Program-made: the position numbers and the translations under genes
Notes under the pieces: generated by a model
Told to the model about the DNA's origin: nothing
Databases searched by the model: none
What the model saw: the letters and a program-made list of their open reading frames with translations, nothing else
NCBI GenBank assembly: GCA_963847185.1
Contig: CAWJYV010000008.1
Span: forward strand, 320,001-384,000
Length of the DNA: 64,000 nt
Direction: 5' to 3'
From: an uncultured Methanosarcinaceae archaeon
GTDB lineage: Archaea > Halobacteriota > Methanosarcinia > Methanosarcinales > Methanosarcinaceae
Shown: in pieces, positions 1-64,000 of the stretch
Numbering within the stretch: the stretch's first letter is position 1
Layout: the number at the start of each line of letters is the position of its first letter

Positions 1-695
1 TAGTCGCTTTTCAGTTTTCCTGCAATCAGCTTTTCGTAATCAAAGCTTTCTGTGCAGAAGAGTCCGAGCACGAAACGAATTGATCTCTTGTAGGGGCTAA
101 CCAGCTGGTGGTCGGTTTCAAGCATTTTGCGGATTGCCTGGACTACACAGGGAACTCCAACAACTGCAATATTCCTGTACTTCCTTCTCACGACGGCTTC
201 CTTAAGGGAAGAGACGAGAGGGAGCCACCAGTTATAACGGCTTCCTGCCTGGGCGACGAGGGCTTCACTTTTGGTGATTACCATTGAGTGCGGTTTTAGA
301 GTCCAGGGGTCTTCAGTAACTGTAACTATGGCATCTACAAGGCCTGTGTCCAGGGCATTTGTAAGGATCGCAGTAACTGCTCCTCCGCTTTGTTTTCTTG
401 GGACGTCAAATTCGGCTTTCCCAGTAGTTATCTCCAGATAGTCTCCTAAAAGACTGGAAGGCTGTTCCTCGAGTCTGGGGCACACCTCATAGCAGGCGCC
501 ACAGGGTACATCATCAACAGCGGCTTTACAGTAGTTGTTGCTTTTTGGGTGTGTTGAATCGCCGCCTGTTTCGAAGTAAAGGGCATCAGCAGGGCAGACT
601 GCAATGCAGGCTCCACAACCTGAGCAGAGGCCTTCGTCCCAGACTTTTGATTTGAGGTCAAGGTAATTTTTACTGATTTCTTTCTTTTCTGCCAT
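1..695 (-). CDS. Coenzyme F420 hydrogenase/dehydrogenase beta subunit (FrhB-like) family protein, partial (runs off window start)
   Basis: Manual translation from ATG at 695: MAEKKEISKNYLDLKSKVWDEGLCSGCGACIAVCP...CGACYEVCP, GGAVTAIL, GSRY, VGVPC; follows the glutamate synthase genes. Confidence 0.85.
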   Translation of the reverse strand, partial: MAEKKEISKNYLDLKSKVWDEGLCSGCGACIAVCPADALYFETGGDSTHPKSNNYCKAAVDDVPCGACYEVCPRLEEQPSSLLGDYLEITTGKAEFDVPRKQSGGAVTAILTNALDTGLVDAIVTVTEDPWTLKPHSMVITKSEALVAQAGSRYNWWLPLVSSLKEAVVRRKYRNIAVVGVPCVVQAIRKMLETDHQLVSPYKRSIRFVLGLFCTESFDYEKLIAGKLKSD

Positions 696-700
696 TTCTG

Positions 701-1450
701 TCACTCCCAGACATATTTACTTGCAAAAGGTCGGCTGCTTGCAGGTGCGATCCTCGTATAGTTTGTGTCAAGGAACTCTTTTGGGTCATACCCGAACTGC
801 TCGCAGAAGCTCTTTATTACCGGAGTTATGCGTTCTAAGTCAGCTTCCGTAAATTTGAATTTCTTGGCTCCGACTCCAAGAAGGTAATCATCCACTTCTC
901 CTCGGATAATTATCTCTCCGCCATGGATTCCACTTCCTATGCCTCTGTCTGTCATGGCTTTTTCCTTTCCTATACCCAGCACAAGCACGAGGCCACCTGC
1001 CATATATTCTCCAAGGAAAGAGTGGGCTGTTCCGCCGACTACAAGTATGGGCCTAGCTTCAACCTCATACTGTTTCATATGGATACCACCACGGTAACCA
1101 ATATTATTCTTTATGAGGACTTTTCCTCCCCGCATGCTATGCGCAACTGCGTCTCCTGCACTTCCATGGATTACAAGCATACCGCTATCCATTGTATTGC
1201 CAGGGGCGTGTTCTGCGTTTCCATTTATTATGCAGGTTGGCCCGCTCATAAACATCCCTAAGTCTCCGCCCGGGACTCCGTTAATTATAATTCGGACATT
1301 GCCTCTTAATCCATCTCCAATAAAGCGCTGTCCGAGCACGTTATCAAGAATTATTTCCTCTACTCCGTCTGCAACTGCAGCCCTAATTTTCTGGTTAAGG
1401 GGGGTGTAGTGCATATATCTGGCATCGATTCTTACCGTCTTCATCTCCAT
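701..1450 (-). CDS. Glutamate synthase GXGXG (GltB3) subunit
   Basis: GXGXG beta-helix motifs, GEYMAGG; operon with the other glt subunits. Confidence 0.9.
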   Translation of the reverse strand: MEMKTVRIDARYMHYTPLNQKIRAAVADGVEEIILDNVLGQRFIGDGLRGNVRIIINGVPGGDLGMFMSGPTCIINGNAEHAPGNTMDSGMLVIHGSAGDAVAHSMRGGKVLIKNNIGYRGGIHMKQYEVEARPILVVGGTAHSFLGEYMAGGLVLVLGIGKEKAMTDRGIGSGIHGGEIIIRGEVDDYLLGVGAKKFKFTEADLERITPVIKSFCEQFGYDPKEFLDTNYTRIAPASSRPFASKYVWE

Positions 1451-2961
1451 CAGGCCCCCGCTGGCAGTACATCAAGGATTTTAAGCATTCCTTCATCCAG
1501 CATATATCCACGCAGACGGTCCCTGTTGCCGCGCAGGCTTTCTATACTGTTGATTCCTGCAGCTCCCATAAGCTCGCTCAGTTCAAGAGTCCAGCCGTGT
1601 ATCAGGTTTGAGACCTGCATTGCTCCTGCCTCTGGGTCAAGCCTGCTCACAAGGTCTGGACGCTGGGTAGCAATGCCCCAGGGACAGAGGTTTCTGTAAC
1701 AGTTGCCGCAGACCCTGCAGCCCAGAGCAACAAGTGCAGCAGTTCCTACGTATACAGCATCTGCTCCAAGCGCAATTGACTTGGCAAGATCAGCGCTGCT
1801 TCTTATTCCACCACTTGCAATAATCGAAATCTCGTTTCTTACACCCTGTTCTCTGAGTTTCTGATCAACACTTGCAATTGCAGCTTCAATAGGAATTCCT
1901 ACATGATCTCTGAAGACTTTCGGGGCTGCTCCTGTCCCTCCGCGGAAACCGTCAATGACCACAGCGTCTGCAGAGGAGCGTGCAATTCCTGCGGCGATAG
2001 GTGCTACGTTGTGCACGGCTGCAATCTTTACAAAGACCGGTTTCTTCCATTCGGTTGCTTCTTTCAGGCTCCTGATAAGCTGAACCAAGTCTTCAATACT
2101 GTAGATGTCATGATGAGGAGCCGGGCTGATTGCATCGCTGCCGAGGGGGATCATACGAGTCTTGGAGACTTCCTCGTTTACTTTTTCTCCTGGGAGATGT
2201 CCTCCGATTCCCGGTTTTGCTCCCTGCCCAATTTTTATCTCAATGGCTGCTCCCCTCTCAAGGTAATCAATATTTACACCAAAACGACCAGATGCTACCT
2301 GAACAATCATGTGGTCCTGATAGGGATAGAGTTCCTTATGTAATCCTCCTTCTCCTGTTCCCATGAAGGTCCCGGTTTCTTTTACTGCTTTTGCCATGCT
2401 GAGCTGGGAATTCAGGCTGATAGCTCCGAAACTCATGTGTCCGATCATGATAGGCGTATCAAGTTTGAGGTTTGGAGCAAGTTTTGTTTCCAGCTCTACA
2501 TCTCCACTCTCGGTCTTTCTGAATTTGAGTTTGGATGGTTTCTTCCCTATATAGGTCCTGAGCTCCATTGGTTCTCTCAGGGGATCAATACTCGGGTTAG
2601 TAACCTGACAAGCATCAAGAAGGAGTCGGTCATAGATAATTGGCAGATCCCTGGCGTTTCCCATCCCGGAAAGGATGATTTTTCCACTGCGGGCCTGGTT
2701 AATTATATCTTCTCTGGCTTCCCTTGTCCAGAGTGGATGGCTGCGGTAGTCTACTGGTTTTTCTGTAATGTTTATTGCGTCCCTCGGACACATGGCAACA
2801 CAGCGCAGACAGGCTGTACATTTCCTTGATTCTATCAGAATTTTGTCGTCTTCTCTGCGGTAAACACCGTATGAACAATTCTCAATGCAGCGTCCGCAGT
2901 CCATACACTGGTCGCGGTCAATGCTGACCTTAAACTTTGGGGGTACACTTCCGAGCGTCAT
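1450..2961 (-). CDS. Glutamate synthase FMN-binding subunit (GltB2) with N-terminal 2x[4Fe-4S] domain
   Basis: QVASGRFG, EIKIGQGAKPGIGGHLPG motifs; two CxxCxxCxxxC motifs. Confidence 0.95.
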   Translation of the reverse strand: MTLGSVPPKFKVSIDRDQCMDCGRCIENCSYGVYRREDDKILIESRKCTACLRCVAMCPRDAINITEKPVDYRSHPLWTREAREDIINQARSGKIILSGMGNARDLPIIYDRLLLDACQVTNPSIDPLREPMELRTYIGKKPSKLKFRKTESGDVELETKLAPNLKLDTPIMIGHMSFGAISLNSQLSMAKAVKETGTFMGTGEGGLHKELYPYQDHMIVQVASGRFGVNIDYLERGAAIEIKIGQGAKPGIGGHLPGEKVNEEVSKTRMIPLGSDAISPAPHHDIYSIEDLVQLIRSLKEATEWKKPVFVKIAAVHNVAPIAAGIARSSADAVVIDGFRGGTGAAPKVFRDHVGIPIEAAIASVDQKLREQGVRNEISIIASGGIRSSADLAKSIALGADAVYVGTAALVALGCRVCGNCYRNLCPWGIATQRPDLVSRLDPEAGAMQVSNLIHGWTLELSELMGAAGINSIESLRGNRDRLRGYMLDEGMLKILDVLPAGA

Positions 2962-4019
2962 TCAATAAACCTCCCGATAATGGGTTCTCCTGCCCTGGGA
3001 GTGTAGATACTCTTAACGTCTGGGTCAAGGGTTCTTATTGCGGCTTCTTCACTGGAAATATATAACCGGCTTCCGTTTTCACCAACAACCAGTGGGCGCA
3101 GTTTGATTCTGTCAGTAAAGCCAACAATGCCATCGTCTGTTCCGACTACAATTGCAAAGGGTCCATTCATAAGAGCAGACCCATAAGTAAGGCGGACTGC
3201 TTTATTTAGCCCGGCTTCTTTTGCAGGCATCCGGTCTATGTCGTCCCAAAAAGGAGGGGCAAGAGCTCGGACGACCATTTCATGAGAAAGCTCATGCTGC
3301 CTTCCAAGCAGGTCGAACAGATAGGCTACAACCTCAGTATCGGTAAAGAGGGTACATTTGTATCCGTAGCCTTCTACATAGCGCTGGTTTGTACCATATG
3401 ATGTGATTTCTCCGTTATGCACTACTGACCAGTTAAGAAGGTTGAAGGGGTGAGCTCCCCCCCACCAGCCAGGAGAGTTTGTAGGATAGCGATTATGTGC
3501 AAGCCATATATATCCCTTGTAATCCTCAATCCTGTAGAAGTTTGCCACATCCTCAGGCCATCCCGAAGCTTTGAAGACTCCCATATTTTTTCCGGAAGAA
3601 AAGATTGTGGCTCCTCTTACATTGGCGTTTACTTCCATAACTATATACTTAACGACGTCATTTTCAGAAGTCATTCTTCCTTTCATAAGGTCTTTTGAGG
3701 GTTTGAAAAAATATCTCCAGGGGGTATGTACCTTTTTTATACCGGGTTGCGGGTATGTCGGGATCTCTTCTTCGTGAACAATTTCTCCACATTGTAGGAG
3801 AAGTTCATCAACCTTCTTTTTTGGCTCAGCGAGGTTGTCAAAGAAAACATGAAGAGCATAATAGTCCGCATACTCGGGATAAATCCCATATGCTGCATAG
3901 CCTGCTCCGTCTCCACTGCCTCTTTCATTCATGAGACTAAGGGCGGCCTTTATGCTCGACCCGTCCATTCTGGACTTCGTTCTGTCTATAAAGCCTATTA
4001 TTCCACACATTTTGATCAC
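2958..4019 (-). CDS. Glutamate synthase class II amidotransferase subunit (GltB1)
   Basis: MCGI Ntn start (likely ATG 4010), HNRYPTN, AHPF, HNGEI motifs. Confidence 0.93.
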   Translation of the reverse strand: MIKMCGIIGFIDRTKSRMDGSSIKAALSLMNERGSGDGAGYAAYGIYPEYADYYALHVFFDNLAEPKKKVDELLLQCGEIVHEEEIPTYPQPGIKKVHTPWRYFFKPSKDLMKGRMTSENDVVKYIVMEVNANVRGATIFSSGKNMGVFKASGWPEDVANFYRIEDYKGYIWLAHNRYPTNSPGWWGGAHPFNLLNWSVVHNGEITSYGTNQRYVEGYGYKCTLFTDTEVVAYLFDLLGRQHELSHEMVVRALAPPFWDDIDRMPAKEAGLNKAVRLTYGSALMNGPFAIVVGTDDGIVGFTDRIKLRPLVVGENGSRLYISSEEAAIRTLDPDVKSIYTPRAGEPIIGRFIE

Positions 4020-4293
4020 TCTATAAATGAATAGGAATGAATGTAATGTAAAGTATATTCGTTAATAACTTTCTGGATGATTTCCGTGGCTCATTTTTAA
4101 GAAATAGTTCAAAAAATTTGCCAGCTGGGGATAAACTGGACCTCAGGGAAAATCTGTTATGAGTTTTTATCAGTTAGGTGGTCTTAATTTAATTGTCAAT
4201 ATGAATTATTTTATTAATATGAGTAAGTAGTGACGCTTTCAGCTCTGATTTTTCTCTCTGAATGGGTTGAGAGAGTTGCCGCTAAGGGAAGTA

Positions 4294-4326
4294 AGTAATT
4301 TAGTACCTATTTGGCAATATATATAT
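4294..4326 (-). promoter_or_regulatory. TATA box plus AGTA-N6-TACC operator-like site upstream of glt operon
   Basis: Same operator-to-TATA spacing as the glnA promoter (tacctat-N5-aatatatata). Confidence 0.55.
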
Positions 4327-4604
4327 GTTTCTTTTTTCCAAATTAGAAGTTCCAATATAATGCTGCGAAGCGAAGCGTTTTGACCTTCAATCTTCCTTTT
4401 TTCCTTTTGTAATTTTTCTTTTATAGAAACTTCTCAGCACATTACTTCTTTTTCTCCTAGGAGTCCAATATCACTTCTAGGTGGAACATACTCAAACTTT
4501 TCCCTTTTTTAAAAAACGAAATTATGGGAGAAATAGAGTTTTTTTCAGGAAAGCATTTTTATATCAATATCTTATTCACATTCAACTTCTTGAAATTATA
4601 TCTA

Positions 4605-4714
4605 ACTTGCGCAGTTGAGGTTCAAAATCAAGATCAATAGACATTACTGTCAAATTTATTATTTGGACAGTTGAAGGTTCAACGCCTTTGATTATTCAAT
4701 TCAGCTGCGTAAGT
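4605..4714. mobile_element. MITE-like element with imperfect 14 bp terminal inverted repeats
   Basis: acttgcgcagttga (4605-4618) ... tcagctgcgtaagt (4701-4714); no ORF inside. Confidence 0.55.
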
Positions 4715-4960
4715 ACTATTACATTTATTATTATGGTAGAAATTAATCAGTGATAAAAATTAGTCAGTGGTAAAAATTAGTCCGATGTTTACTATTTACA
4801 TCGAAGCCTTACTTTAAAAATCCTAACTATATTTTAAAATATATTCTTTAAAAGTAGAGACACACCTTTTCTGGCAGATGTGTCTGTGAGAATAAAATGT
4901 TTCTTCATTTGCACAGAGAACTTTTCTGGCATATGAAGAAGGTTTAGCACTCTTTTACGT

Positions 4961-6304
4961 TTACAGAGTAGGGAGGTATTTATCAAGTTCCCAGGAGTGA
5001 ACAACTGCTTTGTATTCGTTCCATTCAATCTCTTTCTCACAGAGGTAATGACTGAATACATGCTCTCCAAGTACTTCTTTTACGAATGTGCTGCTTTTCA
5101 TCTCATCGATTGCTTCCTTAAGGTCTGCAGGAAGGGAGAGGATGCCTCTTTCCTTACGTTCTTTTTCCGTAAGGTGGAAAATGTTCACGTTGGTAGGAGC
5201 TCCTGGTTCGATCTTGTTTTTTATTCCATCAAGACCAGCTCTGAGCATCAGGGCAAAGGCTAGATAAGGGTTGCATGATGGGTCTGGACATCTTAGTTCA
5301 ATTCTTGTACCGTTTCCACGGGTTGCGGGAATGCGGATCAAGGAGCTTCTGTTTTGTGCAGACCATGTGATGTAAACTGGCGCCTCATATCCGGGTACTA
5401 TCCTCTTATACGAGTTAACAATTGGGTTTGTAACAGCTGCAAATTCCCTTATGTGCTTTAACAGCCCGCCGATATAGTACATTGCGCTCTGGGAAAGCTG
5501 AGTTGGAGTGTCCGGGTCATAGAATACGTTCTTTCCATCCTTGAAGAGGGACTGGTTGCTGTGCATGCCCGAGCCGTTTACACCGAAGAGTGGCTTTGGC
5601 ATAAAGGTAGCATAGTATCCTTTGTGATAGGCTATTGACTTTACCACGTATTTGAAAGTTATAACATTGTCTGCCGTACTAAGTACATCGCCGAATCTAA
5701 AGTCAATTTCATGCTGTGAAGGGGCTACCTCATGATGGGAAGCTTCTATCTGGAATCCCATATGTTCGAGGGCGTAGTCAATGTCTCTTCTTACATCTTG
5801 AGCCCTGTCAAGAGGTGCGAAGTCGAAGTATCCGCCCTGATCTGTGAGCTCTGTGGTTGGGTTTCCGTTTGCGTCAAGTTTGAATAGGAAAAATTCCAGT
5901 TCAGGTCCTACATTCATTGAGAAGCCCATTTTCTCGGCTTCTTTGATTGCACTCTTAAGGACATACCTGGGGTCTCCTTCGAAAGGCCTTCCATCAGGAA
6001 GATAGACGTCTCCGAGAATTCTGGCTACTGCGCCTGTTGAAGGTCTCCAAGGGAGAATTCTAAAAGTAGATGGATCAAGCACAAGTTTCATGTCAGACTC
6101 TTCAATCCTTGTAAAGCCCTGGATCGAAGATCCGTCAAACATCACACCGTTTTCAAAAGCTTCTTCCAGTAGTTCTGCAGGAATTGCCCAGCTTTTGATG
6201 ATGCCGAGTGTATCCGTAAACTGAGTCCGGATAAACTTCACGTCTCGCTCTTTTACAGCCTCTAACACGTCTTCTTTGGTTGTACACTTTTTCATCTGCA
6301 CCAT
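4961..6304 (-). CDS. glnA: Glutamine synthetase type I
   Basis: FDGSS, HHEVA, FMPKP, NGSGMH, RIELRCPD motifs. Confidence 0.98.
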   Translation of the reverse strand: MVQMKKCTTKEDVLEAVKERDVKFIRTQFTDTLGIIKSWAIPAELLEEAFENGVMFDGSSIQGFTRIEESDMKLVLDPSTFRILPWRPSTGAVARILGDVYLPDGRPFEGDPRYVLKSAIKEAEKMGFSMNVGPELEFFLFKLDANGNPTTELTDQGGYFDFAPLDRAQDVRRDIDYALEHMGFQIEASHHEVAPSQHEIDFRFGDVLSTADNVITFKYVVKSIAYHKGYYATFMPKPLFGVNGSGMHSNQSLFKDGKNVFYDPDTPTQLSQSAMYYIGGLLKHIREFAAVTNPIVNSYKRIVPGYEAPVYITWSAQNRSSLIRIPATRGNGTRIELRCPDPSCNPYLAFALMLRAGLDGIKNKIEPGAPTNVNIFHLTEKERKERGILSLPADLKEAIDEMKSSTFVKEVLGEHVFSHYLCEKEIEWNEYKAVVHSWELDKYLPTL

Positions 6305-6327
6305 TTGATTTCATCCTCACTAGGCAT

Positions 6328-6361
6328 TAGGTAATCATTTACCTATCTAATAATATATATA
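6328..6361 (-). promoter_or_regulatory. glnA promoter: TATA box and palindromic operator taggtaa-tcat-ttaccta (GGTA-N6-TACC, NrpR-type)
   Basis: Perfect 7 bp inverted repeat at 6328-6345 just downstream of TATATATATT on the minus strand. Confidence 0.7.
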
Positions 6362-6616
6362 GTTTTCTACATTTTCTCTTTGATGAAGCATTCTAAAAGT
6401 TCCAAGTACATTGTATAATCCCTAAAAATCTTTATATGCATCATCCCCACTTACTTATATAATTTCTAATAACCTCTATATAAAGCTCATTCCGAAATGG
6501 ATTAATTTCTTAATCCGATTTGAATTTTGCCTTTCTGCTCTTTCCCCTTCCTAAAAAAACCTTAGAAGCTGAAATACGGAATTAAAACTATTATTTAATC
6601 CCAAAATTAATATTTA

Positions 6617-7129
6617 TTGAAGTATAAAATATTCTCGGAGTCTTATATGTTTAAGAGTGTGAATCTTCCTAAACTTTTTGCTTCGGTACTGCTCTGTCAG
6701 CTTGCAGGGTTAATAGGTTCAGTATTTACGAGTTCGTCTCTTGAGAACTGGTATTTTCTACTAGAAAAACCACCTTTCAATCCTCCTTCATGGGTCTTTT
6801 TCCCAGCCTGGACTGCTCTTTATACACTAATGGGGATCTCTCTCTATCTTGTTTTAGAAAAGGGACTGCAAAATTCAGAGGTCAAAAAGGGAGTATTAAT
6901 TTTCAGTATTCAGTTAGGGCTTAACTCTCTCTGGTCCTTTCTGTTTTTTGGGCTAAAATCTCCTTATTATGCCCTTGTAGAAATTATTCTTCTATGGCTT
7001 GCAGTCTTCCTGACAATACTTCAGTTTAGAACTATTTCAAAAAAAGCCTCTTATTTATTGCTCCCTTATATTATCTGGATCAGTTTTGCAGGGTTACTTA
7101 ATTACTATATCTGGATTCTAAACTCATAA
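6617..7129 (+). CDS. tspO: TspO/MBR family membrane protein
   Basis: WYxxLxKPxFNPPxW, LNxLWSxLFFG, LLPYxxWxxFA motifs; true start may be MFKSV. Confidence 0.92.
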   Translation: MKYKIFSESYMFKSVNLPKLFASVLLCQLAGLIGSVFTSSSLENWYFLLEKPPFNPPSWVFFPAWTALYTLMGISLYLVLEKGLQNSEVKKGVLIFSIQLGLNSLWSFLFFGLKSPYYALVEIILLWLAVFLTILQFRTISKKASYLLLPYIIWISFAGLLNYYIWILNS

Positions 7130-7307
7130 CTGAGAATAGGCTATGATTGAATATCTAAGCTGCTCGAAATTAACTGTCTAACCAATATAAGAGTCGTGAT
7201 TCTTTACTTCAATGATGATTTTTAATGCTTATCGATAAAAATTATAAGGAAAGTTTTCCTCGAGTTGAGAGGTAAACTTTCGAGTTTAAGGGTTTTGAGT
7301 ACTTACT

Positions 7308-7517
7308 TTATAGGGCTCCGCAGCCGCAACTTCTTCCCAGAAGGGTTGATACGCGGTGTTTTAAGTGATGAATATCATCCTCGGCCATATTCTCAAGCTC
7401 TTTCTTATGCTCTTTTTCTATATGGTCGAACATAGCTTTTTCAACCTCTTCCAGTTCGTTTCCAGCAGCCATGAAATTGCACTTGAACCCCAGATCGCCG
7501 CATTTTACTATCTTCAT
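7308..7517 (-). CDS. DUF1059-like small metal-binding protein
   Basis: CxDxGxxC...HxxxxH pattern, SD-like gaggag upstream. Confidence 0.75.
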   Translation of the reverse strand: MKIVKCGDLGFKCNFMAAGNELEEVEKAMFDHIEKEHKKELENMAEDDIHHLKHRVSTLLGRSCGCGAL

Positions 7518-7640
7518 AAGATCTCCTCTATACGAATAAATTTCATAAAAATTGCCTAAAAAATCGGTTTCAATTAACTATAATAAAAATTAATAGAATA
7601 TAAATTAAGTCTTTAAGGGCTTCTTTATGGAGTTCTCTTC

Positions 7641-7949
7641 TTATTCTATAGAAATATTTCTTGCGCAAATAAAACATTCTTTATATGGAACTTTAATTGT
7701 GAGCATTCCTTTGTTATTTACTGCAATAGTTTTTTCGGGGTCTACAGGTCCATCAAGAAAAAAGGACCCCATATATTCCACGTTATTACTGAAAGCTTTC
7801 AGGTAGAAGCTGTTTTCGTGCATAATAAGGGTTATGTGCTCATTCTCTACATCGGGAAGTTCAACTTCCAGGGTAAGGTTTTCGTGTTTATCATCGTGAT
7901 ACATTGCTATTATCGGAGTTTTCAATATCTTGGGTACAGGATTGTCCAT
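7641..7949 (-). CDS. Small heat shock protein (Hsp20/alpha-crystallin) family
   Basis: EVELPDV, VDPEK..A...GMLTIKVP pattern. Confidence 0.8.
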   Translation of the reverse strand: MDNPVPKILKTPIIAMYHDDKHENLTLEVELPDVENEHITLIMHENSFYLKAFSNNVEYMGSFFLDGPVDPEKTIAVNNKGMLTIKVPYKECFICARNISIE

Positions 7950-7989
7950 TTATACTCTCTCCCCTTTAAAATGTCTGCCCAATTGTCTC

Positions 7990-8275
7990 ATTAACTTATT
8001 TTTTCATACTCTATCTTTTCAAATTGTTGTTGGTAAGTGCTGTGACCCTAAGTGAACCGTGTGAGTAGCTAGCAACATGTTTTTCGGATCTATCGGGCAG
8101 CATATCGCGTAGCTGTCCGCGTATTCGACTCCCTTTTTGCTAGCCCTTAAATAAATTCGATTTTAGTAATCTTTACTGAAATTTTTTTCTTTTCTATTAT
8201 TGAAGAATTATTTCAATCTGCAGATTTTTGTATTCATCATCAGGATGTGCGCAGATAACAGAAGATAATCTCCAT
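7990..8275 (-). pseudogene. Frameshifted Hsp20 paralog
   Basis: Fragments in shifting frames: ICAHPDDEYKNLQIEIIL / YLRASKKGVEYADSYAICCPIDPK / HGSLRVTA align with the adjacent Hsp20 gene; ends approximate. Confidence 0.7.
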
Positions 8276-9062
8276 ATTTACCCCCTAAATGAATCACCAA
8301 TTAACGTATTTATACGTATCTTCTTCAACAATTGGTGCATTTTTAAGGAAAAATAATTCTTATTTTTATATTCAATCAAGAATAATCAATAGATTATTTC
8401 CAAAAGGCTGGAATTTTTCTAAATAAACTAGAAGCTGTATCAAAAGCTCCAAAAGTAGGAAAAGAAATAAGTTTTTCATTACAATGTTTGCCTTGTTTTT
8501 ACTTCTCATAAGCCCTTTTAGTAAGTTCAGGTTTCACGAGCGAGACTCCTGTACGAATGTAGAATATAAGTCCACTTATAGCAACAACTATACCAGAAAT
8601 AGTTCATATATATACTAATTTTTTATACAGCTTAAACATCTTCTCTTTTAATGCTCAAAAAAGCAGTTAGTAATCTTAGGATGTCAATTGACATTTTCCG
8701 TTTGATTCTGATTTGAGTAATTCCCTTTCATATAAACGTTTCCTCTCATGTTATTATACTTCTTATCTCTCAATGTGAATCGTTTCCAACAAAAAATTAA
8801 AAATAAAGTTCTCAGGAAACTGTTTCATAGAACAAAATACAATTAAACAATTCATGAGGTATCTTTGAAATATTCAAAACAGAAAATAAAGGATCTTCCA
8901 GATATTAGTTTAGAATCTTAATTTCCTATTTATATAAACCTTCCTAAACACAACTATTTGTGTAAAACTATTAAGATATTTGTTCAAACTCAATAATCTC
9001 AACAAATAAAACTATCGGGCATCATTGAAATTGGGATCTAATACGTTTGATAAAGCTGTGTA

Positions 9063-10082
9063 TTGCACGGCAGTGGGGGGAGTGATTCATTCATGACGGC
9101 GAATGTCATAGAAGTAAATAATCTTGAGCACAGTTATGGCGATTTAAAAGCTGTAGATAATATCAGTTTCACCGTAAAGGAAGGGGAAATATTTTCATTT
9201 CTAGGTCCGAATGGAGCGGGTAAGAGTACTGTAATAAATATTCTCACTACACTTCGGAAAATCCAGAAAGGTGAGGCTAAAGTTAATGGTTATGATGTGG
9301 CAAAGGAATCAAAGCATGTAAGAAAATCAATAGGTATTGTTTTTCAGATGATGTGCCTTGATTATGAAATGACTGTATGTGAAAATCTTGAGTATCATGG
9401 AAAGATATACTCAATGCCAAAAGAAGAAAGAAGAAAAAGAATAAACGAACTTCTTAAATTAACTGAACTGGAAAGTAAAAGGAATACTCTTGCTAAAGAC
9501 TTAAGTGGGGGCATGAAACGAAGGCTTGAACTTGCAAGAGGATTAATGACAAAACCTGCAGTTCTTTTTCTTGATGAGCCGACGATAGGTTTTGATATCC
9601 AGACCAGATTAAGAATGTGGGAATATTTGAGGGAGATTAAGAGAGAAGGCACAACCATATTCATGACCACTCATTATATGGAGGAAGCCGATCAGCTCAG
9701 TGACAGGATCAGTATTATTGATCATGGGAAAATCATTGTAACCGGGAGTGCATTGGAGTTAAAAAATCAGCTTGGAAAAGACCTTCTTTATCTGGAAACT
9801 AGTGATAATAAAGCTGCTGCAGAAGTTTTGAAGACTATCGAATCGGTAACTGGAGTAACTGATGACTCTAAATCCCTAAGGATAATGCTTGGGATAGATG
9901 TCACACATGTACTACCGAAAATTATAGACAGTATCAGGCAAAAAGGGATAGAGATCATAACAGTAAATATCAAAAAACCTTCTATGGATGATGTTTTCGT
10001 TCATTATACAGGGCATGATTTAAGAGAAGGCGGAACACAGGAAAAGCATGAAGGAGACGAAATTATGGAGGCATTGAAATGA
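9063..10082 (+). CDS. ABC-2 type exporter ATP-binding subunit (DrrA-like)
   Basis: GPNGAGKS, LSGGMKRR, FLDEPT, TTHYMEEA; likely start at MTANV. Confidence 0.95.
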   Translation: MHGSGGSDSFMTANVIEVNNLEHSYGDLKAVDNISFTVKEGEIFSFLGPNGAGKSTVINILTTLRKIQKGEAKVNGYDVAKESKHVRKSIGIVFQMMCLDYEMTVCENLEYHGKIYSMPKEERRKRINELLKLTELESKRNTLAKDLSGGMKRRLELARGLMTKPAVLFLDEPTIGFDIQTRLRMWEYLREIKREGTTIFMTTHYMEEADQLSDRISIIDHGKIIVTGSALELKNQLGKDLLYLETSDNKAAAEVLKTIESVTGVTDDSKSLRIMLGIDVTHVLPKIIDSIRQKGIEIITVNIKKPSMDDVFVHYTGHDLREGGTQEKHEGDEIMEALK

Positions 10083-10915
10083 GCTTTGCGTTCCAAGCGA
10101 TATACTGGAGAGAAATGGTAAAGTTTTTTAGATTCAAATCCGTGCTCCTCAGTTCATTGATTCAGCCTGTGATGTGGCTGGCATTTTTTGGGCTTGCAAT
10201 GTCAGATAGTTTTGATAAATTAACTTCCATGATACCAAGCATTCCCGGTGTTCCAAACGTGGATTATCTTTCCTATATGGGTGCTGGAATAATTGCAATG
10301 GACGTGCTCTTTGCCAGCCTTTTTGGGGGTACTAATCTCTTATTTGATAAGAAATATAGTCTATTAAAAGAGACTATTGCAAGTCCTATCTCACGAGTTA
10401 ATATCATCCTAGGGGTTGGGCTTTCCGCTGTGACGAAATCTTTCATCCAGACGGCTATCATTATCGGATTTGGAGGACTGATTGGTATGAATTTCTTTAA
10501 GGGATACACTCCTGTTCAAACCCTTATATCAGTCGTGGGTATATTTGTACTGGTTGGAATTTTTACATTGGGATTCCTCTTCCTTTCAGGATCAATTGCT
10601 ATTACGGTTGATCAACCCGAAGGAATGCAGTCCATACTTACCTTTATTAGTATGCCATTATTTTTTGTGAGCAATGCACTTTATCCTGTCGATGGATTTC
10701 CTGAATTTATCAGGATCCTGTCGGTGTTTAATCCATTATCTCTCCTGGCAAACGGAGTTCGCTATTTCGCGTTAGGAACTAACTTCTCTGTAATGGGTAC
10801 CCATTACATTTATACGACAGCGGATATTGCCTTTTCATTTGTAGGACTAATAGTCTTTGCTCTCACAATGTTATCCGCCGTACTCTGGAGATTAAATAAA
10901 GTGAATATTTCTTAA
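10079..10915 (+). CDS. ABC-2 type exporter permease (DrrB-like)
   Basis: About six TM segments, NPLS motif, overlaps ATPase stop. Confidence 0.92.
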   Translation: MSFAFQAIYWREMVKFFRFKSVLLSSLIQPVMWLAFFGLAMSDSFDKLTSMIPSIPGVPNVDYLSYMGAGIIAMDVLFASLFGGTNLLFDKKYSLLKETIASPISRVNIILGVGLSAVTKSFIQTAIIIGFGGLIGMNFFKGYTPVQTLISVVGIFVLVGIFTLGFLFLSGSIAITVDQPEGMQSILTFISMPLFFVSNALYPVDGFPEFIRILSVFNPLSLLANGVRYFALGTNFSVMGTHYIYTTADIAFSFVGLIVFALTMLSAVLWRLNKVNIS

Positions 10916-11203
10916 TTTTCACTTTATTTTCTTCGGTCGTGGACATGAGTTATTGAAAACTGTAAGCATAAGAATCTCTCCATATTTCTCTCAAATACGG
11001 AAGACATACTCGCTTTTCGGAATTGATCAATAACCCGCGTACACAACCTTTTTTCTTAACTCCTGCTTTTATATGTCTTATTTCTGAAGATTACCTGCTT
11101 TACAGGTAGCTTTTTATTTAATATTTTATTTCTCTTTAGGTTCGATTTGTTTTCAGTTTGCTCATTACTAGTGATGATATTTTGATATTTAATTTTTAAA
11201 TAA

Positions 11204-11265
11204 ATTTATTCAGTCGGTTGCCCCGCTAGCTTGCTGTGGGATGCGCCAGCGCAACTTTGATTTTT
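11204..11265. repeat. Short GC-rich palindromic element resembling Methanosarcina IS-end/interspersed repeats
   Basis: ccccgctagcttgctgtggga-tgcgccagcgca hairpin-like island in AT-rich DNA; family assignment from memory only. Confidence 0.35.
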
Positions 11266-13229
11266 CAGAATATATTCTTCTAAGTGTTTCTAGAAGGTGG
11301 ATTTGCTGCATGGCTTAATAAAAACGAACTTTTTAAAAACTTTGGCTGCAATTGTATATTTTGAAAAAGTAACTTTTATTACTTTTCTGCATGCTGACTG
11401 AAAAAGACAATGCCAGTGTCATTGAACTTAAAGCCTCAACTCCTAAAGTCTATCATAAATATAAAGAAGCACATATCTCAGGAGCGATCTTTTGGAAATG
11501 CATCTCCACTTTGTAGTGATTAAAATAACAGGACTACCCTGTTTTAAATGGATATAGGCCGCTTCTGAGGTCATCTGCGCTGAATCTGAAGGCAATTCTG
11601 AAGGATAGTTTGAAGAATAGACCTTTTGCCTGAGACAAGCTCAATTGTACTGTTTATGCTATGAATCTAATTATTACAAGCTTTAAAGACACTCCATTGT
11701 GATCAGTTGATACTTTAAGGGACCTATATCCTTGCGCAGACCTAATGTCTGTTTATTTAAGTAATCCCATCTCTTTCGCATGTCTTTTTCTCCCTTTTCT
11801 GAGATCCATTATTATCTTGTCTCAAAGTCAAATTTCTTAAAAGAATATTATCACAGAACTTTGCCATATCTGGAATGCAAACTGGTTTTGACTATGAAAG
11901 GTGTTTATATGTAACTTTTATTAACCTAGCTGTAAGCACCTTTTTTAGATATGATATAAGTCAAGGTCATCTCTCATTATACGGTTGATGTTTTCATGGT
12001 TAATTTTCCGATGTAGAAATGCTTATATTTTGTGCATTAAAGCACGTCTACTATAACACACTGAATCATCTTACCAAACTGCAAAAAAGATATGATGCGA
12101 CACTAGGAGTGTTTTGGGATATAACATCAACCAACTAATAGTGCACGATCAAAGTCAATTATAACTCGAAATAAAGTGCAAAGCGCTTATATCCAGACTT
12201 ATTCTACTTCGCCATTAAAATAGTAATTTAAGGACTGAAATTACTTATGAAAATTATTACCTTCTATATTTTTACTGACACTCTACGTCAATTTTCTAAC
12301 ATATAATTTTCTTAATATATAACCTTATATATTCTCAAAAGCATCTGATTTCAGTGTTCTCTCTTTCTCGTTTTTAATATCTAATTATATCTAATAAAGT
12401 AAAGTTTATTCCTAAAGTACATAATATTATAGGGTTTACTAATGGCTCTCGGTGCGTTTTTATGGTGACGAAATATGGAGCCAAAAGTACAAGACTTTTA
12501 GATTTCGATTTTAAAGTTTCAAGCGTAAACATGATTAAGAAAAATAAATTTAAATAAAGATAAGAATTAATTGGAATGTTAAATTTGAAGGAAAAAAACT
12601 CTTCTCCATGATAGTTGGATTGCACATGATGGAGAAATCCCAGGATCTGCATTTGTTGGATGATTCGAGGTCTGATATTTCGTAAAAAAAAAGATACTTG
12701 CAAAATAAATATATGATCTTCTTTATCTATAATTCTAGGACTATTTTCTGCTTTTTTTAGTAAAATCATTCATTTTAGTACCTATAAATTAATTAAGCTG
12801 ATAGATTGAGTTTATTTTTTCCTTTTATCATTTAATTTTTCCTATTTTGCCAAAAAAAAGGTTAAAGACTTTCTTTTATATACAATTTAAAATAATTTCT
12901 GAAATATTTCTTTATTTTGGAAGTGCTTCCTCTTTTTCCCGATAAATAGTTCCTGATTTTCGGAACTATTTAGTGATAAGTAAAAATTATTCTATATGCT
13001 TTATATAAATTAAAGATATATGTTTATATATACTCATCTGCAAGGAAATATTTAGATATGTTAATCCAAAAAAGTAATACCTCATTGTAATATATTTTTG
13101 GATCTGAATTGTAGTGAGTATCGCATATTTGTGGGAATATAATACATTGGTATAGAAAACATATGTATATGTTTTCTCAAAGGTTGCGAAAAAGGAATAA
13201 TCAGAGATAAAACTTTAGGGAGGGATATA

Positions 13230-13322
13230 ATGTTTGCATATGATTTCTTTGTGAACTTTGCTTTGATTTCAGCATACAAAGCAACAGTCTGTGCACAGAT
13301 TACCCAAGTAATTGTCGGGTAA
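13230..13322 (+). CDS. Micropeptide family A1, 30 aa MFAYDFFVNFALISAYKATVCAQITQVIVG
   Basis: SD gggaggg upstream; paralog of the three following ORFs. Confidence 0.8.
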   Translation: MFAYDFFVNFALISAYKATVCAQITQVIVG

Positions 13323-13404
13323 ATTAGATGGATAATAAGGAATTCACTCTCGAAGGATTTCCATTGTATTGTAGTGAGAACTATATTGAAAGGGGGAAAA
13401 TCAA

Positions 13405-13497
13405 ATGTTTGCATACGATTTTTTTGTTAATGTGGCTCTGATTAAAGCATACAAAGCAAAAGTTTGTGCAGAGATTACCCAAGTAATTATCGGGTAA
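13405..13497 (+). CDS. Micropeptide family A2, 30 aa MFAYDFFVNVALIKAYKAKVCAEITQVIIG
   Basis: SD aggggg; synonymous and conservative changes versus A1. Confidence 0.8.
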   Translation: MFAYDFFVNVALIKAYKAKVCAEITQVIIG

Positions 13498-13577
13498 ATT
13501 GAGACAAATAATAAGGATTCATTCTAGAAGATTTTACCATATTAAAATAGAGAATATACTGAAAGGAGGAAAATTAA

Positions 13578-13679
13578 ATGTATTGGTTTTCACAGGACTT
13601 TTTTGTTAATCTGGCCCTAGTTGACGCATACAAAGCAAAAGTTTACGCAGGAATTACACAGGTAATCGTCGAATTATAA
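13578..13679 (+). CDS. Micropeptide family A3, 33 aa MYWFSQDFFVNLALVDAYKAKVYAGITQVIVEL
   Basis: SD aggagg; in-frame length variation relative to A1/A2/A4. Confidence 0.8.
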   Translation: MYWFSQDFFVNLALVDAYKAKVYAGITQVIVEL

Positions 13680-13714
13680 GATTCACGTAAATAAACTTAA
13701 AGGAGGAAAATCAA

Positions 13715-13807
13715 ATGTTTGCATATGATTTCTTTGTCAATATAGCCCTGGTTAAAGCATGCAAGGCACAAGTTTACGCAGGAATTACCCAGGTAATCAT
13801 CGGATAA
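13715..13807 (+). CDS. Micropeptide family A4, 30 aa MFAYDFFVNIALVKACKAQVYAGITQVIIG
   Basis: SD aggagg; followed by hairpin at 13836-13858. Confidence 0.8.
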   Translation: MFAYDFFVNIALVKACKAQVYAGITQVIIG

Positions 13808-13835
13808 ATTAAAAAATACAAAAAATTGAATTGAG

Positions 13836-13858
13836 AGTTGCCTGTTTTACATGCAACT
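13836..13858 (+). terminator. Hairpin agttgcctgttttacatgcaact followed by T-run
   Basis: Imperfect inverted repeat; related copies at 14090, 14329 and 16061. Confidence 0.5.
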
Positions 13859-13984
13859 TTTTGGGTCTATAAAACAGTTTCAGTGGTTGCCTCTTAAAGA
13901 TATAATGGACAATCTCCTGGATTCGTTTGTCTTTAATTGGCGACCAATTAATCTATAGAGTTATAAATAAATGGGGGAAAAGTA

Positions 13985-14077
13985 ATGATAGTTTTACCAT
14001 CAATAAATATAAACATGGCGTGGGTATTCGTAATTCTTTCCAAGAATATCGGCGTTTTCATAAATCAGAATATCTAA
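13985..14077 (+). CDS. Micropeptide family B1, 30 aa MIVLPSININMAWVFVILSKNIGVFINQNI
   Basis: SD ggggg; differs from B2 mostly at third codon positions. Confidence 0.75.
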   Translation: MIVLPSININMAWVFVILSKNIGVFINQNI

Positions 14078-14089
14078 TTTAAATTAAAA

Positions 14090-14112
14090 AGTTGCATGTT
14101 TTGCATGCAATT
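14090..14112 (+). terminator. Hairpin gttgcatgttttgcatgcaa after B1
   Basis: Inverted repeat just downstream of stop codon. Confidence 0.5.
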
Positions 14113-14227
14113 CTTAGGCCGTAGTAATCTAATAGATATTCTAGATATGGACAAATCTCTGGATTCATTTGTCTTTAACTGATGACCAATTAATCCATAC
14201 GTTTAGAAAGAAATGGAGGGAGAAATA

Positions 14228-14320
14228 ATGATAGTCTTACCATCAATAAATATAAACATGGCATGGGTATTCGTAATTCTTTCAAGGAATATCGGCGTTT
14301 TCATAAATCAAAGCATCTAA
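14228..14320 (+). CDS. Micropeptide family B2, 30 aa MIVLPSININMAWVFVILSRNIGVFINQSI
   Basis: SD ggaggg; GTT/GTC, GCG/GCA, TCC/TCA, CAG/CAA synonymous changes versus B1. Confidence 0.75.
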   Translation: MIVLPSININMAWVFVILSRNIGVFINQSI

Positions 14321-14328
14321 ATTTAATG

Positions 14329-14355
14329 AAAGTTGCATGTTTTGCATGCAACTTT
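14329..14355 (+). terminator. Hairpin aaagttgcatgttttgcatgcaacttt after B2
   Basis: 11 bp inverted repeat plus T-run. Confidence 0.55.
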
Positions 14356-15066
14356 TTAGGTCGTAGTAATCTCAATAGCCATATCTTCTAGTATAATGGA
14401 CAAATTCCCTGGATTCATTTATCTAGAGTTGATGGCTATAGATTCTCTATTTACTTTCATGGCTTAGTTTTTTATCTTTCTCTGCGTTCACTAGACTTTT
14501 ATTCAATTAGATACAATTTTAAGGCTGTTATTTTGTCCTCTGGCGTGTTTCAAGATTGTATCAATATAATATTGTACTCGTTAAATATAATGTCTAATGA
14601 AATACAAATAAGAAACTGACATTAAAATGCAGTTAGTTAATTCGTTTTTTTCTTTGCCTATTTGCTGGTCGAAATTTCTCTATTTAATCCTACTATTTAT
14701 ATATACATATTTGCAAAATTAATCATGTCATAGCAGATAACCAAAACGTAAAGTAATGAAAAAATATAATTTTACACTTGAATAGTCTTCTACTTAAAGG
14801 TGAATATCTAAATTGAAATAAATTCAAAAATAGAAATTCAGTATGAGTCAGAAAAGTACTTCTCAAAGTATCCAAAGTTAGTATTAATAGCTTAATTTCA
14901 AATCTTTTAATTATTGTGTGTTTAATTTTTATATTCGAAATATCTATTAATCGAGTTATTTGGATACCTGAGTAGTTGTCAAAAGTTACTTGTGTATATT
15001 TAGGCGTTTTGGCATTTTAATCCAATTTTGGTGATATAATTAACTTCTCAACAATTTATTCTATTC

Positions 15067-15174
15067 TTATAAATGTCTGAAATTCCTCAGAGAGTTTCCT
15101 CCGATTTGTATGAATTTTATGCGTATAATCTGGATCATAATATTAATCTTTGTGTAACTGAAGTAAAGGAACAT
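15067..15174 (-). CDS. Divergent family C-like micropeptide, 35 aa MFLYFSYTKINIMIQIIRIKFIQIGGNSLRNFRHL
   Basis: SD ggggag 8 nt upstream; ungapped alignment to family C (F5, Y7, K/R-F/Y-I-Q at 20-23). Confidence 0.55.
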   Translation of the reverse strand: MFLYFSYTKINIMIQIIRIKFIQIGGNSLRNFRHL

Positions 15175-16060
15175 ATAATCTTCTCCCCTTGTTTAATATA
15201 TCTCTTTTCATTTGTTTTAGTGCTTTCTTCTAATTGATAAATTGGATTTAAGATCCCCACATTATTTTTCTTTTTTTCACAATCGCTATTGCATCTCTAT
15301 TAGATCTTTTTAGTGATGTGTTAATCTTTTTAATCAACTCCTTATTAGATTACTACTCTTCGACATGTTTCTTGAAACTATGGTAAGTTCAAACTGCTAA
15401 ATTTATTTTGAATCAAATCATGGGCATCTTTTTCATTTGAGTCTGATAATTCTAATTGTCTAATCGAAGAGTTTCTATATACAGTTATATCATTAATTTA
15501 TATGTACTGTAGAGAACAATTACTCCTTACAATTTATAGTGTTTAAATATTTGAATACAGAATTCCTGCAGAGAAAAAAATTTTAAAATTTATTTTTTAA
15601 AAAATTAATAAATACATAGAATTTATATGTCTTTTTTGTTCTGCAATAATGTTAATTATGCGAAAATATTCGGGATGAAAAGTAAAGAATTAATGAAGAG
15701 AATCTTTATCTATAATCTAAAGTTAAATAAGAATATAAATTCGAAATATATAGGTGCAAGGGATAGCTCCCTCTATATTTTATGGAGTTATAAAAATTAC
15801 TTTAATTTATATTTCTCTAAGTAAAATTAATATTTTATAGGCTAACCAAGATATGTTCACTCTTTTCGAAGATATTTTAGTCTCGTCTTTTTATATAGTT
15901 CGCATCCCTGTCTAAATGTTGATAGTTTGTATATTCTTGAGGTTTATTTCATAGCCCAAAATCAGTGTGTTGAGAAGCAAACTTTTTAGTTTTTAAAATA
16001 AGTAATTCATTTAATATGTTTTTATTTATATATCTACATATTAATATATGTAGAAATTTA

Positions 16061-16085
16061 AAGTCGCCTGTTTTGCGGGCGACTT
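16061..16085 (-). terminator. Hairpin aagtcgcctgttttgcgggcgactt at the end of the minus-strand micropeptide array
   Basis: Variant of the 13836/14090/14329 hairpin with compensatory stem changes. Confidence 0.55.
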
Positions 16086-16182
16086 CTTAATTTCTATTGT
16101 TGCGCATTGTCTATGATTATGAGTTATGCCACAAGCTTATGACTTATTTTATTCTCTCATAAATCTCTCTCATCTTGAGGCT

Positions 16183-16260
16183 TTAATCGCACTGAATGTA
16201 TCTGAACCATGTCTTATCAAAGGTCTTACTTACACAAAGATATTCAAACAGGATGGACAT
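16183..16260 (-). CDS. Micropeptide family C, 25 aa MSILFEYLCVSKTFDKTWFRYIQCD
   Basis: SD ggagg; last of ten paralogs in transcription order. Confidence 0.82.
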   Translation of the reverse strand: MSILFEYLCVSKTFDKTWFRYIQCD

Positions 16261-16341
16261 TGAAACTTCCTCCATTATCTTTTTATCTGTTAGTCAGTTT
16301 TATTCATTAAGTTTCAATTAAATTTTAACCAGCTAATTTGG

Positions 16342-16419
16342 TTAAAATTCGAAGCAGAACTCTATACCAAGGCCTGCAACAGCTTTAAATAAGTTGGAAA
16401 GGTTAAATACAAATATCAT
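16342..16419 (-). CDS. Micropeptide family D, 25 aa MIFVFNLSNLFKAVAGLGIEFCFEF
   Basis: SD ggagtgggg; stop codon lies within an 11 bp hairpin arm. Confidence 0.78.
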   Translation of the reverse strand: MIFVFNLSNLFKAVAGLGIEFCFEF

Positions 16420-16464
16420 TTTATCCCCACTCCTTTTGGTTTTCTGGCGCTGAATTTGTGTATC

Positions 16465-16539
16465 TTAACACTGAATGTATCTGAACCACTCAAGGTTGTA
16501 AGTCTTACTAACACAGAGATATTCAAACAGGATGGACAT
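16465..16539 (-). CDS. Micropeptide family C, 24 aa MSILFEYLCVSKTYNLEWFRYIQC
   Basis: SD gaggga; paralog. Confidence 0.82.
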   Translation of the reverse strand: MSILFEYLCVSKTYNLEWFRYIQC

Positions 16540-16596
16540 TGGAACTCCCTCTACTCTTTATTTTACTTGCGAATTTAACAACTCAGTTTTTATATC

Positions 16597-16671
16597 TTAA
16601 CACTGAATGTATCTGAACCACTCGAGGTTGTAGGTCTTGCTAATGCACAGGTATTCAAACAGTATGGACAT
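16597..16671 (-). CDS. Micropeptide family C, 24 aa MSILFEYLCISKTYNLEWFRYIQC
   Basis: SD ggggga; many synonymous changes versus the neighbour. Confidence 0.82.
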   Translation of the reverse strand: MSILFEYLCISKTYNLEWFRYIQC

Positions 16672-16755
16672 TTAAATCTCCCCCATTCTTTTTATGTGTA
16701 TTTTAGTCAGTTTTTATTAATTAAGTTTCAATTAAATTTTAACCAGCTAATTTGG

Positions 16756-16833
16756 TTAAAATTCGAAGCAGAACTCTATACCAAGGCCTGCAACAGCTTT
16801 AAATAAGTTGGAAAGGTTAAATACAAATATCAT
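16756..16833 (-). CDS. Micropeptide family D, 25 aa MIFVFNLSNLFKAVAGLGIEFCFEF
   Basis: SD ggagtgga; 414 bp from previous D copy. Confidence 0.78.
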   Translation of the reverse strand: MIFVFNLSNLFKAVAGLGIEFCFEF

Positions 16834-16877
16834 TTTATCTCCACTCCCTTTTGGTTTTCTGTCATTTAATTTGTGTT

Positions 16878-16952
16878 TTAACACTGAATGTATCTGAACC
16901 ATGTCATGTTAAAGGTCTTACTAACACAGAGATATTCGAACAGTATGGACAT
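16878..16952 (-). CDS. Micropeptide family C, 24 aa MSILFEYLCVSKTFNMTWFRYIQC
   Basis: SD aaggga; paralog. Confidence 0.82.
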   Translation of the reverse strand: MSILFEYLCVSKTFNMTWFRYIQC

Positions 16953-17010
16953 TTCGATTCCCTTTACTCTTTATGTCGCTTGTGAACTCAACTGATTTAA
17001 TCTCGATCTC

Positions 17011-17085
17011 TTAACACTGAATGTATCTGAACCACTCGAGGTTGTAGGTCTTGCTAATGCACAGGTATTCAAACAGTATGGACAT
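17011..17085 (-). CDS. Micropeptide family C, 24 aa MSILFEYLCISKTYNLEWFRYIQC
   Basis: SD aggaga; 414 bp from the 16671 copy. Confidence 0.82.
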   Translation of the reverse strand: MSILFEYLCISKTYNLEWFRYIQC

Positions 17086-17169
17086 TTAAATCTCTCCTAC
17101 TCTTTTTATGTTTATTTCAGTAAGTTTTTATTCATTAAGTCTCAATTAAATTTTAACCAACTAATTTGG

Positions 17170-17247
17170 TTAAAATTCGAAGCAGAACTCTATACCAAGG
17201 CCTGCAACAGCTTTAAAGAAGTTGTTAAGGTTAAATACAAATATCAT
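17170..17247 (-). CDS. Micropeptide family D, 25 aa MIFVFNLNNFFKAVAGLGIEFCFEF
   Basis: SD ggagtgga; two substitutions versus the other D copies. Confidence 0.78.
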   Translation of the reverse strand: MIFVFNLNNFFKAVAGLGIEFCFEF

Positions 17248-17293
17248 TTTATCTCCACTCCCCTTTGGTTTTTTGTCATTTAATTTGAGTATC

Positions 17294-17368
17294 TTAACAC
17301 TGAATGTATCTGAACCATGTCATGTCAAAGGTCTTGCTAACACAGAGATATTCAAATAGTATGGACAT
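17294..17368 (-). CDS. Micropeptide family C, 24 aa MSILFEYLCVSKTFDMTWFRYIQC
   Basis: SD ggaggg; paralog. Confidence 0.82.
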   Translation of the reverse strand: MSILFEYLCVSKTFDMTWFRYIQC

Positions 17369-17412
17369 TTCAATTCCCTCCTCTCTTTATGTCGCTTACG
17401 AGTTCAACTAAG

Positions 17413-17537
17413 AGCCTATCCGAAAAATGTTGTGAGCTACTGTAACTTTTGAAAGTGACAATATACACAACTTCACTAGCACTCGATAATATGACTCGTA
17501 ACTTCTCGAGATGCATTAATGACTTTTCGGATAGGCT
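17413..17537. mobile_element. 125 bp MITE inserted between two family C genes
   Basis: Perfect 14 bp TIR agcctatccgaaaa / ttttcggataggct; absent from homologous spacers of the array. Confidence 0.75.
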
Positions 17538-17555
17538 TCATTCATTTCCCGCAGT

Positions 17556-17633
17556 TTAGCAGCACTGAATGTATCTGAACCATGTCATGTTAAAGGTCTT
17601 GCTAACACAGAGATATTCGAACAGTATGGACAT
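17556..17633 (-). CDS. Micropeptide family C, 25 aa MSILFEYLCVSKTFNMTWFRYIQCC
   Basis: SD ggaggg; extra in-frame TGC codon. Confidence 0.82.
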   Translation of the reverse strand: MSILFEYLCVSKTFNMTWFRYIQCC

Positions 17634-17691
17634 TTCAATTCCCTCCACTCTTTATTTTACTTGCTAATTCAACTAACTCAATTTTTAGATC

Positions 17692-17766
17692 TTAGCACTG
17701 AATGTATCTGAACCATGTCATGTTAAAGGTCTTGCTAACACAGAGATATTCGAACAGTATGGACAT
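17692..17766 (-). CDS. Micropeptide family C, 24 aa MSILFEYLCVSKTFNMTWFRYIQC
   Basis: SD ggaggg; part of identical 133 bp tandem units. Confidence 0.82.
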   Translation of the reverse strand: MSILFEYLCVSKTFNMTWFRYIQC

Positions 17767-17824
17767 TTCAATTCCCTCCACTCTTTATTTTACTTGCTAA
17801 TTCAACTAACTCAATTTTTAGATC

Positions 17825-17899
17825 TTAGCACTGAATGTATCTGAACCATGTCATGTTAAAGGTCTTGCTAACACAGAGATATTCGAACAGTATGGACAT
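17825..17899 (-). CDS. Micropeptide family C, 24 aa MSILFEYLCVSKTFNMTWFRYIQC
   Basis: SD ggaggg; part of identical 133 bp tandem units. Confidence 0.82.
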   Translation of the reverse strand: MSILFEYLCVSKTFNMTWFRYIQC

Positions 17900-17957
17900 T
17901 TCAATTCCCTCCACTCTTTATTTTACTTGCTAATTCAACTAACTCAATTTTTAGATC

Positions 17958-18035
17958 TTAGCAGCACTGAATGTATCTGAACCATGTCATGTTAAAGGTC
18001 TTGCTAACACAGAGATATTCGAACAGTATGGACAT
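17958..18035 (-). CDS. Micropeptide family C, 25 aa MSILFEYLCVSKTFNMTWFRYIQCC
   Basis: SD ggaggg; first C copy in transcription order. Confidence 0.82.
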   Translation of the reverse strand: MSILFEYLCVSKTFNMTWFRYIQCC

Positions 18036-18118
18036 TTCAATTCCCTCCACTCTTTTACTTTCTCTTTGCTTAATTTTGCCGTCAATTTAGACTGGATTCT
18101 AATCTAAACCATTTTTAG

Positions 18119-18190
18119 TTATTTGAAGTAGATTTGTACACCAAGGCCTGCAAATGCATTAAAGAAGTTTTTAATATTAACGAATAGCAT
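18119..18190 (-). CDS. Divergent family D micropeptide, 23 aa MLFVNIKNFFNAFAGLGVQIYFK
   Basis: SD gggaggg; shares NFF.A.AGLG core with family D; first gene of the minus-strand array. Confidence 0.75.
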   Translation of the reverse strand: MLFVNIKNFFNAFAGLGVQIYFK

Positions 18191-19970
18191 TTTCTCCCTC
18201 CCCATTTTGCATTTTTCCATGCTTATACATTCTCTTTTTCTATCCTTTTTGTATATTTTCAATAGAAAATACACTTATCAGGAATATTTGTACGAGGCTT
18301 TTTCTTAATCCCCTCGGTCGTTAATACCACTCTGGCAAATATCTTTTTATTATTAGGCGTTAATCTTTCGTTTTGGCCTCAAAAAGCCTAACTTTTGCTC
18401 GCCAGTGAGTGTATCTAACTATCTATACTAAATTATATAAGCCCTATAGAACTAATAATTCTTATAAATAATAGTCTTTGAACTTTTTAGAATATTTATC
18501 TAAGATAAATAATATATATTTATATAAAATTTTCATTTATTTCTACTATTCATAATTTGAATACGTCGTTGACTTCCATTATACAAGGATAAAGATAAAT
18601 TATCCTATTAATTAATCAATATTAAAGTTTAATATTAAATATCATACTTAGATTCTATTTTTTCTTTTATTATCTTTTTTTGTCCATATCAAATACTTTT
18701 TACAGGATATTTACTTATCTCGAGTTACTTCTTTGTCCAACAGATTTCTAAATTTTTTGCCAATATTTTGCGAATTTTGGTTTTTTCTTTACTATTTTCT
18801 TTCCAATTAAATATCTTAGAGTGATAATTTTAGATAGTGAATATATCGCTAAAATATCAGTTTACTTTCTATGGGTAGGTTATGAATAAATCCCTGTTTT
18901 GTTCTACCAAACTATTTTGATAAAATATATTGCCTTATGTCATGAAAAGTGTCTCTTATTTTTGATTCTCGGTACTCAGTAGTATTTTTATCCAAGTTAC
19001 TTTTCTTCTCTTTAATCTCTTTATCTTTTATTTTTGCTGTTGAAAAACCATATGTTTTTTGTCAGGAATACTTTCATAGGTGCCCTTTCTTCAGATGGAT
19101 TTTAAAAAAGAATCTTGCAGGGAGTTCAGTAACTCAAAAACTTTGACTTAAAAACAGTAAAAAAGGGAACTCTTCTCCTCTTTCTAAACACTTGGGTAAA
19201 AGCATAATACTTATTTTACAGATCGAAAGTAGTTGCCATTACAGATCTCTAATTTATTTTCTTTTTTCTTACAAAAAGGAATTTATTTGGTGGGGAATTT
19301 CTCCAAAAAGGCAGTGTAGCGAAAGTTCTGTAAAATCACAAATCTCAAGAAGTTCCTTGGACGAAAATACCGTTTCAGAAGAATCTAATTTCATATTGTG
19401 AGAAAAAATTGACTTCATATTTACAGCAAATTTGCGACACTGCTTTTGATATTTCAGGTCATATAATAGTGTGTTCTTAAATTTATTCATCCTATAAAAT
19501 ATAAGTCAATATATATCATTTTCCTAACACGAATGTGTCTACATTACTAACCAGCAAAAAAGAAAAAAATATAATCAGTAATCGAAAATTAATGAAAATT
19601 AATTCATAGACGTTTATTCATTAGATATTAAGAAAGATAACAGTTTAAGTTGGTTCTCTCATTTGATGAATTGTTACTAATATAATTCTTAAAAATTAAG
19701 CTTTATTTCGTTCTATTAATCTTTTTTAGCGTTATCATGATCCTTTTTTTTATATAATGTAATTTTTATGTGTTTTTTGATTAAATGAGCTTCAATTATG
19801 CATTTATCGAGTAAATAAACATCTAAATTCTTTAGTTTATACTCATATTTCGGATAACTCTTTAAAAAAATTTAGAGAGAATAGGTTAAAATGGATTTTC
19901 TTACAATAAGAAGAAGTAAAGAGAATTGAGATTATCCTTATAATTTTTTTCTCATTATATCTCAGTTACT

Positions 19971-20690
19971 TTGGGGGGGAATATGGATATAATCAACGAC
20001 AGTTTACCTGAGGGTGGATTTCCTATTGTCGAACTTTCCAACGTCAGGAAGAGTTATTTACTTGGAAATCTGGAAGTTCCGGTTCTCTCGGATATTAACC
20101 TTAAAATAGGTGTGGGAGAGTTTCTCGCTATTATGGGTCCATCGGGCTCAGGGAAAAGTACACTTATGAACCTTATAGGTTGCCTTGACCGACCTACTGA
20201 AGGTCAGGTGCTTATAAGAGGAAGCGATCTCCAGAGAATGTCAGACAAAGAACTTGCCCGCTTAAGGGGGCTTGAAATAGGTTTTGTTTTTCAGAATTTT
20301 AATCTGGTTCCGCGCCTGACGGCTCTTGAGAACGTCTTGCTCCCTACTTTTGCAAATTCGAGAATTAGTACTGATCCAGTAAAGCGTGCAAAAGAGCTCC
20401 TTGAAACTATGGGGCTGCAGGATCGTATGCACCATAGGCCAGGGGAACTTTCAGGAGGCCAGGCTCAAAGAGTCTCAATAGCAAGGGCGCTTATTAATGA
20501 CCCTGCTATTCTTCTTGCGGATGAACCGACCGGAAATCTTGACTCCAGGACCGGAGCTGAGATTCTTAGAATACTTATGAATCTGAATACCGAAGGAAGA
20601 ACGATAATAATAGTTACACACGACTCTGAAATTGCTAAGTATGCTGATCGAGTCGTTCTGGTGAAGGATGGAATAATCCAGTTTAATTAA
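19971..20690 (+). CDS. ABC transporter ATP-binding protein (LolD/MacB/SalX type)
   Basis: GPSGSGKS, LSGGQAQR, LLADEPTGNLD, VTHD; likely start ATG 19983. Confidence 0.95.
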   Translation: MGGNMDIINDSLPEGGFPIVELSNVRKSYLLGNLEVPVLSDINLKIGVGEFLAIMGPSGSGKSTLMNLIGCLDRPTEGQVLIRGSDLQRMSDKELARLRGLEIGFVFQNFNLVPRLTALENVLLPTFANSRISTDPVKRAKELLETMGLQDRMHHRPGELSGGQAQRVSIARALINDPAILLADEPTGNLDSRTGAEILRILMNLNTEGRTIIIVTHDSEIAKYADRVVLVKDGIIQFN

Positions 20691-20702
20691 AGGTGGGATC
20701 AT

Positions 20703-21950
20703 ATGGAAATAGTTAAAAAGAATGTTGTTGCTTTTTTTTCTTTACTTTTGGTTTTCTCTTCACTTGCAATTCCTGCTTCTGCAGATGTTGGAAGTGCAAG
20801 CCTTAAAATTACAATAATCGAAACAAATCCCTATCCTGCAAAGATAGGGGAATACTTAAACCTTACATTACAGGTGGAAAATGTTGGGCAGGATAAAGCT
20901 GGTAATGTTGACATAGAAGTTATTCCTAAGTATCCTTTCTCTCTTGATCCTGGGATGAATCCCATTCAAAACGTTGGGGCACTCAACCCAGGCAGGACTG
21001 CAACGAAAGAATTCTATCTTTTTGTGGACAAAAACGCTCAGAAAGGAATCCGCTCCCTTGACATCCGGGCAAGAGCCGATAAAGGCAGTCCATGGAGCGA
21101 GAAAAGCTTTGATATAAGGGTCGGTACTCAAACATATAATAGTAAAGGTACAGTTGAACTTGAGAATGTTGTTTCGAACCCAGATATTTTCATGCCTGGA
21201 GATCGGGGCACTGTTACAGTAACTCTCAAGAATACCGCAACCACTCCGACTGTCACCATTGATGAGAGTAGTTATGATACCAATGCCAGAATTCAGTCAG
21301 CCGTTTTAGAGCCATTATCTGATGAGATAATCGTACTTGATTCTCCATATGAAGAAATGGGTATTATAGGGCCTGGAGATAGTATCAAATTAACTTTCAA
21401 CGTTAGGGTTGCAGAGAATGCCATGGATGGGAATCACAACCTTGAATTAGCAATAGAGGGCAATTCTTTCGATTACAATAGCAAAAAGAATATTCCTCTT
21501 AAGGTCGACTCTTCAAATATAAAGGTGATCCCTTCAAAAGCACTTCAGCTTGTCAATGGACAATCTACAATCGAATTTGATGTGGCAAATACCCATCCTA
21601 ACGAGCTTAACTCAGTAAGCATAAAACCTGAAGCTGAGGGTGTGAAATTTTATCCTGCAGAATATTTCATAGGGCCAATGGATCCGGATGAGCTTTTTAC
21701 TGTCGAATTTGATGCTGTAAAAGATAATTCTTCGGGTTTCACGGAAGATTCAGGTAAAATAAACATGAGCCTTACTGCAAATTATAACAATGGAATTAAC
21801 AGGCACGCAAATGTCATCGGGAATCTTAATCTTGCAGACGATTCCGAATCCTCCGAATCAAATTCAACATCCGTAATAGCAGGTGGACTTGTTATTATTT
21901 CTGTTCCTGCGGCCTTTCTGTATTACAGAAGAAAAAAAGCAGCGAGATAA
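20703..21950 (+). CDS. COG1361-like cell-surface protein (signal peptide, Ig-like domains, C-terminal TM anchor)
   Basis: N-terminal signal peptide, C-terminal hydrophobic helix plus RRKK; lies inside the ABC operon. Confidence 0.85.
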   Translation: MEIVKKNVVAFFSLLLVFSSLAIPASADVGSASLKITIIETNPYPAKIGEYLNLTLQVENVGQDKAGNVDIEVIPKYPFSLDPGMNPIQNVGALNPGRTATKEFYLFVDKNAQKGIRSLDIRARADKGSPWSEKSFDIRVGTQTYNSKGTVELENVVSNPDIFMPGDRGTVTVTLKNTATTPTVTIDESSYDTNARIQSAVLEPLSDEIIVLDSPYEEMGIIGPGDSIKLTFNVRVAENAMDGNHNLELAIEGNSFDYNSKKNIPLKVDSSNIKVIPSKALQLVNGQSTIEFDVANTHPNELNSVSIKPEAEGVKFYPAEYFIGPMDPDELFTVEFDAVKDNSSGFTEDSGKINMSLTANYNNGINRHANVIGNLNLADDSESSESNSTSVIAGGLVIISVPAAFLYYRRKKAAR

Positions 21951-21981
21951 ATTAACTGATATCATATTTGTGGGGTAAAAT

Positions 21982-23193
21982 ATGATCAGATTTGCGCAGG
22001 CAACTCGAATTGCTTTGGGGAGTATAGGAAGTGCTAAGCTTAGGTCATCACTTACTACACTTGGAATAGTGATTGGCATAGCTGCAGTAGTTGTTAATGC
22101 ATCTCTTGGTGCCAGTTTCAATCAGTTTTTTACTAATGAAATTTCTTCTGTTGGCTCAAACTTTATTATCACGTACAGCAATCAACCCAATATTTTCTTC
22201 GACAACGAGTACAATTTAATGAAAAGTACCCAGGGGATTACCGGTGTGTCTCCCAGAAAATCGATGACTGGAGAGCTAACCTATCTTTCGGAAACTAATA
22301 CCGTAAACATTGCAGGGGTTAATGAGGATTTTCAGGAAATTCAGGGCTTAAAGATGGAAAGAGGCAGTTTCCTGACAAATAAGGATATTAACTCTGCAGT
22401 TTTAGGGTACAACCTGGCAAATGATGAGTTTAGCAGGGATATATCTCACAGAAGCACCGTGGAAATTGCTTTTCGACAAGAAAACGGTACCGTTGTAACG
22501 AAGACATTTAAGGTAAAAGGGATTCTGCAAAATTCCAAGCCAACTGTTATTAGTGAAGATAGCGATTATGATTTGACCGTCTTTATCCCAATTTCTACTA
22601 TGAATGAAATGATAGGAGAAGAGGATTATGGAACTTTTCTTGCAATGACGGATAGTCCTGATAAAGTCCGTAATGTCGCAGAAAAAGTGGATGATAGATT
22701 AGCACGGAATTTTGGGATCTCAGAAAGGGTTGATGATGAAGATTCAAAACCTTATACTGTTTTTAATCAGGCAGATGTGCTTGAGGAAACTGGGAAATTG
22801 GGCGATTCATTAAGCTCTTTCCTTCTGGTCCTTGCCTCAATTTCACTTTTTGTTGGCTCCATAGGGATTATGAACATTATGCTTGTAACAGTTACGGAAC
22901 GTACAAGAGAAATTGGTATAATGAAATCTGTGGGATACAGCAACTCTAATATCCTCTCTCTTTTCCTGCTGGAGTCTATAATGGTCAGTTTCCTTGGAGG
23001 AGTTGTAGGTACAACTATTGGGGGTTTAGGGGCCTATATCCTTGAAAGTGCTCTTAAACTTCCTCCAGTATTTCCTTTTAAATTGATTGAAATAGGGGTG
23101 ATAGTTTCGATTCTTGTGGGGGTAACTGCTGGTTTGTATCCTGCAAAAAAGGCAGCTCATATGAATCCTGTAGATGCTTTAAGGTACGAGTGA
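21982..23193 (+). CDS. MacB/FtsX-like ABC permease
   Basis: LRSxLTxLGIxIG, GIMNIMLVTVTERTREIG, PVDALRYE motifs. Confidence 0.95.
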   Translation: MIRFAQATRIALGSIGSAKLRSSLTTLGIVIGIAAVVVNASLGASFNQFFTNEISSVGSNFIITYSNQPNIFFDNEYNLMKSTQGITGVSPRKSMTGELTYLSETNTVNIAGVNEDFQEIQGLKMERGSFLTNKDINSAVLGYNLANDEFSRDISHRSTVEIAFRQENGTVVTKTFKVKGILQNSKPTVISEDSDYDLTVFIPISTMNEMIGEEDYGTFLAMTDSPDKVRNVAEKVDDRLARNFGISERVDDEDSKPYTVFNQADVLEETGKLGDSLSSFLLVLASISLFVGSIGIMNIMLVTVTERTREIGIMKSVGYSNSNILSLFLLESIMVSFLGGVVGTTIGGLGAYILESALKLPPVFPFKLIEIGVIVSILVGVTAGLYPAKKAAHMNPVDALRYE

Positions 23194-23660
23194 ATCTATT
23201 ATTTCAATAGATTTATTCTGCTGAAGGGTACACCCCTTATTTTTATTCTTTCTTTTTAGTCTATCTGGCTAAATTGGTATCAGTAAAATAACTTTAAGTA
23301 ATTTCTCAGTTATTGATTTTCATATTATTCTTATGTCTATAGATGAATATTTATTTATGTCTATAGATGAATATTTATGATAGTTTGACAGAAAGTTAAT
23401 ATTTACATTTTTCAGCATGTTGAAAAATATCACTGACGATCTGATTGACAATTTGGCCACTTTTACTATTCCTCTGACTTTAGCCGAAAAGGGTTTTTAT
23501 GGAGCTTGTTAAAGAGACTGAAGTTAGAAGAAATCAAAACCTTGGAAGTATGGTGATCAGAACGCAACAAAGGAGGATTCAAAGACGGGAACTAAAAAAC
23601 ATAAGAATCAGACGTTCCATAATGTACGGATAATTCAGATACAGATAACTTAGTTCTAAT

Positions 23661-24572
23661 ATGAAAAACAATAGAGGGGTAGACATGGAAATTAAAATGG
23701 CCACTGACAAAGCATCTGCTCCCGGCAATTCTGCTCCCAAAACAGAAACCGATTCGATACCTGAGGGGAAAATGGCTCATAATGAAAGCCAATTTGTCTC
23801 AAACGAAGATTCAAGTGATGAGCCCTTTAAATATGAATTATACCGCACAAAAAATCTGCATAGAAGGATGGAGGGAAGGGATAAAACAAGAGCTTCGGTT
23901 ATTGAAGTTATCAATGTCAAAAAAAGTTATTTCCTTGGAGATACGGAAGTTCCGATTCTTCGAGATATTAACTTAGAAGTGTTTGAAGGGGAATTTCTTG
24001 CTATCATGGGTCCTTCTGGCTCTGGAAAGAGTACATTAATGAATCTCATTGGTTTTCTTGACAGGCCTACAGAAGGTAAAATTATGATTAAAGGCCTCGA
24101 TGTCAATAAGCTGTCTGATAAGGAAGTTGCTAGACTCAGGGGATTGGAAATAGGTTTCGTGTTCCAGATTTTCAACCTAATCCCACGGCTTACCGCTCTT
24201 GAAAATGTTGAGTTGCCTACTTATGCAAATGTGAGAAATGGGGTTGATGTTCGCAAAAGGGCAAAGGAGCTTCTAGAACAGGTTGGCCTGGATGACCGTA
24301 TGCATCATAAGCCAGGTGAGCTTTCAGGTGGACAATCTCAAAGGGTTGCAATCGCCCGAGCTCTAATTAATGATCCTGCAATTCTTCTTGCGGACGAACC
24401 CACAGGAAATCTTGACTCAAAAACAGGATGTGAAATCCTGAACATGTTCACAAAACTCAACGAAGATGGCAGAACCATTGTAATGATTACCCACGATCCA
24501 GAAATTGCAAAATATGCAGACAGAATAGTGCTCGTAAAAGATGGAATCATTCAGAATAATCCCAATAGTTAA
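23661..24572 (+). CDS. ABC transporter ATP-binding protein (LolD/MacB type) with N-terminal extension
   Basis: Close paralog of 19971-20690; start uncertain. Confidence 0.9.
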   Translation: MKNNRGVDMEIKMATDKASAPGNSAPKTETDSIPEGKMAHNESQFVSNEDSSDEPFKYELYRTKNLHRRMEGRDKTRASVIEVINVKKSYFLGDTEVPILRDINLEVFEGEFLAIMGPSGSGKSTLMNLIGFLDRPTEGKIMIKGLDVNKLSDKEVARLRGLEIGFVFQIFNLIPRLTALENVELPTYANVRNGVDVRKRAKELLEQVGLDDRMHHKPGELSGGQSQRVAIARALINDPAILLADEPTGNLDSKTGCEILNMFTKLNEDGRTIVMITHDPEIAKYADRIVLVKDGIIQNNPNS

Positions 24573-24608
24573 GTTTCAAAATTTTAAGCTAATCAGGGTG
24601 AACCCAGA

Positions 24609-25865
24609 ATGACAAAAATGAAAAACCGAATTATTCCTTTTGTGCTGTCTTTGCTTTTAGTTTCCTCCATTTTTGCAGTTCCTACTTCTGCAGCTGTTGG
24701 AAGTTCAAGCCTTAAAGTCACAATAGTCGAAACAAATCCCTATCCTGCAAAGATCGGAGAATACCTGAACCTTACGCTTCAGGTAGAAAATATTGGAGGG
24801 GACAGGGCTGACAATGTTGACATAGAAATCGTTCCTAAATATCCTTTCTCTCTTGACTCAGGGATAGACCCTGTCCAGAACATCGGAGCTCTCAATCCAG
24901 GCAGGACTGCAACAAAAGAATTCTACCTTTTCGTGGACAAAAACACTCAGAAAGGAATCCGCTCCCTTGATATCCGAACAAGAGCTGATAAAAGCAGTCC
25001 ATGGAGCGAAAAAAGCTTTGATATAAGGATTGGTACTGAAACGTTTGACAGCAAAGGTACAGCTGAACTTCAAGAAGTTGTTTCCAATCCCGATGTTTTC
25101 ATGCCCGGAGACCGGGGGACTGTTACAGTAACTCTCAAGAATACCGCAGCTAATCCGACTGTCACCATTGATGGGAGCGACTATGATACCAATGCCAGAA
25201 TTCAATCAGCTGTTTTAAAGCCTCTATCTGATGGGATAACTGTTCTAGATTCCCCTTATGAAGAGATGGGTCTACTGGGGCCTGGAGATAGTATCAAATT
25301 AACTTTCAACGTTAGAGTTGCAGATGATTCCATGGATGGAACTCACAATCTTGAACTTTTAATAGAGGGAAACTCTTTCGATTACAATAGCAAAAAGAAT
25401 ATTCCTCTCAAGGTCGATTCTTCAAATGTAAAGGTGATACCCTCAAAGACACTTCAACTTGTCAATGGGAAATCTACAATCGAATTTGATGTGGCAAATA
25501 CCCATCCTAACGAGCTTAGCTCAGTAAGCATAAAACCTGAAGCAGATGGAGTGAAATTTTATCCTGCAGAATATTTCATAGGGCCAATGGATCCGGATGA
25601 GCTTTTTACAATTGAATTTGATGCTGTGGCAGATAACTCCTCAGATGCAGATTTGGATTCCTCTAAGCCTATAAACCTGACGCTTTCTGCAAGTTACAGT
25701 AATGGAATCAATAAACATGAAAATACTGTAAGCAATATGTATATTCAAGATATTGAGGAAAATCAGGGAGGAAGTTCTGGTATAATTATTGCAGGCCTGC
25801 TAACTGCTGTCTTTGTTGCTGCAGGTATATTGATTTACAAAAAGAGAATTAAAAACAAAAAATAA
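24609..25865 (+). CDS. COG1361-like cell-surface protein
   Basis: Close paralog of 20703-21950. Confidence 0.85.
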   Translation: MTKMKNRIIPFVLSLLLVSSIFAVPTSAAVGSSSLKVTIVETNPYPAKIGEYLNLTLQVENIGGDRADNVDIEIVPKYPFSLDSGIDPVQNIGALNPGRTATKEFYLFVDKNTQKGIRSLDIRTRADKSSPWSEKSFDIRIGTETFDSKGTAELQEVVSNPDVFMPGDRGTVTVTLKNTAANPTVTIDGSDYDTNARIQSAVLKPLSDGITVLDSPYEEMGLLGPGDSIKLTFNVRVADDSMDGTHNLELLIEGNSFDYNSKKNIPLKVDSSNVKVIPSKTLQLVNGKSTIEFDVANTHPNELSSVSIKPEADGVKFYPAEYFIGPMDPDELFTIEFDAVADNSSDADLDSSKPINLTLSASYSNGINKHENTVSNMYIQDIEENQGGSSGIIIAGLLTAVFVAAGILIYKKRIKNKK

Positions 25866-26149
25866 ATAACTCAAAATATATTACTCAATGATTAAATTTG
25901 TTAAGAGCTTAGTGGATATGTATTTCGGGAATGTTTCTCCTGAAGTATCCCGATAATTTCAGATTGTGCCTTCCACTACGCTCATTTTTTACAGGGTTAT
26001 ACAGGTCATCACTATTGTGCTTTTAACATAGATTTCTCAATGAAAGGGCTGTCCTCCCCAGATTTAACTATTACTTTATATAGTTGATTTCTAATGAATG
26101 ACGCTTTAGTTTTTTACTCTTTATTTTCTTTCTGAGGAGGTCTTTCTTT

Positions 26150-27502
26150 TTAATTAATCGGAATATTAAAGGTAAACGTGCTGCCTTTTCCTATCTCGGA
26201 GTCCACCCAGATTTTTCCCCGGTGAAGATCCACAAAGTTTTTAGCAATATACAGTCCAAGTCCCGTGCCTCCGTATCCTCTTGCTGTGGAAGAATCTGCC
26301 TGGGTAAAAGGCATAAATATCTTTTCGTAATCTTTGTTTGATAGTCCTATCCCGTTATCCGACACTTTTATCTCAAGCCTTTCTTCCTTTTTAGAGGCAG
26401 TAACAGTAACCTTCCCTTTTTCAGGGGTAAATTTTATAGCATTGCTCATTAGATTATGCAGAATCTGCCTCAGTTTTGTTCTGTCAGCCCTGACATTTCC
26501 AAGAGAAGGATCAACTTTTAATTCTACAGTAATTTTCTTATTTGAAGCCGAAGAGAAAAGGCTCATTCTTACCTCTCCGATAAGGCTAGCAATATCTATC
26601 TCTTCATAATTTAGATTTTTTTCTCCAGTTTCGAGCCTTGAAATGTCGAGCAGATTGTCAATTATTTCCATAAGATTTTTCCCGCTAATGAGGATATTAT
26701 TGACATATTTTGATTGCCTGGTATTCAGAGGTCCGAAAGCTCCTTCTAGCAGTAAATCCGAAAAACCTATCACTGAATTGAGGGGAGTTCTGAGTTCATG
26801 GCTCATGTTCATTATGAAGTTATTTTTGGCTCTGTTTGCAGTTTCTGCGTCCTTTTTAGCTTTAAATAGGATATTTTCCAGTTCTTTCTGTCCTTCCAGC
26901 TGTCCAAATTGTTTCCAGCCTCCTTTTCCTTTGACAAAAACACTGTTTTCCTCCGTTAGATCAGACAACATTCTACCTGAGAGTTCTTCAAGAGGGAGGG
27001 TGCAGAGAAATGTGAGATTTTTATTGTTCTCAAAAGAAGTCGTTTCAATAACTTTTCTGCATGTTTCAAGATAGATATTAAGAGAAAGTCCTGATTTTCT
27101 GAGGTCAAAATTTGTTCTTAGTCCTGTAAATCCTCCAGAAAGGGTTTTTTCATATCCTTTACTTATAAGTTCTTTTACTGCTGAAGTAAGGAGGATAGTA
27201 TTCTCCGGGAGAGGTTCAGCTGACAGAATTTCCAACTGAGAAGAAACAGAACTGTGCCCTATGTCAAGTCCTATCTGTTTAAGCTCATCTTTCACTTTTT
27301 CAGTGATTAGCTCCTCAGGAGAAACCCATAAGCAATATTCCCCTTTTTCAATTCCTTGCTTAAAATAAATACTAAGTAATTCTGTCAACTCTTCTACATC
27401 ATTATATGCGGCAGAGATCTGGAAACTTTGCGACATTCTTGAAAAAAGCTCGGGGTCTTTGTCATTATTTTTTTTCATATTTCCCCCTCCATGTGTTTGC
27501 AA
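26150..27502 (-). CDS. Sensor histidine kinase (MEDS-like N-terminal domain, HisKA, HATPase)
   Basis: MSHELRTPL H-box, NAIKFT, DNGIG, GTGLGL; GIEKGEYCLW MEDS-like segment. Confidence 0.9.
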   Translation of the reverse strand: MQTHGGGNMKKNNDKDPELFSRMSQSFQISAAYNDVEELTELLSIYFKQGIEKGEYCLWVSPEELITEKVKDELKQIGLDIGHSSVSSQLEILSAEPLPENTILLTSAVKELISKGYEKTLSGGFTGLRTNFDLRKSGLSLNIYLETCRKVIETTSFENNKNLTFLCTLPLEELSGRMLSDLTEENSVFVKGKGGWKQFGQLEGQKELENILFKAKKDAETANRAKNNFIMNMSHELRTPLNSVIGFSDLLLEGAFGPLNTRQSKYVNNILISGKNLMEIIDNLLDISRLETGEKNLNYEEIDIASLIGEVRMSLFSSASNKKITVELKVDPSLGNVRADRTKLRQILHNLMSNAIKFTPEKGKVTVTASKKEERLEIKVSDNGIGLSNKDYEKIFMPFTQADSSTARGYGGTGLGLYIAKNFVDLHRGKIWVDSEIGKGSTFTFNIPIN

Positions 27503-27939
27503 TAATGCGTTTTCAATAGCTCACAACCGGGTTTCATACATAGGCTTGCACTTTTTCTATGATATATCACTAGCATATATAAGAAATATACCAATTTATA
27601 CTGTTTGTACAGTTCTTCAGGATTTTAACAAATTAGTCATACAAACTATCAAATGGTGAGTATCTAATAAAATTCTATTATTAGATCTGCTTAATCATTA
27701 TTTTTCTCTAAAGGTTTAGAAATCCATTAAAAGTGGCTATAATATCAGGCTATCACAAAAGTTCTATGATTATTTTTTACCGTTATTTATTATATCTTTG
27801 AGATTAATATTTATTGGGGTTTTTGGGAACTTTCTGTGTCTATCTTAGTTTTACGCAGTTTACGCGCTAAAGCCTGAAGTCCAATTTACACAGGAGCTCA
27901 AGCAGTTTTAGAGCATTCATATGTATAACAGATGATTTT

Positions 27940-29154
27940 ATGCTAAACTTAAGACAAGCTATCAGGATCTCTCTTGGAAGCATATGGAGCTCAAAGCTCC
28001 GTTCAGGTCTGACCACTCTTGGCATTATCATAGGAATTGCTGCAGTAGTTGCAAACCTCTCTTTAGGGGAAAGCTTTAACGTTTATTTTGAAGATGAGAT
28101 CAATGCCCAGGGATCCAATTTTATTATTATATATAGCCAGGAGCCAAATATTTTCTATACCAACGAACTGCAAATTATCGATAAAACTCCAGGTATTGCT
28201 GCAGTTTCTCCAGTAAAACAACAACGTGGGTCAGTAGGCTACTTTTCTCAAAACAAAAATCTTGATATTGCTGGAGTGACCGGAGATTATAAGGATACAG
28301 CCAATATAGTTATGAGATCCGGCAGCTTCATATCAGATCAGGATGCTTTTTCTGCAGCCATAGGGTCCAAGGTAGCTGGTGATAAATTCAAAAGGAACAT
28401 TTCCACCCGCAGTTCAATAGATATTACTTTCCGGCTTGAAGAAAACAGATCAGTTACTAAAAAATTCAAAGTCAAAGGAATAATTGAAAGTCCGAATATC
28501 TCTTTCGCAGGGGGGGGAATTGATCGGGACGTAAGCGTCTTCGTCCCTGTTTCAACTCTTAATCAGATGCTTGAAGAAAATGATTTCTCGGCATTCTTTG
28601 CCATGACTAATAGTGTCGAAGACGTGGAAACTGTCTCAGACAAGGTAAATAAAAGGCTTGCTCGGAACTTTGGGGTCTCTTCAAGGAATATCGATGACGA
28701 AGACACAAAACCCTTCCGGATTTTTAACCAGGCTGATATCCTTAAGCAAACTACCCAGCTTGCCGATACTCTCCGAAATTTCCTTGTTGCTGTTGCTCTG
28801 ATCTCCTTGCTGGTAGGATCTATAGGGATAATGAATATTATGCTTGTGACAGTTACTGAACGTACCCGGGAAATAGGAATCATGAAAGCCCTTGGTTTTT
28901 CCAGTATGGATATCCTCCTGCTCTTTCTGGCAGAATCAATTATCATCAGCCTTTTTGGCGGCCTCCTGGGGGTGGGGGTAGGAATAGGAGGAGCTTATGT
29001 AGCCACAACCATCCTGAAGCTTCCCTTTGTTTTTTCGCATTTCACCTTTGAGGTAGGACTCTTGGTTGCGATATTTGTGGGAGTTACAGCAGGAGTTTAT
29101 CCCGCAAGCAAGGCTGCAAAAATGGCTCCTGTGGATGCTTTGAGGTATGAGTAA
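27940..29154 (+). CDS. MacB/FtsX-like ABC permease
   Basis: Paralog of 21982-23193. Confidence 0.95.
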   Translation: MLNLRQAIRISLGSIWSSKLRSGLTTLGIIIGIAAVVANLSLGESFNVYFEDEINAQGSNFIIIYSQEPNIFYTNELQIIDKTPGIAAVSPVKQQRGSVGYFSQNKNLDIAGVTGDYKDTANIVMRSGSFISDQDAFSAAIGSKVAGDKFKRNISTRSSIDITFRLEENRSVTKKFKVKGIIESPNISFAGGGIDRDVSVFVPVSTLNQMLEENDFSAFFAMTNSVEDVETVSDKVNKRLARNFGVSSRNIDDEDTKPFRIFNQADILKQTTQLADTLRNFLVAVALISLLVGSIGIMNIMLVTVTERTREIGIMKALGFSSMDILLLFLAESIIISLFGGLLGVGVGIGGAYVATTILKLPFVFSHFTFEVGLLVAIFVGVTAGVYPASKAAKMAPVDALRYE

Positions 29155-29385
29155 ACTTCTATCAATATCTGCTTATCATACCTTGGCCCTTTTTTGGTTC
29201 TATCTTTCCTTTTATCTTTTTTCTCTTTCATCCCTTTTTCTTTTTCAATAGCTTTTTTCTTTGACTATTATGGCTTCATTTCAAGTTCCTGCAGGGCATT
29301 TATATTCATGGGAATCATAGATTAGTCAACTCATTGTTACAAACTTGAACATCACTTAGTTTGTTCGAATTATCCAGTTTTTAGT

Positions 29386-30141
29386 GTGGGGTCAACAGGG
29401 GATTATTATATGAAAATAACAGTGTTCAGCGGGAGCCATAAAGGCAGGGAAGGAAACACCCTCATTATGGTTGATGAATTCCTTAAAGGAGCAGAAGAAG
29501 CCGGGGCAGAGATCGAAAATATTATCCTTGCTGAAAAGAATATTATGTACTGCAAGGGAAAATTTGAATGCTGGCTCAAAACTCCCGGAAGATGCACTAT
29601 CCGCGATGACATGGATGACCTGCTTCCCATGTTCATGGATTCGGATGTGGTAGTTTTTGCATGTCCTGTGTACTTTGACAATGTTCCGGCTATATTGAAA
29701 AACTTCATAGATAGACTTACCCCTCTCCTTTTGCCTCATTTCGAAGAGGATGAAAAAGGTGAGTACAGGCATTCAAAGCGCTATAAGAAATACCCGAAAA
29801 TTGTTGTGGTTTCTAACGCCGGACTGCCGGGTCAAACGAATTTTGAGGTTGAAAGTCTTTTTTTCAGGCGATTAGCAAGGACTTTCCATACAGAACTTAT
29901 TGCCGAAATCTATAGAGGAGAAGGGGAAATTTTCAGGGGTAAAAGTAACATTATGTTAAAACCTTTACTTGGAAAATACAAAAAACTGCTCAGGTGTGTT
30001 GGTAAAGAAATTGTTGAAAATCAAGTTCTCTCTGAAAAAACAATAAAAGAGCTCGAAAAACCGATCGTACCTCCAGGCCTTTACATTAAATTTGGAAATG
30101 AAGAATGGGATAGACTGTTAGAAGAAGGCAGAATTGATTGA
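29386..30141 (+). CDS. Flavodoxin-fold iron-sulfur flavoprotein / NADPH-dependent FMN reductase family
   Basis: GSxxxxxGNT, CxGxxxCW...C.I.DDM, PVYF, LKNFIDR; likely start ATG 29410. Confidence 0.85.
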   Translation: MGSTGDYYMKITVFSGSHKGREGNTLIMVDEFLKGAEEAGAEIENIILAEKNIMYCKGKFECWLKTPGRCTIRDDMDDLLPMFMDSDVVVFACPVYFDNVPAILKNFIDRLTPLLLPHFEEDEKGEYRHSKRYKKYPKIVVVSNAGLPGQTNFEVESLFFRRLARTFHTELIAEIYRGEGEIFRGKSNIMLKPLLGKYKKLLRCVGKEIVENQVLSEKTIKELEKPIVPPGLYIKFGNEEWDRLLEEGRID

Positions 30142-30302
30142 ATAAGGTCTCAAAATGAAAAAACTTCATGAAATGTGGATTATCAATCTTAATATAAATG
30201 TAAAGTAATCCTGACCTTATACACCTGGAAATCTCGATAGATTTAATAGGTGATAAAAAGGGATAAGAGGGAGGGTTTTATCCCTCCTATGTTTTTTATT
30301 TT

Positions 30303-32045
30303 TCAATCAGTGCCCGGGCTACTTTCCACCAGGTCCTCAAGGCTGTGCTCCATGTAAGGAGCGTTACTCCTGTTAATAAGCTCCTGACAGACATCAGCCG
30401 GGTTTTCATCCATTACAAGTGCTCCGTTTTCTATTAGTACAGCTCTATGAGCAACTTCCCGGACAAAATCCATATGATGGCTTACAAGCACTATGGTAGT
30501 TCCAAAGCGCTCATTGATCCTCTTTAAAGAATTTGTTACATCTCTGAGGGTTACCGGATCAAGATCCCCAAAAGGTTCGTCGAGCATGAGATATTGTGGG
30601 GAGGTTGCAAGGCTCAACGCAATAAATGCCCTTACATGCTCGCCTCCACTTATCTGATAGGGAGTTTTATCAAGAACTTCCATTGGAAGGTCAAGAGCTT
30701 CAAAGACTGGTTCTGCATAGGTATCGACATCAGTCACAGGAATTGTTGGGAATAGTTCAAAATAAATAGTTTCACTAAGGTTTAACTCTCGCAGAGCAGT
30801 CGTCTTTTCCTCTTCAGGCATATCCGGTAGTCTGTATATGGTATCGAGAGTCTCATCCGAAAGCCCCAATTCTCTGGCTTTATTCCTTGCGTATTCGATT
30901 GCACCTTTCTTTTTTATACTTAGCCTGAATCGAATCTGGTCTCTTACAGTTGAGTTAACGGACATGGAGAATTCCTGGTTCATTATACTCATAATCCTTC
31001 GAAGCTCCATTCGTTTCTCGCTGTACTCGGTAACATTTACCCAGTCTCCATTGCATAGGTATTCGACAGTCCCGCTTTTCGGCTTGACAAGTCCTTCCAT
31101 AAGCTTCATTATTGTTGTTTTTCCGGCTCCTGAAGGGCCTATAAAGGCCACAGTCTCTCCTTTATAAACGTCCAGGGAAAAGTTTTTGATGTTGAGGACT
31201 TCTCCCATTCGGATAAGAGAATAACGTTTTGAAATATCTCTTACCTTAATACAAACTTCTTTATTTTCAGGCTCTGAGAGCTCTTCTCTGGGCTTCATAT
31301 CTCTAAGGAAATTTTTAAGTACCCAGATTGGTTCCCCTTCAGCTGCGATTTTCCCTTCTTCAAGGAATATCAGCCTATCGGCAAGATATGCATGAATTTC
31401 CGGGAGATGGGAAATTACTACAATAGGAATATTCAGTTTCTCTTTTAGACTCTTTATTACATCAAGCACTTCTTGTTTTGTATCTGGCCCGGTCATTGTA
31501 ACGGGTTCGTCGAGAAGAAGAACTTTTGGCTTTGCAGCTAACTGCCTTGCCATTACAACTCTCTGTTTTTCCCCTCCGCTCAGGAGGTTGGTGGAGTGAA
31601 GAGCTTTATGTTCAAGCCCCACAAGTTTCAGATACTCCATTGCCTCTTCAAAGAGTTCATCATATTCGTGATTATCATTGTGCGGAAGGGCTTCGTGCCC
31701 TATTCTAAGGTAATTTAGTTTCCTTATTATGTTTTCAATTGCAGGCCCGTTCCAGAGCCCGAAGTTCCGCTGGAGGTGTATTGCGGTTACGCTTTTCAGA
31801 AATTTTTCCCCTTCAATTCCTGAATCAAAGGTTACAATTTCCCCGTCTACCTCTACAGTTCCTTCCTGGAAGGGTTCTACTCCCCGGATGATGCGAAGAA
31901 GCGTTGACTTCCCGCTTCCGCTTCGACCTGTAATCCCGAGAATTTCTCCATCTTCCACTGTGAGGTCGATATGGTCCAATACTCTTATTTTTTCGGAGCG
32001 CACCTCATAATCTTTTACCAGGTTGGAAATCTTGAGCATAATCAT
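30303..32045 (-). CDS. Dual ABC-ATPase, methyl-coenzyme M reductase component A2 (AtwA) paralog
   Basis: Two ABC domains, similar to 55250-56980 but without the Cys finger. Confidence 0.85.
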   Translation of the reverse strand: MIMLKISNLVKDYEVRSEKIRVLDHIDLTVEDGEILGITGRSGSGKSTLLRIIRGVEPFQEGTVEVDGEIVTFDSGIEGEKFLKSVTAIHLQRNFGLWNGPAIENIIRKLNYLRIGHEALPHNDNHEYDELFEEAMEYLKLVGLEHKALHSTNLLSGGEKQRVVMARQLAAKPKVLLLDEPVTMTGPDTKQEVLDVIKSLKEKLNIPIVVISHLPEIHAYLADRLIFLEEGKIAAEGEPIWVLKNFLRDMKPREELSEPENKEVCIKVRDISKRYSLIRMGEVLNIKNFSLDVYKGETVAFIGPSGAGKTTIMKLMEGLVKPKSGTVEYLCNGDWVNVTEYSEKRMELRRIMSIMNQEFSMSVNSTVRDQIRFRLSIKKKGAIEYARNKARELGLSDETLDTIYRLPDMPEEEKTTALRELNLSETIYFELFPTIPVTDVDTYAEPVFEALDLPMEVLDKTPYQISGGEHVRAFIALSLATSPQYLMLDEPFGDLDPVTLRDVTNSLKRINERFGTTIVLVSHHMDFVREVAHRAVLIENGALVMDENPADVCQELINRSNAPYMEHSLEDLVESSPGTD

Positions 32046-32300
32046 ACCTCTTAGTGTTCAACTCAAATTGACACTGGATCTCTTATGGATACTGAAGGTT
32101 TAACCTTCTTTCCTTTTAGAAAATTTGTATGTTTTGAATCATTGCATTTTCCAGATCTGTTAGCGTTAGTAGAATATGAAACTAAAATAGGAATCAGGTA
32201 CTTTTCTTTAAAACTATTTATTATAATCGGCTGCCTGTTAATTACCATCTGGACAGTTTCGAAAAGTAAGTATAGAGATAGTTTCTAAAATAAAAAGATT

Positions 32301-32390
32301 GGGTAAAGAAAACATTGGATAAAGAAAGCATTAGGTAAAGAAAACATTGGATGAAGAAAGCATTAGGTAAAGAAGAAACAGCAGGTAAAG
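32301..32390. repeat. Short tandem direct repeat (~32 bp unit)
   Basis: ggtaaagaaaacattggat(a/g)aagaaagcatta repeated twice plus partial copies. Confidence 0.6.
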
Positions 32391-32404
32391 AAAAGGACCG
32401 AAAT

Positions 32405-32644
32405 TTAAAGTCCTGCTCTTTCAACCAACAATTCTGCTATTTGTTTTGCGTCTTTGAAAGGGAAGTCTTTCTCTGTAATCAGACTTCTCGCTTCTGCTGC
32501 AGTAACTACAACATCTCCTATTATGCAAGTGGTATCCAGTCCCTCAGGTAAAGCAGCAATCAACTCTCCCTCCGTGTTGATTGGAAACTTGGAATTTTTA
32601 AGTGCTTCAATGATCTGTTCATAGACCTCTTCCCTTACGTTCAT
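32405..32644 (-). CDS. MTH865-like family protein
   Basis: FPI..ELIAALPxG.DTTC, DFPF pattern. Confidence 0.8.
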   Translation of the reverse strand: MNVREEVYEQIIEALKNSKFPINTEGELIAALPEGLDTTCIIGDVVVTAAEARSLITEKDFPFKDAKQIAELLVERAGL

Positions 32645-32912
32645 TTTCTTCTCCTATTCTTTTTTTTGCAGCTATATATTCTTAAAACCATTGTTCTTTG
32701 ATTTCCTGTTAACAGCTACTTATTATATTTCATCTACTCTCCCCTTAAGTTATCATTCGTTACATTCTTTAGGGGAAAAAGGCTCTATGAGAAAAGACAA
32801 CTTACGCTTTGAGAGAGAACGTTAAAAAATGAATCTTTAAAAAATAAGTGGATTGAGTAAGCTTTTAATCTCAAAAGCAGGCAGCACATTCCAAAACTAT
32901 CATTTTCAGGAA

Positions 32913-33656
32913 TTACTTCTTTATAGCTGATACAAGTTCAGCTACTTTCGCAGTAACATCTTTTACTTCTTCAACAATCGTACCTGTTACTATCATATCC
33001 GCACCTGCAGAAGCACAGAGCTTTGCGGTTTTTGCATCTCTGATCCCGCCGCCGATGATAAGTTTGTTTTCTCCAAGTGCGTGCTTGACTGCCCCTATCA
33101 TCTCAGGGTTAACAGGTGTATCTGCTCCTGATCCGGCTTCAAGATACGTATAATGCATGCCCAGGTACTTGCCTGCAAGGGCGTAAGCGACTGCAAGTTC
33201 AGGTTTCCTTCTTGGAATCAGTTTCGCGTCTCCTACCCATCCGACAGTTCCCCCAGGCTCGACTATAAGGTATGCCATAGAGATAGGTTCTATCTGACTT
33301 CTGTATACAAGCGGAGCTCCAAGTACTTGGTTTGTAATTACGTATCCTATGTCTCTGGAGTTCAGAAGACTCATGAAAAATACTGCATCTGCATACTTGC
33401 TAAGCCCGGCTGAATTCCCTGGAAAGAGGATTGTTGGGACATCTACCTTCTCTTTTATCTTTATGACAGTCTCATCAAGTAGAGTCCCTGATGCTCCCGT
33501 TGAGCCCCCGATCATGATAGCATCGGTACCTCCTTCAACTGCCGCAAGGGCAATTTCAGCGGCTCTTTCCGGCGTTTGAGACGCCGGGTCGATAAGGGTA
33601 AGATGTACTTTTCCTTCCTGATCAATAATTTTCTGAAGGTGTGCTTCCACCTGCAA
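32913..33656 (-). CDS. Geranylgeranylglyceryl phosphate synthase
   Basis: TLIDP, IGGS, YLEAGSGA, GGGIR motifs. Confidence 0.95.
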   Translation of the reverse strand: MQVEAHLQKIIDQEGKVHLTLIDPASQTPERAAEIALAAVEGGTDAIMIGGSTGASGTLLDETVIKIKEKVDVPTILFPGNSAGLSKYADAVFFMSLLNSRDIGYVITNQVLGAPLVYRSQIEPISMAYLIVEPGGTVGWVGDAKLIPRRKPELAVAYALAGKYLGMHYTYLEAGSGADTPVNPEMIGAVKHALGENKLIIGGGIRDAKTAKLCASAGADMIVTGTIVEEVKDVTAKVAELVSAIKK

Positions 33657-33662
33657 AAAAGA

Positions 33663-33812
33663 TCATGCTCCCTTGGATTCCTTGGATTTTACACGAAGGG
33701 CGCTGGAACCGCATTTTCTGCAGCGTGTTGCTCTTACTGCATTTCTTGCATTGCATTTCATGCAGATCTTTTTATTTAATAATCTTTCTTCTGCTTCTGG
33801 AAAACGACCCAT
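33663..33812 (-). CDS. rpl40e: 50S ribosomal protein L40e
   Basis: Manual translation [49 protein letters not shown]; missing from the ORF track. Confidence 0.95.
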
Positions 33813-34167
33813 TTTTTGTCACCTGCTATTATTTTTATTATCGATAAGGTATATAGCCCGCTTAATGGATGTTAAGGCATATAATGTTTTTCATCAAAAA
33901 ATCCGTTGTTTACGGAGTTTGATCTTCTTTTTTTCTTCTTTTTTCGCGTGCATGAAGTTTTTACTGTGCTTTTGACTCAAAGCTTATTTATTGGTTATGT
34001 TGTTTATTCCCTGACTTCTATACTAATCGAGGACTAAATGATAATTAAGTTAACGTCGAATTTTGCATACGTTAATGTGGAAATTACATAAAGCTAAAAA
34101 TCATATTTAATGTTATAATCCATTTTATGTTTAATCAACTCGGGATTTTGAGTTCCCTATCTCTTTA

Positions 34168-35526
34168 ATGGTGATCGACGTGACTATTCATCCTATAGAT
34201 TATCGGTATGGTACAGCGGAAATGAAATATGTGTGGAGTCAAGAAAACAGACTTGCCAAAATTCTCCGGACAGAAGTTGCTCTTGCAAGGGCCGAGGCGG
34301 ATATGGGGATAATTCCTGCAGAAGCGGCTGAAATTATTTCTGAAAGCATTACTTCTGTAAAGCCTGAGAGAGTAGATGAGATCGAAGCTGAAATCCATCA
34401 TGATATGATGGCCGTGGTTCTTGCGATCTCTGAACAGTGCAGAGATGATGCTGGAAAATGGGTACATTTTGGAGCCACTTCAAATGATATTCTGGACACA
34501 GCAACAGCTCTCCAGATTAAGGATGCAATTGAGATCTTTGAAGACAAACTTAAGACTTTATTAAAAACCCTGCTTAATCAGGCAGAAGATCATAAGCAAA
34601 CTGTCTGCTGTGGCAGGACCCACGGGCAGATTGGAGTTCCAACAACTTACGGGCTCCGTTTTGCTATATGGGCTTCAGAGATCTCAAGACATCTCGAGAG
34701 ATTGTACCAGCTTACTCCGAGAGCAACTGTAGGACAAATGACTGGAGCAGTTGGGACACAGGCTGCATTTGGAAAATCCGGAATTTTAATACAGAAACTT
34801 ACCATGCAACACCTTGGAATTGGAGCTGTCGATGTTTCCAATCAGATCATCCAAAGGGATAGGCATGCTGAATTCGTAATGTGGATGGCAAATGCCGTCA
34901 CTACTCTGGATAAAATAGGAGTCGAAATCAGAACTCTTCAGCGAAGCGAGATCGCCGAGATTGAAGAAAGCTTTGGAAAAAAGCAGGTAGGATCATCTAC
35001 CATGCCTCATAAGCGCAACCCAATAAAATCAGAACAGATCTGCGGGCTTGCAAGGATTGTAAGGGCTATGGTCGAACCTGAGCTTCTTAACAACACCCTA
35101 TGGGATGAAAGAGACCTTACCAACTCTTCCTGCGAGAGGGTGGTTTTTCCTGAAGCCTGTGTTCTGACCGACCATATACTTAAGCTCGGGATTTCTGTGC
35201 TTGAGAACCTGAGGTTCTATCCTGAAAATATTCGGAAGAATTTGGAATTGCTTAGGGGCCTAAACATGGGAGAAGCTGTCATGATCGAACTTGCAAAGAG
35301 AGGTGTGGGCAGGCAGGAAGCTCATGAGCTTGTCCGGGATGCAGCAATGAGGGCTCATGATACAGGGCAATATTTCAAAAACGTCCTTCTGGAAACTCCT
35401 GCTGTTGCAAGGTATCTGTCTGCTCTCGATATTGAAAATCTCGTAAATCCTGATAAATATATAGGAACTGCAGTTGAACAGGTTGAAGCACTCGTTGTAA
35501 AACTTCGTGAGGGTTATTCCCTCTAA
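34168..35526 (+). CDS. purB: Adenylosuccinate lyase
   Basis: HFGATSND, GRTHGQ, GSSTMPHKRNP. Confidence 0.97.
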   Translation: MVIDVTIHPIDYRYGTAEMKYVWSQENRLAKILRTEVALARAEADMGIIPAEAAEIISESITSVKPERVDEIEAEIHHDMMAVVLAISEQCRDDAGKWVHFGATSNDILDTATALQIKDAIEIFEDKLKTLLKTLLNQAEDHKQTVCCGRTHGQIGVPTTYGLRFAIWASEISRHLERLYQLTPRATVGQMTGAVGTQAAFGKSGILIQKLTMQHLGIGAVDVSNQIIQRDRHAEFVMWMANAVTTLDKIGVEIRTLQRSEIAEIEESFGKKQVGSSTMPHKRNPIKSEQICGLARIVRAMVEPELLNNTLWDERDLTNSSCERVVFPEACVLTDHILKLGISVLENLRFYPENIRKNLELLRGLNMGEAVMIELAKRGVGRQEAHELVRDAAMRAHDTGQYFKNVLLETPAVARYLSALDIENLVNPDKYIGTAVEQVEALVVKLREGYSL

Positions 35527-35768
35527 CCTTTTTCTTTCTTTTAAGCTAATCAATAAGGGCGATTAACTGATGGAAAAATATAAATTACTTGTTTCTCAGT
35601 TCAAGTATAGAGCTTAATAACGTTTTGTCCAAAAAAACAGTTTTGCGCAAGAATTGTAAAGCTCCGAACTTCTTCATTTATGTGAAAGATTAAATATAAA
35701 TGTTTATATCCTATGAGCTTTATTATATTAAAACAACTTTGTCAAAAGTTTCATCCAACTTGGGTGAT

Positions 35769-35863
35769 TGAGGCATCTAAAAATTAGGTGTTGCGTAACT
35801 TAAAATGTCTAGTTGGGCTAGATATGTAGATGTTTTAGGTGTGAAAGTGGATTAGATGCCTCA
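35769..35863 (-). ncRNA. Structured small RNA, copy 1 (possibly sRNA41-like)
   Basis: Closing stem gaggcatct/agatgcctc; minus-strand TATA at 35885-35892; paralog at 36655. Confidence 0.65.
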
Positions 35864-36129
35864 TTAACTCCTATGTAGAGGTTATTTATAAAATTTGTGC
35901 TAATTTCCTGATTCTATCTTCTCAAAAAAATAATCCTTCCCTTCTCTATTCTTCCATTTTTTACCTCTTATCTTTTCCCTCTATTGTTCTCAATTTTCGA
36001 AGCTATTTTCTTTGTTTCCTCTTATCCAATTACTCATAGGGTAAACCGTCTTTTTAGATATCTAATTTACGATCCTGAAGCATGGAAATCGGAGATCTTG
36101 TGGAAGTTATGATGTAATTACAACAGTGT

Positions 36130-36462
36130 GAGGTGCTTTTCGCCCCGAGTTCCGTCTCCCGAGCTTCGCTTCCCGAGTTCCGCGTCGGGATCACAGGAAA
36201 TTGGAGATTTTCTGGGAGTTGCGATGTAATCGCAACAGCACGGGGTCTGTTCACTTGCTTCGCTCGCTCAAGCAGACTATTATGGTTTAAAATCCGAAAA
36301 AAATCCCATTGTAGAAGCCATCAGTCCTTTTTGATGCGCTCAAGAGGACTAATTTATGGCTTTTTGATGCTTCTAGTGGGTGGGTACAGAGAATTTTAGT
36401 TTTTAATGTAAATATTAGATTTTTTGAATTTGATCGGTGTTTGTGCCCTAACCTTCCATAAT
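36130..36462. repeat. GC-richer interspersed repeat / MITE-like remnants between the two sRNA copies
   Basis: Internal repeats cccgagttccg and cgctcaag; attatgg...ccataat inverted ends around 36278-36461. Confidence 0.35.
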
Positions 36463-36654
36463 TATAAAAAAATAGTGGTTCCTTCCAGATAGGATGTGGA
36501 CTTTTGTGCTATTTCAGGGCTATTCTGTCCGGTCATGTGTAAAAAATGCTTCTGTGACTTAAATTAATTTTCAAGTTAATTTTTATTTTGTGGTATAACT
36601 ATAAACGCTTATATATGATGATTTTCTATCCCTTTGAGCGTTGCTTTATCCAAG

Positions 36655-36756
36655 TATTGAGGCATCTGAAATAGGTGTTGCGAAACTTAAAATATCTATC
36701 TGGGCTAGTTTGGGTAGATTATTTCATGGTGTGAAAGTGGATTAGATGCCTCAATA
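36655..36756 (-). ncRNA. Structured small RNA, copy 2 (possibly sRNA41-like)
   Basis: 13 bp closing stem tattgaggcatct/agatgcctcaata; minus-strand TATA at 36777-36784. Confidence 0.65.
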
Positions 36757-37040
36757 ATTTCTAATGATAAGGTTATTTATATAATTTGTGTTTACTGTAT
36801 GCACAACCGCCCAAAACTGACATTTTACAGTAGATTGTTTATGTTTCCTTGATTGTTTTCAGTATCTATGTAGTATTTTTTTATAGTGATTTCTTCCTTC
36901 TGCTTGTGTTTTCTCCTGATTTATTTTGTTAAGTTCTTCTGTCCCGAAACGGATAGTGCTGTATATGTAAACTATGGTCCAGAATTATTTACAAGTTATT
37001 TTTCCTTAAGCTTGAAGTCGCTAGTGTTTGAGACACTTCA

Positions 37041-38666
37041 TTATTCCTGCTGGGAAGGTTTGAATACTTCCAGATTTTCCCAGTTGAATTTATCTGGAGG
37101 ACAGGCTCTTATGCATTTCTGACAGTGAGCTCCTTCACAGAGGTCAGTGCTTATCATAACTCTGTTTTCCTCATCAATTGTTATAGCATCATTAGGGCAG
37201 ACTTTTATGCACTTTTTGCATTCGGGGCAATCCACAACCATGGTCATATATGTCCCGACCCTCTCCAGCACATAGAGTCCTTCTTCCCCAAGCACAGGAA
37301 TGTCCCTTTCTACACGTTTCTCGACGATGGGATTGTCTATAGGATCATCAAGCCCTGGAAGTCCTTTCTTTTTGAGATATTTTTTAAACATTTTAAAAGG
37401 CATACCCTCTTCCCAATACGCAAGTTCAAGAATATACGCATCCCTGAATTCAGGGGATGTTGCAAACATAATGTGAGTACCTATAATCTGGTTTGCAATG
37501 TCCTGAAGTTCCCAGAGCCTCTCTTCTGAAAGAAGGACTTCTTTTGCTACTATTAGGGAAGTATTTCCTATCTGACAGATTCTTTTCGTGGAATAGGGGA
37601 TCAACCCTATTTTCTGGGCTTTTGCCGCATCCATATAGGTGCCAGCAGCTCCTGCCATATAAGCTGTATTTATATCTTCCATTTGAATTCCTGCAGATGA
37701 ACAGAGGGTAATATGTCCTGCTCGTATGGCTCCTATAGCTTTTCCAGCTTCATGCATATCTTTTTCTGAAAATTTGATCTTATTCTGCAGGTGAATTGTG
37801 CCATCAGGGGTTTTAATCTTCGGAAGTTCAGCGAGTCCACGCCCCAGGGCTTTTTCTATCAGGGCTATAACTCCTGTCCCTGTTATACCTCTTGCTTTTA
37901 TTTGCCCTTCTTTAATTATATTTCCCGTAGCTGGATCTACAAGGTCTCCTGGGACTTGTTTCATCTCTTCGTTGAGCACATAGTTTCTCAGAAATCCGTT
38001 CTCGAATTCAAAATCAGATATCGTGAATGGAGAAGCAAGTTTCCCTTGCTTTATTTGCTGTCCTTCGAGAGCCGGTCCAGCAGCTGCGGATCCTGTATAA
38101 ATAATATCTTTCACTTTAAGGGCCATTTCGGCATTTGTCCCATAGTCCGTTGCAATTGATATCTCATCACTTTCAAGCATTCCTGATTTGACAATCAGGG
38201 CAAGGGCATCAGCTCCGACTTCGTGTTTTATTGCAGGGGGAACTCTCAGTTCGAAGTCAAATTCTTCAAATCCTGGAATTTCTTTGCTGGAAGCAATTCT
38301 GGCATTTCTATTCTGTTCTTTTATATTGTATTTCTGTTTCTTCCGCTCGCCTGCGTAAGCAAGGTCTTCTATGGAAATTCCCTGAAAGATTGACAGCTGG
38401 ATGGGGTTTCCACAAATCGAAAGCCTTTCCAGTTCTTTTCTCTCCACACCCAGAGTTTTGAATATATTTTTTACAGCGTTTACTGAAAGCTCGTGTGCAA
38501 GGTTTTGCCCATAGTGGATTGCGAAGTCCATGTGGTCCATCACATTCGCGCCGGGAAGTGGGTTCCTTAAAGTTATTACAGTTCTTTTGATCTCTCCATT
38601 GTCAAGGTCAATTTTCTGAGCTCGATATCCACTTGTACCCAGGTCAATTGCAACTCCGTATCTCAT
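37041..38666 (-). CDS. Methyltransferase corrinoid protein reductive activase (RamA family)
   Basis: IDLGTSG, NPLPGANVMDH, DYGTNAE, C-terminal 2x[4Fe-4S] ferredoxin. Confidence 0.92.
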   Translation of the reverse strand: MRYGVAIDLGTSGYRAQKIDLDNGEIKRTVITLRNPLPGANVMDHMDFAIHYGQNLAHELSVNAVKNIFKTLGVERKELERLSICGNPIQLSIFQGISIEDLAYAGERKKQKYNIKEQNRNARIASSKEIPGFEEFDFELRVPPAIKHEVGADALALIVKSGMLESDEISIATDYGTNAEMALKVKDIIYTGSAAAGPALEGQQIKQGKLASPFTISDFEFENGFLRNYVLNEEMKQVPGDLVDPATGNIIKEGQIKARGITGTGVIALIEKALGRGLAELPKIKTPDGTIHLQNKIKFSEKDMHEAGKAIGAIRAGHITLCSSAGIQMEDINTAYMAGAAGTYMDAAKAQKIGLIPYSTKRICQIGNTSLIVAKEVLLSEERLWELQDIANQIIGTHIMFATSPEFRDAYILELAYWEEGMPFKMFKKYLKKKGLPGLDDPIDNPIVEKRVERDIPVLGEEGLYVLERVGTYMTMVVDCPECKKCIKVCPNDAITIDEENRVMISTDLCEGAHCQKCIRACPPDKFNWENLEVFKPSQQE

Positions 38667-39012
38667 ATATACTCCCCTAACTTTTCTTATTTCGTCGGAT
38701 GTTTTTTAATTTAGCCGTTGAGGTTTTATGTATTCAATATTTTGAAAATAACATATAAATAAATAGAGCAATTTATTCGTTTATATTTATATTTAATTCG
38801 AAATAAATTACGCGTTAATTGCTTTTTAAAAATTACTCTCGAAATTTTTGTTATACCTTATATGGTAAATTTTATTAAAAAAGATGTTTGCTAGGCCTAT
38901 TTCTTTCCTTTTGTCAGGCAGCCTGAGCCTTTTAAAATCCTTTGCTAAAAATAGATATCGGGAGAAATATGGTGAAGATATCTTTATATAGTACAAGTGT
39001 CTTTGTATAGTC

Positions 39013-39326
39013 GATGAGCTAGTCTGGGTAGCTCGGCGTTACCTGTAACCCGAAATCGCCGATATGCGGGGGACGAAGCCAAAGGAAGATGCGTCAAAGA
39101 AACTCCAGCCTGGAATCTCAACTGAGAAGCCCCGTCCTACTTGGATGGTGCAGGTATGCGGGTTTGCTGGAAAACAGATCTTCATACCATAACTGCGGAA
39201 ACCGGTCGAGGCCCGGAAGGGAGCAGACTTACTGTGGGCAACTGTCGCTTGCGGGGTCGCGGGGTGGAGAAGAGAATCCAGTCTCCTGGAATCTCCAAGA
39301 TGCACCAACCTGAGGTGTGCTCATCA
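39013..39326 (+). ncRNA. ffs: Archaeal signal recognition particle (7S) RNA
   Basis: Terminal pairing gatgagc/gctcatc, Alu-like cctgtaaccc, helix 8 motif aggcccggaagggagcag, TATA at 38983. Confidence 0.92.
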
Positions 39327-39468
39327 CTTCAAACTTTTCGAGAGCTTACTTCTATAGTATAATTTAATTCTTTGAAACTCTTTGGGTAACACAATTGTAA
39401 AATGCTCTCCGGAAAAGATTAAATACATGAAATGCGTTTAAGGGGACGCGCTTCTTAAAGTCCGTTGT

Positions 39469-39553
39469 GACGAGATAGCCAAGCCCGGTATGGCGCGGGA
39501 TTGCTAATCCCGTGATGCCCCGCATCCCGGGGGTTCGAGTCCCCCTCTCGTCG
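39469..39553 (+). tRNA. tRNA-Ser(GCT)
   Basis: Acceptor GACGAGA/TCTCGTC, anticodon arm cggga-ttGCTaa-tcccg, long variable arm, GGTTCGAG T-loop. Confidence 0.95.
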
Positions 39554-39728
39554 TTTCATTTTTTCATAAACTTTTTTATTCATTCAGTATTTATGCAAGA
39601 TGTTCGTAGCCTCAAATTTTCCTATCCTGCCGTTGTTCAAGACTATTAATTTTCATATATTGCCCCCCCTTTTCTTAATAGAGTTCAAGTCAATGAAATT
39701 TATATTATTTAAAAATTAATATCTATTA

Positions 39729-41717
39729 ATGGCAGACCTGCTTCTAACCGACCTTCTTATCATTTTCGGGCTTTCCATTCCTGTAGTTTTTATTTTTTCA
39801 AGGTTAAAAATAGCTCCGCTTGTGGGTTTTTTGCTTGCAGGTATCCTAGCAGGACCTTTCGGTTTCGGATTGATTAGGGATATAGAAAATATCGAAGTCC
39901 TGGCTGAGATCGGAGTCGTCTTATTGCTCTTTACTATCGGGATAGAGTTCTCTCTGCGTGAACTTCTCAAGCTCAGGCGAATTGTTCTTTTAGGAGGGGG
40001 ACTGCAGGTTTTTCTTACTACGGTTATTGTTGCTTTTATCTTCTCGGGGCTTGGATATCCCCCTAAAGCTGCGATTTACATGGGGCTTATTGTATCATTG
40101 AGCAGCACCGCTATTGTCCTGAAATTGCTTCAGGAAAAGGGGGAGATATATAGTGCGCATGGAAGAATTGCACTCGGAATCCTTATTTTTCAGGATATAG
40201 CTGCAGTTTTGATAATTATTCTTGCTCCTCTTCTTGCTGGGCAAACAGTAACTGGAGATGCTATCTTTGAGCTTGCTTTTAGAGGAATCGGGCTTGTCCT
40301 TCTCACCCTTATAAGTTCCCGTTATGTAGTTCCTTTTCTTCTGTTCCAGGTGGCGAAGACGCGCAATAACGAACTTTTCTTACTAAGCGTCGTGGTAATA
40401 GGTCTTTCAGTTGCCTGGATTACCTCTTTGGCAGGTCTTTCCCTTGCTCTTGGAGCTTTTCTTGCAGGATTGATTATTTCTGATTCTGAATACTCTACAC
40501 AGGCACTTGGAAATGTTATTCCTTTCAGGGATATGTTCATGAGTATCTTTTTTATCTCCACAGGTATGCTGCTGGATCTTGATCTTATAAGGACGCATTT
40601 TTTCCTTATTCTTGCAGCCACTGCTCTGGTCCTCTTCCTTAAAACTATTGTAAATGCCCAAACTACTTTCCTAATAGGGTTTCCTCTGCATACTATGCTC
40701 CTTGTAGGTTTTTCCCTGGCCCAAATAGGCGAATTTTCTCTTATTACGGCGAGTGTAGGTTTCGAGAATGGGATTCTTTCAGAGGAAATCTATCAGGAGT
40801 TCCTGGCTGTTACCGTGCTTTCTATGGTACTGACTCCTTTTTTCATGGATCTGGGGCATTACTATGCAGCTTCCAGCCAGAGACTTCACCTTCCCGGAGT
40901 ACTCGTATATGACCGGTACAGGATTTTCCAGGGAGAGAAACAGGGAGAAAAACTTGAAAATCACCTGATCATAATAGGTTTTGGAGTCAATGGAAGGAAT
41001 GTTGGAATTGCTGCCCAAAAAGCTTTGATTCCCTATTTGATCATTGAAATTAATCCCGAAACTGTCAAACATGAAAAACTAAAAGGAGAGCCGATTATCT
41101 ATGGAGATGCAGCCCAGAAAGCTGTGCTTGAGCATGCAGGGATCAGGGCAGCAAAATCAGTTGTAATTACCGCAGGAGATCCTGCAAGTTCCATACGAAT
41201 CATTGAAGCAGCCAGGAGACTAAATCCTGATACTCATATTATTGCAAGAACTCACTTCCTGAATCAACTTGATAACTTATATTCTATAGGGGCCAATGAG
41301 GTTGTCTCGGATGAATTTGAGTCTTCCATAGAACTCTTTTCCAGGGTACTTAATACTTACATGGTCCCTGAGAATGAAATTGAAACTATGAATACACAGC
41401 TCAGGGCCGACCATTACCAGGTACTTCGTAATCCTGAATTGCATCGGACAGGCATATGTGAACTTGCCCTTGACTTCTCTGATGTGGAAATTAAAAGTAT
41501 AAGAGTTGAAAAAGGTTCGGAAGCTTCAGGAAAAACTCTGGGAGATCTTGATATCAGAAAAAGGTATGGAATTACCATCCTTGCTATTTCCAGAGATCAC
41601 AGACTCATATACGACTTGGGAGCTAAAACAGAACTTAAGCAAGATGATATTTTGCTTGTAATCAGCCCTCCAGAACAACTTGAGGAAATTAGGGAGATTT
41701 TTTCAAAAACGAGCTGA
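39729..41717 (+). CDS. Kef-type CPA2 K+/H+ antiporter with TrkA-N and TrkA-C domains
   Basis: Many TM helices, LSSTAIV, GFGVNG Rossmann motif, YGDA. Confidence 0.93.
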   Translation: MADLLLTDLLIIFGLSIPVVFIFSRLKIAPLVGFLLAGILAGPFGFGLIRDIENIEVLAEIGVVLLLFTIGIEFSLRELLKLRRIVLLGGGLQVFLTTVIVAFIFSGLGYPPKAAIYMGLIVSLSSTAIVLKLLQEKGEIYSAHGRIALGILIFQDIAAVLIIILAPLLAGQTVTGDAIFELAFRGIGLVLLTLISSRYVVPFLLFQVAKTRNNELFLLSVVVIGLSVAWITSLAGLSLALGAFLAGLIISDSEYSTQALGNVIPFRDMFMSIFFISTGMLLDLDLIRTHFFLILAATALVLFLKTIVNAQTTFLIGFPLHTMLLVGFSLAQIGEFSLITASVGFENGILSEEIYQEFLAVTVLSMVLTPFFMDLGHYYAASSQRLHLPGVLVYDRYRIFQGEKQGEKLENHLIIIGFGVNGRNVGIAAQKALIPYLIIEINPETVKHEKLKGEPIIYGDAAQKAVLEHAGIRAAKSVVITAGDPASSIRIIEAARRLNPDTHIIARTHFLNQLDNLYSIGANEVVSDEFESSIELFSRVLNTYMVPENEIETMNTQLRADHYQVLRNPELHRTGICELALDFSDVEIKSIRVEKGSEASGKTLGDLDIRKRYGITILAISRDHRLIYDLGAKTELKQDDILLVISPPEQLEEIREIFSKTS

Positions 41718-42006
41718 GAGTGGATATTCTTCTGGAATATTTTCTCTTTTTTTCTCTTTTTTATTTTTCTGCTCTTATTACTTACTTAAATAATGAACTA
41801 TCTCCTTTATCTCTTTTTTTCTTCCACTCTATTCTCTTAAATAATTCACAATAACTTTAAATAATGTATCTTTCTATTTACTATATGTAAAGTTTATATT
41901 ACATATTGTAATCGAAAATAGTCAATTTGTTTGCACTACCATACTTAATGACTTTAATTATTAATTTGATTTTTATTGAAATACCATACTTACGGAGGAT
42001 TCGCAA

Positions 42007-42389
42007 ATGAAAAAGAAAGAATTCAGAATTATTTCTTTCCTTATTCCAATGATTATGGGAGTTATCGTTGTTCATTCAATATCAATCGGAAATCCGATAC
42101 TTGCTGTGGGTTCCGTTTTTGCAGGCATGATTGTCATGTACCTTTCTAAACACAGGCTAAATGATATTGTGGAAGACGAGCGTATTCGTCAGATTAGTCA
42201 GAAAGCTTCTGGATTACTCTTCAATTTATTGCTGTCAGCTTTGCCCTTGGAGGAACAGCCCTTATAGCAATGAAAAACACTTATCCAGGCTATATAAATC
42301 TTGGTTTTTTCATGGCATATGCAAGTTGTGCAGTTCTTGTTCTTTACTCCCTTTCTTACATTTATTGCAACAGGGAGTATGGGGGATGA
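42007..42389 (+). pseudogene. DUF2178-like membrane protein with single frameshift near 42210
   Basis: VEDER..I..KAS motif, then hydrophobic continuation WITLQFIAVSFALGGTALIAMK...REYGG* in another frame. Confidence 0.7.
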
Positions 42390-42423
42390 TAAAGCTGATT
42401 TAGCAAAAAGTACGGAGTCTGAG

Positions 42424-42627
42424 ATGAAGAACAATATTAAAGTTTACAGGGCAATCCATGATCTTACGCAGGAAAACCTTGCTGAAAAGGTAGGGGTAAC
42501 AAGGCAAACCATACATGCTATTGAAAAAGGTAAATACGATCCCTCTCTTGAGCTTGCATTCAAACTTTCCAGGCTTTTTGGTGCCCGAATTGAGGATATC
42601 TTCCTCTATAAGGACGGTGAAAATTGA
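42424..42627 (+). CDS. XRE-family helix-turn-helix regulator
   Basis: MKNNIK, LTQENLAEKVGVTRQTI, PSLELAFKL; start could be 42379. Confidence 0.92.
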   Translation: MKNNIKVYRAIHDLTQENLAEKVGVTRQTIHAIEKGKYDPSLELAFKLSRLFGARIEDIFLYKDGEN

Positions 42628-43047
42628 GATACTCTGAGTAAAAAGATTGAACTATTTAGTTTCTAAAGGGTTTACCTTAGAATCTCGAAACTATTTTTAA
42701 CCCAAAATTTCTTTAAAAAAATTTCCTTTATTATATTTTGTCGAGATAAACTTAGCTTTCCTAATTTCCCTAATGCAAATAAACTGTAAGACAAAAGTCA
42801 TATATTTCTTTCTTATTTTCTGAAAAAACAATAATCTGAGAGCTATCAAGACTTCTGGGTGAGTAAGCTAACTTTCTTTGAAGCAAATGCGCCGACGCAT
42901 CATGAAAAACAACTTTTGTTTTTAAATATGTTTATAAGAAATGAGAAGATAGTAATAATCAGCATACGTTTGCTATGTAAAACCTGCGTGTGTCAACAAA
43001 AATTAACATGTAAATATCCAGATAACAAGAAACAAGAGGGAAGAAAT

Positions 43048-43227
43048 ATGATGCAATCTTTTATAGTGGAACATTATCTCAGCAAAGCTATAGATGTTTA
43101 CTGTGGCGGGCCAGATGTTTTTAAGGGAACAGTAGAAGCCTGTGCTGATAATGTCCTTACGCTGAATAATGAAGGGAAGCTTACCCACATAGCTATTGAT
43201 AAAATAATAGCACTCTGGGCTCAATAA
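43048..43227 (+). CDS. Small conserved Methanosarcina protein (MM0924-like), copy 1
   Basis: SD gaggg, MMQSFIVEHYLSKAIDVYCGGPD...; tandem paralog follows. Confidence 0.8.
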   Translation: MMQSFIVEHYLSKAIDVYCGGPDVFKGTVEACADNVLTLNNEGKLTHIAIDKIIALWAQ

Positions 43228-43274
43228 TCTAAGGACTTTATATTTCAAGATCGTCACATTAGAGGTATGATAAA

Positions 43275-43451
43275 ATGCAATCTTTTATTGTGGAACACCA
43301 CCTGGGTGAAGTCATAGATGTTTACTGTGGAGGGCCTGATGTTTTTAATGGAAAGGTAGAAGCCTGCGCAGACAACGTGCTTACTCTTGGACAGGACGGA
43401 AAGTACACACATATAGCAATTGATAAAATTATAGCGCTCTGGCGTGCTTAA
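43275..43451 (+). CDS. Small conserved Methanosarcina protein (MM0924-like), copy 2, 58 aa
   Basis: Manual translation MQSFIVEHHLGEVIDVYCGGPDVFNGKVEACADNVLTLGQDGKYTHIAIDKIIALWRA; SD gaggt. Confidence 0.8.
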   Translation: MQSFIVEHHLGEVIDVYCGGPDVFNGKVEACADNVLTLGQDGKYTHIAIDKIIALWRA

Positions 43452-43598
43452 AATAAAAAAGTTCAAGAGCTTGGAAAAATTTATTGAATAAAAGGCTCTG
43501 TTAGCACAGATAAAACTCTGGGAATACGTGGAAAAGCTGGTGGAAAAGAAGCTTCTTGACTTTCAGCTTTTTCCATCAATTCAAGATAAATATACTTA

Positions 43599-44474
43599 TT
43601 ATGCTATTTTACGGCTTTTTGCATTAGATGCAATAAACTCTCGCATTAATTTTGCTCCCAGCATGGCTGCCTGTCCTGAATCATACTCAGGAGCGATTTC
43701 TACAATATCAAAAGCCATTGAGAAAGGAGCAAGAGTCCTTACTGCAGTTCTTACATCTCTGGCACTCAGACCGAAAGGCTCCGGTGTTCCGAGACCAGGG
43801 GCATAAGAAGGGTCTATGGCATCCATATCAAGAGAAAGATACAGCTGACTGCAGCCCAGCCACTCAACAGCTTCCTTTAGGACTTCAACCATGCCTATGG
43901 ACTCCACATCATCGGCTGTATAATATTTCAGTTTATTTTCCCTGGCAAAAACCCATTCCTCTTCAGGGCCGCTTCTAATTCCTATAGATACCAAATTCTT
44001 CGTAATCTGATTGAGAATATTTCGGGATACACAGGCATGATTATTCTTGAATCCTCTATATTCCTCCCTAAGATCAAAATGGGCATCCAGTACAAGAACT
44101 CCAAAATCATCCCCTGCAAATTCTGCACAGGCTTTTACCATAGCAAACGTCAGGGAATGTTCCCCTCCAAGCATGATAGGGAGTTTTCCATCATTAAGGA
44201 GATCTTTTGCGGCTTCGTAGAGGCTCTGCAAGGTTTCGTCAACCGAAGCTGAGGTTTCCATATTTCCTGCATCGTAAATGGGAATGTCTACAATGTCAAT
44301 GTCGAAAGTAGGGTTGTAACTCTCAAAATTTGCAGAGACCTGCCTCATAGCGTCTGGAGCCCAGCGACTTCCTGCCCGATATGATGAGGTATTGTCAAAA
44401 GGCACACCAAAAATTACATAGCGTGCGGATTCATAATCTGAGAGGGCATCTATAAAAGAATTAGGTAAAAACAT
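43599..44474 (-). CDS. speB: Agmatinase
   Basis: GGEHS, DAHFD, DMDAIDPSYAPG; next to aIF-5A; start set at MFLPN. Confidence 0.93.
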   Translation of the reverse strand: MFLPNSFIDALSDYESARYVIFGVPFDNTSSYRAGSRWAPDAMRQVSANFESYNPTFDIDIVDIPIYDAGNMETSASVDETLQSLYEAAKDLLNDGKLPIMLGGEHSLTFAMVKACAEFAGDDFGVLVLDAHFDLREEYRGFKNNHACVSRNILNQITKNLVSIGIRSGPEEEWVFARENKLKYYTADDVESIGMVEVLKEAVEWLGCSQLYLSLDMDAIDPSYAPGLGTPEPFGLSARDVRTAVRTLAPFSMAFDIVEIAPEYDSGQAAMLGAKLMREFIASNAKSRKIA

Positions 44475-44554
44475 AATCCAACCTGCACGTAATATATTTT
44501 TAGTAAAAAAAGAGCTCAGGTTGTTGACCTGAGTTTTCACTGCTTTGAGGAAAC

Positions 44555-44941
44555 TTACATCCTTATGTCGAGTTTGATCTTGCCGAGGGCTGTAATGTAA
44601 GAAACTTCTTCTCCCTCTTTGACTTTCTCTTTGTACTCCTCAGGAATCATGATTTCAAAGGTTGAGAAGTCTCCCATGTCCATAAGCTGGGCAATGTTCC
44701 CGGTAATAGAGATTATCTGTGCACTCTTTCTTTCCACAATCGGGACGTAGACTTTGTTTGCAACGGAACCTATGTAGGAGCGCTTCTGTCCGTCAAAGAG
44801 GCCGATAGCCTCTACTCTTGCTTTTGCAGCTCCGTGTTTTCCTGGCTTGGACTTGGTAATGCTCTTTATGACGCATGCTTCGTCATCGATGATTAAGTAT
44901 TTCCCTTCTTTTAAGTCTTTTACTTCTACTTGCTGTTTCAT
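44555..44941 (-). CDS. eif5a: Translation factor aIF-5A
   Basis: SKPGKHGAAK hypusine motif; start set at MKQQ. Confidence 0.97.
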   Translation of the reverse strand: MKQQVEVKDLKEGKYLIIDDEACVIKSITKSKPGKHGAAKARVEAIGLFDGQKRSYIGSVANKVYVPIVERKSAQIISITGNIAQLMDMGDFSTFEIMIPEEYKEKVKEGEEVSYITALGKIKLDIRM

Positions 44942-45396
44942 AACAATTCTCCCATATGTCTTTAAGACATGTAGTATCAATAAGCTGTAAACGCCATACC
45001 GAAATCCCTGATTCCTTTTTCCTGGTTCAAGTCCGGCGGAGCAGTATTAGAAGGCTTTTCTAATTTTTGCCTGTCTCTTCTTTTATCCATACATCGCTTC
45101 TATCGCTCAGTACAGTAAAATCGGAAAGTAATTTCTGGCCTGGATGCCTGCAGACCTATAAAGGTCGAGAATTAATACGATTAATTATCCTACAGTATAT
45201 AACGCTTATGCGAGATTCCACTCTTTCTGGCGAGATTTCAGGGGAAAAGGCCCGAAACGCACAAAAAATATCGTTTATCTATGGAAAACATCCGGGTTTA
45301 GAAGATAAAACATTATACGCTACTTAAATATTTATTTTTCTATCTGGCATATCTTACTGGCTGGGAAAACTTTTTGGCTCCATTAATTCCCTTTTT

Positions 45397-47133
45397 TCAG
45401 CAACTGAGCCCAAGTTCTTTCAGTTTTCCAGATAAAGGTACTCCTTCTCTGTCCCATCCGCGGTAATGATAGTATTCCTGAAGGGCAGTCTCAAACTCTG
45501 TCCTGGAAACTGTGTCTCCTTCGTTTTCTCCATCTCTTTCAAAAAATCTTTCTGGAATAATGTCATCTTTCCGTGCAAAACCTGCCCCAAGGTTATAAAT
45601 TCTCTCCAGATTCCAGATCCTCTCTCCTATTCTCAGGAGTTCAGCAGGCGAGATTTCCATCCCTGCAGCCGAAAGCAAAAGAGCTGAGCATATTTCTTCA
45701 TTAAAAGCAAAAATTGAGAACGGACAGAGCACAAGAGAGTCAAGTACAGAGGTCAGGTTTTCAAAAACCTGAAGAATTCCTGCTTTTCCTTTTAGGCTCA
45801 GGCGATCAAGGCTCAAAGGTTTTCCAAGTATCTCGGGTCCAATCATAAAGGCGGTCAGGTAATCCCCTCCGTGTGAAGATGTAGCATAGGCAAGGGCCTG
45901 CCCCTTTATTCCTCCTGGATCAAAGCCTGCCAGTTCCAGACCTTTTACATCCATACTCAAATCTTCTTTTCCTCTGGCCGAAAGATATTTTCTGGCTCCT
46001 CCTCCCATTTCACTCCCTTCTCCTATTTCCAGGAGCAAAGATTCCAGTTCATCAGGTTCTATTGATCCCCACTTTTGTTCTATTCCTGATTTAAGTTCTG
46101 AGAATGCGCCGAGAACCGAACCTGTCGAAACCGGATCAAGCCCGTAATCCTTACATATCCCGTCGGCGTTGAGTATGGAAGTAAAGTCTGGATTTTCAAG
46201 GTTAAACCCGAATGCCCAGAGAGAATCATAATCAGGTACAATTTGTCCTGTCTCTTTTATTCTCTTTTTGCAGCCCAGAGGACAGCCCGAGCAGCTTTCT
46301 TTTTCAAGCTCAAAACAGGCTTTTATATATTCTCCTGAGAGAAGATCTGCAAAAGGCGTTCCTTTTCCGGTAAAATTTCTGCTGGGTATGAGATTCATAT
46401 AATTCAAAAGCTTCACAAGCACAGGCGTACCGTAGTTTGCAAGCCCTTTGGAAAGTATGGGACTTGCATCGAAAAGCTTCAAAATTTTTGTATTAAGCAC
46501 TTTTAGCCCCTGAGGATTAGAAGGTAACAGTTCTTTTTCTCCTTTTACAACTACGGCTTTCAGCATTTTTGAGCCTGCAACAGCTCCGAGCCCTCCTCTC
46601 CCGCTGTAAACGGAGTCAGTTACAAAAGAGGATATAAGAACCTGTTTCTCTCCAGCCCTGCCTATACAGGCCACGCTTCCCTTTCTTTTGAGAGCTTCAG
46701 TACAGGCTTTAACATTCTTCCCCCAGAGTCCTTCTGCAGGTACAATTTCAGTATTTTCATCCCTGACTTCCACATAAACAGGCCTCTTTGCCTTTCCGGT
46801 AATAACCAGGGCATCAATCCCGGCTTTTTTCAGCTCTCTCCCAAAGCCTCCTTCTATATTCCAGCTAAACACTGTGCCTGTTAGGGGTGATTTCGATGTA
46901 AGCACTGCCCCTGAAGCCATAGGTGCAAAGCCTGAAAGTGGACCTGATGTGAAAATCAGGGGATTGACGGGGCTAAGTGTATCAATATAGGAATCTGTAA
47001 GCTCGGAAAGTAGTTTTACTCCAAGTCCTCTGCCTCCAAGGTAGCTTAGAATTAACTTTTCGTCAGTTTTGGTGACACTGACTGATTCGGCGCCAAGATC
47101 TACATATATTGTTTTTCCTATCGAGCCTGCCAT
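45397..47133 (-). CDS. Aldehyde ferredoxin oxidoreductase family protein
   Basis: YLGGRGLG, KSPLTG, GRGGLGAV.GSK.LKA, CxxCPxGC, YYxxRGW. Confidence 0.92.
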   Translation of the reverse strand: MAGSIGKTIYVDLGAESVSVTKTDEKLILSYLGGRGLGVKLLSELTDSYIDTLSPVNPLIFTSGPLSGFAPMASGAVLTSKSPLTGTVFSWNIEGGFGRELKKAGIDALVITGKAKRPVYVEVRDENTEIVPAEGLWGKNVKACTEALKRKGSVACIGRAGEKQVLISSFVTDSVYSGRGGLGAVAGSKMLKAVVVKGEKELLPSNPQGLKVLNTKILKLFDASPILSKGLANYGTPVLVKLLNYMNLIPSRNFTGKGTPFADLLSGEYIKACFELEKESCSGCPLGCKKRIKETGQIVPDYDSLWAFGFNLENPDFTSILNADGICKDYGLDPVSTGSVLGAFSELKSGIEQKWGSIEPDELESLLLEIGEGSEMGGGARKYLSARGKEDLSMDVKGLELAGFDPGGIKGQALAYATSSHGGDYLTAFMIGPEILGKPLSLDRLSLKGKAGILQVFENLTSVLDSLVLCPFSIFAFNEEICSALLLSAAGMEISPAELLRIGERIWNLERIYNLGAGFARKDDIIPERFFERDGENEGDTVSRTEFETALQEYYHYRGWDREGVPLSGKLKELGLSC

Positions 47134-47327
47134 ATTGAATCCTTTATTTTTTCACTTTGATTTCTATATTTTTTTATAACTCTACTTTCTCTACTTCTTT
47201 TTAATTTCTTTTGTATTTTTCTATTGTTATTCCTTTTGTAGCCTATTTTTTATCCCTTGAGTTCCAGGTTTAATTTTAAATATTCTTTTCTGTATGTTAA
47301 GAAGTAAGCGTTAAAAGATGTTTTAAA

Positions 47328-47831
47328 ATGTGCCTTTTTCTCAAGATCTTAAAAGAGCCAGCCTTTAAGACAGGGAAATCTCACATATTATGTATGAATC
47401 TGGAGAAACCTTATATTATTTCTGTATATGCCCTTCTCCGGAACGAGAAAGGCGAATTTTTGCTTCTCAGGCGCTCGGAAAATTCAAAAACTAATCCGGG
47501 CAAATGGGATTTGCCAGGGGGAAAACTGGGTCGTATGGAACCTCTTAAAGAAGCCGTTGTAAGAGAAGTATGGGAGGAAACCGGGATTTCAATCGTTCCC
47601 GGGGACATTGCAGGATATGTAGCCTTTGAACTTCCCGAAAAAAAAGTAGTCGCCATAGTTTATGATGGTGGTTATATCATTGCTGATATAAAATTAAGCT
47701 ATGAGCATATAGAGTATGCATGGATTTCCCTTGAAAGCATTTTGGAAATGAATACTCTGCCTGCTTATTTCAAAGATTTCTTTAAAATATTTGACGTAGA
47801 GAACAAAAAATCTTCAGGGTCAACCATTTAA
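47328..47831 (+). CDS. NUDIX hydrolase
   Basis: PGG...E...AVVREVWEETG Nudix box; start likely at MNLEKP. Confidence 0.9.
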   Translation: MCLFLKILKEPAFKTGKSHILCMNLEKPYIISVYALLRNEKGEFLLLRRSENSKTNPGKWDLPGGKLGRMEPLKEAVVREVWEETGISIVPGDIAGYVAFELPEKKVVAIVYDGGYIIADIKLSYEHIEYAWISLESILEMNTLPAYFKDFFKIFDVENKKSSGSTI

Positions 47832-47843
47832 TTCAAATGAAGA

Positions 47844-47878
47844 ATTCGATTCGATTCGATTCGATTCGATTCAATTCA
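47844..47878. repeat. Pentanucleotide microsatellite (ATTCG)5(ATTCA)2
   Basis: Seen directly between convergent genes. Confidence 0.9.
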
Positions 47879-47936
47879 TGATTTTAGGCTGACATTATCC
47901 TGAAAATTCTTCGTTTCATTTCTTTCCTTTGAATTT

Positions 47937-48662
47937 TTACTTAAGGTATTCATCCTCAAGTTCTTTCCTTTTTTTCCTGCTAAGTCGCCAGCTTACAGAG
48001 AGGAAGACAATAATCGCAACAGCCCCGTAAAGTGCTGTGCGCAGCAGAGGGCTATACTTAGTCAACAGGATAGGATCTATGTTGTCCCTCATCTCGTATT
48101 CAGGATACATGATATCTCCCTTATCGTTGCTGTGATCCAGCCCAAGGGCGTGTCCAAGCTCATGTTTTGCAATTACAAGCATAGTTGCGTCCCCATATTG
48201 TCGCCAGGCTTTGCCCTTATAATTTCCTACTTCAAGAACTATATCTACCCTTCCAAATTTTCCATGGATTGTAGTAGGAAGTGCATAGCCTGCAACTCCT
48301 GAAGGCGCACCCTGGACAGTTTCTAAATTTTCTACCCATATTATCTTTATGTCAGCTTCTTCAGAATCCACAAGCTTAAAAACAGGCTTGTACTTCAGGT
48401 TCCCGTTACCCCCTTCTTCCCAGTATTCAAGAGCCTTTTCGATCTGTCCATAATAGGTAGGACTGTAGTGCTCAGGTACGCTTTTGTTATCTATATATAC
48501 TGTAATAGGAGAATGATCCCATGGATAATCTAAAATTCTTCCTTGGCTTTCTTCGGAAGATGTAAAAATCTGTTGAAATGGTAACTGTGCCATTAAGATC
48601 AGTTCGTTTTCTTCAGAAGCTGTAGAACCTAAAGGTAAAATTAGTACCATCAATAACAGCAC
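47937..48662 (-). CDS. Matrixin-family (M10) zinc metalloprotease, membrane anchored
   Basis: HELGHALGLDH, Met-turn DIMYP, C-terminal TM; start uncertain. Confidence 0.88.
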   Translation of the reverse strand: MLLLMVLILPLGSTASEENELILMAQLPFQQIFTSSEESQGRILDYPWDHSPITVYIDNKSVPEHYSPTYYGQIEKALEYWEEGGNGNLKYKPVFKLVDSEEADIKIIWVENLETVQGAPSGVAGYALPTTIHGKFGRVDIVLEVGNYKGKAWRQYGDATMLVIAKHELGHALGLDHSNDKGDIMYPEYEMRDNIDPILLTKYSPLLRTALYGAVAIIVFLSVSWRLSRKKRKELEDEYLK

Positions 48663-48948
48663 AAAGAACAGTTTTATTCCGTTCGTTCCATTCCGATTAA
48701 TGTAAACCAGCCTTCCTTATCACTAATTGTTTAATTCTAAAAACAGATGTAATGGAATCTGTACACTGGATTATTTTTATTATTCTTATTAAATAAAATC
48801 TGTTGCAGGAATGCTCTAATTTATGCACTTTAACTTTAAATAATATTTTTCAAGCAGGACAGAAACATCAAAAAATAAAATTAAGTTTCATAAACTGAAT
48901 TTACAAAACTCAGAAAAACAGAATTAACTTATTTTTGAATTCACCTAT

Positions 48949-49437
48949 TTACTTAAGAGTGGCTTTGGAAATATTGCATACTTCACAGTTCTGATCATAG
49001 CCGTTTTCTTCTTTTTCTATCTCTTCATCTTCACTTTTCTCGTCACCAGGAAACTCGGAAGCAAGAGCTCTTGTACTTTCTGCAAGTACTGCAGCGTTAG
49101 AAATGGATGCTCCTATCATAATGGCATTAAATATGCTCTCTTTCTTGATTCCTCTCCTTTTTGCGATTCTAATATGCATTTTCAGGCAGTGGTCGCAGCG
49201 AAGGGCAGAAGCTACTCCTATTGAAATAAGTTCTACTGTCTCAGGATCGAGGTTTTTAAATTCCCTCATTATAGAGTTGTCATAAAGGGTTTTCGGGATA
49301 AAAATCTCCGGGAGATCTTTCATGAAATTCATAATGTAAGGGACTTCGCCATATTGCTTCCGAACATCCTCCAGAAGTTCAGGAACCGCTCTTTCAGGGT
49401 CCTTTTTCAAAATTTCCACAATATCTTCAAGTTCCAT
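48949..49437 (-). CDS. Carboxymuconolactone decarboxylase / AhpD-like protein
   Basis: ELISIGVASALRCDHCLKMH. Confidence 0.85.
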   Translation of the reverse strand: MELEDIVEILKKDPERAVPELLEDVRKQYGEVPYIMNFMKDLPEIFIPKTLYDNSIMREFKNLDPETVELISIGVASALRCDHCLKMHIRIAKRRGIKKESIFNAIMIGASISNAAVLAESTRALASEFPGDEKSEDEEIEKEENGYDQNCEVCNISKATLK

Positions 49438-49581
49438 ACGAAACCACCATCATATCTCTACGTGGAAACTGGAATATGACGCCATTTTTTCCGGGTCAGG
49501 CTTTACAGTTTTAAGGATAAGTGAGAAACACAAACCCAGTAAAAATGTAAAGTAATAATTCTTAACACAACAGAATCCGGG

Positions 49582-50514
49582 TCAAATTGCAAAACCAACG
49601 TCAGACTTAGATTTGATTTTTATCAATATATAATTTTTCATTTTTGACTTGGAAATATTAGCAAGTTCTGAGAGGACAACTCCCTCATCAAATTCGAGCT
49701 TCTCAATTTTTTCGTGGAATTCATCATATGGAAGTTTGACCCTGAGCCCGTCAAGCTGGAGGGTAAGAGGGGCAGGAGAGAGTACAGTACGGATTTCAGG
49801 GACCTGATTTTCTATCTCCTTCATAACTCTTGCGGGAAGTACGGCAAGAGGATCTTTTGCTTGCTGCCTGCGAATGTTGTCAGCAATCTTTCCAATCTCT
49901 TCATTGAGTTTGTCAAGGGCACTAACTTCTTCTGTTTTCCTTAATCTATGAGAGGTTCTTCCGATATTTCCAACGTAAAGATCTGCTCCGGAGACTTCCT
50001 CAGTTTTCAGGTCAGGTCCACCTGTCACCACAATTGGGATTTCGATACCCTCAAAGAGCTTCGGCTTCTTATTGATAATACAGTCACTGAAAGACCCGAA
50101 TGTGAAAACTGCAATATCGTGTTCATTAATAAGTTTCCTTTCGTAGTCCATGGATAGAGACACTCTGCGTCCCATTCCTCTGGCAAGCCCTATCATATTT
50201 GTGTTGGCTCCCGGGTGGCGAAGGTATTCTGCTACATCGCAGGCTGAATGTGGAAGATGATGAGAGGCAAGGGTCGGTGAAACGACTGCAATCTCTACTC
50301 CCGTAAGAGGAGCTTCTATCATGATTCCAAGCAGTTCGTCAGATTGTTTTTTTACTATTTCGATGTCCTTTTCAGGGACAAGCATTATTAGATTAACTTC
50401 CGTGCCGGTAACTACTTTTTGAATTAAGTAGCCCCCCAGGTCTTCCAGCAGTTCGATTAAAAGCCCGTGTTTGTGGACACCGCCTGTGTAAAGATAGGGT
50501 CGGAGTATAGCCAT
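49582..50514 (-). CDS. mmp7: Methanogenesis marker protein 7
   Basis: GGVHK, HHLPHxxCD motifs; position in marker cluster. Confidence 0.9.
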   Translation of the reverse strand: MAILRPYLYTGGVHKHGLLIELLEDLGGYLIQKVVTGTEVNLIMLVPEKDIEIVKKQSDELLGIMIEAPLTGVEIAVVSPTLASHHLPHSACDVAEYLRHPGANTNMIGLARGMGRRVSLSMDYERKLINEHDIAVFTFGSFSDCIINKKPKLFEGIEIPIVVTGGPDLKTEEVSGADLYVGNIGRTSHRLRKTEEVSALDKLNEEIGKIADNIRRQQAKDPLAVLPARVMKEIENQVPEIRTVLSPAPLTLQLDGLRVKLPYDEFHEKIEKLEFDEGVVLSELANISKSKMKNYILIKIKSKSDVGFAI

Positions 50515-50515
50515 T

Positions 50516-51115
50516 TTATTTTTTCCCTCCTTCTATCAGATCTTCGAGCATTGCCCCTGCCTCTTGAATCCATTCAGGTTTTAATGCTTCCTCAGATGCT
50601 ACAAAAACAAAATTGTTGGATTTGTACAGGTGGTAACGGACCCTGAAACCTTCTGGAGTAACCCTGATTGCAAAATCTACAAGGTTTTCATGAAGTCTGT
50701 GTCTGGGATCTGCAATCATCATTTCTTTAATAAAAACCGCTTCTTCCTCTGGTTTATCTACAGTTACGGCTACAGTCCAGCGGTCAGGCTGGCTGATATT
50801 AGCTTTACCATAACGTTCCCAGAGCTTCCCTAACAGCTCAGGGATATATTGTTCCTTTTTGATCACAATTATTATTTCACCTGCAACCGGCTTTGCTTCC
50901 ACATCCGCAATGTCAATTGTCGTAACCCTGGTGCCTACATCCCTGAGAACAATTGCCATTTGAAAGAGAGAATCTTCAGGCCTCAGCTTTACCTTGATTC
51001 TTCCTATTGCCGGAGCAAGCTTGAGATTTGAAAGGTTGTCCTCGATAATTTTCCTATAAAATTCCTGCTCCGAAGCAATTGCGGACTCGACAACAAAGGT
51101 CTCAAGCGAATCCAT
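50516..51115 (-). CDS. mmp17: Methanogenesis marker protein 17
   Basis: LWERYG, QPDR, PEGFRVR; cluster order. Confidence 0.88.
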   Translation of the reverse strand: MDSLETFVVESAIASEQEFYRKIIEDNLSNLKLAPAIGRIKVKLRPEDSLFQMAIVLRDVGTRVTTIDIADVEAKPVAGEIIIVIKKEQYIPELLGKLWERYGKANISQPDRWTVAVTVDKPEEEAVFIKEMMIADPRHRLHENLVDFAIRVTPEGFRVRYHLYKSNNFVFVASEEALKPEWIQEAGAMLEDLIEGGKK

Positions 51116-51122
51116 TTCTTCC

Positions 51123-52370
51123 TCACTCCTCTATGAAACCTGAAGCAAGCAGAGCTGCTCCTACCGCCCCTATGAGATGGGAGTTTTCAGGCACAAGGAC
51201 ATCGATTTTAAGGAGTTTTCCCAGAGCTTTTGGAACCCCTTCAATCAGGGAAGATCCGCCCACAAGAATCAGCGGTTCTTTTACGTCCACTTCCTGCAAC
51301 TGCTGCTCGTATATCTGTTCTACCACACTATAACAAGCTGCAGCTGCCACATCTTCAGGTGTAGCTCCTTTGGCAAGAGAATTCACCAGGGACTGGATCC
51401 CGAAAACTATACAGTAACTATTCATGGAGACGTTTTCGTGCATGCCTTTGACTGCCAGAGCTCCGAGCTCGGTAATGTCTACGCCAAGTCGCTTTGAGAT
51501 CATCTCAAAAAAACGTCCTGAGGCTCCGGCGCAGATTCCGCCCATTGTAAACATTCCGGGAATTCCGTCTTGAACCGAGATTGCCTTGTTGTCCATACCA
51601 CCTATATCAATAACTGTTGCAGGGCCTTTCTGTCTGTCTGCAAGGTAGACAGCTCCTTTCGAGTTGACGGTAATTTCTTCCTGGATAAGCTGGGCTTTTA
51701 AATGGTTACCTACGAGGAATCTCCCATATCCGGTTGTGCCCAGAGCTTGAATCTCTTCCCTGGAAACTCCAGCCTCTTTAAGAGCAAGAGAGTATGCTTC
51801 TTCGGCACTTTCGAGGACTTTCGTTGTGGGTACCCATCCCTTGCCTATTATTTTGTTATCCTTCATTATCACTGCTTTTGTAGTCGTTGACCCCGAGTCT
51901 ATTCCTGCAGTCAGTCCTTTTTGGACCTCCCTCGTGAGAAGGTGCCTGCGTCTGACAATTGTGGTCAGAGCTTCCAGACGGGTAAGAAGGGTACCCGCAG
52001 TGGTGCTCTCGGTAAATGAATAGCTAATTACTGGAATAGTGGAGTGCTTATGGATGTACCTTCTAACCTCATTTCGTACGATAGCTCCTTCAGCACAGCG
52101 GAAACAGGTGGTAATAAAAACTCCATCTACACTGGTTGTGCCCTCAACGACAGCTTTCGCCCTTGCCATCATAAGCCTCAGGTCTCCACTTGCAACCTCA
52201 AGCCCGAAATCTCTGCCTATGGTATCTATGGATGCGATGTCAATCTCAGGAAAAACGAATTTTGCATTCACTTTGGCCGCAACTTCCTCAAATTCTGGCT
52301 GAACTCCGGCATATTCAGAGCCGCAGGATACCAGGGCAATCTTGACAAGTCCCGATTCTTCAGCACTCAT
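51123..52370 (-). CDS. mmp15: Methanogenesis marker protein 15 (ASKHA activase-like)
   Basis: [33 protein letters not shown]. Confidence 0.92.
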
Positions 52371-52879
52371 TTCTTGTCCTCCTTTTCTGCCTGTTCATTT
52401 TCTTTCGGGTTTTCATCCTCTCCAGGCTTTTCTTTGGGCAACGATTCCAGAAATGCTGCAATTTTATTTACAAAATCACGGGCTTCCTCATCTGACTCCG
52501 GGTATTTTACCTCGAGTACAGGGATACCTTTAGAGCGAACCAGATATTTCATTAGTTCGTTTGTGCGGTTACAGCCCACACAGCCAAAGTTTGTGGGGGG
52601 GTTCTCAACTATAATTGCAGCCTCTGTCTCTTCTATAAGGGGACCTATAAGTGCCATTCTACCCCTTACTCCAGCCGGCACTTCAATTGCAGCGTATTTA
52701 AGACCCAATTTCGGGTCCTCGTGAGTGATGTTTATGGGAGGAGAATCCAGGCTGATATTTGTAACTTTTTCTCGTACCTGGTTCATCATAGTAAGGGGTT
52801 TATGTCCAAAACGCTCAACCAGGTCAGAAAGAATAAGACTGTTTATAGGGTAAATGAAAACCTTTGCCAAAAAACTCAC
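52367..52879 (-). CDS. mmp5: Methanogenesis marker protein 5
   Basis: [28 protein letters not shown]. Confidence 0.9.
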
Positions 52880-53340
52880 CTCGCAAGCTCCTCTTCAATA
52901 ATCTTTTCCAAATCGGAAGTCTTAAGCCTGCATTTCTCTTTGCTCTTTTCTTTTACAGATTCCTTTGCTTCCAGTTCATCAAGTGCAGCTCCTATGGCAG
53001 GGAGCATCTCTACTTCTTCCCTCAAGAAATGGAATCCAGGCCTTGGGCCACCCCCTCTGCTTGCCCGGCACCGTCTACTATCTCCTGCAGGAAATCCTCT
53101 ATCTTTCACAAAAATGTGGTTTTTATCCATCTGTCGGATTTTTTCGGTCACTGTCAGAATATCCTCCTTTGGTCCTGTAACAATGAGTCCAAAGCAGGTT
53201 TCCTTTACTGTGATCGGAAACTCTGATTCATAAATTTTCATGGCTGCATCTGAAGGTAGCACTTTATCCGAACTGATCACAATGTATTTTGTAATCTCTT
53301 CTTTTTTCGTTTCAGTCATCTTTTGTCTCTCCTTGGTCAT
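52876..53340 (-). CDS. mmp6: Methanogenesis marker protein 6
   Basis: VKETCFG, KDRGFPAGDSRRCRA, RPGFH. Confidence 0.9.
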   Translation of the reverse strand: MTKERQKMTETKKEEITKYIVISSDKVLPSDAAMKIYESEFPITVKETCFGLIVTGPKEDILTVTEKIRQMDKNHIFVKDRGFPAGDSRRCRASRGGGPRPGFHFLREEVEMLPAIGAALDELEAKESVKEKSKEKCRLKTSDLEKIIEEELAR

Positions 53341-53523
53341 GGGAGACTTGTCCTGCTAAACCCTTATATGTGAATCCTTCAAGGATCTGGATCACATATA
53401 GGGCAATTGCATTTACAAATTAGTTGATTTTCTTTAGTCTGTTTTTTATCTGGTATTAATGCTATAATTTACCAGTTTTTAATTTACCTGTAGCCAATAC
53501 TTATTGCTGCTACTTCCCAGTTA

Positions 53524-53574
<51 letters not shown>

Positions 53575-53643
53575 TAGAGTACTCAGTGTATATGTCTCAT
53601 GAATTATATGATACTAAAGTTAGTTGTCTGTGATCTTGAAGTT

Positions 53644-55209
53644 TTACTTTTCGGTTTCCCTGAGTTCACTCACGTATATTGCATCTCCTTTCTTGATGCC
53701 TTTGAGTTTCTCAGGATTGATTATCCTGCCGATAATATTGGTTGATGAGAATTTTTCTCCAGTTGGGCCGAACATGTCGTCATCTTCAAGTTTGACTCCT
53801 ATGGTCCCCATCCTTTTTGCCGCTTGATTTGTAATTCCTATTTCCCCGCCATGTACTTTTTCAGTAGGGGTGTTTTCGGGAAGGATTTCTTTATACTTCA
53901 CTACATCCTTTTCAGTTTTGAAGAGATAAGTATCTTCATAGGTCATACTGACAGGCAATTTTCCAACATTTTTTGTCTTAAGTTCAAGAGCGTGGCGGAA
54001 AAAGTCCACAGATTTAGGGGCCCTTTCAGGATAAAGTTCAATTTCGATAAGTTTTGCTCTGGATACTGCATACGCAGTCACTTTTGCTTCCCCAAGGATT
54101 TCCATTGTTGTTGGGGGATCCTGTTTGACAATTACTGAATCTTCTCCAGTGTACCCGCCTCTTACAAGTTCTATTCCTATGGTAGAAAGTACAGGTTCTA
54201 CTTCTTCAAAGCTGTGTCCAAGAAGAATTAGCTGTGGAGGAAGACTTTCGACTGAGAGCTTCTGCCCCTTTTCTGCGAGTTTGACAAGTTCAAGACCCTT
54301 TGTTACCTTTCCTACAACAGAATGCACAAGACTTGAAGGTCGTTCTTCTTTGGAAATATAGGTCCTGCCTGTCCCGTACCCGACTGTCCTAATTGAAATA
54401 GCTCCTTCACTTCTCGGCTCGAAATTTTCGTAAGGAACAGTTTCTCCTTTCAGATTGTCATCCGAGATATATGAGCTAGTAATCATATCTACAGTAAGTG
54501 TACCTTCACGGGTCAGAGCATAGAATTGTTCTGCTCCTTTTGGGGCATTTCTGGAAAGTTCCACTTCAAAATAAGTAAATATGCTATTTCCGTCTTCAAG
54601 AAGAGTAGAAAGGTCAGATGTGCAGGTTTTTTCTGATATTTGTTCCCATTCTATTATAGGCTCAATGTTCAGAATTGTATCCTCTTTCGAAAGTTTATAA
54701 AGGATTTTTCTTCCGGTCACAACTGTTGCAAAAACACCATCTTCAGGAGTCCCATACTCTGCAGAATGTCTTTTTCTTGAAAAGATCAGATGAGTATTAC
54801 GGGAATCAAAACCTCCAGCTCCAAAGAGGACATCTAAAGCTTCAAAGCTGCTGATCTCACGCGAGGGCTTAAATTCGGCTTCAAAAGGCCCGAAAGCAAG
54901 AGCTTCTGAGCCTGTCCAGTGAACAGGTTTTCCTTCATACTCTTTAAACTGCTCAGCCCATAATTTTCCTGAGGGTGATTCAGGATTTTTAATTTCTATC
55001 CTGAGTTCCCCTTTAGGAGTATTGATAGCGTATTCGGTGATTATTTCCGTTCTCTTCTCATCAGCGGTCTCTTTCAGAATCCCGATCGCTGTACCTGCTA
55101 TATAGGGGGTTCTGGAAACTTTAAGGGCATCCCCTAGGGTAGAGCCTGCAGGTAAAGTGTATTTCTGCCCGTTCACCTCTACGCTGATCTCATTACTCGT
55201 AATCGGCAC
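53644..55209 (-). CDS. mmp3: Methanogenesis marker protein 3 (cyclophilin-like)
   Basis: APKSVDFFR, PENTP, IGITNQ, FGPTGE motifs; downstream of atwA. Confidence 0.9.
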   Translation of the reverse strand: MPITSNEISVEVNGQKYTLPAGSTLGDALKVSRTPYIAGTAIGILKETADEKRTEIITEYAINTPKGELRIEIKNPESPSGKLWAEQFKEYEGKPVHWTGSEALAFGPFEAEFKPSREISSFEALDVLFGAGGFDSRNTHLIFSRKRHSAEYGTPEDGVFATVVTGRKILYKLSKEDTILNIEPIIEWEQISEKTCTSDLSTLLEDGNSIFTYFEVELSRNAPKGAEQFYALTREGTLTVDMITSSYISDDNLKGETVPYENFEPRSEGAISIRTVGYGTGRTYISKEERPSSLVHSVVGKVTKGLELVKLAEKGQKLSVESLPPQLILLGHSFEEVEPVLSTIGIELVRGGYTGEDSVIVKQDPPTTMEILGEAKVTAYAVSRAKLIEIELYPERAPKSVDFFRHALELKTKNVGKLPVSMTYEDTYLFKTEKDVVKYKEILPENTPTEKVHGGEIGITNQAAKRMGTIGVKLEDDDMFGPTGEKFSSTNIIGRIINPEKLKGIKKGDAIYVSELRETEK

Positions 55210-55249
55210 CTCATTTTAGTATTTTCTATACTAAGAGGTGGCAGCATAT

Positions 55250-56863
55250 TTATATTTCTTCTGCAGCTTGGAGCTTTTCTTCTTCAGTTAGCTGGGAGAG
55301 CACGTTCTCCGGTATCCCTATTGCTACAATCTTCCCATCACGCATAAGTGCTACACGGTCGCAGATCTGGTGTACAAAATCCATGTCATGAGAGACTATT
55401 ACAAAAGTTTCCCCTATCTCTTCTCTGGCTTTGAGGATAGAATTTGCCACGGATGCTTTGGTTATCGGGTCCATTGTCCCTGTAGGTTCATCCATTATGA
55501 CAATTCTGGGTTCCTTAATGAGGACCTGTGCAAGTGCAATTCTATGCCGTTCCCCTTCACTCATTTCATCGGTCTTTTTGGGTAAAATAGCTTTTGCCTT
55601 ATTTTCTTCAAAACCTGCAGCTTTGAGAGTTATTACAGCTTTCCGTACACCAAGTTCGAAAGGCAAATCAAGGCTGATAGATTCGGTGAGGTTATCTATT
55701 ACAGAACTTTGGGTATAGAGTCCATATTCCTGATGCAGAAATCCCATGTATTTTGTTGCTCTTCCTTTGTTTTCCACACCCAGCTTTGTCATATCAACCC
55801 AGTCATCTCCCACTCGAACTTCAACTTCTCCGGAAGTTGGGGGTAAAATTCCTATAAGAATCTTTGAGGTTGTAGTCTTGCCTGCTCCGCTAACTCCAAC
55901 AAGTCCGAAGATCTCTCCTTCTCTTACTTCAAAAGAAATATTATCCACAGCTCTTACCACACCGCGATCTACTGAGATATAACGTTTTGAAAGATCCTTT
56001 ACTCGGATTATGGGTTCTCCGACCATAGAGCACTTTTCTTGCTTTGTCATGCATACATTCTGCATAAAGATTGCAGAAACTTCAAGTGGATCCCCTTCCT
56101 GAACTACTTCTCCGTTTTCAAGCAGGATCGCCTTGTCTGCCATATTCTCAATGACTTCAGGCCAGTGAGAGGTAAGGATCATACTCATGTTGTAGTTCCT
56201 CACCGCGTTAAGCATAGCATCATGAACGAGCTTTGCAGTTAGAGGATCAAGTGTACCTGTAGGTTCGTCAGCTAATAGGAGTAAGGGATTTCTTACAAGC
56301 TGTCTGGCAAGAACAACTCTCTGCTTTTCTCCGCCTGATAGCTCTCTTGCAACATGCATCATGCGGTGGCTCAGATTTACTTCTTCCAACAGTTCAACCG
56401 CTTTTCTCATGGAGTCTTCTCCCTTGTATCCTATTTCGTTCAGGGAGTTTATTACATTCACAAGAACCCTTTCGTCTCCATAGAGGGCAAAGGTACGCTG
56501 GAGCATGATTGCAATTTTTTTGGTGATATCTTTTCTTATGGGATCATACAGGGAAAGTTTTACAAAATCTGCTTCAAATGCTTCGAGTGTTTCTCCACAG
56601 ACCGGGCATTTCTGGCCTACCTTGCTGGGGCGTTCTACATATCCGCATTTCTCACAGCGGGCAAGATGGTAAATTACTTCCCCTGAGATGTTTTCAAAAG
56701 ATTCAGTCCCACGCAACACATGCATCAGGATTGTTTTTCCCGATCCGCTTTTTCCCAGAATTCCGACTATTTCCCCTTCGTTGATACTTAAGCTTACGTT
56801 TTTCAGCGCCTTAAAACCGTCGAAATCTACGGTTAGATTCTTGACTTCAATAAATACTGGCAT
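55250..56863 (-). CDS. atwA: Methyl-coenzyme M reductase system component A2
   Basis: Two ABC domains, CEKC...CPVC finger, MLQRTFALY; start set at MPVFIEV after SD ggagg. Confidence 0.93.
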   Translation of the reverse strand: MPVFIEVKNLTVDFDGFKALKNVSLSINEGEIVGILGKSGSGKTILMHVLRGTESFENISGEVIYHLARCEKCGYVERPSKVGQKCPVCGETLEAFEADFVKLSLYDPIRKDITKKIAIMLQRTFALYGDERVLVNVINSLNEIGYKGEDSMRKAVELLEEVNLSHRMMHVARELSGGEKQRVVLARQLVRNPLLLLADEPTGTLDPLTAKLVHDAMLNAVRNYNMSMILTSHWPEVIENMADKAILLENGEVVQEGDPLEVSAIFMQNVCMTKQEKCSMVGEPIIRVKDLSKRYISVDRGVVRAVDNISFEVREGEIFGLVGVSGAGKTTTSKILIGILPPTSGEVEVRVGDDWVDMTKLGVENKGRATKYMGFLHQEYGLYTQSSVIDNLTESISLDLPFELGVRKAVITLKAAGFEENKAKAILPKKTDEMSEGERHRIALAQVLIKEPRIVIMDEPTGTMDPITKASVANSILKAREEIGETFVIVSHDMDFVHQICDRVALMRDGKIVAIGIPENVLSQLTEEEKLQAAEEI

Positions 56864-57105
56864 GAATTTTCCTCCGCACTTATGAGTTGCAAATAACTCT
56901 TTCTGATGACTCTTCCTTGCCTGCCTGGGTATATTGTTTAAAGTGAAAAGCAATTTATCAAATGATCTTAACATAATCAATTAATTTCACACATTTGGGC
57001 AACAACTACATAAGAGTAAACATTACATAAATATAACGCATTATTTTTTCACTGTTAACATCTAAAATCAAGATCAAAGGGTTATTTCTGCCGGATTCTT
57101 GCTTA

Positions 57106-57906
57106 TTACAACCCTTTTATCACATCCACAACTTTTATTATGTCATCAAGCACCACATTTGCTGCTTTTCGGAGTTCTTCTGGCCTTTTATCTCCCTGCT
57201 GCGTTGTCATTATTCCCACATCTGCTGCCCTGAAAGCTAGGATATCGTTAATTCCATCCCCTACCATAACTACTTTTTCATATCTGCTTTTTAGTTCAAG
57301 CACAACCTTCTCTTTCATAAAGGGATCTGCAAAGGCGAAGACTCTTTCTTGAGGGATATTTATTAACTCTGCAAGCTGCAGGAGGGCTGACATTCTATCT
57401 CCTGATGCTATGTAGATATCCACTTCCATCGCATGGAGCAACTGGATGGTTTGTAGGGTCTTACCGAATACATGTCCTCCAGTGCTGAGGACATAGGGTA
57501 TTCTTCTTGCTTTTGAGTCTACTATCAGACCTGCCGCAAGATAAATGCTATCAGGACAACGAGATGTAACTGCTCCGAGCACATCATGCACGTCCCCCAT
57601 CTGTATGTAAGTCCCCCTTATGATCTCACATGCAATATCAGGGGTGAAATATCCTTTTGAACAGCTTATTCCTATTGAAACTCTATACTCATCTATAAAC
57701 TCCAATAGAGACATATCCCTTCTTGAGTGAAGAATTATCTCTTTTTCGGTATTCAGAGCAACAAGCCCGCAACCTTCCTTTTTTGAGACAATTGCAGTGC
57801 TCTCTATATTTTCGAGGATGTTTCCTGTACTGGCTTCTTTTGCAACCCTGTACATGCGGAGAAGAGTTCCTGCACTGTCAAAGACCACTGCGATTCTTTT
57901 GGACAT
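57106..57906 (-). CDS. HAD-superfamily hydrolase (soluble P-type ATPase-like)
   Basis: DSAGTL, ASGD, MVGDGIND. Confidence 0.88.
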   Translation of the reverse strand: MSKRIAVVFDSAGTLLRMYRVAKEASTGNILENIESTAIVSKKEGCGLVALNTEKEIILHSRRDMSLLEFIDEYRVSIGISCSKGYFTPDIACEIIRGTYIQMGDVHDVLGAVTSRCPDSIYLAAGLIVDSKARRIPYVLSTGGHVFGKTLQTIQLLHAMEVDIYIASGDRMSALLQLAELINIPQERVFAFADPFMKEKVVLELKSRYEKVVMVGDGINDILAFRAADVGIMTTQQGDKRPEELRKAANVVLDDIIKVVDVIKGL

Positions 57907-58024
57907 GTAAAATGATTAATCTGTAAAATAAAAAATCTTTGCAAAAATCAAAAACAACACTTAAATTCAATTTTATAAAAATAAATAATCAGGGAGAATT
58001 CAAATTTCACTCTACATTATTGAT

Positions 58025-58921
58025 TTACAGTATTGATGCCCCTGAAAGCAGGACACCAATAAAAAATCCAAGGATTACTCCGGAGTTCAGAAAGGGGAGC
58101 CCTGCTTGTGGTTTTCCTCTCATTACAAGGATAGAAAGTACTGCGTGTCCTGCAAGGGTACCGAGCATTGCCCCGAGCACGGGAAGTGAGATCCCTCCAT
58201 TACTTTGCATGAAGACATTTGCCGAAACTACGAGCAGGGTAGGCATAACGGCATCTCCAAGGCCCATAAAAAAAGCTTCCCTTTTTTCTCCTTCTTTGAA
58301 ACTTTCCTTTATAAATGAATAATCGGAGTGCTTTGGAATAACAAAGAGAATGGGAAGTTTCAAATCCATTATTCCTTCGGCCATGTCTATCATATGCTTT
58401 GTTTTGTATACCGATATAGCGTCATAGATTGCAAGGAGTAACAGAAGAATTATCACAGGGATAACTGCAAGGGAAATCCCTATCAGGGCACTGACTCCTC
58501 CTGCAATACAAATCCCAACAATGTCAATCACGTACCATTCTGGGTATTTGTAAAGCAGGACCGTTATACCCGTTGATATCAAAACTGATAAAATATTTTC
58601 AAATCCTGAAAGAGATGGAATAAGGGTGAACAGGGCATAGAATACGTAATATAAAGTACTTATTATGGCCAAATATATGGAGAGACTGATAACCCATTTA
58701 ATATTCTTTTTTATTGCTATCAGAACAAATACAGTGAAAGCAAGGATCATTATTATATAATATATAGAGTTGTATACCTGGGTAGGATCCTCAAAAGCTT
58801 GCATGTCATTGACTTCCATGGGGGCCGATAGAAATAATGCAAGAATTTGCACTATGAGGATCAATCCTCCCATGCAAAGAATTGGTAAATAATCTTTAAT
58901 TGATTGTTCGCTGGAACTCAA
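58025..58921 (-). CDS. Presenilin-family intramembrane aspartyl protease (PSH)
   Basis: YD, GLGD and AGLPFL motifs, multiple TM helices. Confidence 0.92.
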   Translation of the reverse strand: MSSSEQSIKDYLPILCMGGLILIVQILALFLSAPMEVNDMQAFEDPTQVYNSIYYIIMILAFTVFVLIAIKKNIKWVISLSIYLAIISTLYYVFYALFTLIPSLSGFENILSVLISTGITVLLYKYPEWYVIDIVGICIAGGVSALIGISLAVIPVIILLLLLAIYDAISVYKTKHMIDMAEGIMDLKLPILFVIPKHSDYSFIKESFKEGEKREAFFMGLGDAVMPTLLVVSANVFMQSNGGISLPVLGAMLGTLAGHAVLSILVMRGKPQAGLPFLNSGVILGFFIGVLLSGASIL

Positions 58922-59384
58922 GTGCTAAACTCCTTAATTCTTAACAGTATGCCTTTTTTATTCCTTTATATTCCTTTTATATTTACTGCCTTGTTTGTCT
59001 TCGGTATTCCTCGACTTATCCGTATATCGCTCTGTTTATTTATAATTCCATCTATTGATTAATATTTTTCAATTCTCCATACCCTTCTTCTCAAGGGGAT
59101 CTTTCACTGAAATCTTACTTTATTACCATATTCTTTATGGGTTACTTGTGCTTACAGAAAACTGAAGTAAGAAATGAGTGATGCATAAAGGATACATAAA
59201 TAGTTTGTGCAAAATGTTATATAGTATCTTTGTGTAAAAAAATAAACAAAAATGGAAAATATAGTAGAAATAGAAAAGCAGTAAATACTTTCATGAAAGT
59301 ATCTCCACTTAATAATTTTGAAACAAGCTATATCATAAAAATTGTGGTATCTGCAGAGAATTCACAATATATTAGAGGTATACA

Positions 59385-59720
59385 ATGGAGACTAAAGATA
59401 CAGTATTTCTTGTTGTGATGGTTCTATCATCCTTCCTTTTATCCTTCGAATGGCTTAAAAGGTTTACATACAGGCCTGCAAATCCTTTCATTGACCCCTT
59501 AATTATTCTTTCGGTTATGATCCTGGTCGGAACCTTGTCTGTCATGCTCATTTCTATTAATAACAAACTTCAGGAGTTTGAAGATAAAATGGAAGCAAAG
59601 GATCGTACTCTCAAGGTCAACATTGAGAGTATGGGGACAAAAATCGAAGAAAGGATGAATGAGCTCTCAACTAAAGTTGATAATGCTGTCTATGAATTCA
59701 ACCGCAGAAAGTACCATTAA
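59385..59720 (+). CDS. Hypothetical membrane protein (2 TM plus coiled coil)
   Basis: SD gaggt, clean 111 aa ORF. Confidence 0.75.
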   Translation: METKDTVFLVVMVLSSFLLSFEWLKRFTYRPANPFIDPLIILSVMILVGTLSVMLISINNKLQEFEDKMEAKDRTLKVNIESMGTKIEERMNELSTKVDNAVYEFNRRKYH

Positions 59721-60286
59721 ATTTTACTCATAATCCCATTTTTTCGATCTGCTTTTCAATTTGCCTTTTTAGTCTGCTTTTTGTTCATTTTTTAATCTTA
59801 TTTTTCTATGACAAGCAGAATTTTAATATTCTATTTATAAATGAGGTACTTTTTGAAAATCCAAATTTTTCTAACAATTCAGTATAATATTTGATTTTTA
59901 AGTATATATTAAGCTAGAAGCATACCTTCTATTATATATGAATATCTTCTATACACAGATTTAATTAAAAGAAAAAGACTGTTACTTATTTTTTATAAAG
60001 AAACTCTAATCTCACAAGATTTTGAATGGCTGTTTATTCCCTACTATCTTAGGTTTGATAGCAATATATGTTAATTTTTTCTATTTGATTCTTACTCAAT
60101 TAAAGCATTTCAAGAACAGGATCTACAGCCTCGAAAAGTATATATATTGGCTATTATGTAGTACAAAGGAATATCTGAAATCAAATTCAATGTAAATATA
60201 ATGGATCAGATATTTCCTATCGTAAATTATTATTACCCGGAGTTAATTTGATTACTTGTGTAAGCAGGTAAAGAAGGAAAGCTGAT

Positions 60287-60589
60287 ATGCACCTTAATCT
60301 AGAACCGATTGGCATTATTAAAAAGGTTGCAAATAGGTCGGAAATTTTGATTTATTCTGATTTTGAACAGGTCATACGAAATATTGTTTCCAAAATAGGA
60401 GAAGGGGCTGAAATGGGCCAAAAACTCCTGGTTGTTCACAAAAACAACAGTAAGAAACAAGTGGATGGTCATCAGGTTCAGGTCACAAAAGCGACACTAT
60501 TGGAAAGAAAAGGCAATTTGCTGACAATATCTAAAATTGAGGCAAATGAAGATTCAGTAATTGATGTCCGTCTTGATACTACTGCCTGA
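60287..60589 (+). CDS. Hypothetical protein (remote TsaA-like beta-barrel possible)
   Basis: LxPIGII N-terminus, SVIDV C-terminus; upstream TATA. Confidence 0.65.
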   Translation: MHLNLEPIGIIKKVANRSEILIYSDFEQVIRNIVSKIGEGAEMGQKLLVVHKNNSKKQVDGHQVQVTKATLLERKGNLLTISKIEANEDSVIDVRLDTTA

Positions 60590-60858
60590 TTCTCCTAGTT
60601 CTGCAAAAACAGATAAAGGTTTGTTTGGTCCGTTTCTTTTCTTTCCCCCACTGATACTTGATCTGGTCTTCGGGAGGGGCAAATTGGATATTCATTACGA
60701 AACCGAATAGTTTCATTCCTGTTTTTCCGGCAAGTTGTTATTCTATATTTGTAATAATCTTCGAGCTTTTTATGACTTTTTATGAATTACAGTGAAGCTT
60801 GGTACCTCATTTGTATTTAGTTGATATTATATAGTAGGAAAGATATCATATTCCCCTA

Positions 60859-61293
60859 ATGGGAAAAAGAGGAGCAAAGCCAAAGTTCACTGACGTTTCT
60901 TGTCCTAATCCGGATTGTAAACTTTATGGTGCTACTGGAAAAGAAAACATCATAGGCAATGGTACCTATCAAATCAAGAATAAGCGAGTTCGAAAATATA
61001 TCTGCCGCGAATGCGGCAGAGTATTCAATGATCGAACAGGTACTTTTTTTGAGAATGTTCGCAAAGATGAATCTGACATTAAACTAGCCCTTAAAATGGC
61101 TATTAAAGGAATGTCAATACAAGCTATTTCTGATGTATTGGAAGTTCAACCTGCCACAGTAAGTAACTGGTTGTTTCGCGCAGCGAAACAATGTGAGAAG
61201 GTAAATGAAGACTTGATGAAGGATCTTAATATTTCCAAAGTTGAGATGGATGAACTATGGGTAATAATTGAAAAAAAGTTGCTCCAAGAATAG
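60859..61293 (+). CDS. IS1 transposase N-terminal part (InsA-like zinc finger plus HTH)
   Basis: CPNPDC...CREC, HTH, EMDELW, A7G slippery site at 61271. Confidence 0.85.
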   Translation: MGKRGAKPKFTDVSCPNPDCKLYGATGKENIIGNGTYQIKNKRVRKYICRECGRVFNDRTGTFFENVRKDESDIKLALKMAIKGMSIQAISDVLEVQPATVSNWLFRAAKQCEKVNEDLMKDLNISKVEMDELWVIIEKKLLQE

Positions 61294-61316
61294 AAGTTGA
61301 AGATGATGGAGCATGG

Positions 61317-61889
61317 ATGTGGGTGAGCTTTGCACCTGAGTCCAGATTAATAATTGATTTTGTACTGGGACCAAGAAAACAGTATGTGGCAGACGAATTT
61401 GTAAATATTACAGATAAACATCTTTCAACTTTAAAACCTCTTTTTGTTACAGATGGATTAAAATTCTATGCTGAAGCTCTTTTGAAAAAATATGGTGATT
61501 TGGTAGAGTTTTCTAAAACTGGAAAGAGGGGAAGACCCAGAAAACCAGCAATAGTACCTAATGAAAATCTGAAATATGCTCAGGTTATCAAAAACAAACT
61601 GGGAAAGAAGCTTCAGAAAATTGAAAAAAGAGTAATCTTTGGTCAAAATATAGATCAAAGTGAAATTTCAACAAGTTTGCTTGAAAGACAAAATCTAACA
61701 TTTAGACAGGATAACAATAGAGTTTCAAGGAAGACAATAGGGTTTTCAAAGAAAATTGAGGGATTGTACAACCAAATGAGACTTTATTGCACTCATTTTA
61801 ACTTTTGTAGAGACCATAGAGGATTAAAAAAAGAAAGAAAATGGAGTTTTGGGAAAGAAAACACCAGCAGAAAAATATGGGATTACTAA
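61317..61889 (+). CDS. IS1 transposase catalytic part (InsB-like), frameshifted near the C-terminus
   Basis: TDG, ERQNLTFR, RKTIGFSK; usual TPA...GIT...WTL tail is in another frame. Confidence 0.8.
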   Translation: MWVSFAPESRLIIDFVLGPRKQYVADEFVNITDKHLSTLKPLFVTDGLKFYAEALLKKYGDLVEFSKTGKRGRPRKPAIVPNENLKYAQVIKNKLGKKLQKIEKRVIFGQNIDQSEISTSLLERQNLTFRQDNNRVSRKTIGFSKKIEGLYNQMRLYCTHFNFCRDHRGLKKERKWSFGKENTSRKIWDY

Positions 61890-62126
61890 AAATAAATGGA
61901 CATTAACAGATTTGTTAAATTATAGGAATAGAAAAATATCAACTAATTAATGAGGTGAAGCTTCGGTAAGTATGAATTTGGTACTTATAACACCTATATT
62001 TATAATACAGGTTGGGGTAAAGTACCTCTTAAACATTCATGCCCGGAACAATTAAATGGGCTAATAGTGAAAATAAACTAAAGGTAAGGATTTAGGACAA
62101 AGTTTCTAGGACAAAGTTTCAGATAT

Positions 62127-63155
62127 TTGAGGGTAAACATGGGTACAGACATAGGTATTCTCCTCCAGAAGAGAAAAGTTGAGCTACCGGATCTTGCAAA
62201 CCAGGTGATTGCTATTGATGCTTTTAATACACTTCACCAGTTTTTGAGCATTATCCGCCAGCGGGACGGGAGTCCTCTGGTCGATTCCGGAGGAAGAGTT
62301 ACTTCCCATCTCTCAGGCCTGCTCTATAGAACCGCGAGCCTTGTTGAAGTAGGAATCAAGCCTATTTTTGTTTTTGACGGCACGCCTCCTGAATTGAAAT
62401 CTCAGACTCTGGACAAAAGGAGAGAAATAAGGGAATCTGCACTTGAAAAATGGGAAAATGCAAAGGTTGAGGGAAATCTTGAGGCTGCTTATAAGTATGC
62501 TCAGGCTTCTTCTAAGGTAAATCCGGAGATTGTTGAAGACTCCAAATACCTTCTAAGTATTATGGGAATCCCTTTTATTCAGGCTCCATGCGAGGGAGAA
62601 GCGCAGGCTGCACATATGGTTCTTAAAAAAGATGCCGACTGTGTTGCTACTCAGGACTATGATTCTTTTCTTTTCGGAGCCAGAACAGTTGTCCGGAATC
62701 TAGCTGTCACAGGAAAACGAAAGCTTCCGGGAAAGAGTGCGTATGTCGACGTTGAACCTGAAATCATTGAACTGGAAGAATCCTTGAATTCTCTCGGCAT
62801 CAACAGGGAACAACTTATCGATATTGCAATATGCGTGGGCACGGATTATAATAAAGGCCTGGAGAAAGTTGGCCCTAAAACAGCTCTTAAACTTATCAAA
62901 AAGCATGGGGATATCTATAGCTTGCTCCGGGAAAAAGGTGTAATAATCGAAGCAGTGGAACAGATAAGAGAATTTTTTATCCGTCCTGATGTAACAGACG
63001 ACTATGAAATCAAATGGGGAAAACCTGATTCAGAAAAGCTTATCGAATTCCTTTCCGAGAAGCATGATTTCTCTGTTGACAGGGTGGAAAAAGCTGCAGA
63101 ACGCCTTAAAGCCGCTTCAGGTGCCAGACAGAAGACTCTTGATCAGTGGTTTTAA
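62127..63155 (+). CDS. fen: Flap endonuclease 1
   Basis: IDAFN, EGEAQ, GTDYN, C-terminal PIP box QKTLDQWF; likely start ATG 62139. Confidence 0.97.
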
Positions 63156-63269
63156 CGGAACCTTCTATAATCGAGTTTTCTTTTATAACAGTATTTTTAA
63201 TCAAATTTTCCTTTTCCTTTCACATTTTTCTTATACAAATTCCCCCTTTAAGTATACAGGCAAGGAGGT

Positions 63270-64000
63270 TTGAGACTGAAAAAAGCAGGTCCAAACTTTT
63301 CTCAAAAAGAATTCCCTCATGCTCGTTTTCACGGAATCGTGGATCCTGAATTTTTCTCAACGTCCAGAGGACTCTATGCGGTCAAGTGGTCTTTCATCGG
63401 ATTGATAATTACAGCTTTTTTTCAAATTTATATTGTCTTGGTTTCAGGAAGTGTAGCCCTTCTTGCTGATACAATACATAATTTAGGGGATGCAGCAACC
63501 TCAATTCCTCTGGGTTTTGCCTTTCTTCTCTCCAGAAAAAAACCTAACGATCGCTTTACCTACGGTTACGGCAGAGCTGAAGACCTTGCAGGTTTGTTAA
63601 TTGTCTTTTTAATATTTCTCAGTGCGATTGTTGCTACCTATGAATCAATTTCCAGGCTTCTTAATCCGCAACCCGTAAAGTTTCTTGGATCTGTAATCTC
63701 AGCTTCTATTGTCGGCTTTCTGGGAAATGAACTGGTTGCAAGGTTTAGAATTAAAATAGGAGCAGAGATAGGTAGTGCTGCTCTTGTCGCTGACGGTTAC
63801 CATGCAAGGGCTGATGGCTTTACAAGTCTTGCAGTACTTTTCGGAGCACTTGGTGTCTGGTCCGGATACCCAATTGCGGATCCTCTCATAGGACTTTTTA
63901 TTACAATTGCAATCTTGCGAACTGTCTGGAAAGCAGGAAAATCCGTATTTTCCCGAATTCTTGACGGAGTAGAGCCTGGAGTTGTTGATGAAGTGCGGCA
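63270..64000 (+). CDS. Cation diffusion facilitator (CDF) transporter, partial
   Basis: SD aggagg then TTG; SVALLADTIHNLGD, FTYGYGRAE, ADGYHARAD. Confidence 0.88.
   Translation, partial: MRLKKAGPNFSQKEFPHARFHGIVDPEFFSTSRGLYAVKWSFIGLIITAFFQIYIVLVSGSVALLADTIHNLGDAATSIPLGFAFLLSRKKPNDRFTYGYGRAEDLAGLLIVFLIFLSAIVATYESISRLLNPQPVKFLGSVISASIVGFLGNELVARFRIKIGAEIGSAALVADGYHARADGFTSLAVLFGALGVWSGYPIADPLIGLFITIAILRTVWKAGKSVFSRILDGVEPGVVDEVR

Follow-up and report, generated by a model that had tools for sequence, protein, structure and literature searches.

A tandem array of micro-peptide genes in Methanosarcina, a probable amplified form of a genus-wide D-C-E locus

The window analyzed here, a 64,000-nucleotide stretch of DNA from an uncultured Methanosarcinaceae archaeon, carries 14 small genes on its minus strand between positions 16183 and 18190: ten of type C, three of type D and one of a D-related type, D′. 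Their sequence features argue that the region is a genuine polycistronic operon of micro-peptides, neither a set of chance ORFs nor a non-coding repeat. C and D very probably form a coding, co-located module that occurs throughout the genus, which was taken as Methanosarcina from the named relatives. The array of the window is an amplified version of this genus-wide D-C-E operon.

Organization of the array

The array genes are unannotated and specify peptides of 23 to 25 residues of two kinds, C and D-type. The original prediction placed them in the order D′-C-C-C-C-C-D-C-C-D-C-C-D-C, with ten C to four D-type genes, and both the ORF list and a profile-based gene table, which agree with each other, matched this order and count. 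The array does lie in the range first proposed for it, 16320-18190, but its last C gene falls outside.

The first gene of the array, D′ (23 aa, 18119-18190), was identified as an ORF with an upstream ribosome-binding motif. It is followed by C genes 1 (25 aa, 17958-18035), 2 (24 aa, 17825-17899), 3 (24 aa, 17692-17766), 4 (25 aa, 17556-17633) and 5 (24 aa, 17294-17368), D copy 1 (25 aa, 17170-17247), C genes 6 (24 aa, of a second subtype, 17011-17085) and 7 (24 aa, 16878-16952), and D copy 2 (25 aa, 16756-16833), all on the minus strand and all supported by both the ORF list and the profile table. The last four genes of the array, C gene 8 (24 aa, second subtype, 16597-16671), C gene 9 (24 aa, 16465-16539), D copy 3 (25 aa, 16342-16419) and C gene 10 (25 aa, 16183-16260), have the same support and are covered by contigs of RNA libraries as well.

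The starts of the 14 genes are 119 to 162 nt apart, with one 265-nt step across an inserted repeat. Repeats within the array are spaced by 133 nt (C units) and 414 nt (D-C-C unit), and the G+C content of the units is low (0.34). The 133-nt unit of C gene 2 is 100% identical to the adjoining unit of C gene 3, and the 130-nt segments comprising a D gene and its hairpin are 95.4 to 98.5% identical among the three D copies. Having arisen by recent tandem duplication, the D copies and their hairpins count as one observation, not three. D′ had been regarded as a divergent D gene; it has indeed diverged, but it is more than that, being a conserved 23-residue subtype that heads arrays in three genomes (G000, G024 and G061).

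Upstream of D′ lies a conserved leader (18191-18420, minus strand), whose mean column identity is 78% across 230 nt when G000, G061 and two G024 loci are compared. One of its blocks, just downstream of a TATA-like sequence, is common genus-wide, and the region is a probable promoter. A scan for bacterial promoters, a method unsuited to archaea, returned fewer sites than in shuffled sequences. At the other end, a G+C-rich terminator-like stem of 11 pairs followed by a T-rich tail (16061-16085), which would work for both strands, has a predicted minus-strand fold of −18.9 kcal/mol (z −5.4). Further along the minus strand lies the E gene (35 aa, 15067-15174), the third peptide type of the conserved locus, which is covered by contigs of RNA libraries X1 and X2. 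In each of the 8 loci situated between the two ABC operons described below, E is found downstream of the C genes, and its recorded relatives are all Methanosarcina proteins named “hypothetical protein.” No Rfam family matched within 10000-21000.

Evidence for coding and properties of the peptides

All 39 unique C copies and all 12 unique D copies keep their frame open. For C, pN/pS was 0.39 overall and 0.26 between three genomes, versus 0.60 to 1.30 in the five other frames; for D, it was 0.51 versus 0.65 to 1.23. The same comparison of all frames gave no conservation signal for the antisense frames of C and D. Peptide length, start and stop positions, and the ribosome-binding motif are kept at only about 70% DNA identity, and a purine-rich motif of this kind precedes every C, D and E gene in the gene table.

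Across the genus, the D-type peptides are 23 to 29 residues long, very hydrophobic (GRAVY 0.6 to 1.7) and Phe-rich. Their two-residue hydrophobic periodicity reached 0.42 versus 0.14 in shuffled sequences, none of 1,000 shuffles being as high, while D gave no helical amphipathic signal. The C-type peptides (24 to 26 residues, 20 to 35% aromatic) are weakly amphipathic, with a helical moment of 0.21 versus 0.18 in shuffles, 15 of 1,000 of which were as high. The E-type peptides, of 32 to 44 residues, are glycine-tailed. Net charges range from about −1 to +4 and are mostly 0 to +1 in the genome of the window. Many copies have a Cys near the C terminus, at positions that vary across the family. 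By inspection, no hydrophobic run long enough to cross a membrane is conserved without interruption in either C or D.

Gene callers do not report genes this small. A single D gene has a database record, as an over-extended reading with no name, and a search of 1.84 billion representative proteins returned a single relative for a 30-aa, GTG-extended reading of one C gene, an extension thought not to be natural. None of 13 peptides matched an NCBIfam model, and Pfam gave only two chance-level matches (E = 0.09 and 0.72), neither to a family of phenol-soluble modulins (PSM). The literature searched does not mention these peptide genes. Short motif strings found no match in the available part of the supplementary tables on small proteins of Methanosarcina mazei, whose own variants may differ from those strings.

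Presence in RNA libraries

The comparison with RNA libraries covered positions 15000-16740, a range chosen to stay clear of the near-identical repeats. Contigs from three studies and from one run of uncertain type cover 16114-16740; such contigs carry no information on strand, ends or single transcripts, and the libraries can contain DNA. A 151-nt contig of library X3 (16330-16480) spans all of D copy 3 with no difference, and contigs of X1 and X6 bridge this gene to the neighbouring C genes. The libraries with array contigs came from sludge, bioreactor and soil samples. Positions 15472-16061 and 15000-15058 had no contig from four runs, a lack of cover that carries no weight; nor do differences in depth between C and D bins.

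Distribution in the genus and coupling of D and C

A broad C profile matched 31 of the 59 genus genomes and none of the 225 from the order's other genera; the remaining genus genomes may hold genes that are too diverged or unassembled, or may truly lack them. Two narrow C profiles, A1 and A3, had given 4 of 59 genus genomes and 6 of 284 order genomes, two of them marginal, as if the family were patchy. That reading was wrong, because diverged homologues, in a D-Cn-E arrangement that the first narrow profile overlooked, occupy the syntenic gap of six complete “negative” genomes and the broad profile extends to the 31. In its widespread form, the locus has one D-type gene, then two to four C-type genes, then an E-type gene. 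The genome of the window also holds satellite copies of the peptide genes elsewhere.

Among 19 C-bearing loci in 10 genomes, 17 have a D-type gene within the same array (sixteen recognized by profile, one by position and composition), and D and C are therefore coupled; the two C loci without D are orthologous single-gene variants. The original prediction had treated D and C as a pair, to be doubted if D were absent from homologous C arrays. With D present in these 17 loci and RNA-library contigs bridging the two types, the genomic coupling is borne out. The 10:4 ratio had been read as a set stoichiometry, which does not hold across loci, where C:D ranges from 1:1 to 5:1: C outnumbers D, but the number drifts.

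A hairpin at the stop codon of D

An inverted repeat over the stop codon was found, as had been predicted, at each of the three D copies. The stems have 12 to 13 pairs, 11 Watson-Crick plus G-U, and the stop codon lies inside the 5′ arm. On the minus strand, the stem-loops of copy 1 (17148-17178) and copy 3 (16320-16350) have predicted folding energies of −13.1 kcal/mol (z −4.06) and −10.6 kcal/mol (z −3.39), respectively, and for both, none of 200 dinucleotide shuffles folded as well. Shuffling the non-coding arm alone likewise gave no equal of the real fold in 500 trials. The stem-loop of copy 2 (16734-16764, minus strand) was placed by adding the 414-nt repeat offset to copy 3, whose sequence it shares within the range tested.

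The hairpin is nevertheless not a property of the system as a whole, as it was significant at only 6 of 24 unique D-type 3′ ends, all six in G000 and G061. Per-copy shuffle tests gave no significant hairpin in G024, G059, any D′ copy or six other genomes. These tests took the place of a column-wise covariation count on alignment A5, which was given up because indels shift the stem register between lineages. Read by eye, the stems of G000 and G061 differ by one pair changed on both sides and three changed on one side; we do not take these changes as formal covariation because the 3′ arms are not strictly orthologous. Though stable in those two genomes, the stem does not fit a conserved intrinsic terminator or attenuator at the D stop, being significant at so few ends; a terminator scan did not call it. 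The stem would rather be a mRNA element of a sub-lineage, outside the core mechanism, most likely a 3′ stabiliser or a processing mark that adjusts segment yields. Contigs of RNA libraries X1 and X3 end at 16320-16333, within the hairpin, and a contig of X6, a library of uncertain type, continues through it. As evidence of an RNA end they are weak at best; the D copies differ in a base at 16332, and this could just as well have broken the assembly graph.

Neighbouring transporters

Divergent from the array lies a MacB-type ABC operon (19971-29154, plus strand), recognized by Pfam matches and consisting of an ATPase, a CARDB-like protein and an FtsX/MacB permease, twice over. The CARDB-like gene occurs in 51 of the 59 genus genomes, and the C array is 1.5 to 2.6 kb from it in 30 of 31 C-bearing genomes. 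An ABC-2 type transporter, made up of a DrrA-like ATPase and a permease (9063-10915, plus strand, Pfam matches), lies on the opposite side of the peptide island from the MacB-type operon. An ABC-2 transporter also adjoins one G059 locus. Specific linkage of the array to the ABC-2 transporter is ruled out by the occurrence of the permease in 59 of 59 genus genomes and by a gap of about 186 kb between transporter and array in G061.

Since both transporters are core genes of the genus, adjacency could be inherited gene order with no functional link. Within scored flanks of 2 to 6 kb, no transporter was seen at seven of the satellite loci (five arrays, two singletons); locus L030 had no ORF to score in its flanks. 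No Pfam peptidase domain was matched in the adjacent transporters. No tailoring enzyme (radical-SAM, cyclase, protease or other) was found among 24 proteins of the window and 35 flanking the other loci, and the scored flanks have no immunity gene candidate in common.

Possible roles of the peptides

As a tentative explanation, possible though short of probable, the peptides are leaderless, self-assembling or membrane-active, and are exported by the neighbouring transporter. The ancestral module would have consisted of one D gene, two to four C genes and a separately placed E gene, each with its own ribosome-binding motif, at a fixed place in the genus and divergent from the MacB-type operon. 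The array is probably read from the conserved promoter or leader upstream of the first D-type gene to the terminator-like stem. In the version seen in the window, the 133-nt C units and the 414-nt D-C-C unit have been tandemly duplicated and a palindromic repeat inserted. The peptides would be made without leader or modification, and the ABC system would export them or place them in the membrane; together they would act as a self-assembling or membrane-active material made up mostly of C, with D the scarcer partner. By analogy, their action may resemble that of the staphylococcal phenol-soluble modulins or of leaderless multi-peptide bacteriocins. Several observations speak against this explanation: C is weakly and D not at all helical-amphipathic, unlike classical modulins; bacteriocins are seldom encoded at a core locus found throughout a genus; and the peptides match no known peptide family by sequence or profile.

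A more specific version, rather unlikely in its entirety, sees a genus-wide secreted-peptide system of Methanosarcina, the archaeal counterpart of the phenol-soluble modulins, in which D acts as nucleator, C as bulk and E as a third component, with export by the MacB-type system. The beta-type D and the aromatic C would co-assemble outside the cell into a surface-active or amyloid-like material, with effects on aggregation, dispersal or competition within methanogenic communities. Lineages like that of the window would have amplified the system up to 17-fold, and the stem at the D stop would tune the yield of D relative to C.

Alternatively, though we regard this as unlikely, the peptides may remain in the membrane and serve the neighbouring ABC transporter(s), or a different membrane complex, as small regulators or accessory subunits. 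Such a role fits the high hydrophobicity of D and a location next to the MacB-type operon that is strictly kept (30 of 31 genomes), and small proteins act on transporters in this way in M. mazei and in bacteria; the available part of an M. mazei preprint reports small subunits that regulate a permease. However, the 10 to 17 copies and the arrays far from transporters ill suit a stoichiometric subunit. C-type identity drops to 16 to 32% across the genus, whereas the flanking transporter proteins keep 73 to 98%, so that the peptides diverge much faster than their supposed partners, and the missing transmembrane-length stretch in C and D also argues against membrane subunits.

It is improbable that D or C is a type I toxin, or that the arrays are selfish addictive modules, with the other peptide or an antisense RNA as antidote. 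A very hydrophobic peptide of 23 to 29 residues, several loci per genome, tandem amplification, rapid divergence and a stable RNA structure over the D gene end in some copies would all suit a toxin. They are set against a core position fixed across the genus, many co-oriented genes each with a strong ribosome-binding motif, and apparently abundant RNA; no conserved antisense frame or element was seen, with no Rfam match in 10000-21000, and the hairpin is missing from most D-type genes.

That the peptides are RiPP precursors with tailoring enzymes encoded elsewhere is very improbable. Some RiPP classes typically have small precursor genes in several copies, and many of the copies here carry a Cys near the C terminus; but C and D, at 23 to 26 residues, could not accommodate both a leader and a core, the loci scored share no tailoring gene as neighbour, the Cys positions vary, and no NCBIfam precursor model matched. 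Finally, the idea that the units are non-coding repeats or small RNA genes with incidental ORFs, which the regular 133-nt spacing, the low G+C (0.34) and the silence of gene callers might suggest, is hardly credible, as the proposed frame alone is open in all copies and has the lowest pN/pS, start, stop and ribosome-binding motif persist at about 70% DNA identity, and Rfam gave no match.

Comparison with known systems

Phenol-soluble modulins are peptides of 20 to 45 residues encoded by tandem genes with their own ribosome-binding sites and without signal peptide or leader. They are encoded in the core genome of their genus, diverge fast between species and are highly expressed; the psm-alpha operon of Staphylococcus has as exporter the Pmt ABC system, of the DrrA/ABC-2 kind. 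The 14 tandem leaderless genes for peptides of 23 to 25 residues, each with a ribosome-binding motif, are modulin-like, as are their genus-core location and rapid divergence. In contrast to modulins, they show no PSM-family similarity in sequence or profile, C is weakly helical-amphipathic and D has beta periodicity, two or three peptide types are obligately linked, the host is an archaeon, and the steady neighbour is MacB-type (30 of 31 genomes), ABC-2 not always being near. In the part of the source available, modulins are called small, amphipathic, secreted peptides.

Several small unmodified peptides acting together, with an ABC transporter nearby, are typical of leaderless bacteriocins of the aureocin A70, enterocin L50 and garvicin KS types. 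These are strongly cationic, 30 to 44 residues long and usually strain-specific or plasmid-borne, with immunity genes. The joint occurrence of two unmodified leaderless types, D and C, in 17 of 19 loci is a likeness; the charge of about −1 to +4, the genus-core locus and the lack of a shared immunity candidate in the scored flanks are differences. Class IIb two-peptide bacteriocins differ further, since here the conserved core is at the start of the peptide, with no space for a double-glycine leader and no peptidase domain.

Type I toxins such as Ibs and Ldr are encoded by single genes, each with an antisense RNA, and have a clear transmembrane helix. The array peptides resemble them in being shorter than 40 residues, very hydrophobic, present in several copies per genome and missed by annotation, but they are encoded by up to 16 co-oriented genes of two types in one operon, and no antisense partner was seen. 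Chaplins and other functional-amyloid or hydrophobin-like surface peptides are short, paralogous, very hydrophobic and beta-prone, and act in bulk; chaplins have Sec signal peptides, about 50 residues in mature form and conserved Cys pairs. The array peptides share beta periodicity with them through D, but not the Sec signal, length or Cys pairs. In the same genus, and likewise overlooked by annotation, the sP26, MtrR and MttS/MttQ proteins and the Ribo-seq catalogue of M. mazei belong to the same size class; according to the available parts of these sources, they are single-copy regulators of enzymes or transporters, unlike the arrays here. The available part of the M. mazei small-protein literature searched does not mention any peptide family with tandem or multiple copies.

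Methanosarcina is a main model for the study of methanogenesis and, in sludge, soils and sediments, a major producer of methane. The locus has been overlooked, yet it has a genus-wide conserved position, is under purifying selection and is present in RNA libraries. If the peptides are exported and self-assembling or membrane-active, this would be the first such system described in methanogens, and they would be candidates for a part in aggregate formation, syntrophic contact or antagonism. Whatever its function, the locus offers a clear natural example of how tandem amplification of micro-genes changes gene dosage, one that is directly testable in genetically tractable Methanosarcina strains.

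A palindromic repeat within the array

The gap between C genes 4 and 5 holds a palindromic, MITE-like repeat of about 148 nt (17405-17552), which was missing from the account given by the original prediction. It is predicted to fold as a single long hairpin (−47.6 kcal/mol, z −5.3), and copies resembling it occur elsewhere in G000 and in 23 of the 24 other genomes of the genus that were sampled.

Organization of the minus-strand array

The array opens with the D' gene, a 23-aa ORF at positions 18119 to 18190 on the minus strand, and continues in the order D', five C, D, C, C, D, C, C, D, C, as we confirmed from a listing of the minus-strand ORFs. Gene order and counts were thus correct in the original prediction, i.e., ten C genes (24 to 25 aa) and four D-type genes, but the interval assigned to the array excluded the final C gene, the 3' limit being at position 16183. 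The large genes of the window, which derives from a methanogenic archaeon, code for an F420-dehydrogenase subunit, a MEDS-domain histidine kinase, a RACo activase and a GGGP synthase, among others (Pfam matches), and no ORF of at least 90 aa is present between 13.4 and 20.0 kb.

Repeat spacings in the array are 133 and 414 nt. Two adjacent C units are 100% identical, and the three 130-nt segments composed of a D gene and its hairpin share 95.4 to 98.5% identity; these D copies are recent tandem duplicates, and their three hairpins therefore count as one observation rather than three. The wider gap between C genes 4 and 5 is accounted for by a MITE-like palindromic insert of approximately 148 nt (17405 to 17552). 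Similar copies are present at nine further places in the same genome, and 23 of the 24 other genus genomes that were sampled also carry them. The insert folds into a single long hairpin (-47.6 kcal/mol), and a large hairpin would be expected where it lies within the operon transcript.

C and D genes encode small hydrophobic or aromatic peptides

We tested coding capacity on genes collected from four genomes, 48 of C type (39 unique sequences) and 19 of D type (12 unique sequences). All 39 C sequences are open in the proposed frame, and between 9 and 38 of them are closed in any one of the five alternative frames. The pN/pS ratio of the C genes is 0.39 in the proposed frame (0.26 between the window's own genome, G000, and its relatives G024 and G061) versus 0.60 to 1.30 in the other frames. 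For D, the proposed frame is open in 12/12 sequences, with a pN/pS ratio of 0.51 versus 0.65 to 1.23; this result is weaker because one antisense frame is also open in 10 of the 12. Start codon, stop codon and peptide length are preserved down to about 70% DNA identity, and each gene tabulated for the loci compared has a purine-rich ribosome-binding motif upstream. No Rfam family matched between positions 10000 and 21000. These sequence comparisons argue with high confidence that the C family is protein-coding, and with good confidence that the D family is as well. One C gene of G061 (locus L066, 12783 to 12860) starts with TTG rather than ATG, its ribosome-binding motif and frame being intact.

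The D-type peptides are very hydrophobic (GRAVY 0.6 to 1.7). They show a two-residue periodicity of 0.42 versus 0.14 in shuffled sequences (0/1000 as high), strongest in the C-terminal half, a pattern that fits amphipathic beta strands in which one face is rich in Phe. The C-type peptides are 20 to 35% aromatic with a net charge of 0 to +4, and their helical amphipathicity is weak (0.21 versus 0.18 in shuffles, 15/1000 as high). Cys residues occur at variable, nonconserved positions. None of 13 peptides matched NCBIfam. In Pfam, the same set yielded two chance-level matches, to a peptide of the A family (see below) and to a Gly/Cys/Tyr-rich protein of the genome G059, and none for C, D, D' or E. 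A 30-aa reading of a C gene retrieved one 30-aa relative among 1.84 billion representative proteins. D is on record solely as an unnamed, over-extended 48-aa reading of one gene, and the relatives of E are recorded as "hypothetical protein" of Methanosarcina.

Diverged homologs of the array occupy a conserved gap in the genus

A DNA search of 40 relatives detected arrays in G024 only, most remaining matches corresponding to the inserted palindromic repeat. A first, narrow profile of the C peptides matched 4 of the 59 genus genomes, with nothing credible in the rest of the order. All four genomes have D-type genes within their C arrays or as the first gene of an array. This also holds for the much more diverged G059, whose three loci each consist of one D followed by three or four C genes.

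We then compared the gap between the two flanking transporter operons, ABC-2 and MacB-type, in six complete genomes without narrow-profile matches. In genomes without such matches the two operons are still 4 to 5 kb apart, and all six gaps contain the same succession of a D-like gene, C-like genes and an E-type gene, the D-like gene of G012 being recognized by position and composition only. The D-like genes are Phe-rich and start with GTG in two genomes. The two to four tandem C-like genes code for 25-aa peptides that align without gaps to the C peptides of the window, and the E-type genes (32 to 44 aa) are homologous to the window ORF at 15067 to 15174. A broader C profile matched 31 of the 59 genus genomes and 0 of 225 genomes from 30 other genera of the order. 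The patchy distribution given by the narrow profile was therefore rejected. For the remaining 28 genomes, greater divergence of the C genes, gaps in the assembly or true absence could account for the lack of a match. Assemblies do break at such arrays, as exemplified by the closest relative, G009, whose contig terminates within the neighboring A/B peptide arrays.

D and C are linked, and their ratio drifts

The window array reads D'-C5-D-C2-D-C2-D-C, with E about 1 kb downstream, and a second locus of the same genome reads D-C-C. G024 harbors D'-C-C (at a contig end), C-D-C twice and D'-C3-D; G061 harbors D-C5 and D'-C6-D-C-D-C-D'-C-C-D-C; G059 harbors D-C3-E, D-C4 and D-C3. The six syntenic gaps conform to D-C2..4-E. 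E is the final gene in 8/8 loci located between the two ABC operons.

We looked for C arrays devoid of D. A D-type gene accompanies C at 17 of 19 loci. At the other two, a single C variant with one extra residue stands alone, and these two genes are orthologs (G000 contig 10, L034, 3148 to 3228; G061, L067, 3648 to 3728). The proposed pairing of D and C thus withstood this search, and from this distribution the two are an obligately linked gene pair. In contrast, the 10:4 gene dosage does not represent a set stoichiometry as had been suggested. C genes are always at least as numerous as D genes, but the C:D ratio ranges from 1:1 to 5:1 among loci, and 10:4 therefore captures only one state of a copy number that drifts. 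D' heads the amplified arrays of G000 (the window), G024 and G061; rather than a mere divergent copy, it is a conserved subtype. The D-less C gene at L034 adjoins a gene for an HrcA-like winged-helix/CBS regulator, and a similar regulator flanks a C-D-C array of G024 (L032).

Position beside a MacB-type ABC operon and possible function

The distance from the array to a gene of the MacB-type operon is 1.5 to 2.6 kb in 30 of the 31 C-bearing genomes, the G024 assembly being too fragmented for this measurement. We considered whether the transporters are specific to the arrays and rejected this idea, as 59/59 genus genomes have the ABC-2 permease and 51/59 have the CARDB-like gene encoded in the MacB-type operon. 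The peptide operon is conserved and coding; it has been amplified, begins with D, holds C in excess and keeps a fixed place beside the MacB-type operon. We propose that the peptides are made without a leader or modification, that the neighboring ABC system would export or insert them, and that they may act jointly, in bulk, as self-assembling or membrane-active material.

Less probable than this proposal, and first among its rivals, is a role for the peptides as membrane-resident accessory subunits of the transporter. Against it stand the copy number of the genes, their fast divergence and the existence of satellite loci: in seven of the latter (five arrays and two singletons), no transporter was found within 2 to 6 kb of flank. 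Type I toxin-like or selfish modules come next, an idea at odds with genes that form an operon at a core position. RiPP precursors are less probable still, given the small size of the peptides, their variable Cys residues and the missing tailoring enzymes. Neither a tailoring enzyme nor an immunity gene nor a regulator recurs in the flanks of the window array and the other loci. Non-coding repeats, the least probable alternative, are contradicted by the frame statistics.

The closest analogs by organization are the staphylococcal phenol-soluble modulins with their ABC exporter, which have no sequence relation to the array peptides, and leaderless multi-peptide bacteriocins, from which the array peptides differ in sequence, charge and distribution. 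Full-text literature searches on Methanosarcina small proteins, archaeal tandem or hydrophobic peptides and archaeal modulins returned no published account of these peptides. The passages searched in the M. mazei Ribo-seq paper do not mention tandem, paralogous or multi-copy peptides, nor do those of a later survey, and no motif strings of the peptides matched in the accessible portion of the Ribo-seq supplementary tables. By organization, the locus belongs with the known operons of tandem leaderless peptides next to ABC transporters, here in a new domain of life and without sequence relation to the families already described.

A lineage-specific hairpin at the D stop codon

The inverted repeat noted over each D stop codon was confirmed. 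All three 25-aa D genes of the window end in a stem of 12 to 13 pairs whose 5' arm contains the stop codon (-10.6 and -13.1 kcal/mol; 0/200 shuffles as stable). We assessed its generality by keeping the coding 5' part fixed and shuffling the downstream 33 nt, a fold being counted as significant when no more than 5% of the shuffles were equally stable. Six of 18 unique D-type 3' ends from four genomes were significant, namely two window variants, the second G000 locus and three G061 copies, versus 3 of 43 C-gene controls. No significant fold was found in G024, in G059 or in any D' copy, nor in the six D-like genes of the other six genomes. The hairpin is thus not a general feature of D genes, since 6 of 24 D-type 3' ends are significant, all in G000 and G061.

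The G061 copies have other final sense codons, yet they preserve the stem by pairing with a different, closer 3' arm. This retention suggests selection in the sub-lineage, although the arms are not strictly orthologous. No U run follows the D stem, and a terminator scan does not call it. The D hairpin is real and above chance, a lineage-specific addition outside the core mechanism, and might stabilize or mark the 3' side of mRNA segments.

Operon limits and RNA-library coverage

The 230-nt leader upstream of D' shows a column-average identity of 78% among G000, G061 and G024, and a block shared genus-wide lies just downstream of a TATA-like sequence, 210 to 230 nt before the first D codon. Downstream of the last C gene, a G+C-rich terminator-like stem (16061 to 16085; fold z -5.4) has T-rich tails on both strands and could therefore stop transcripts arriving from either side.

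A small share of the sequence words of the stretch is present in ten sequencing runs; these come from seven studies, and eight are recorded as RNA. We compared four runs with positions 15000 to 16740 only, i.e., the 3' third of the array plus the E region. Contigs of sludge, bioreactor and soil RNA libraries and of one run of uncertain type cover parts of 16114 to 16740. A 151-nt soil contig matches 16330 to 16480 with zero differences and hence contains a whole D gene, and D and C genes are bridged by one 200-nt and one 421-nt contig. The E gene and about 290 nt upstream (15064 to 15460) are covered in two libraries. These matches support transcription of the array but fall short of proof, since contigs reveal neither strand nor ends nor a single transcript, and DNA can be present in RNA libraries.

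Other genes near the arrays

The plus strand of the window carries further tandem micro-peptide genes, the A/B families, with four copies of 30 to 33 aa at 13230 to 13807 and two of 30 aa at 13985 to 14320, each preceded by a ribosome-binding motif. G009 (L092) has five and one copies of the two families, its contig ending within the arrays, and neither family was seen in the syntenic gap of the six other genomes. Two minus-strand ORFs, at 13082 to 13414 (110 aa) and 12374 to 12769 (131 aa), have no Pfam match; the former overlaps family-A genes of the plus strand and is probably not a true gene.

The MEDS-domain histidine kinase gene (26150 to 27502, minus strand) lies on the opposite strand within a second MacB-type module; in G061, an IS66 transposase is found beyond that module instead. 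Beside a D-C3 array of G059 (L070, contig 54, minus strand), 49- and 56-aa proteins rich in Gly, Cys and Tyr are encoded at 1173 to 1322 and 2383 to 2553, without a meaningful family match in NCBIfam or Pfam. The N-terminal part of the 49-aa protein resembles C-type peptides of other genomes, and the protein looks like a C-type head fused to an E-like glycine-rich tail.
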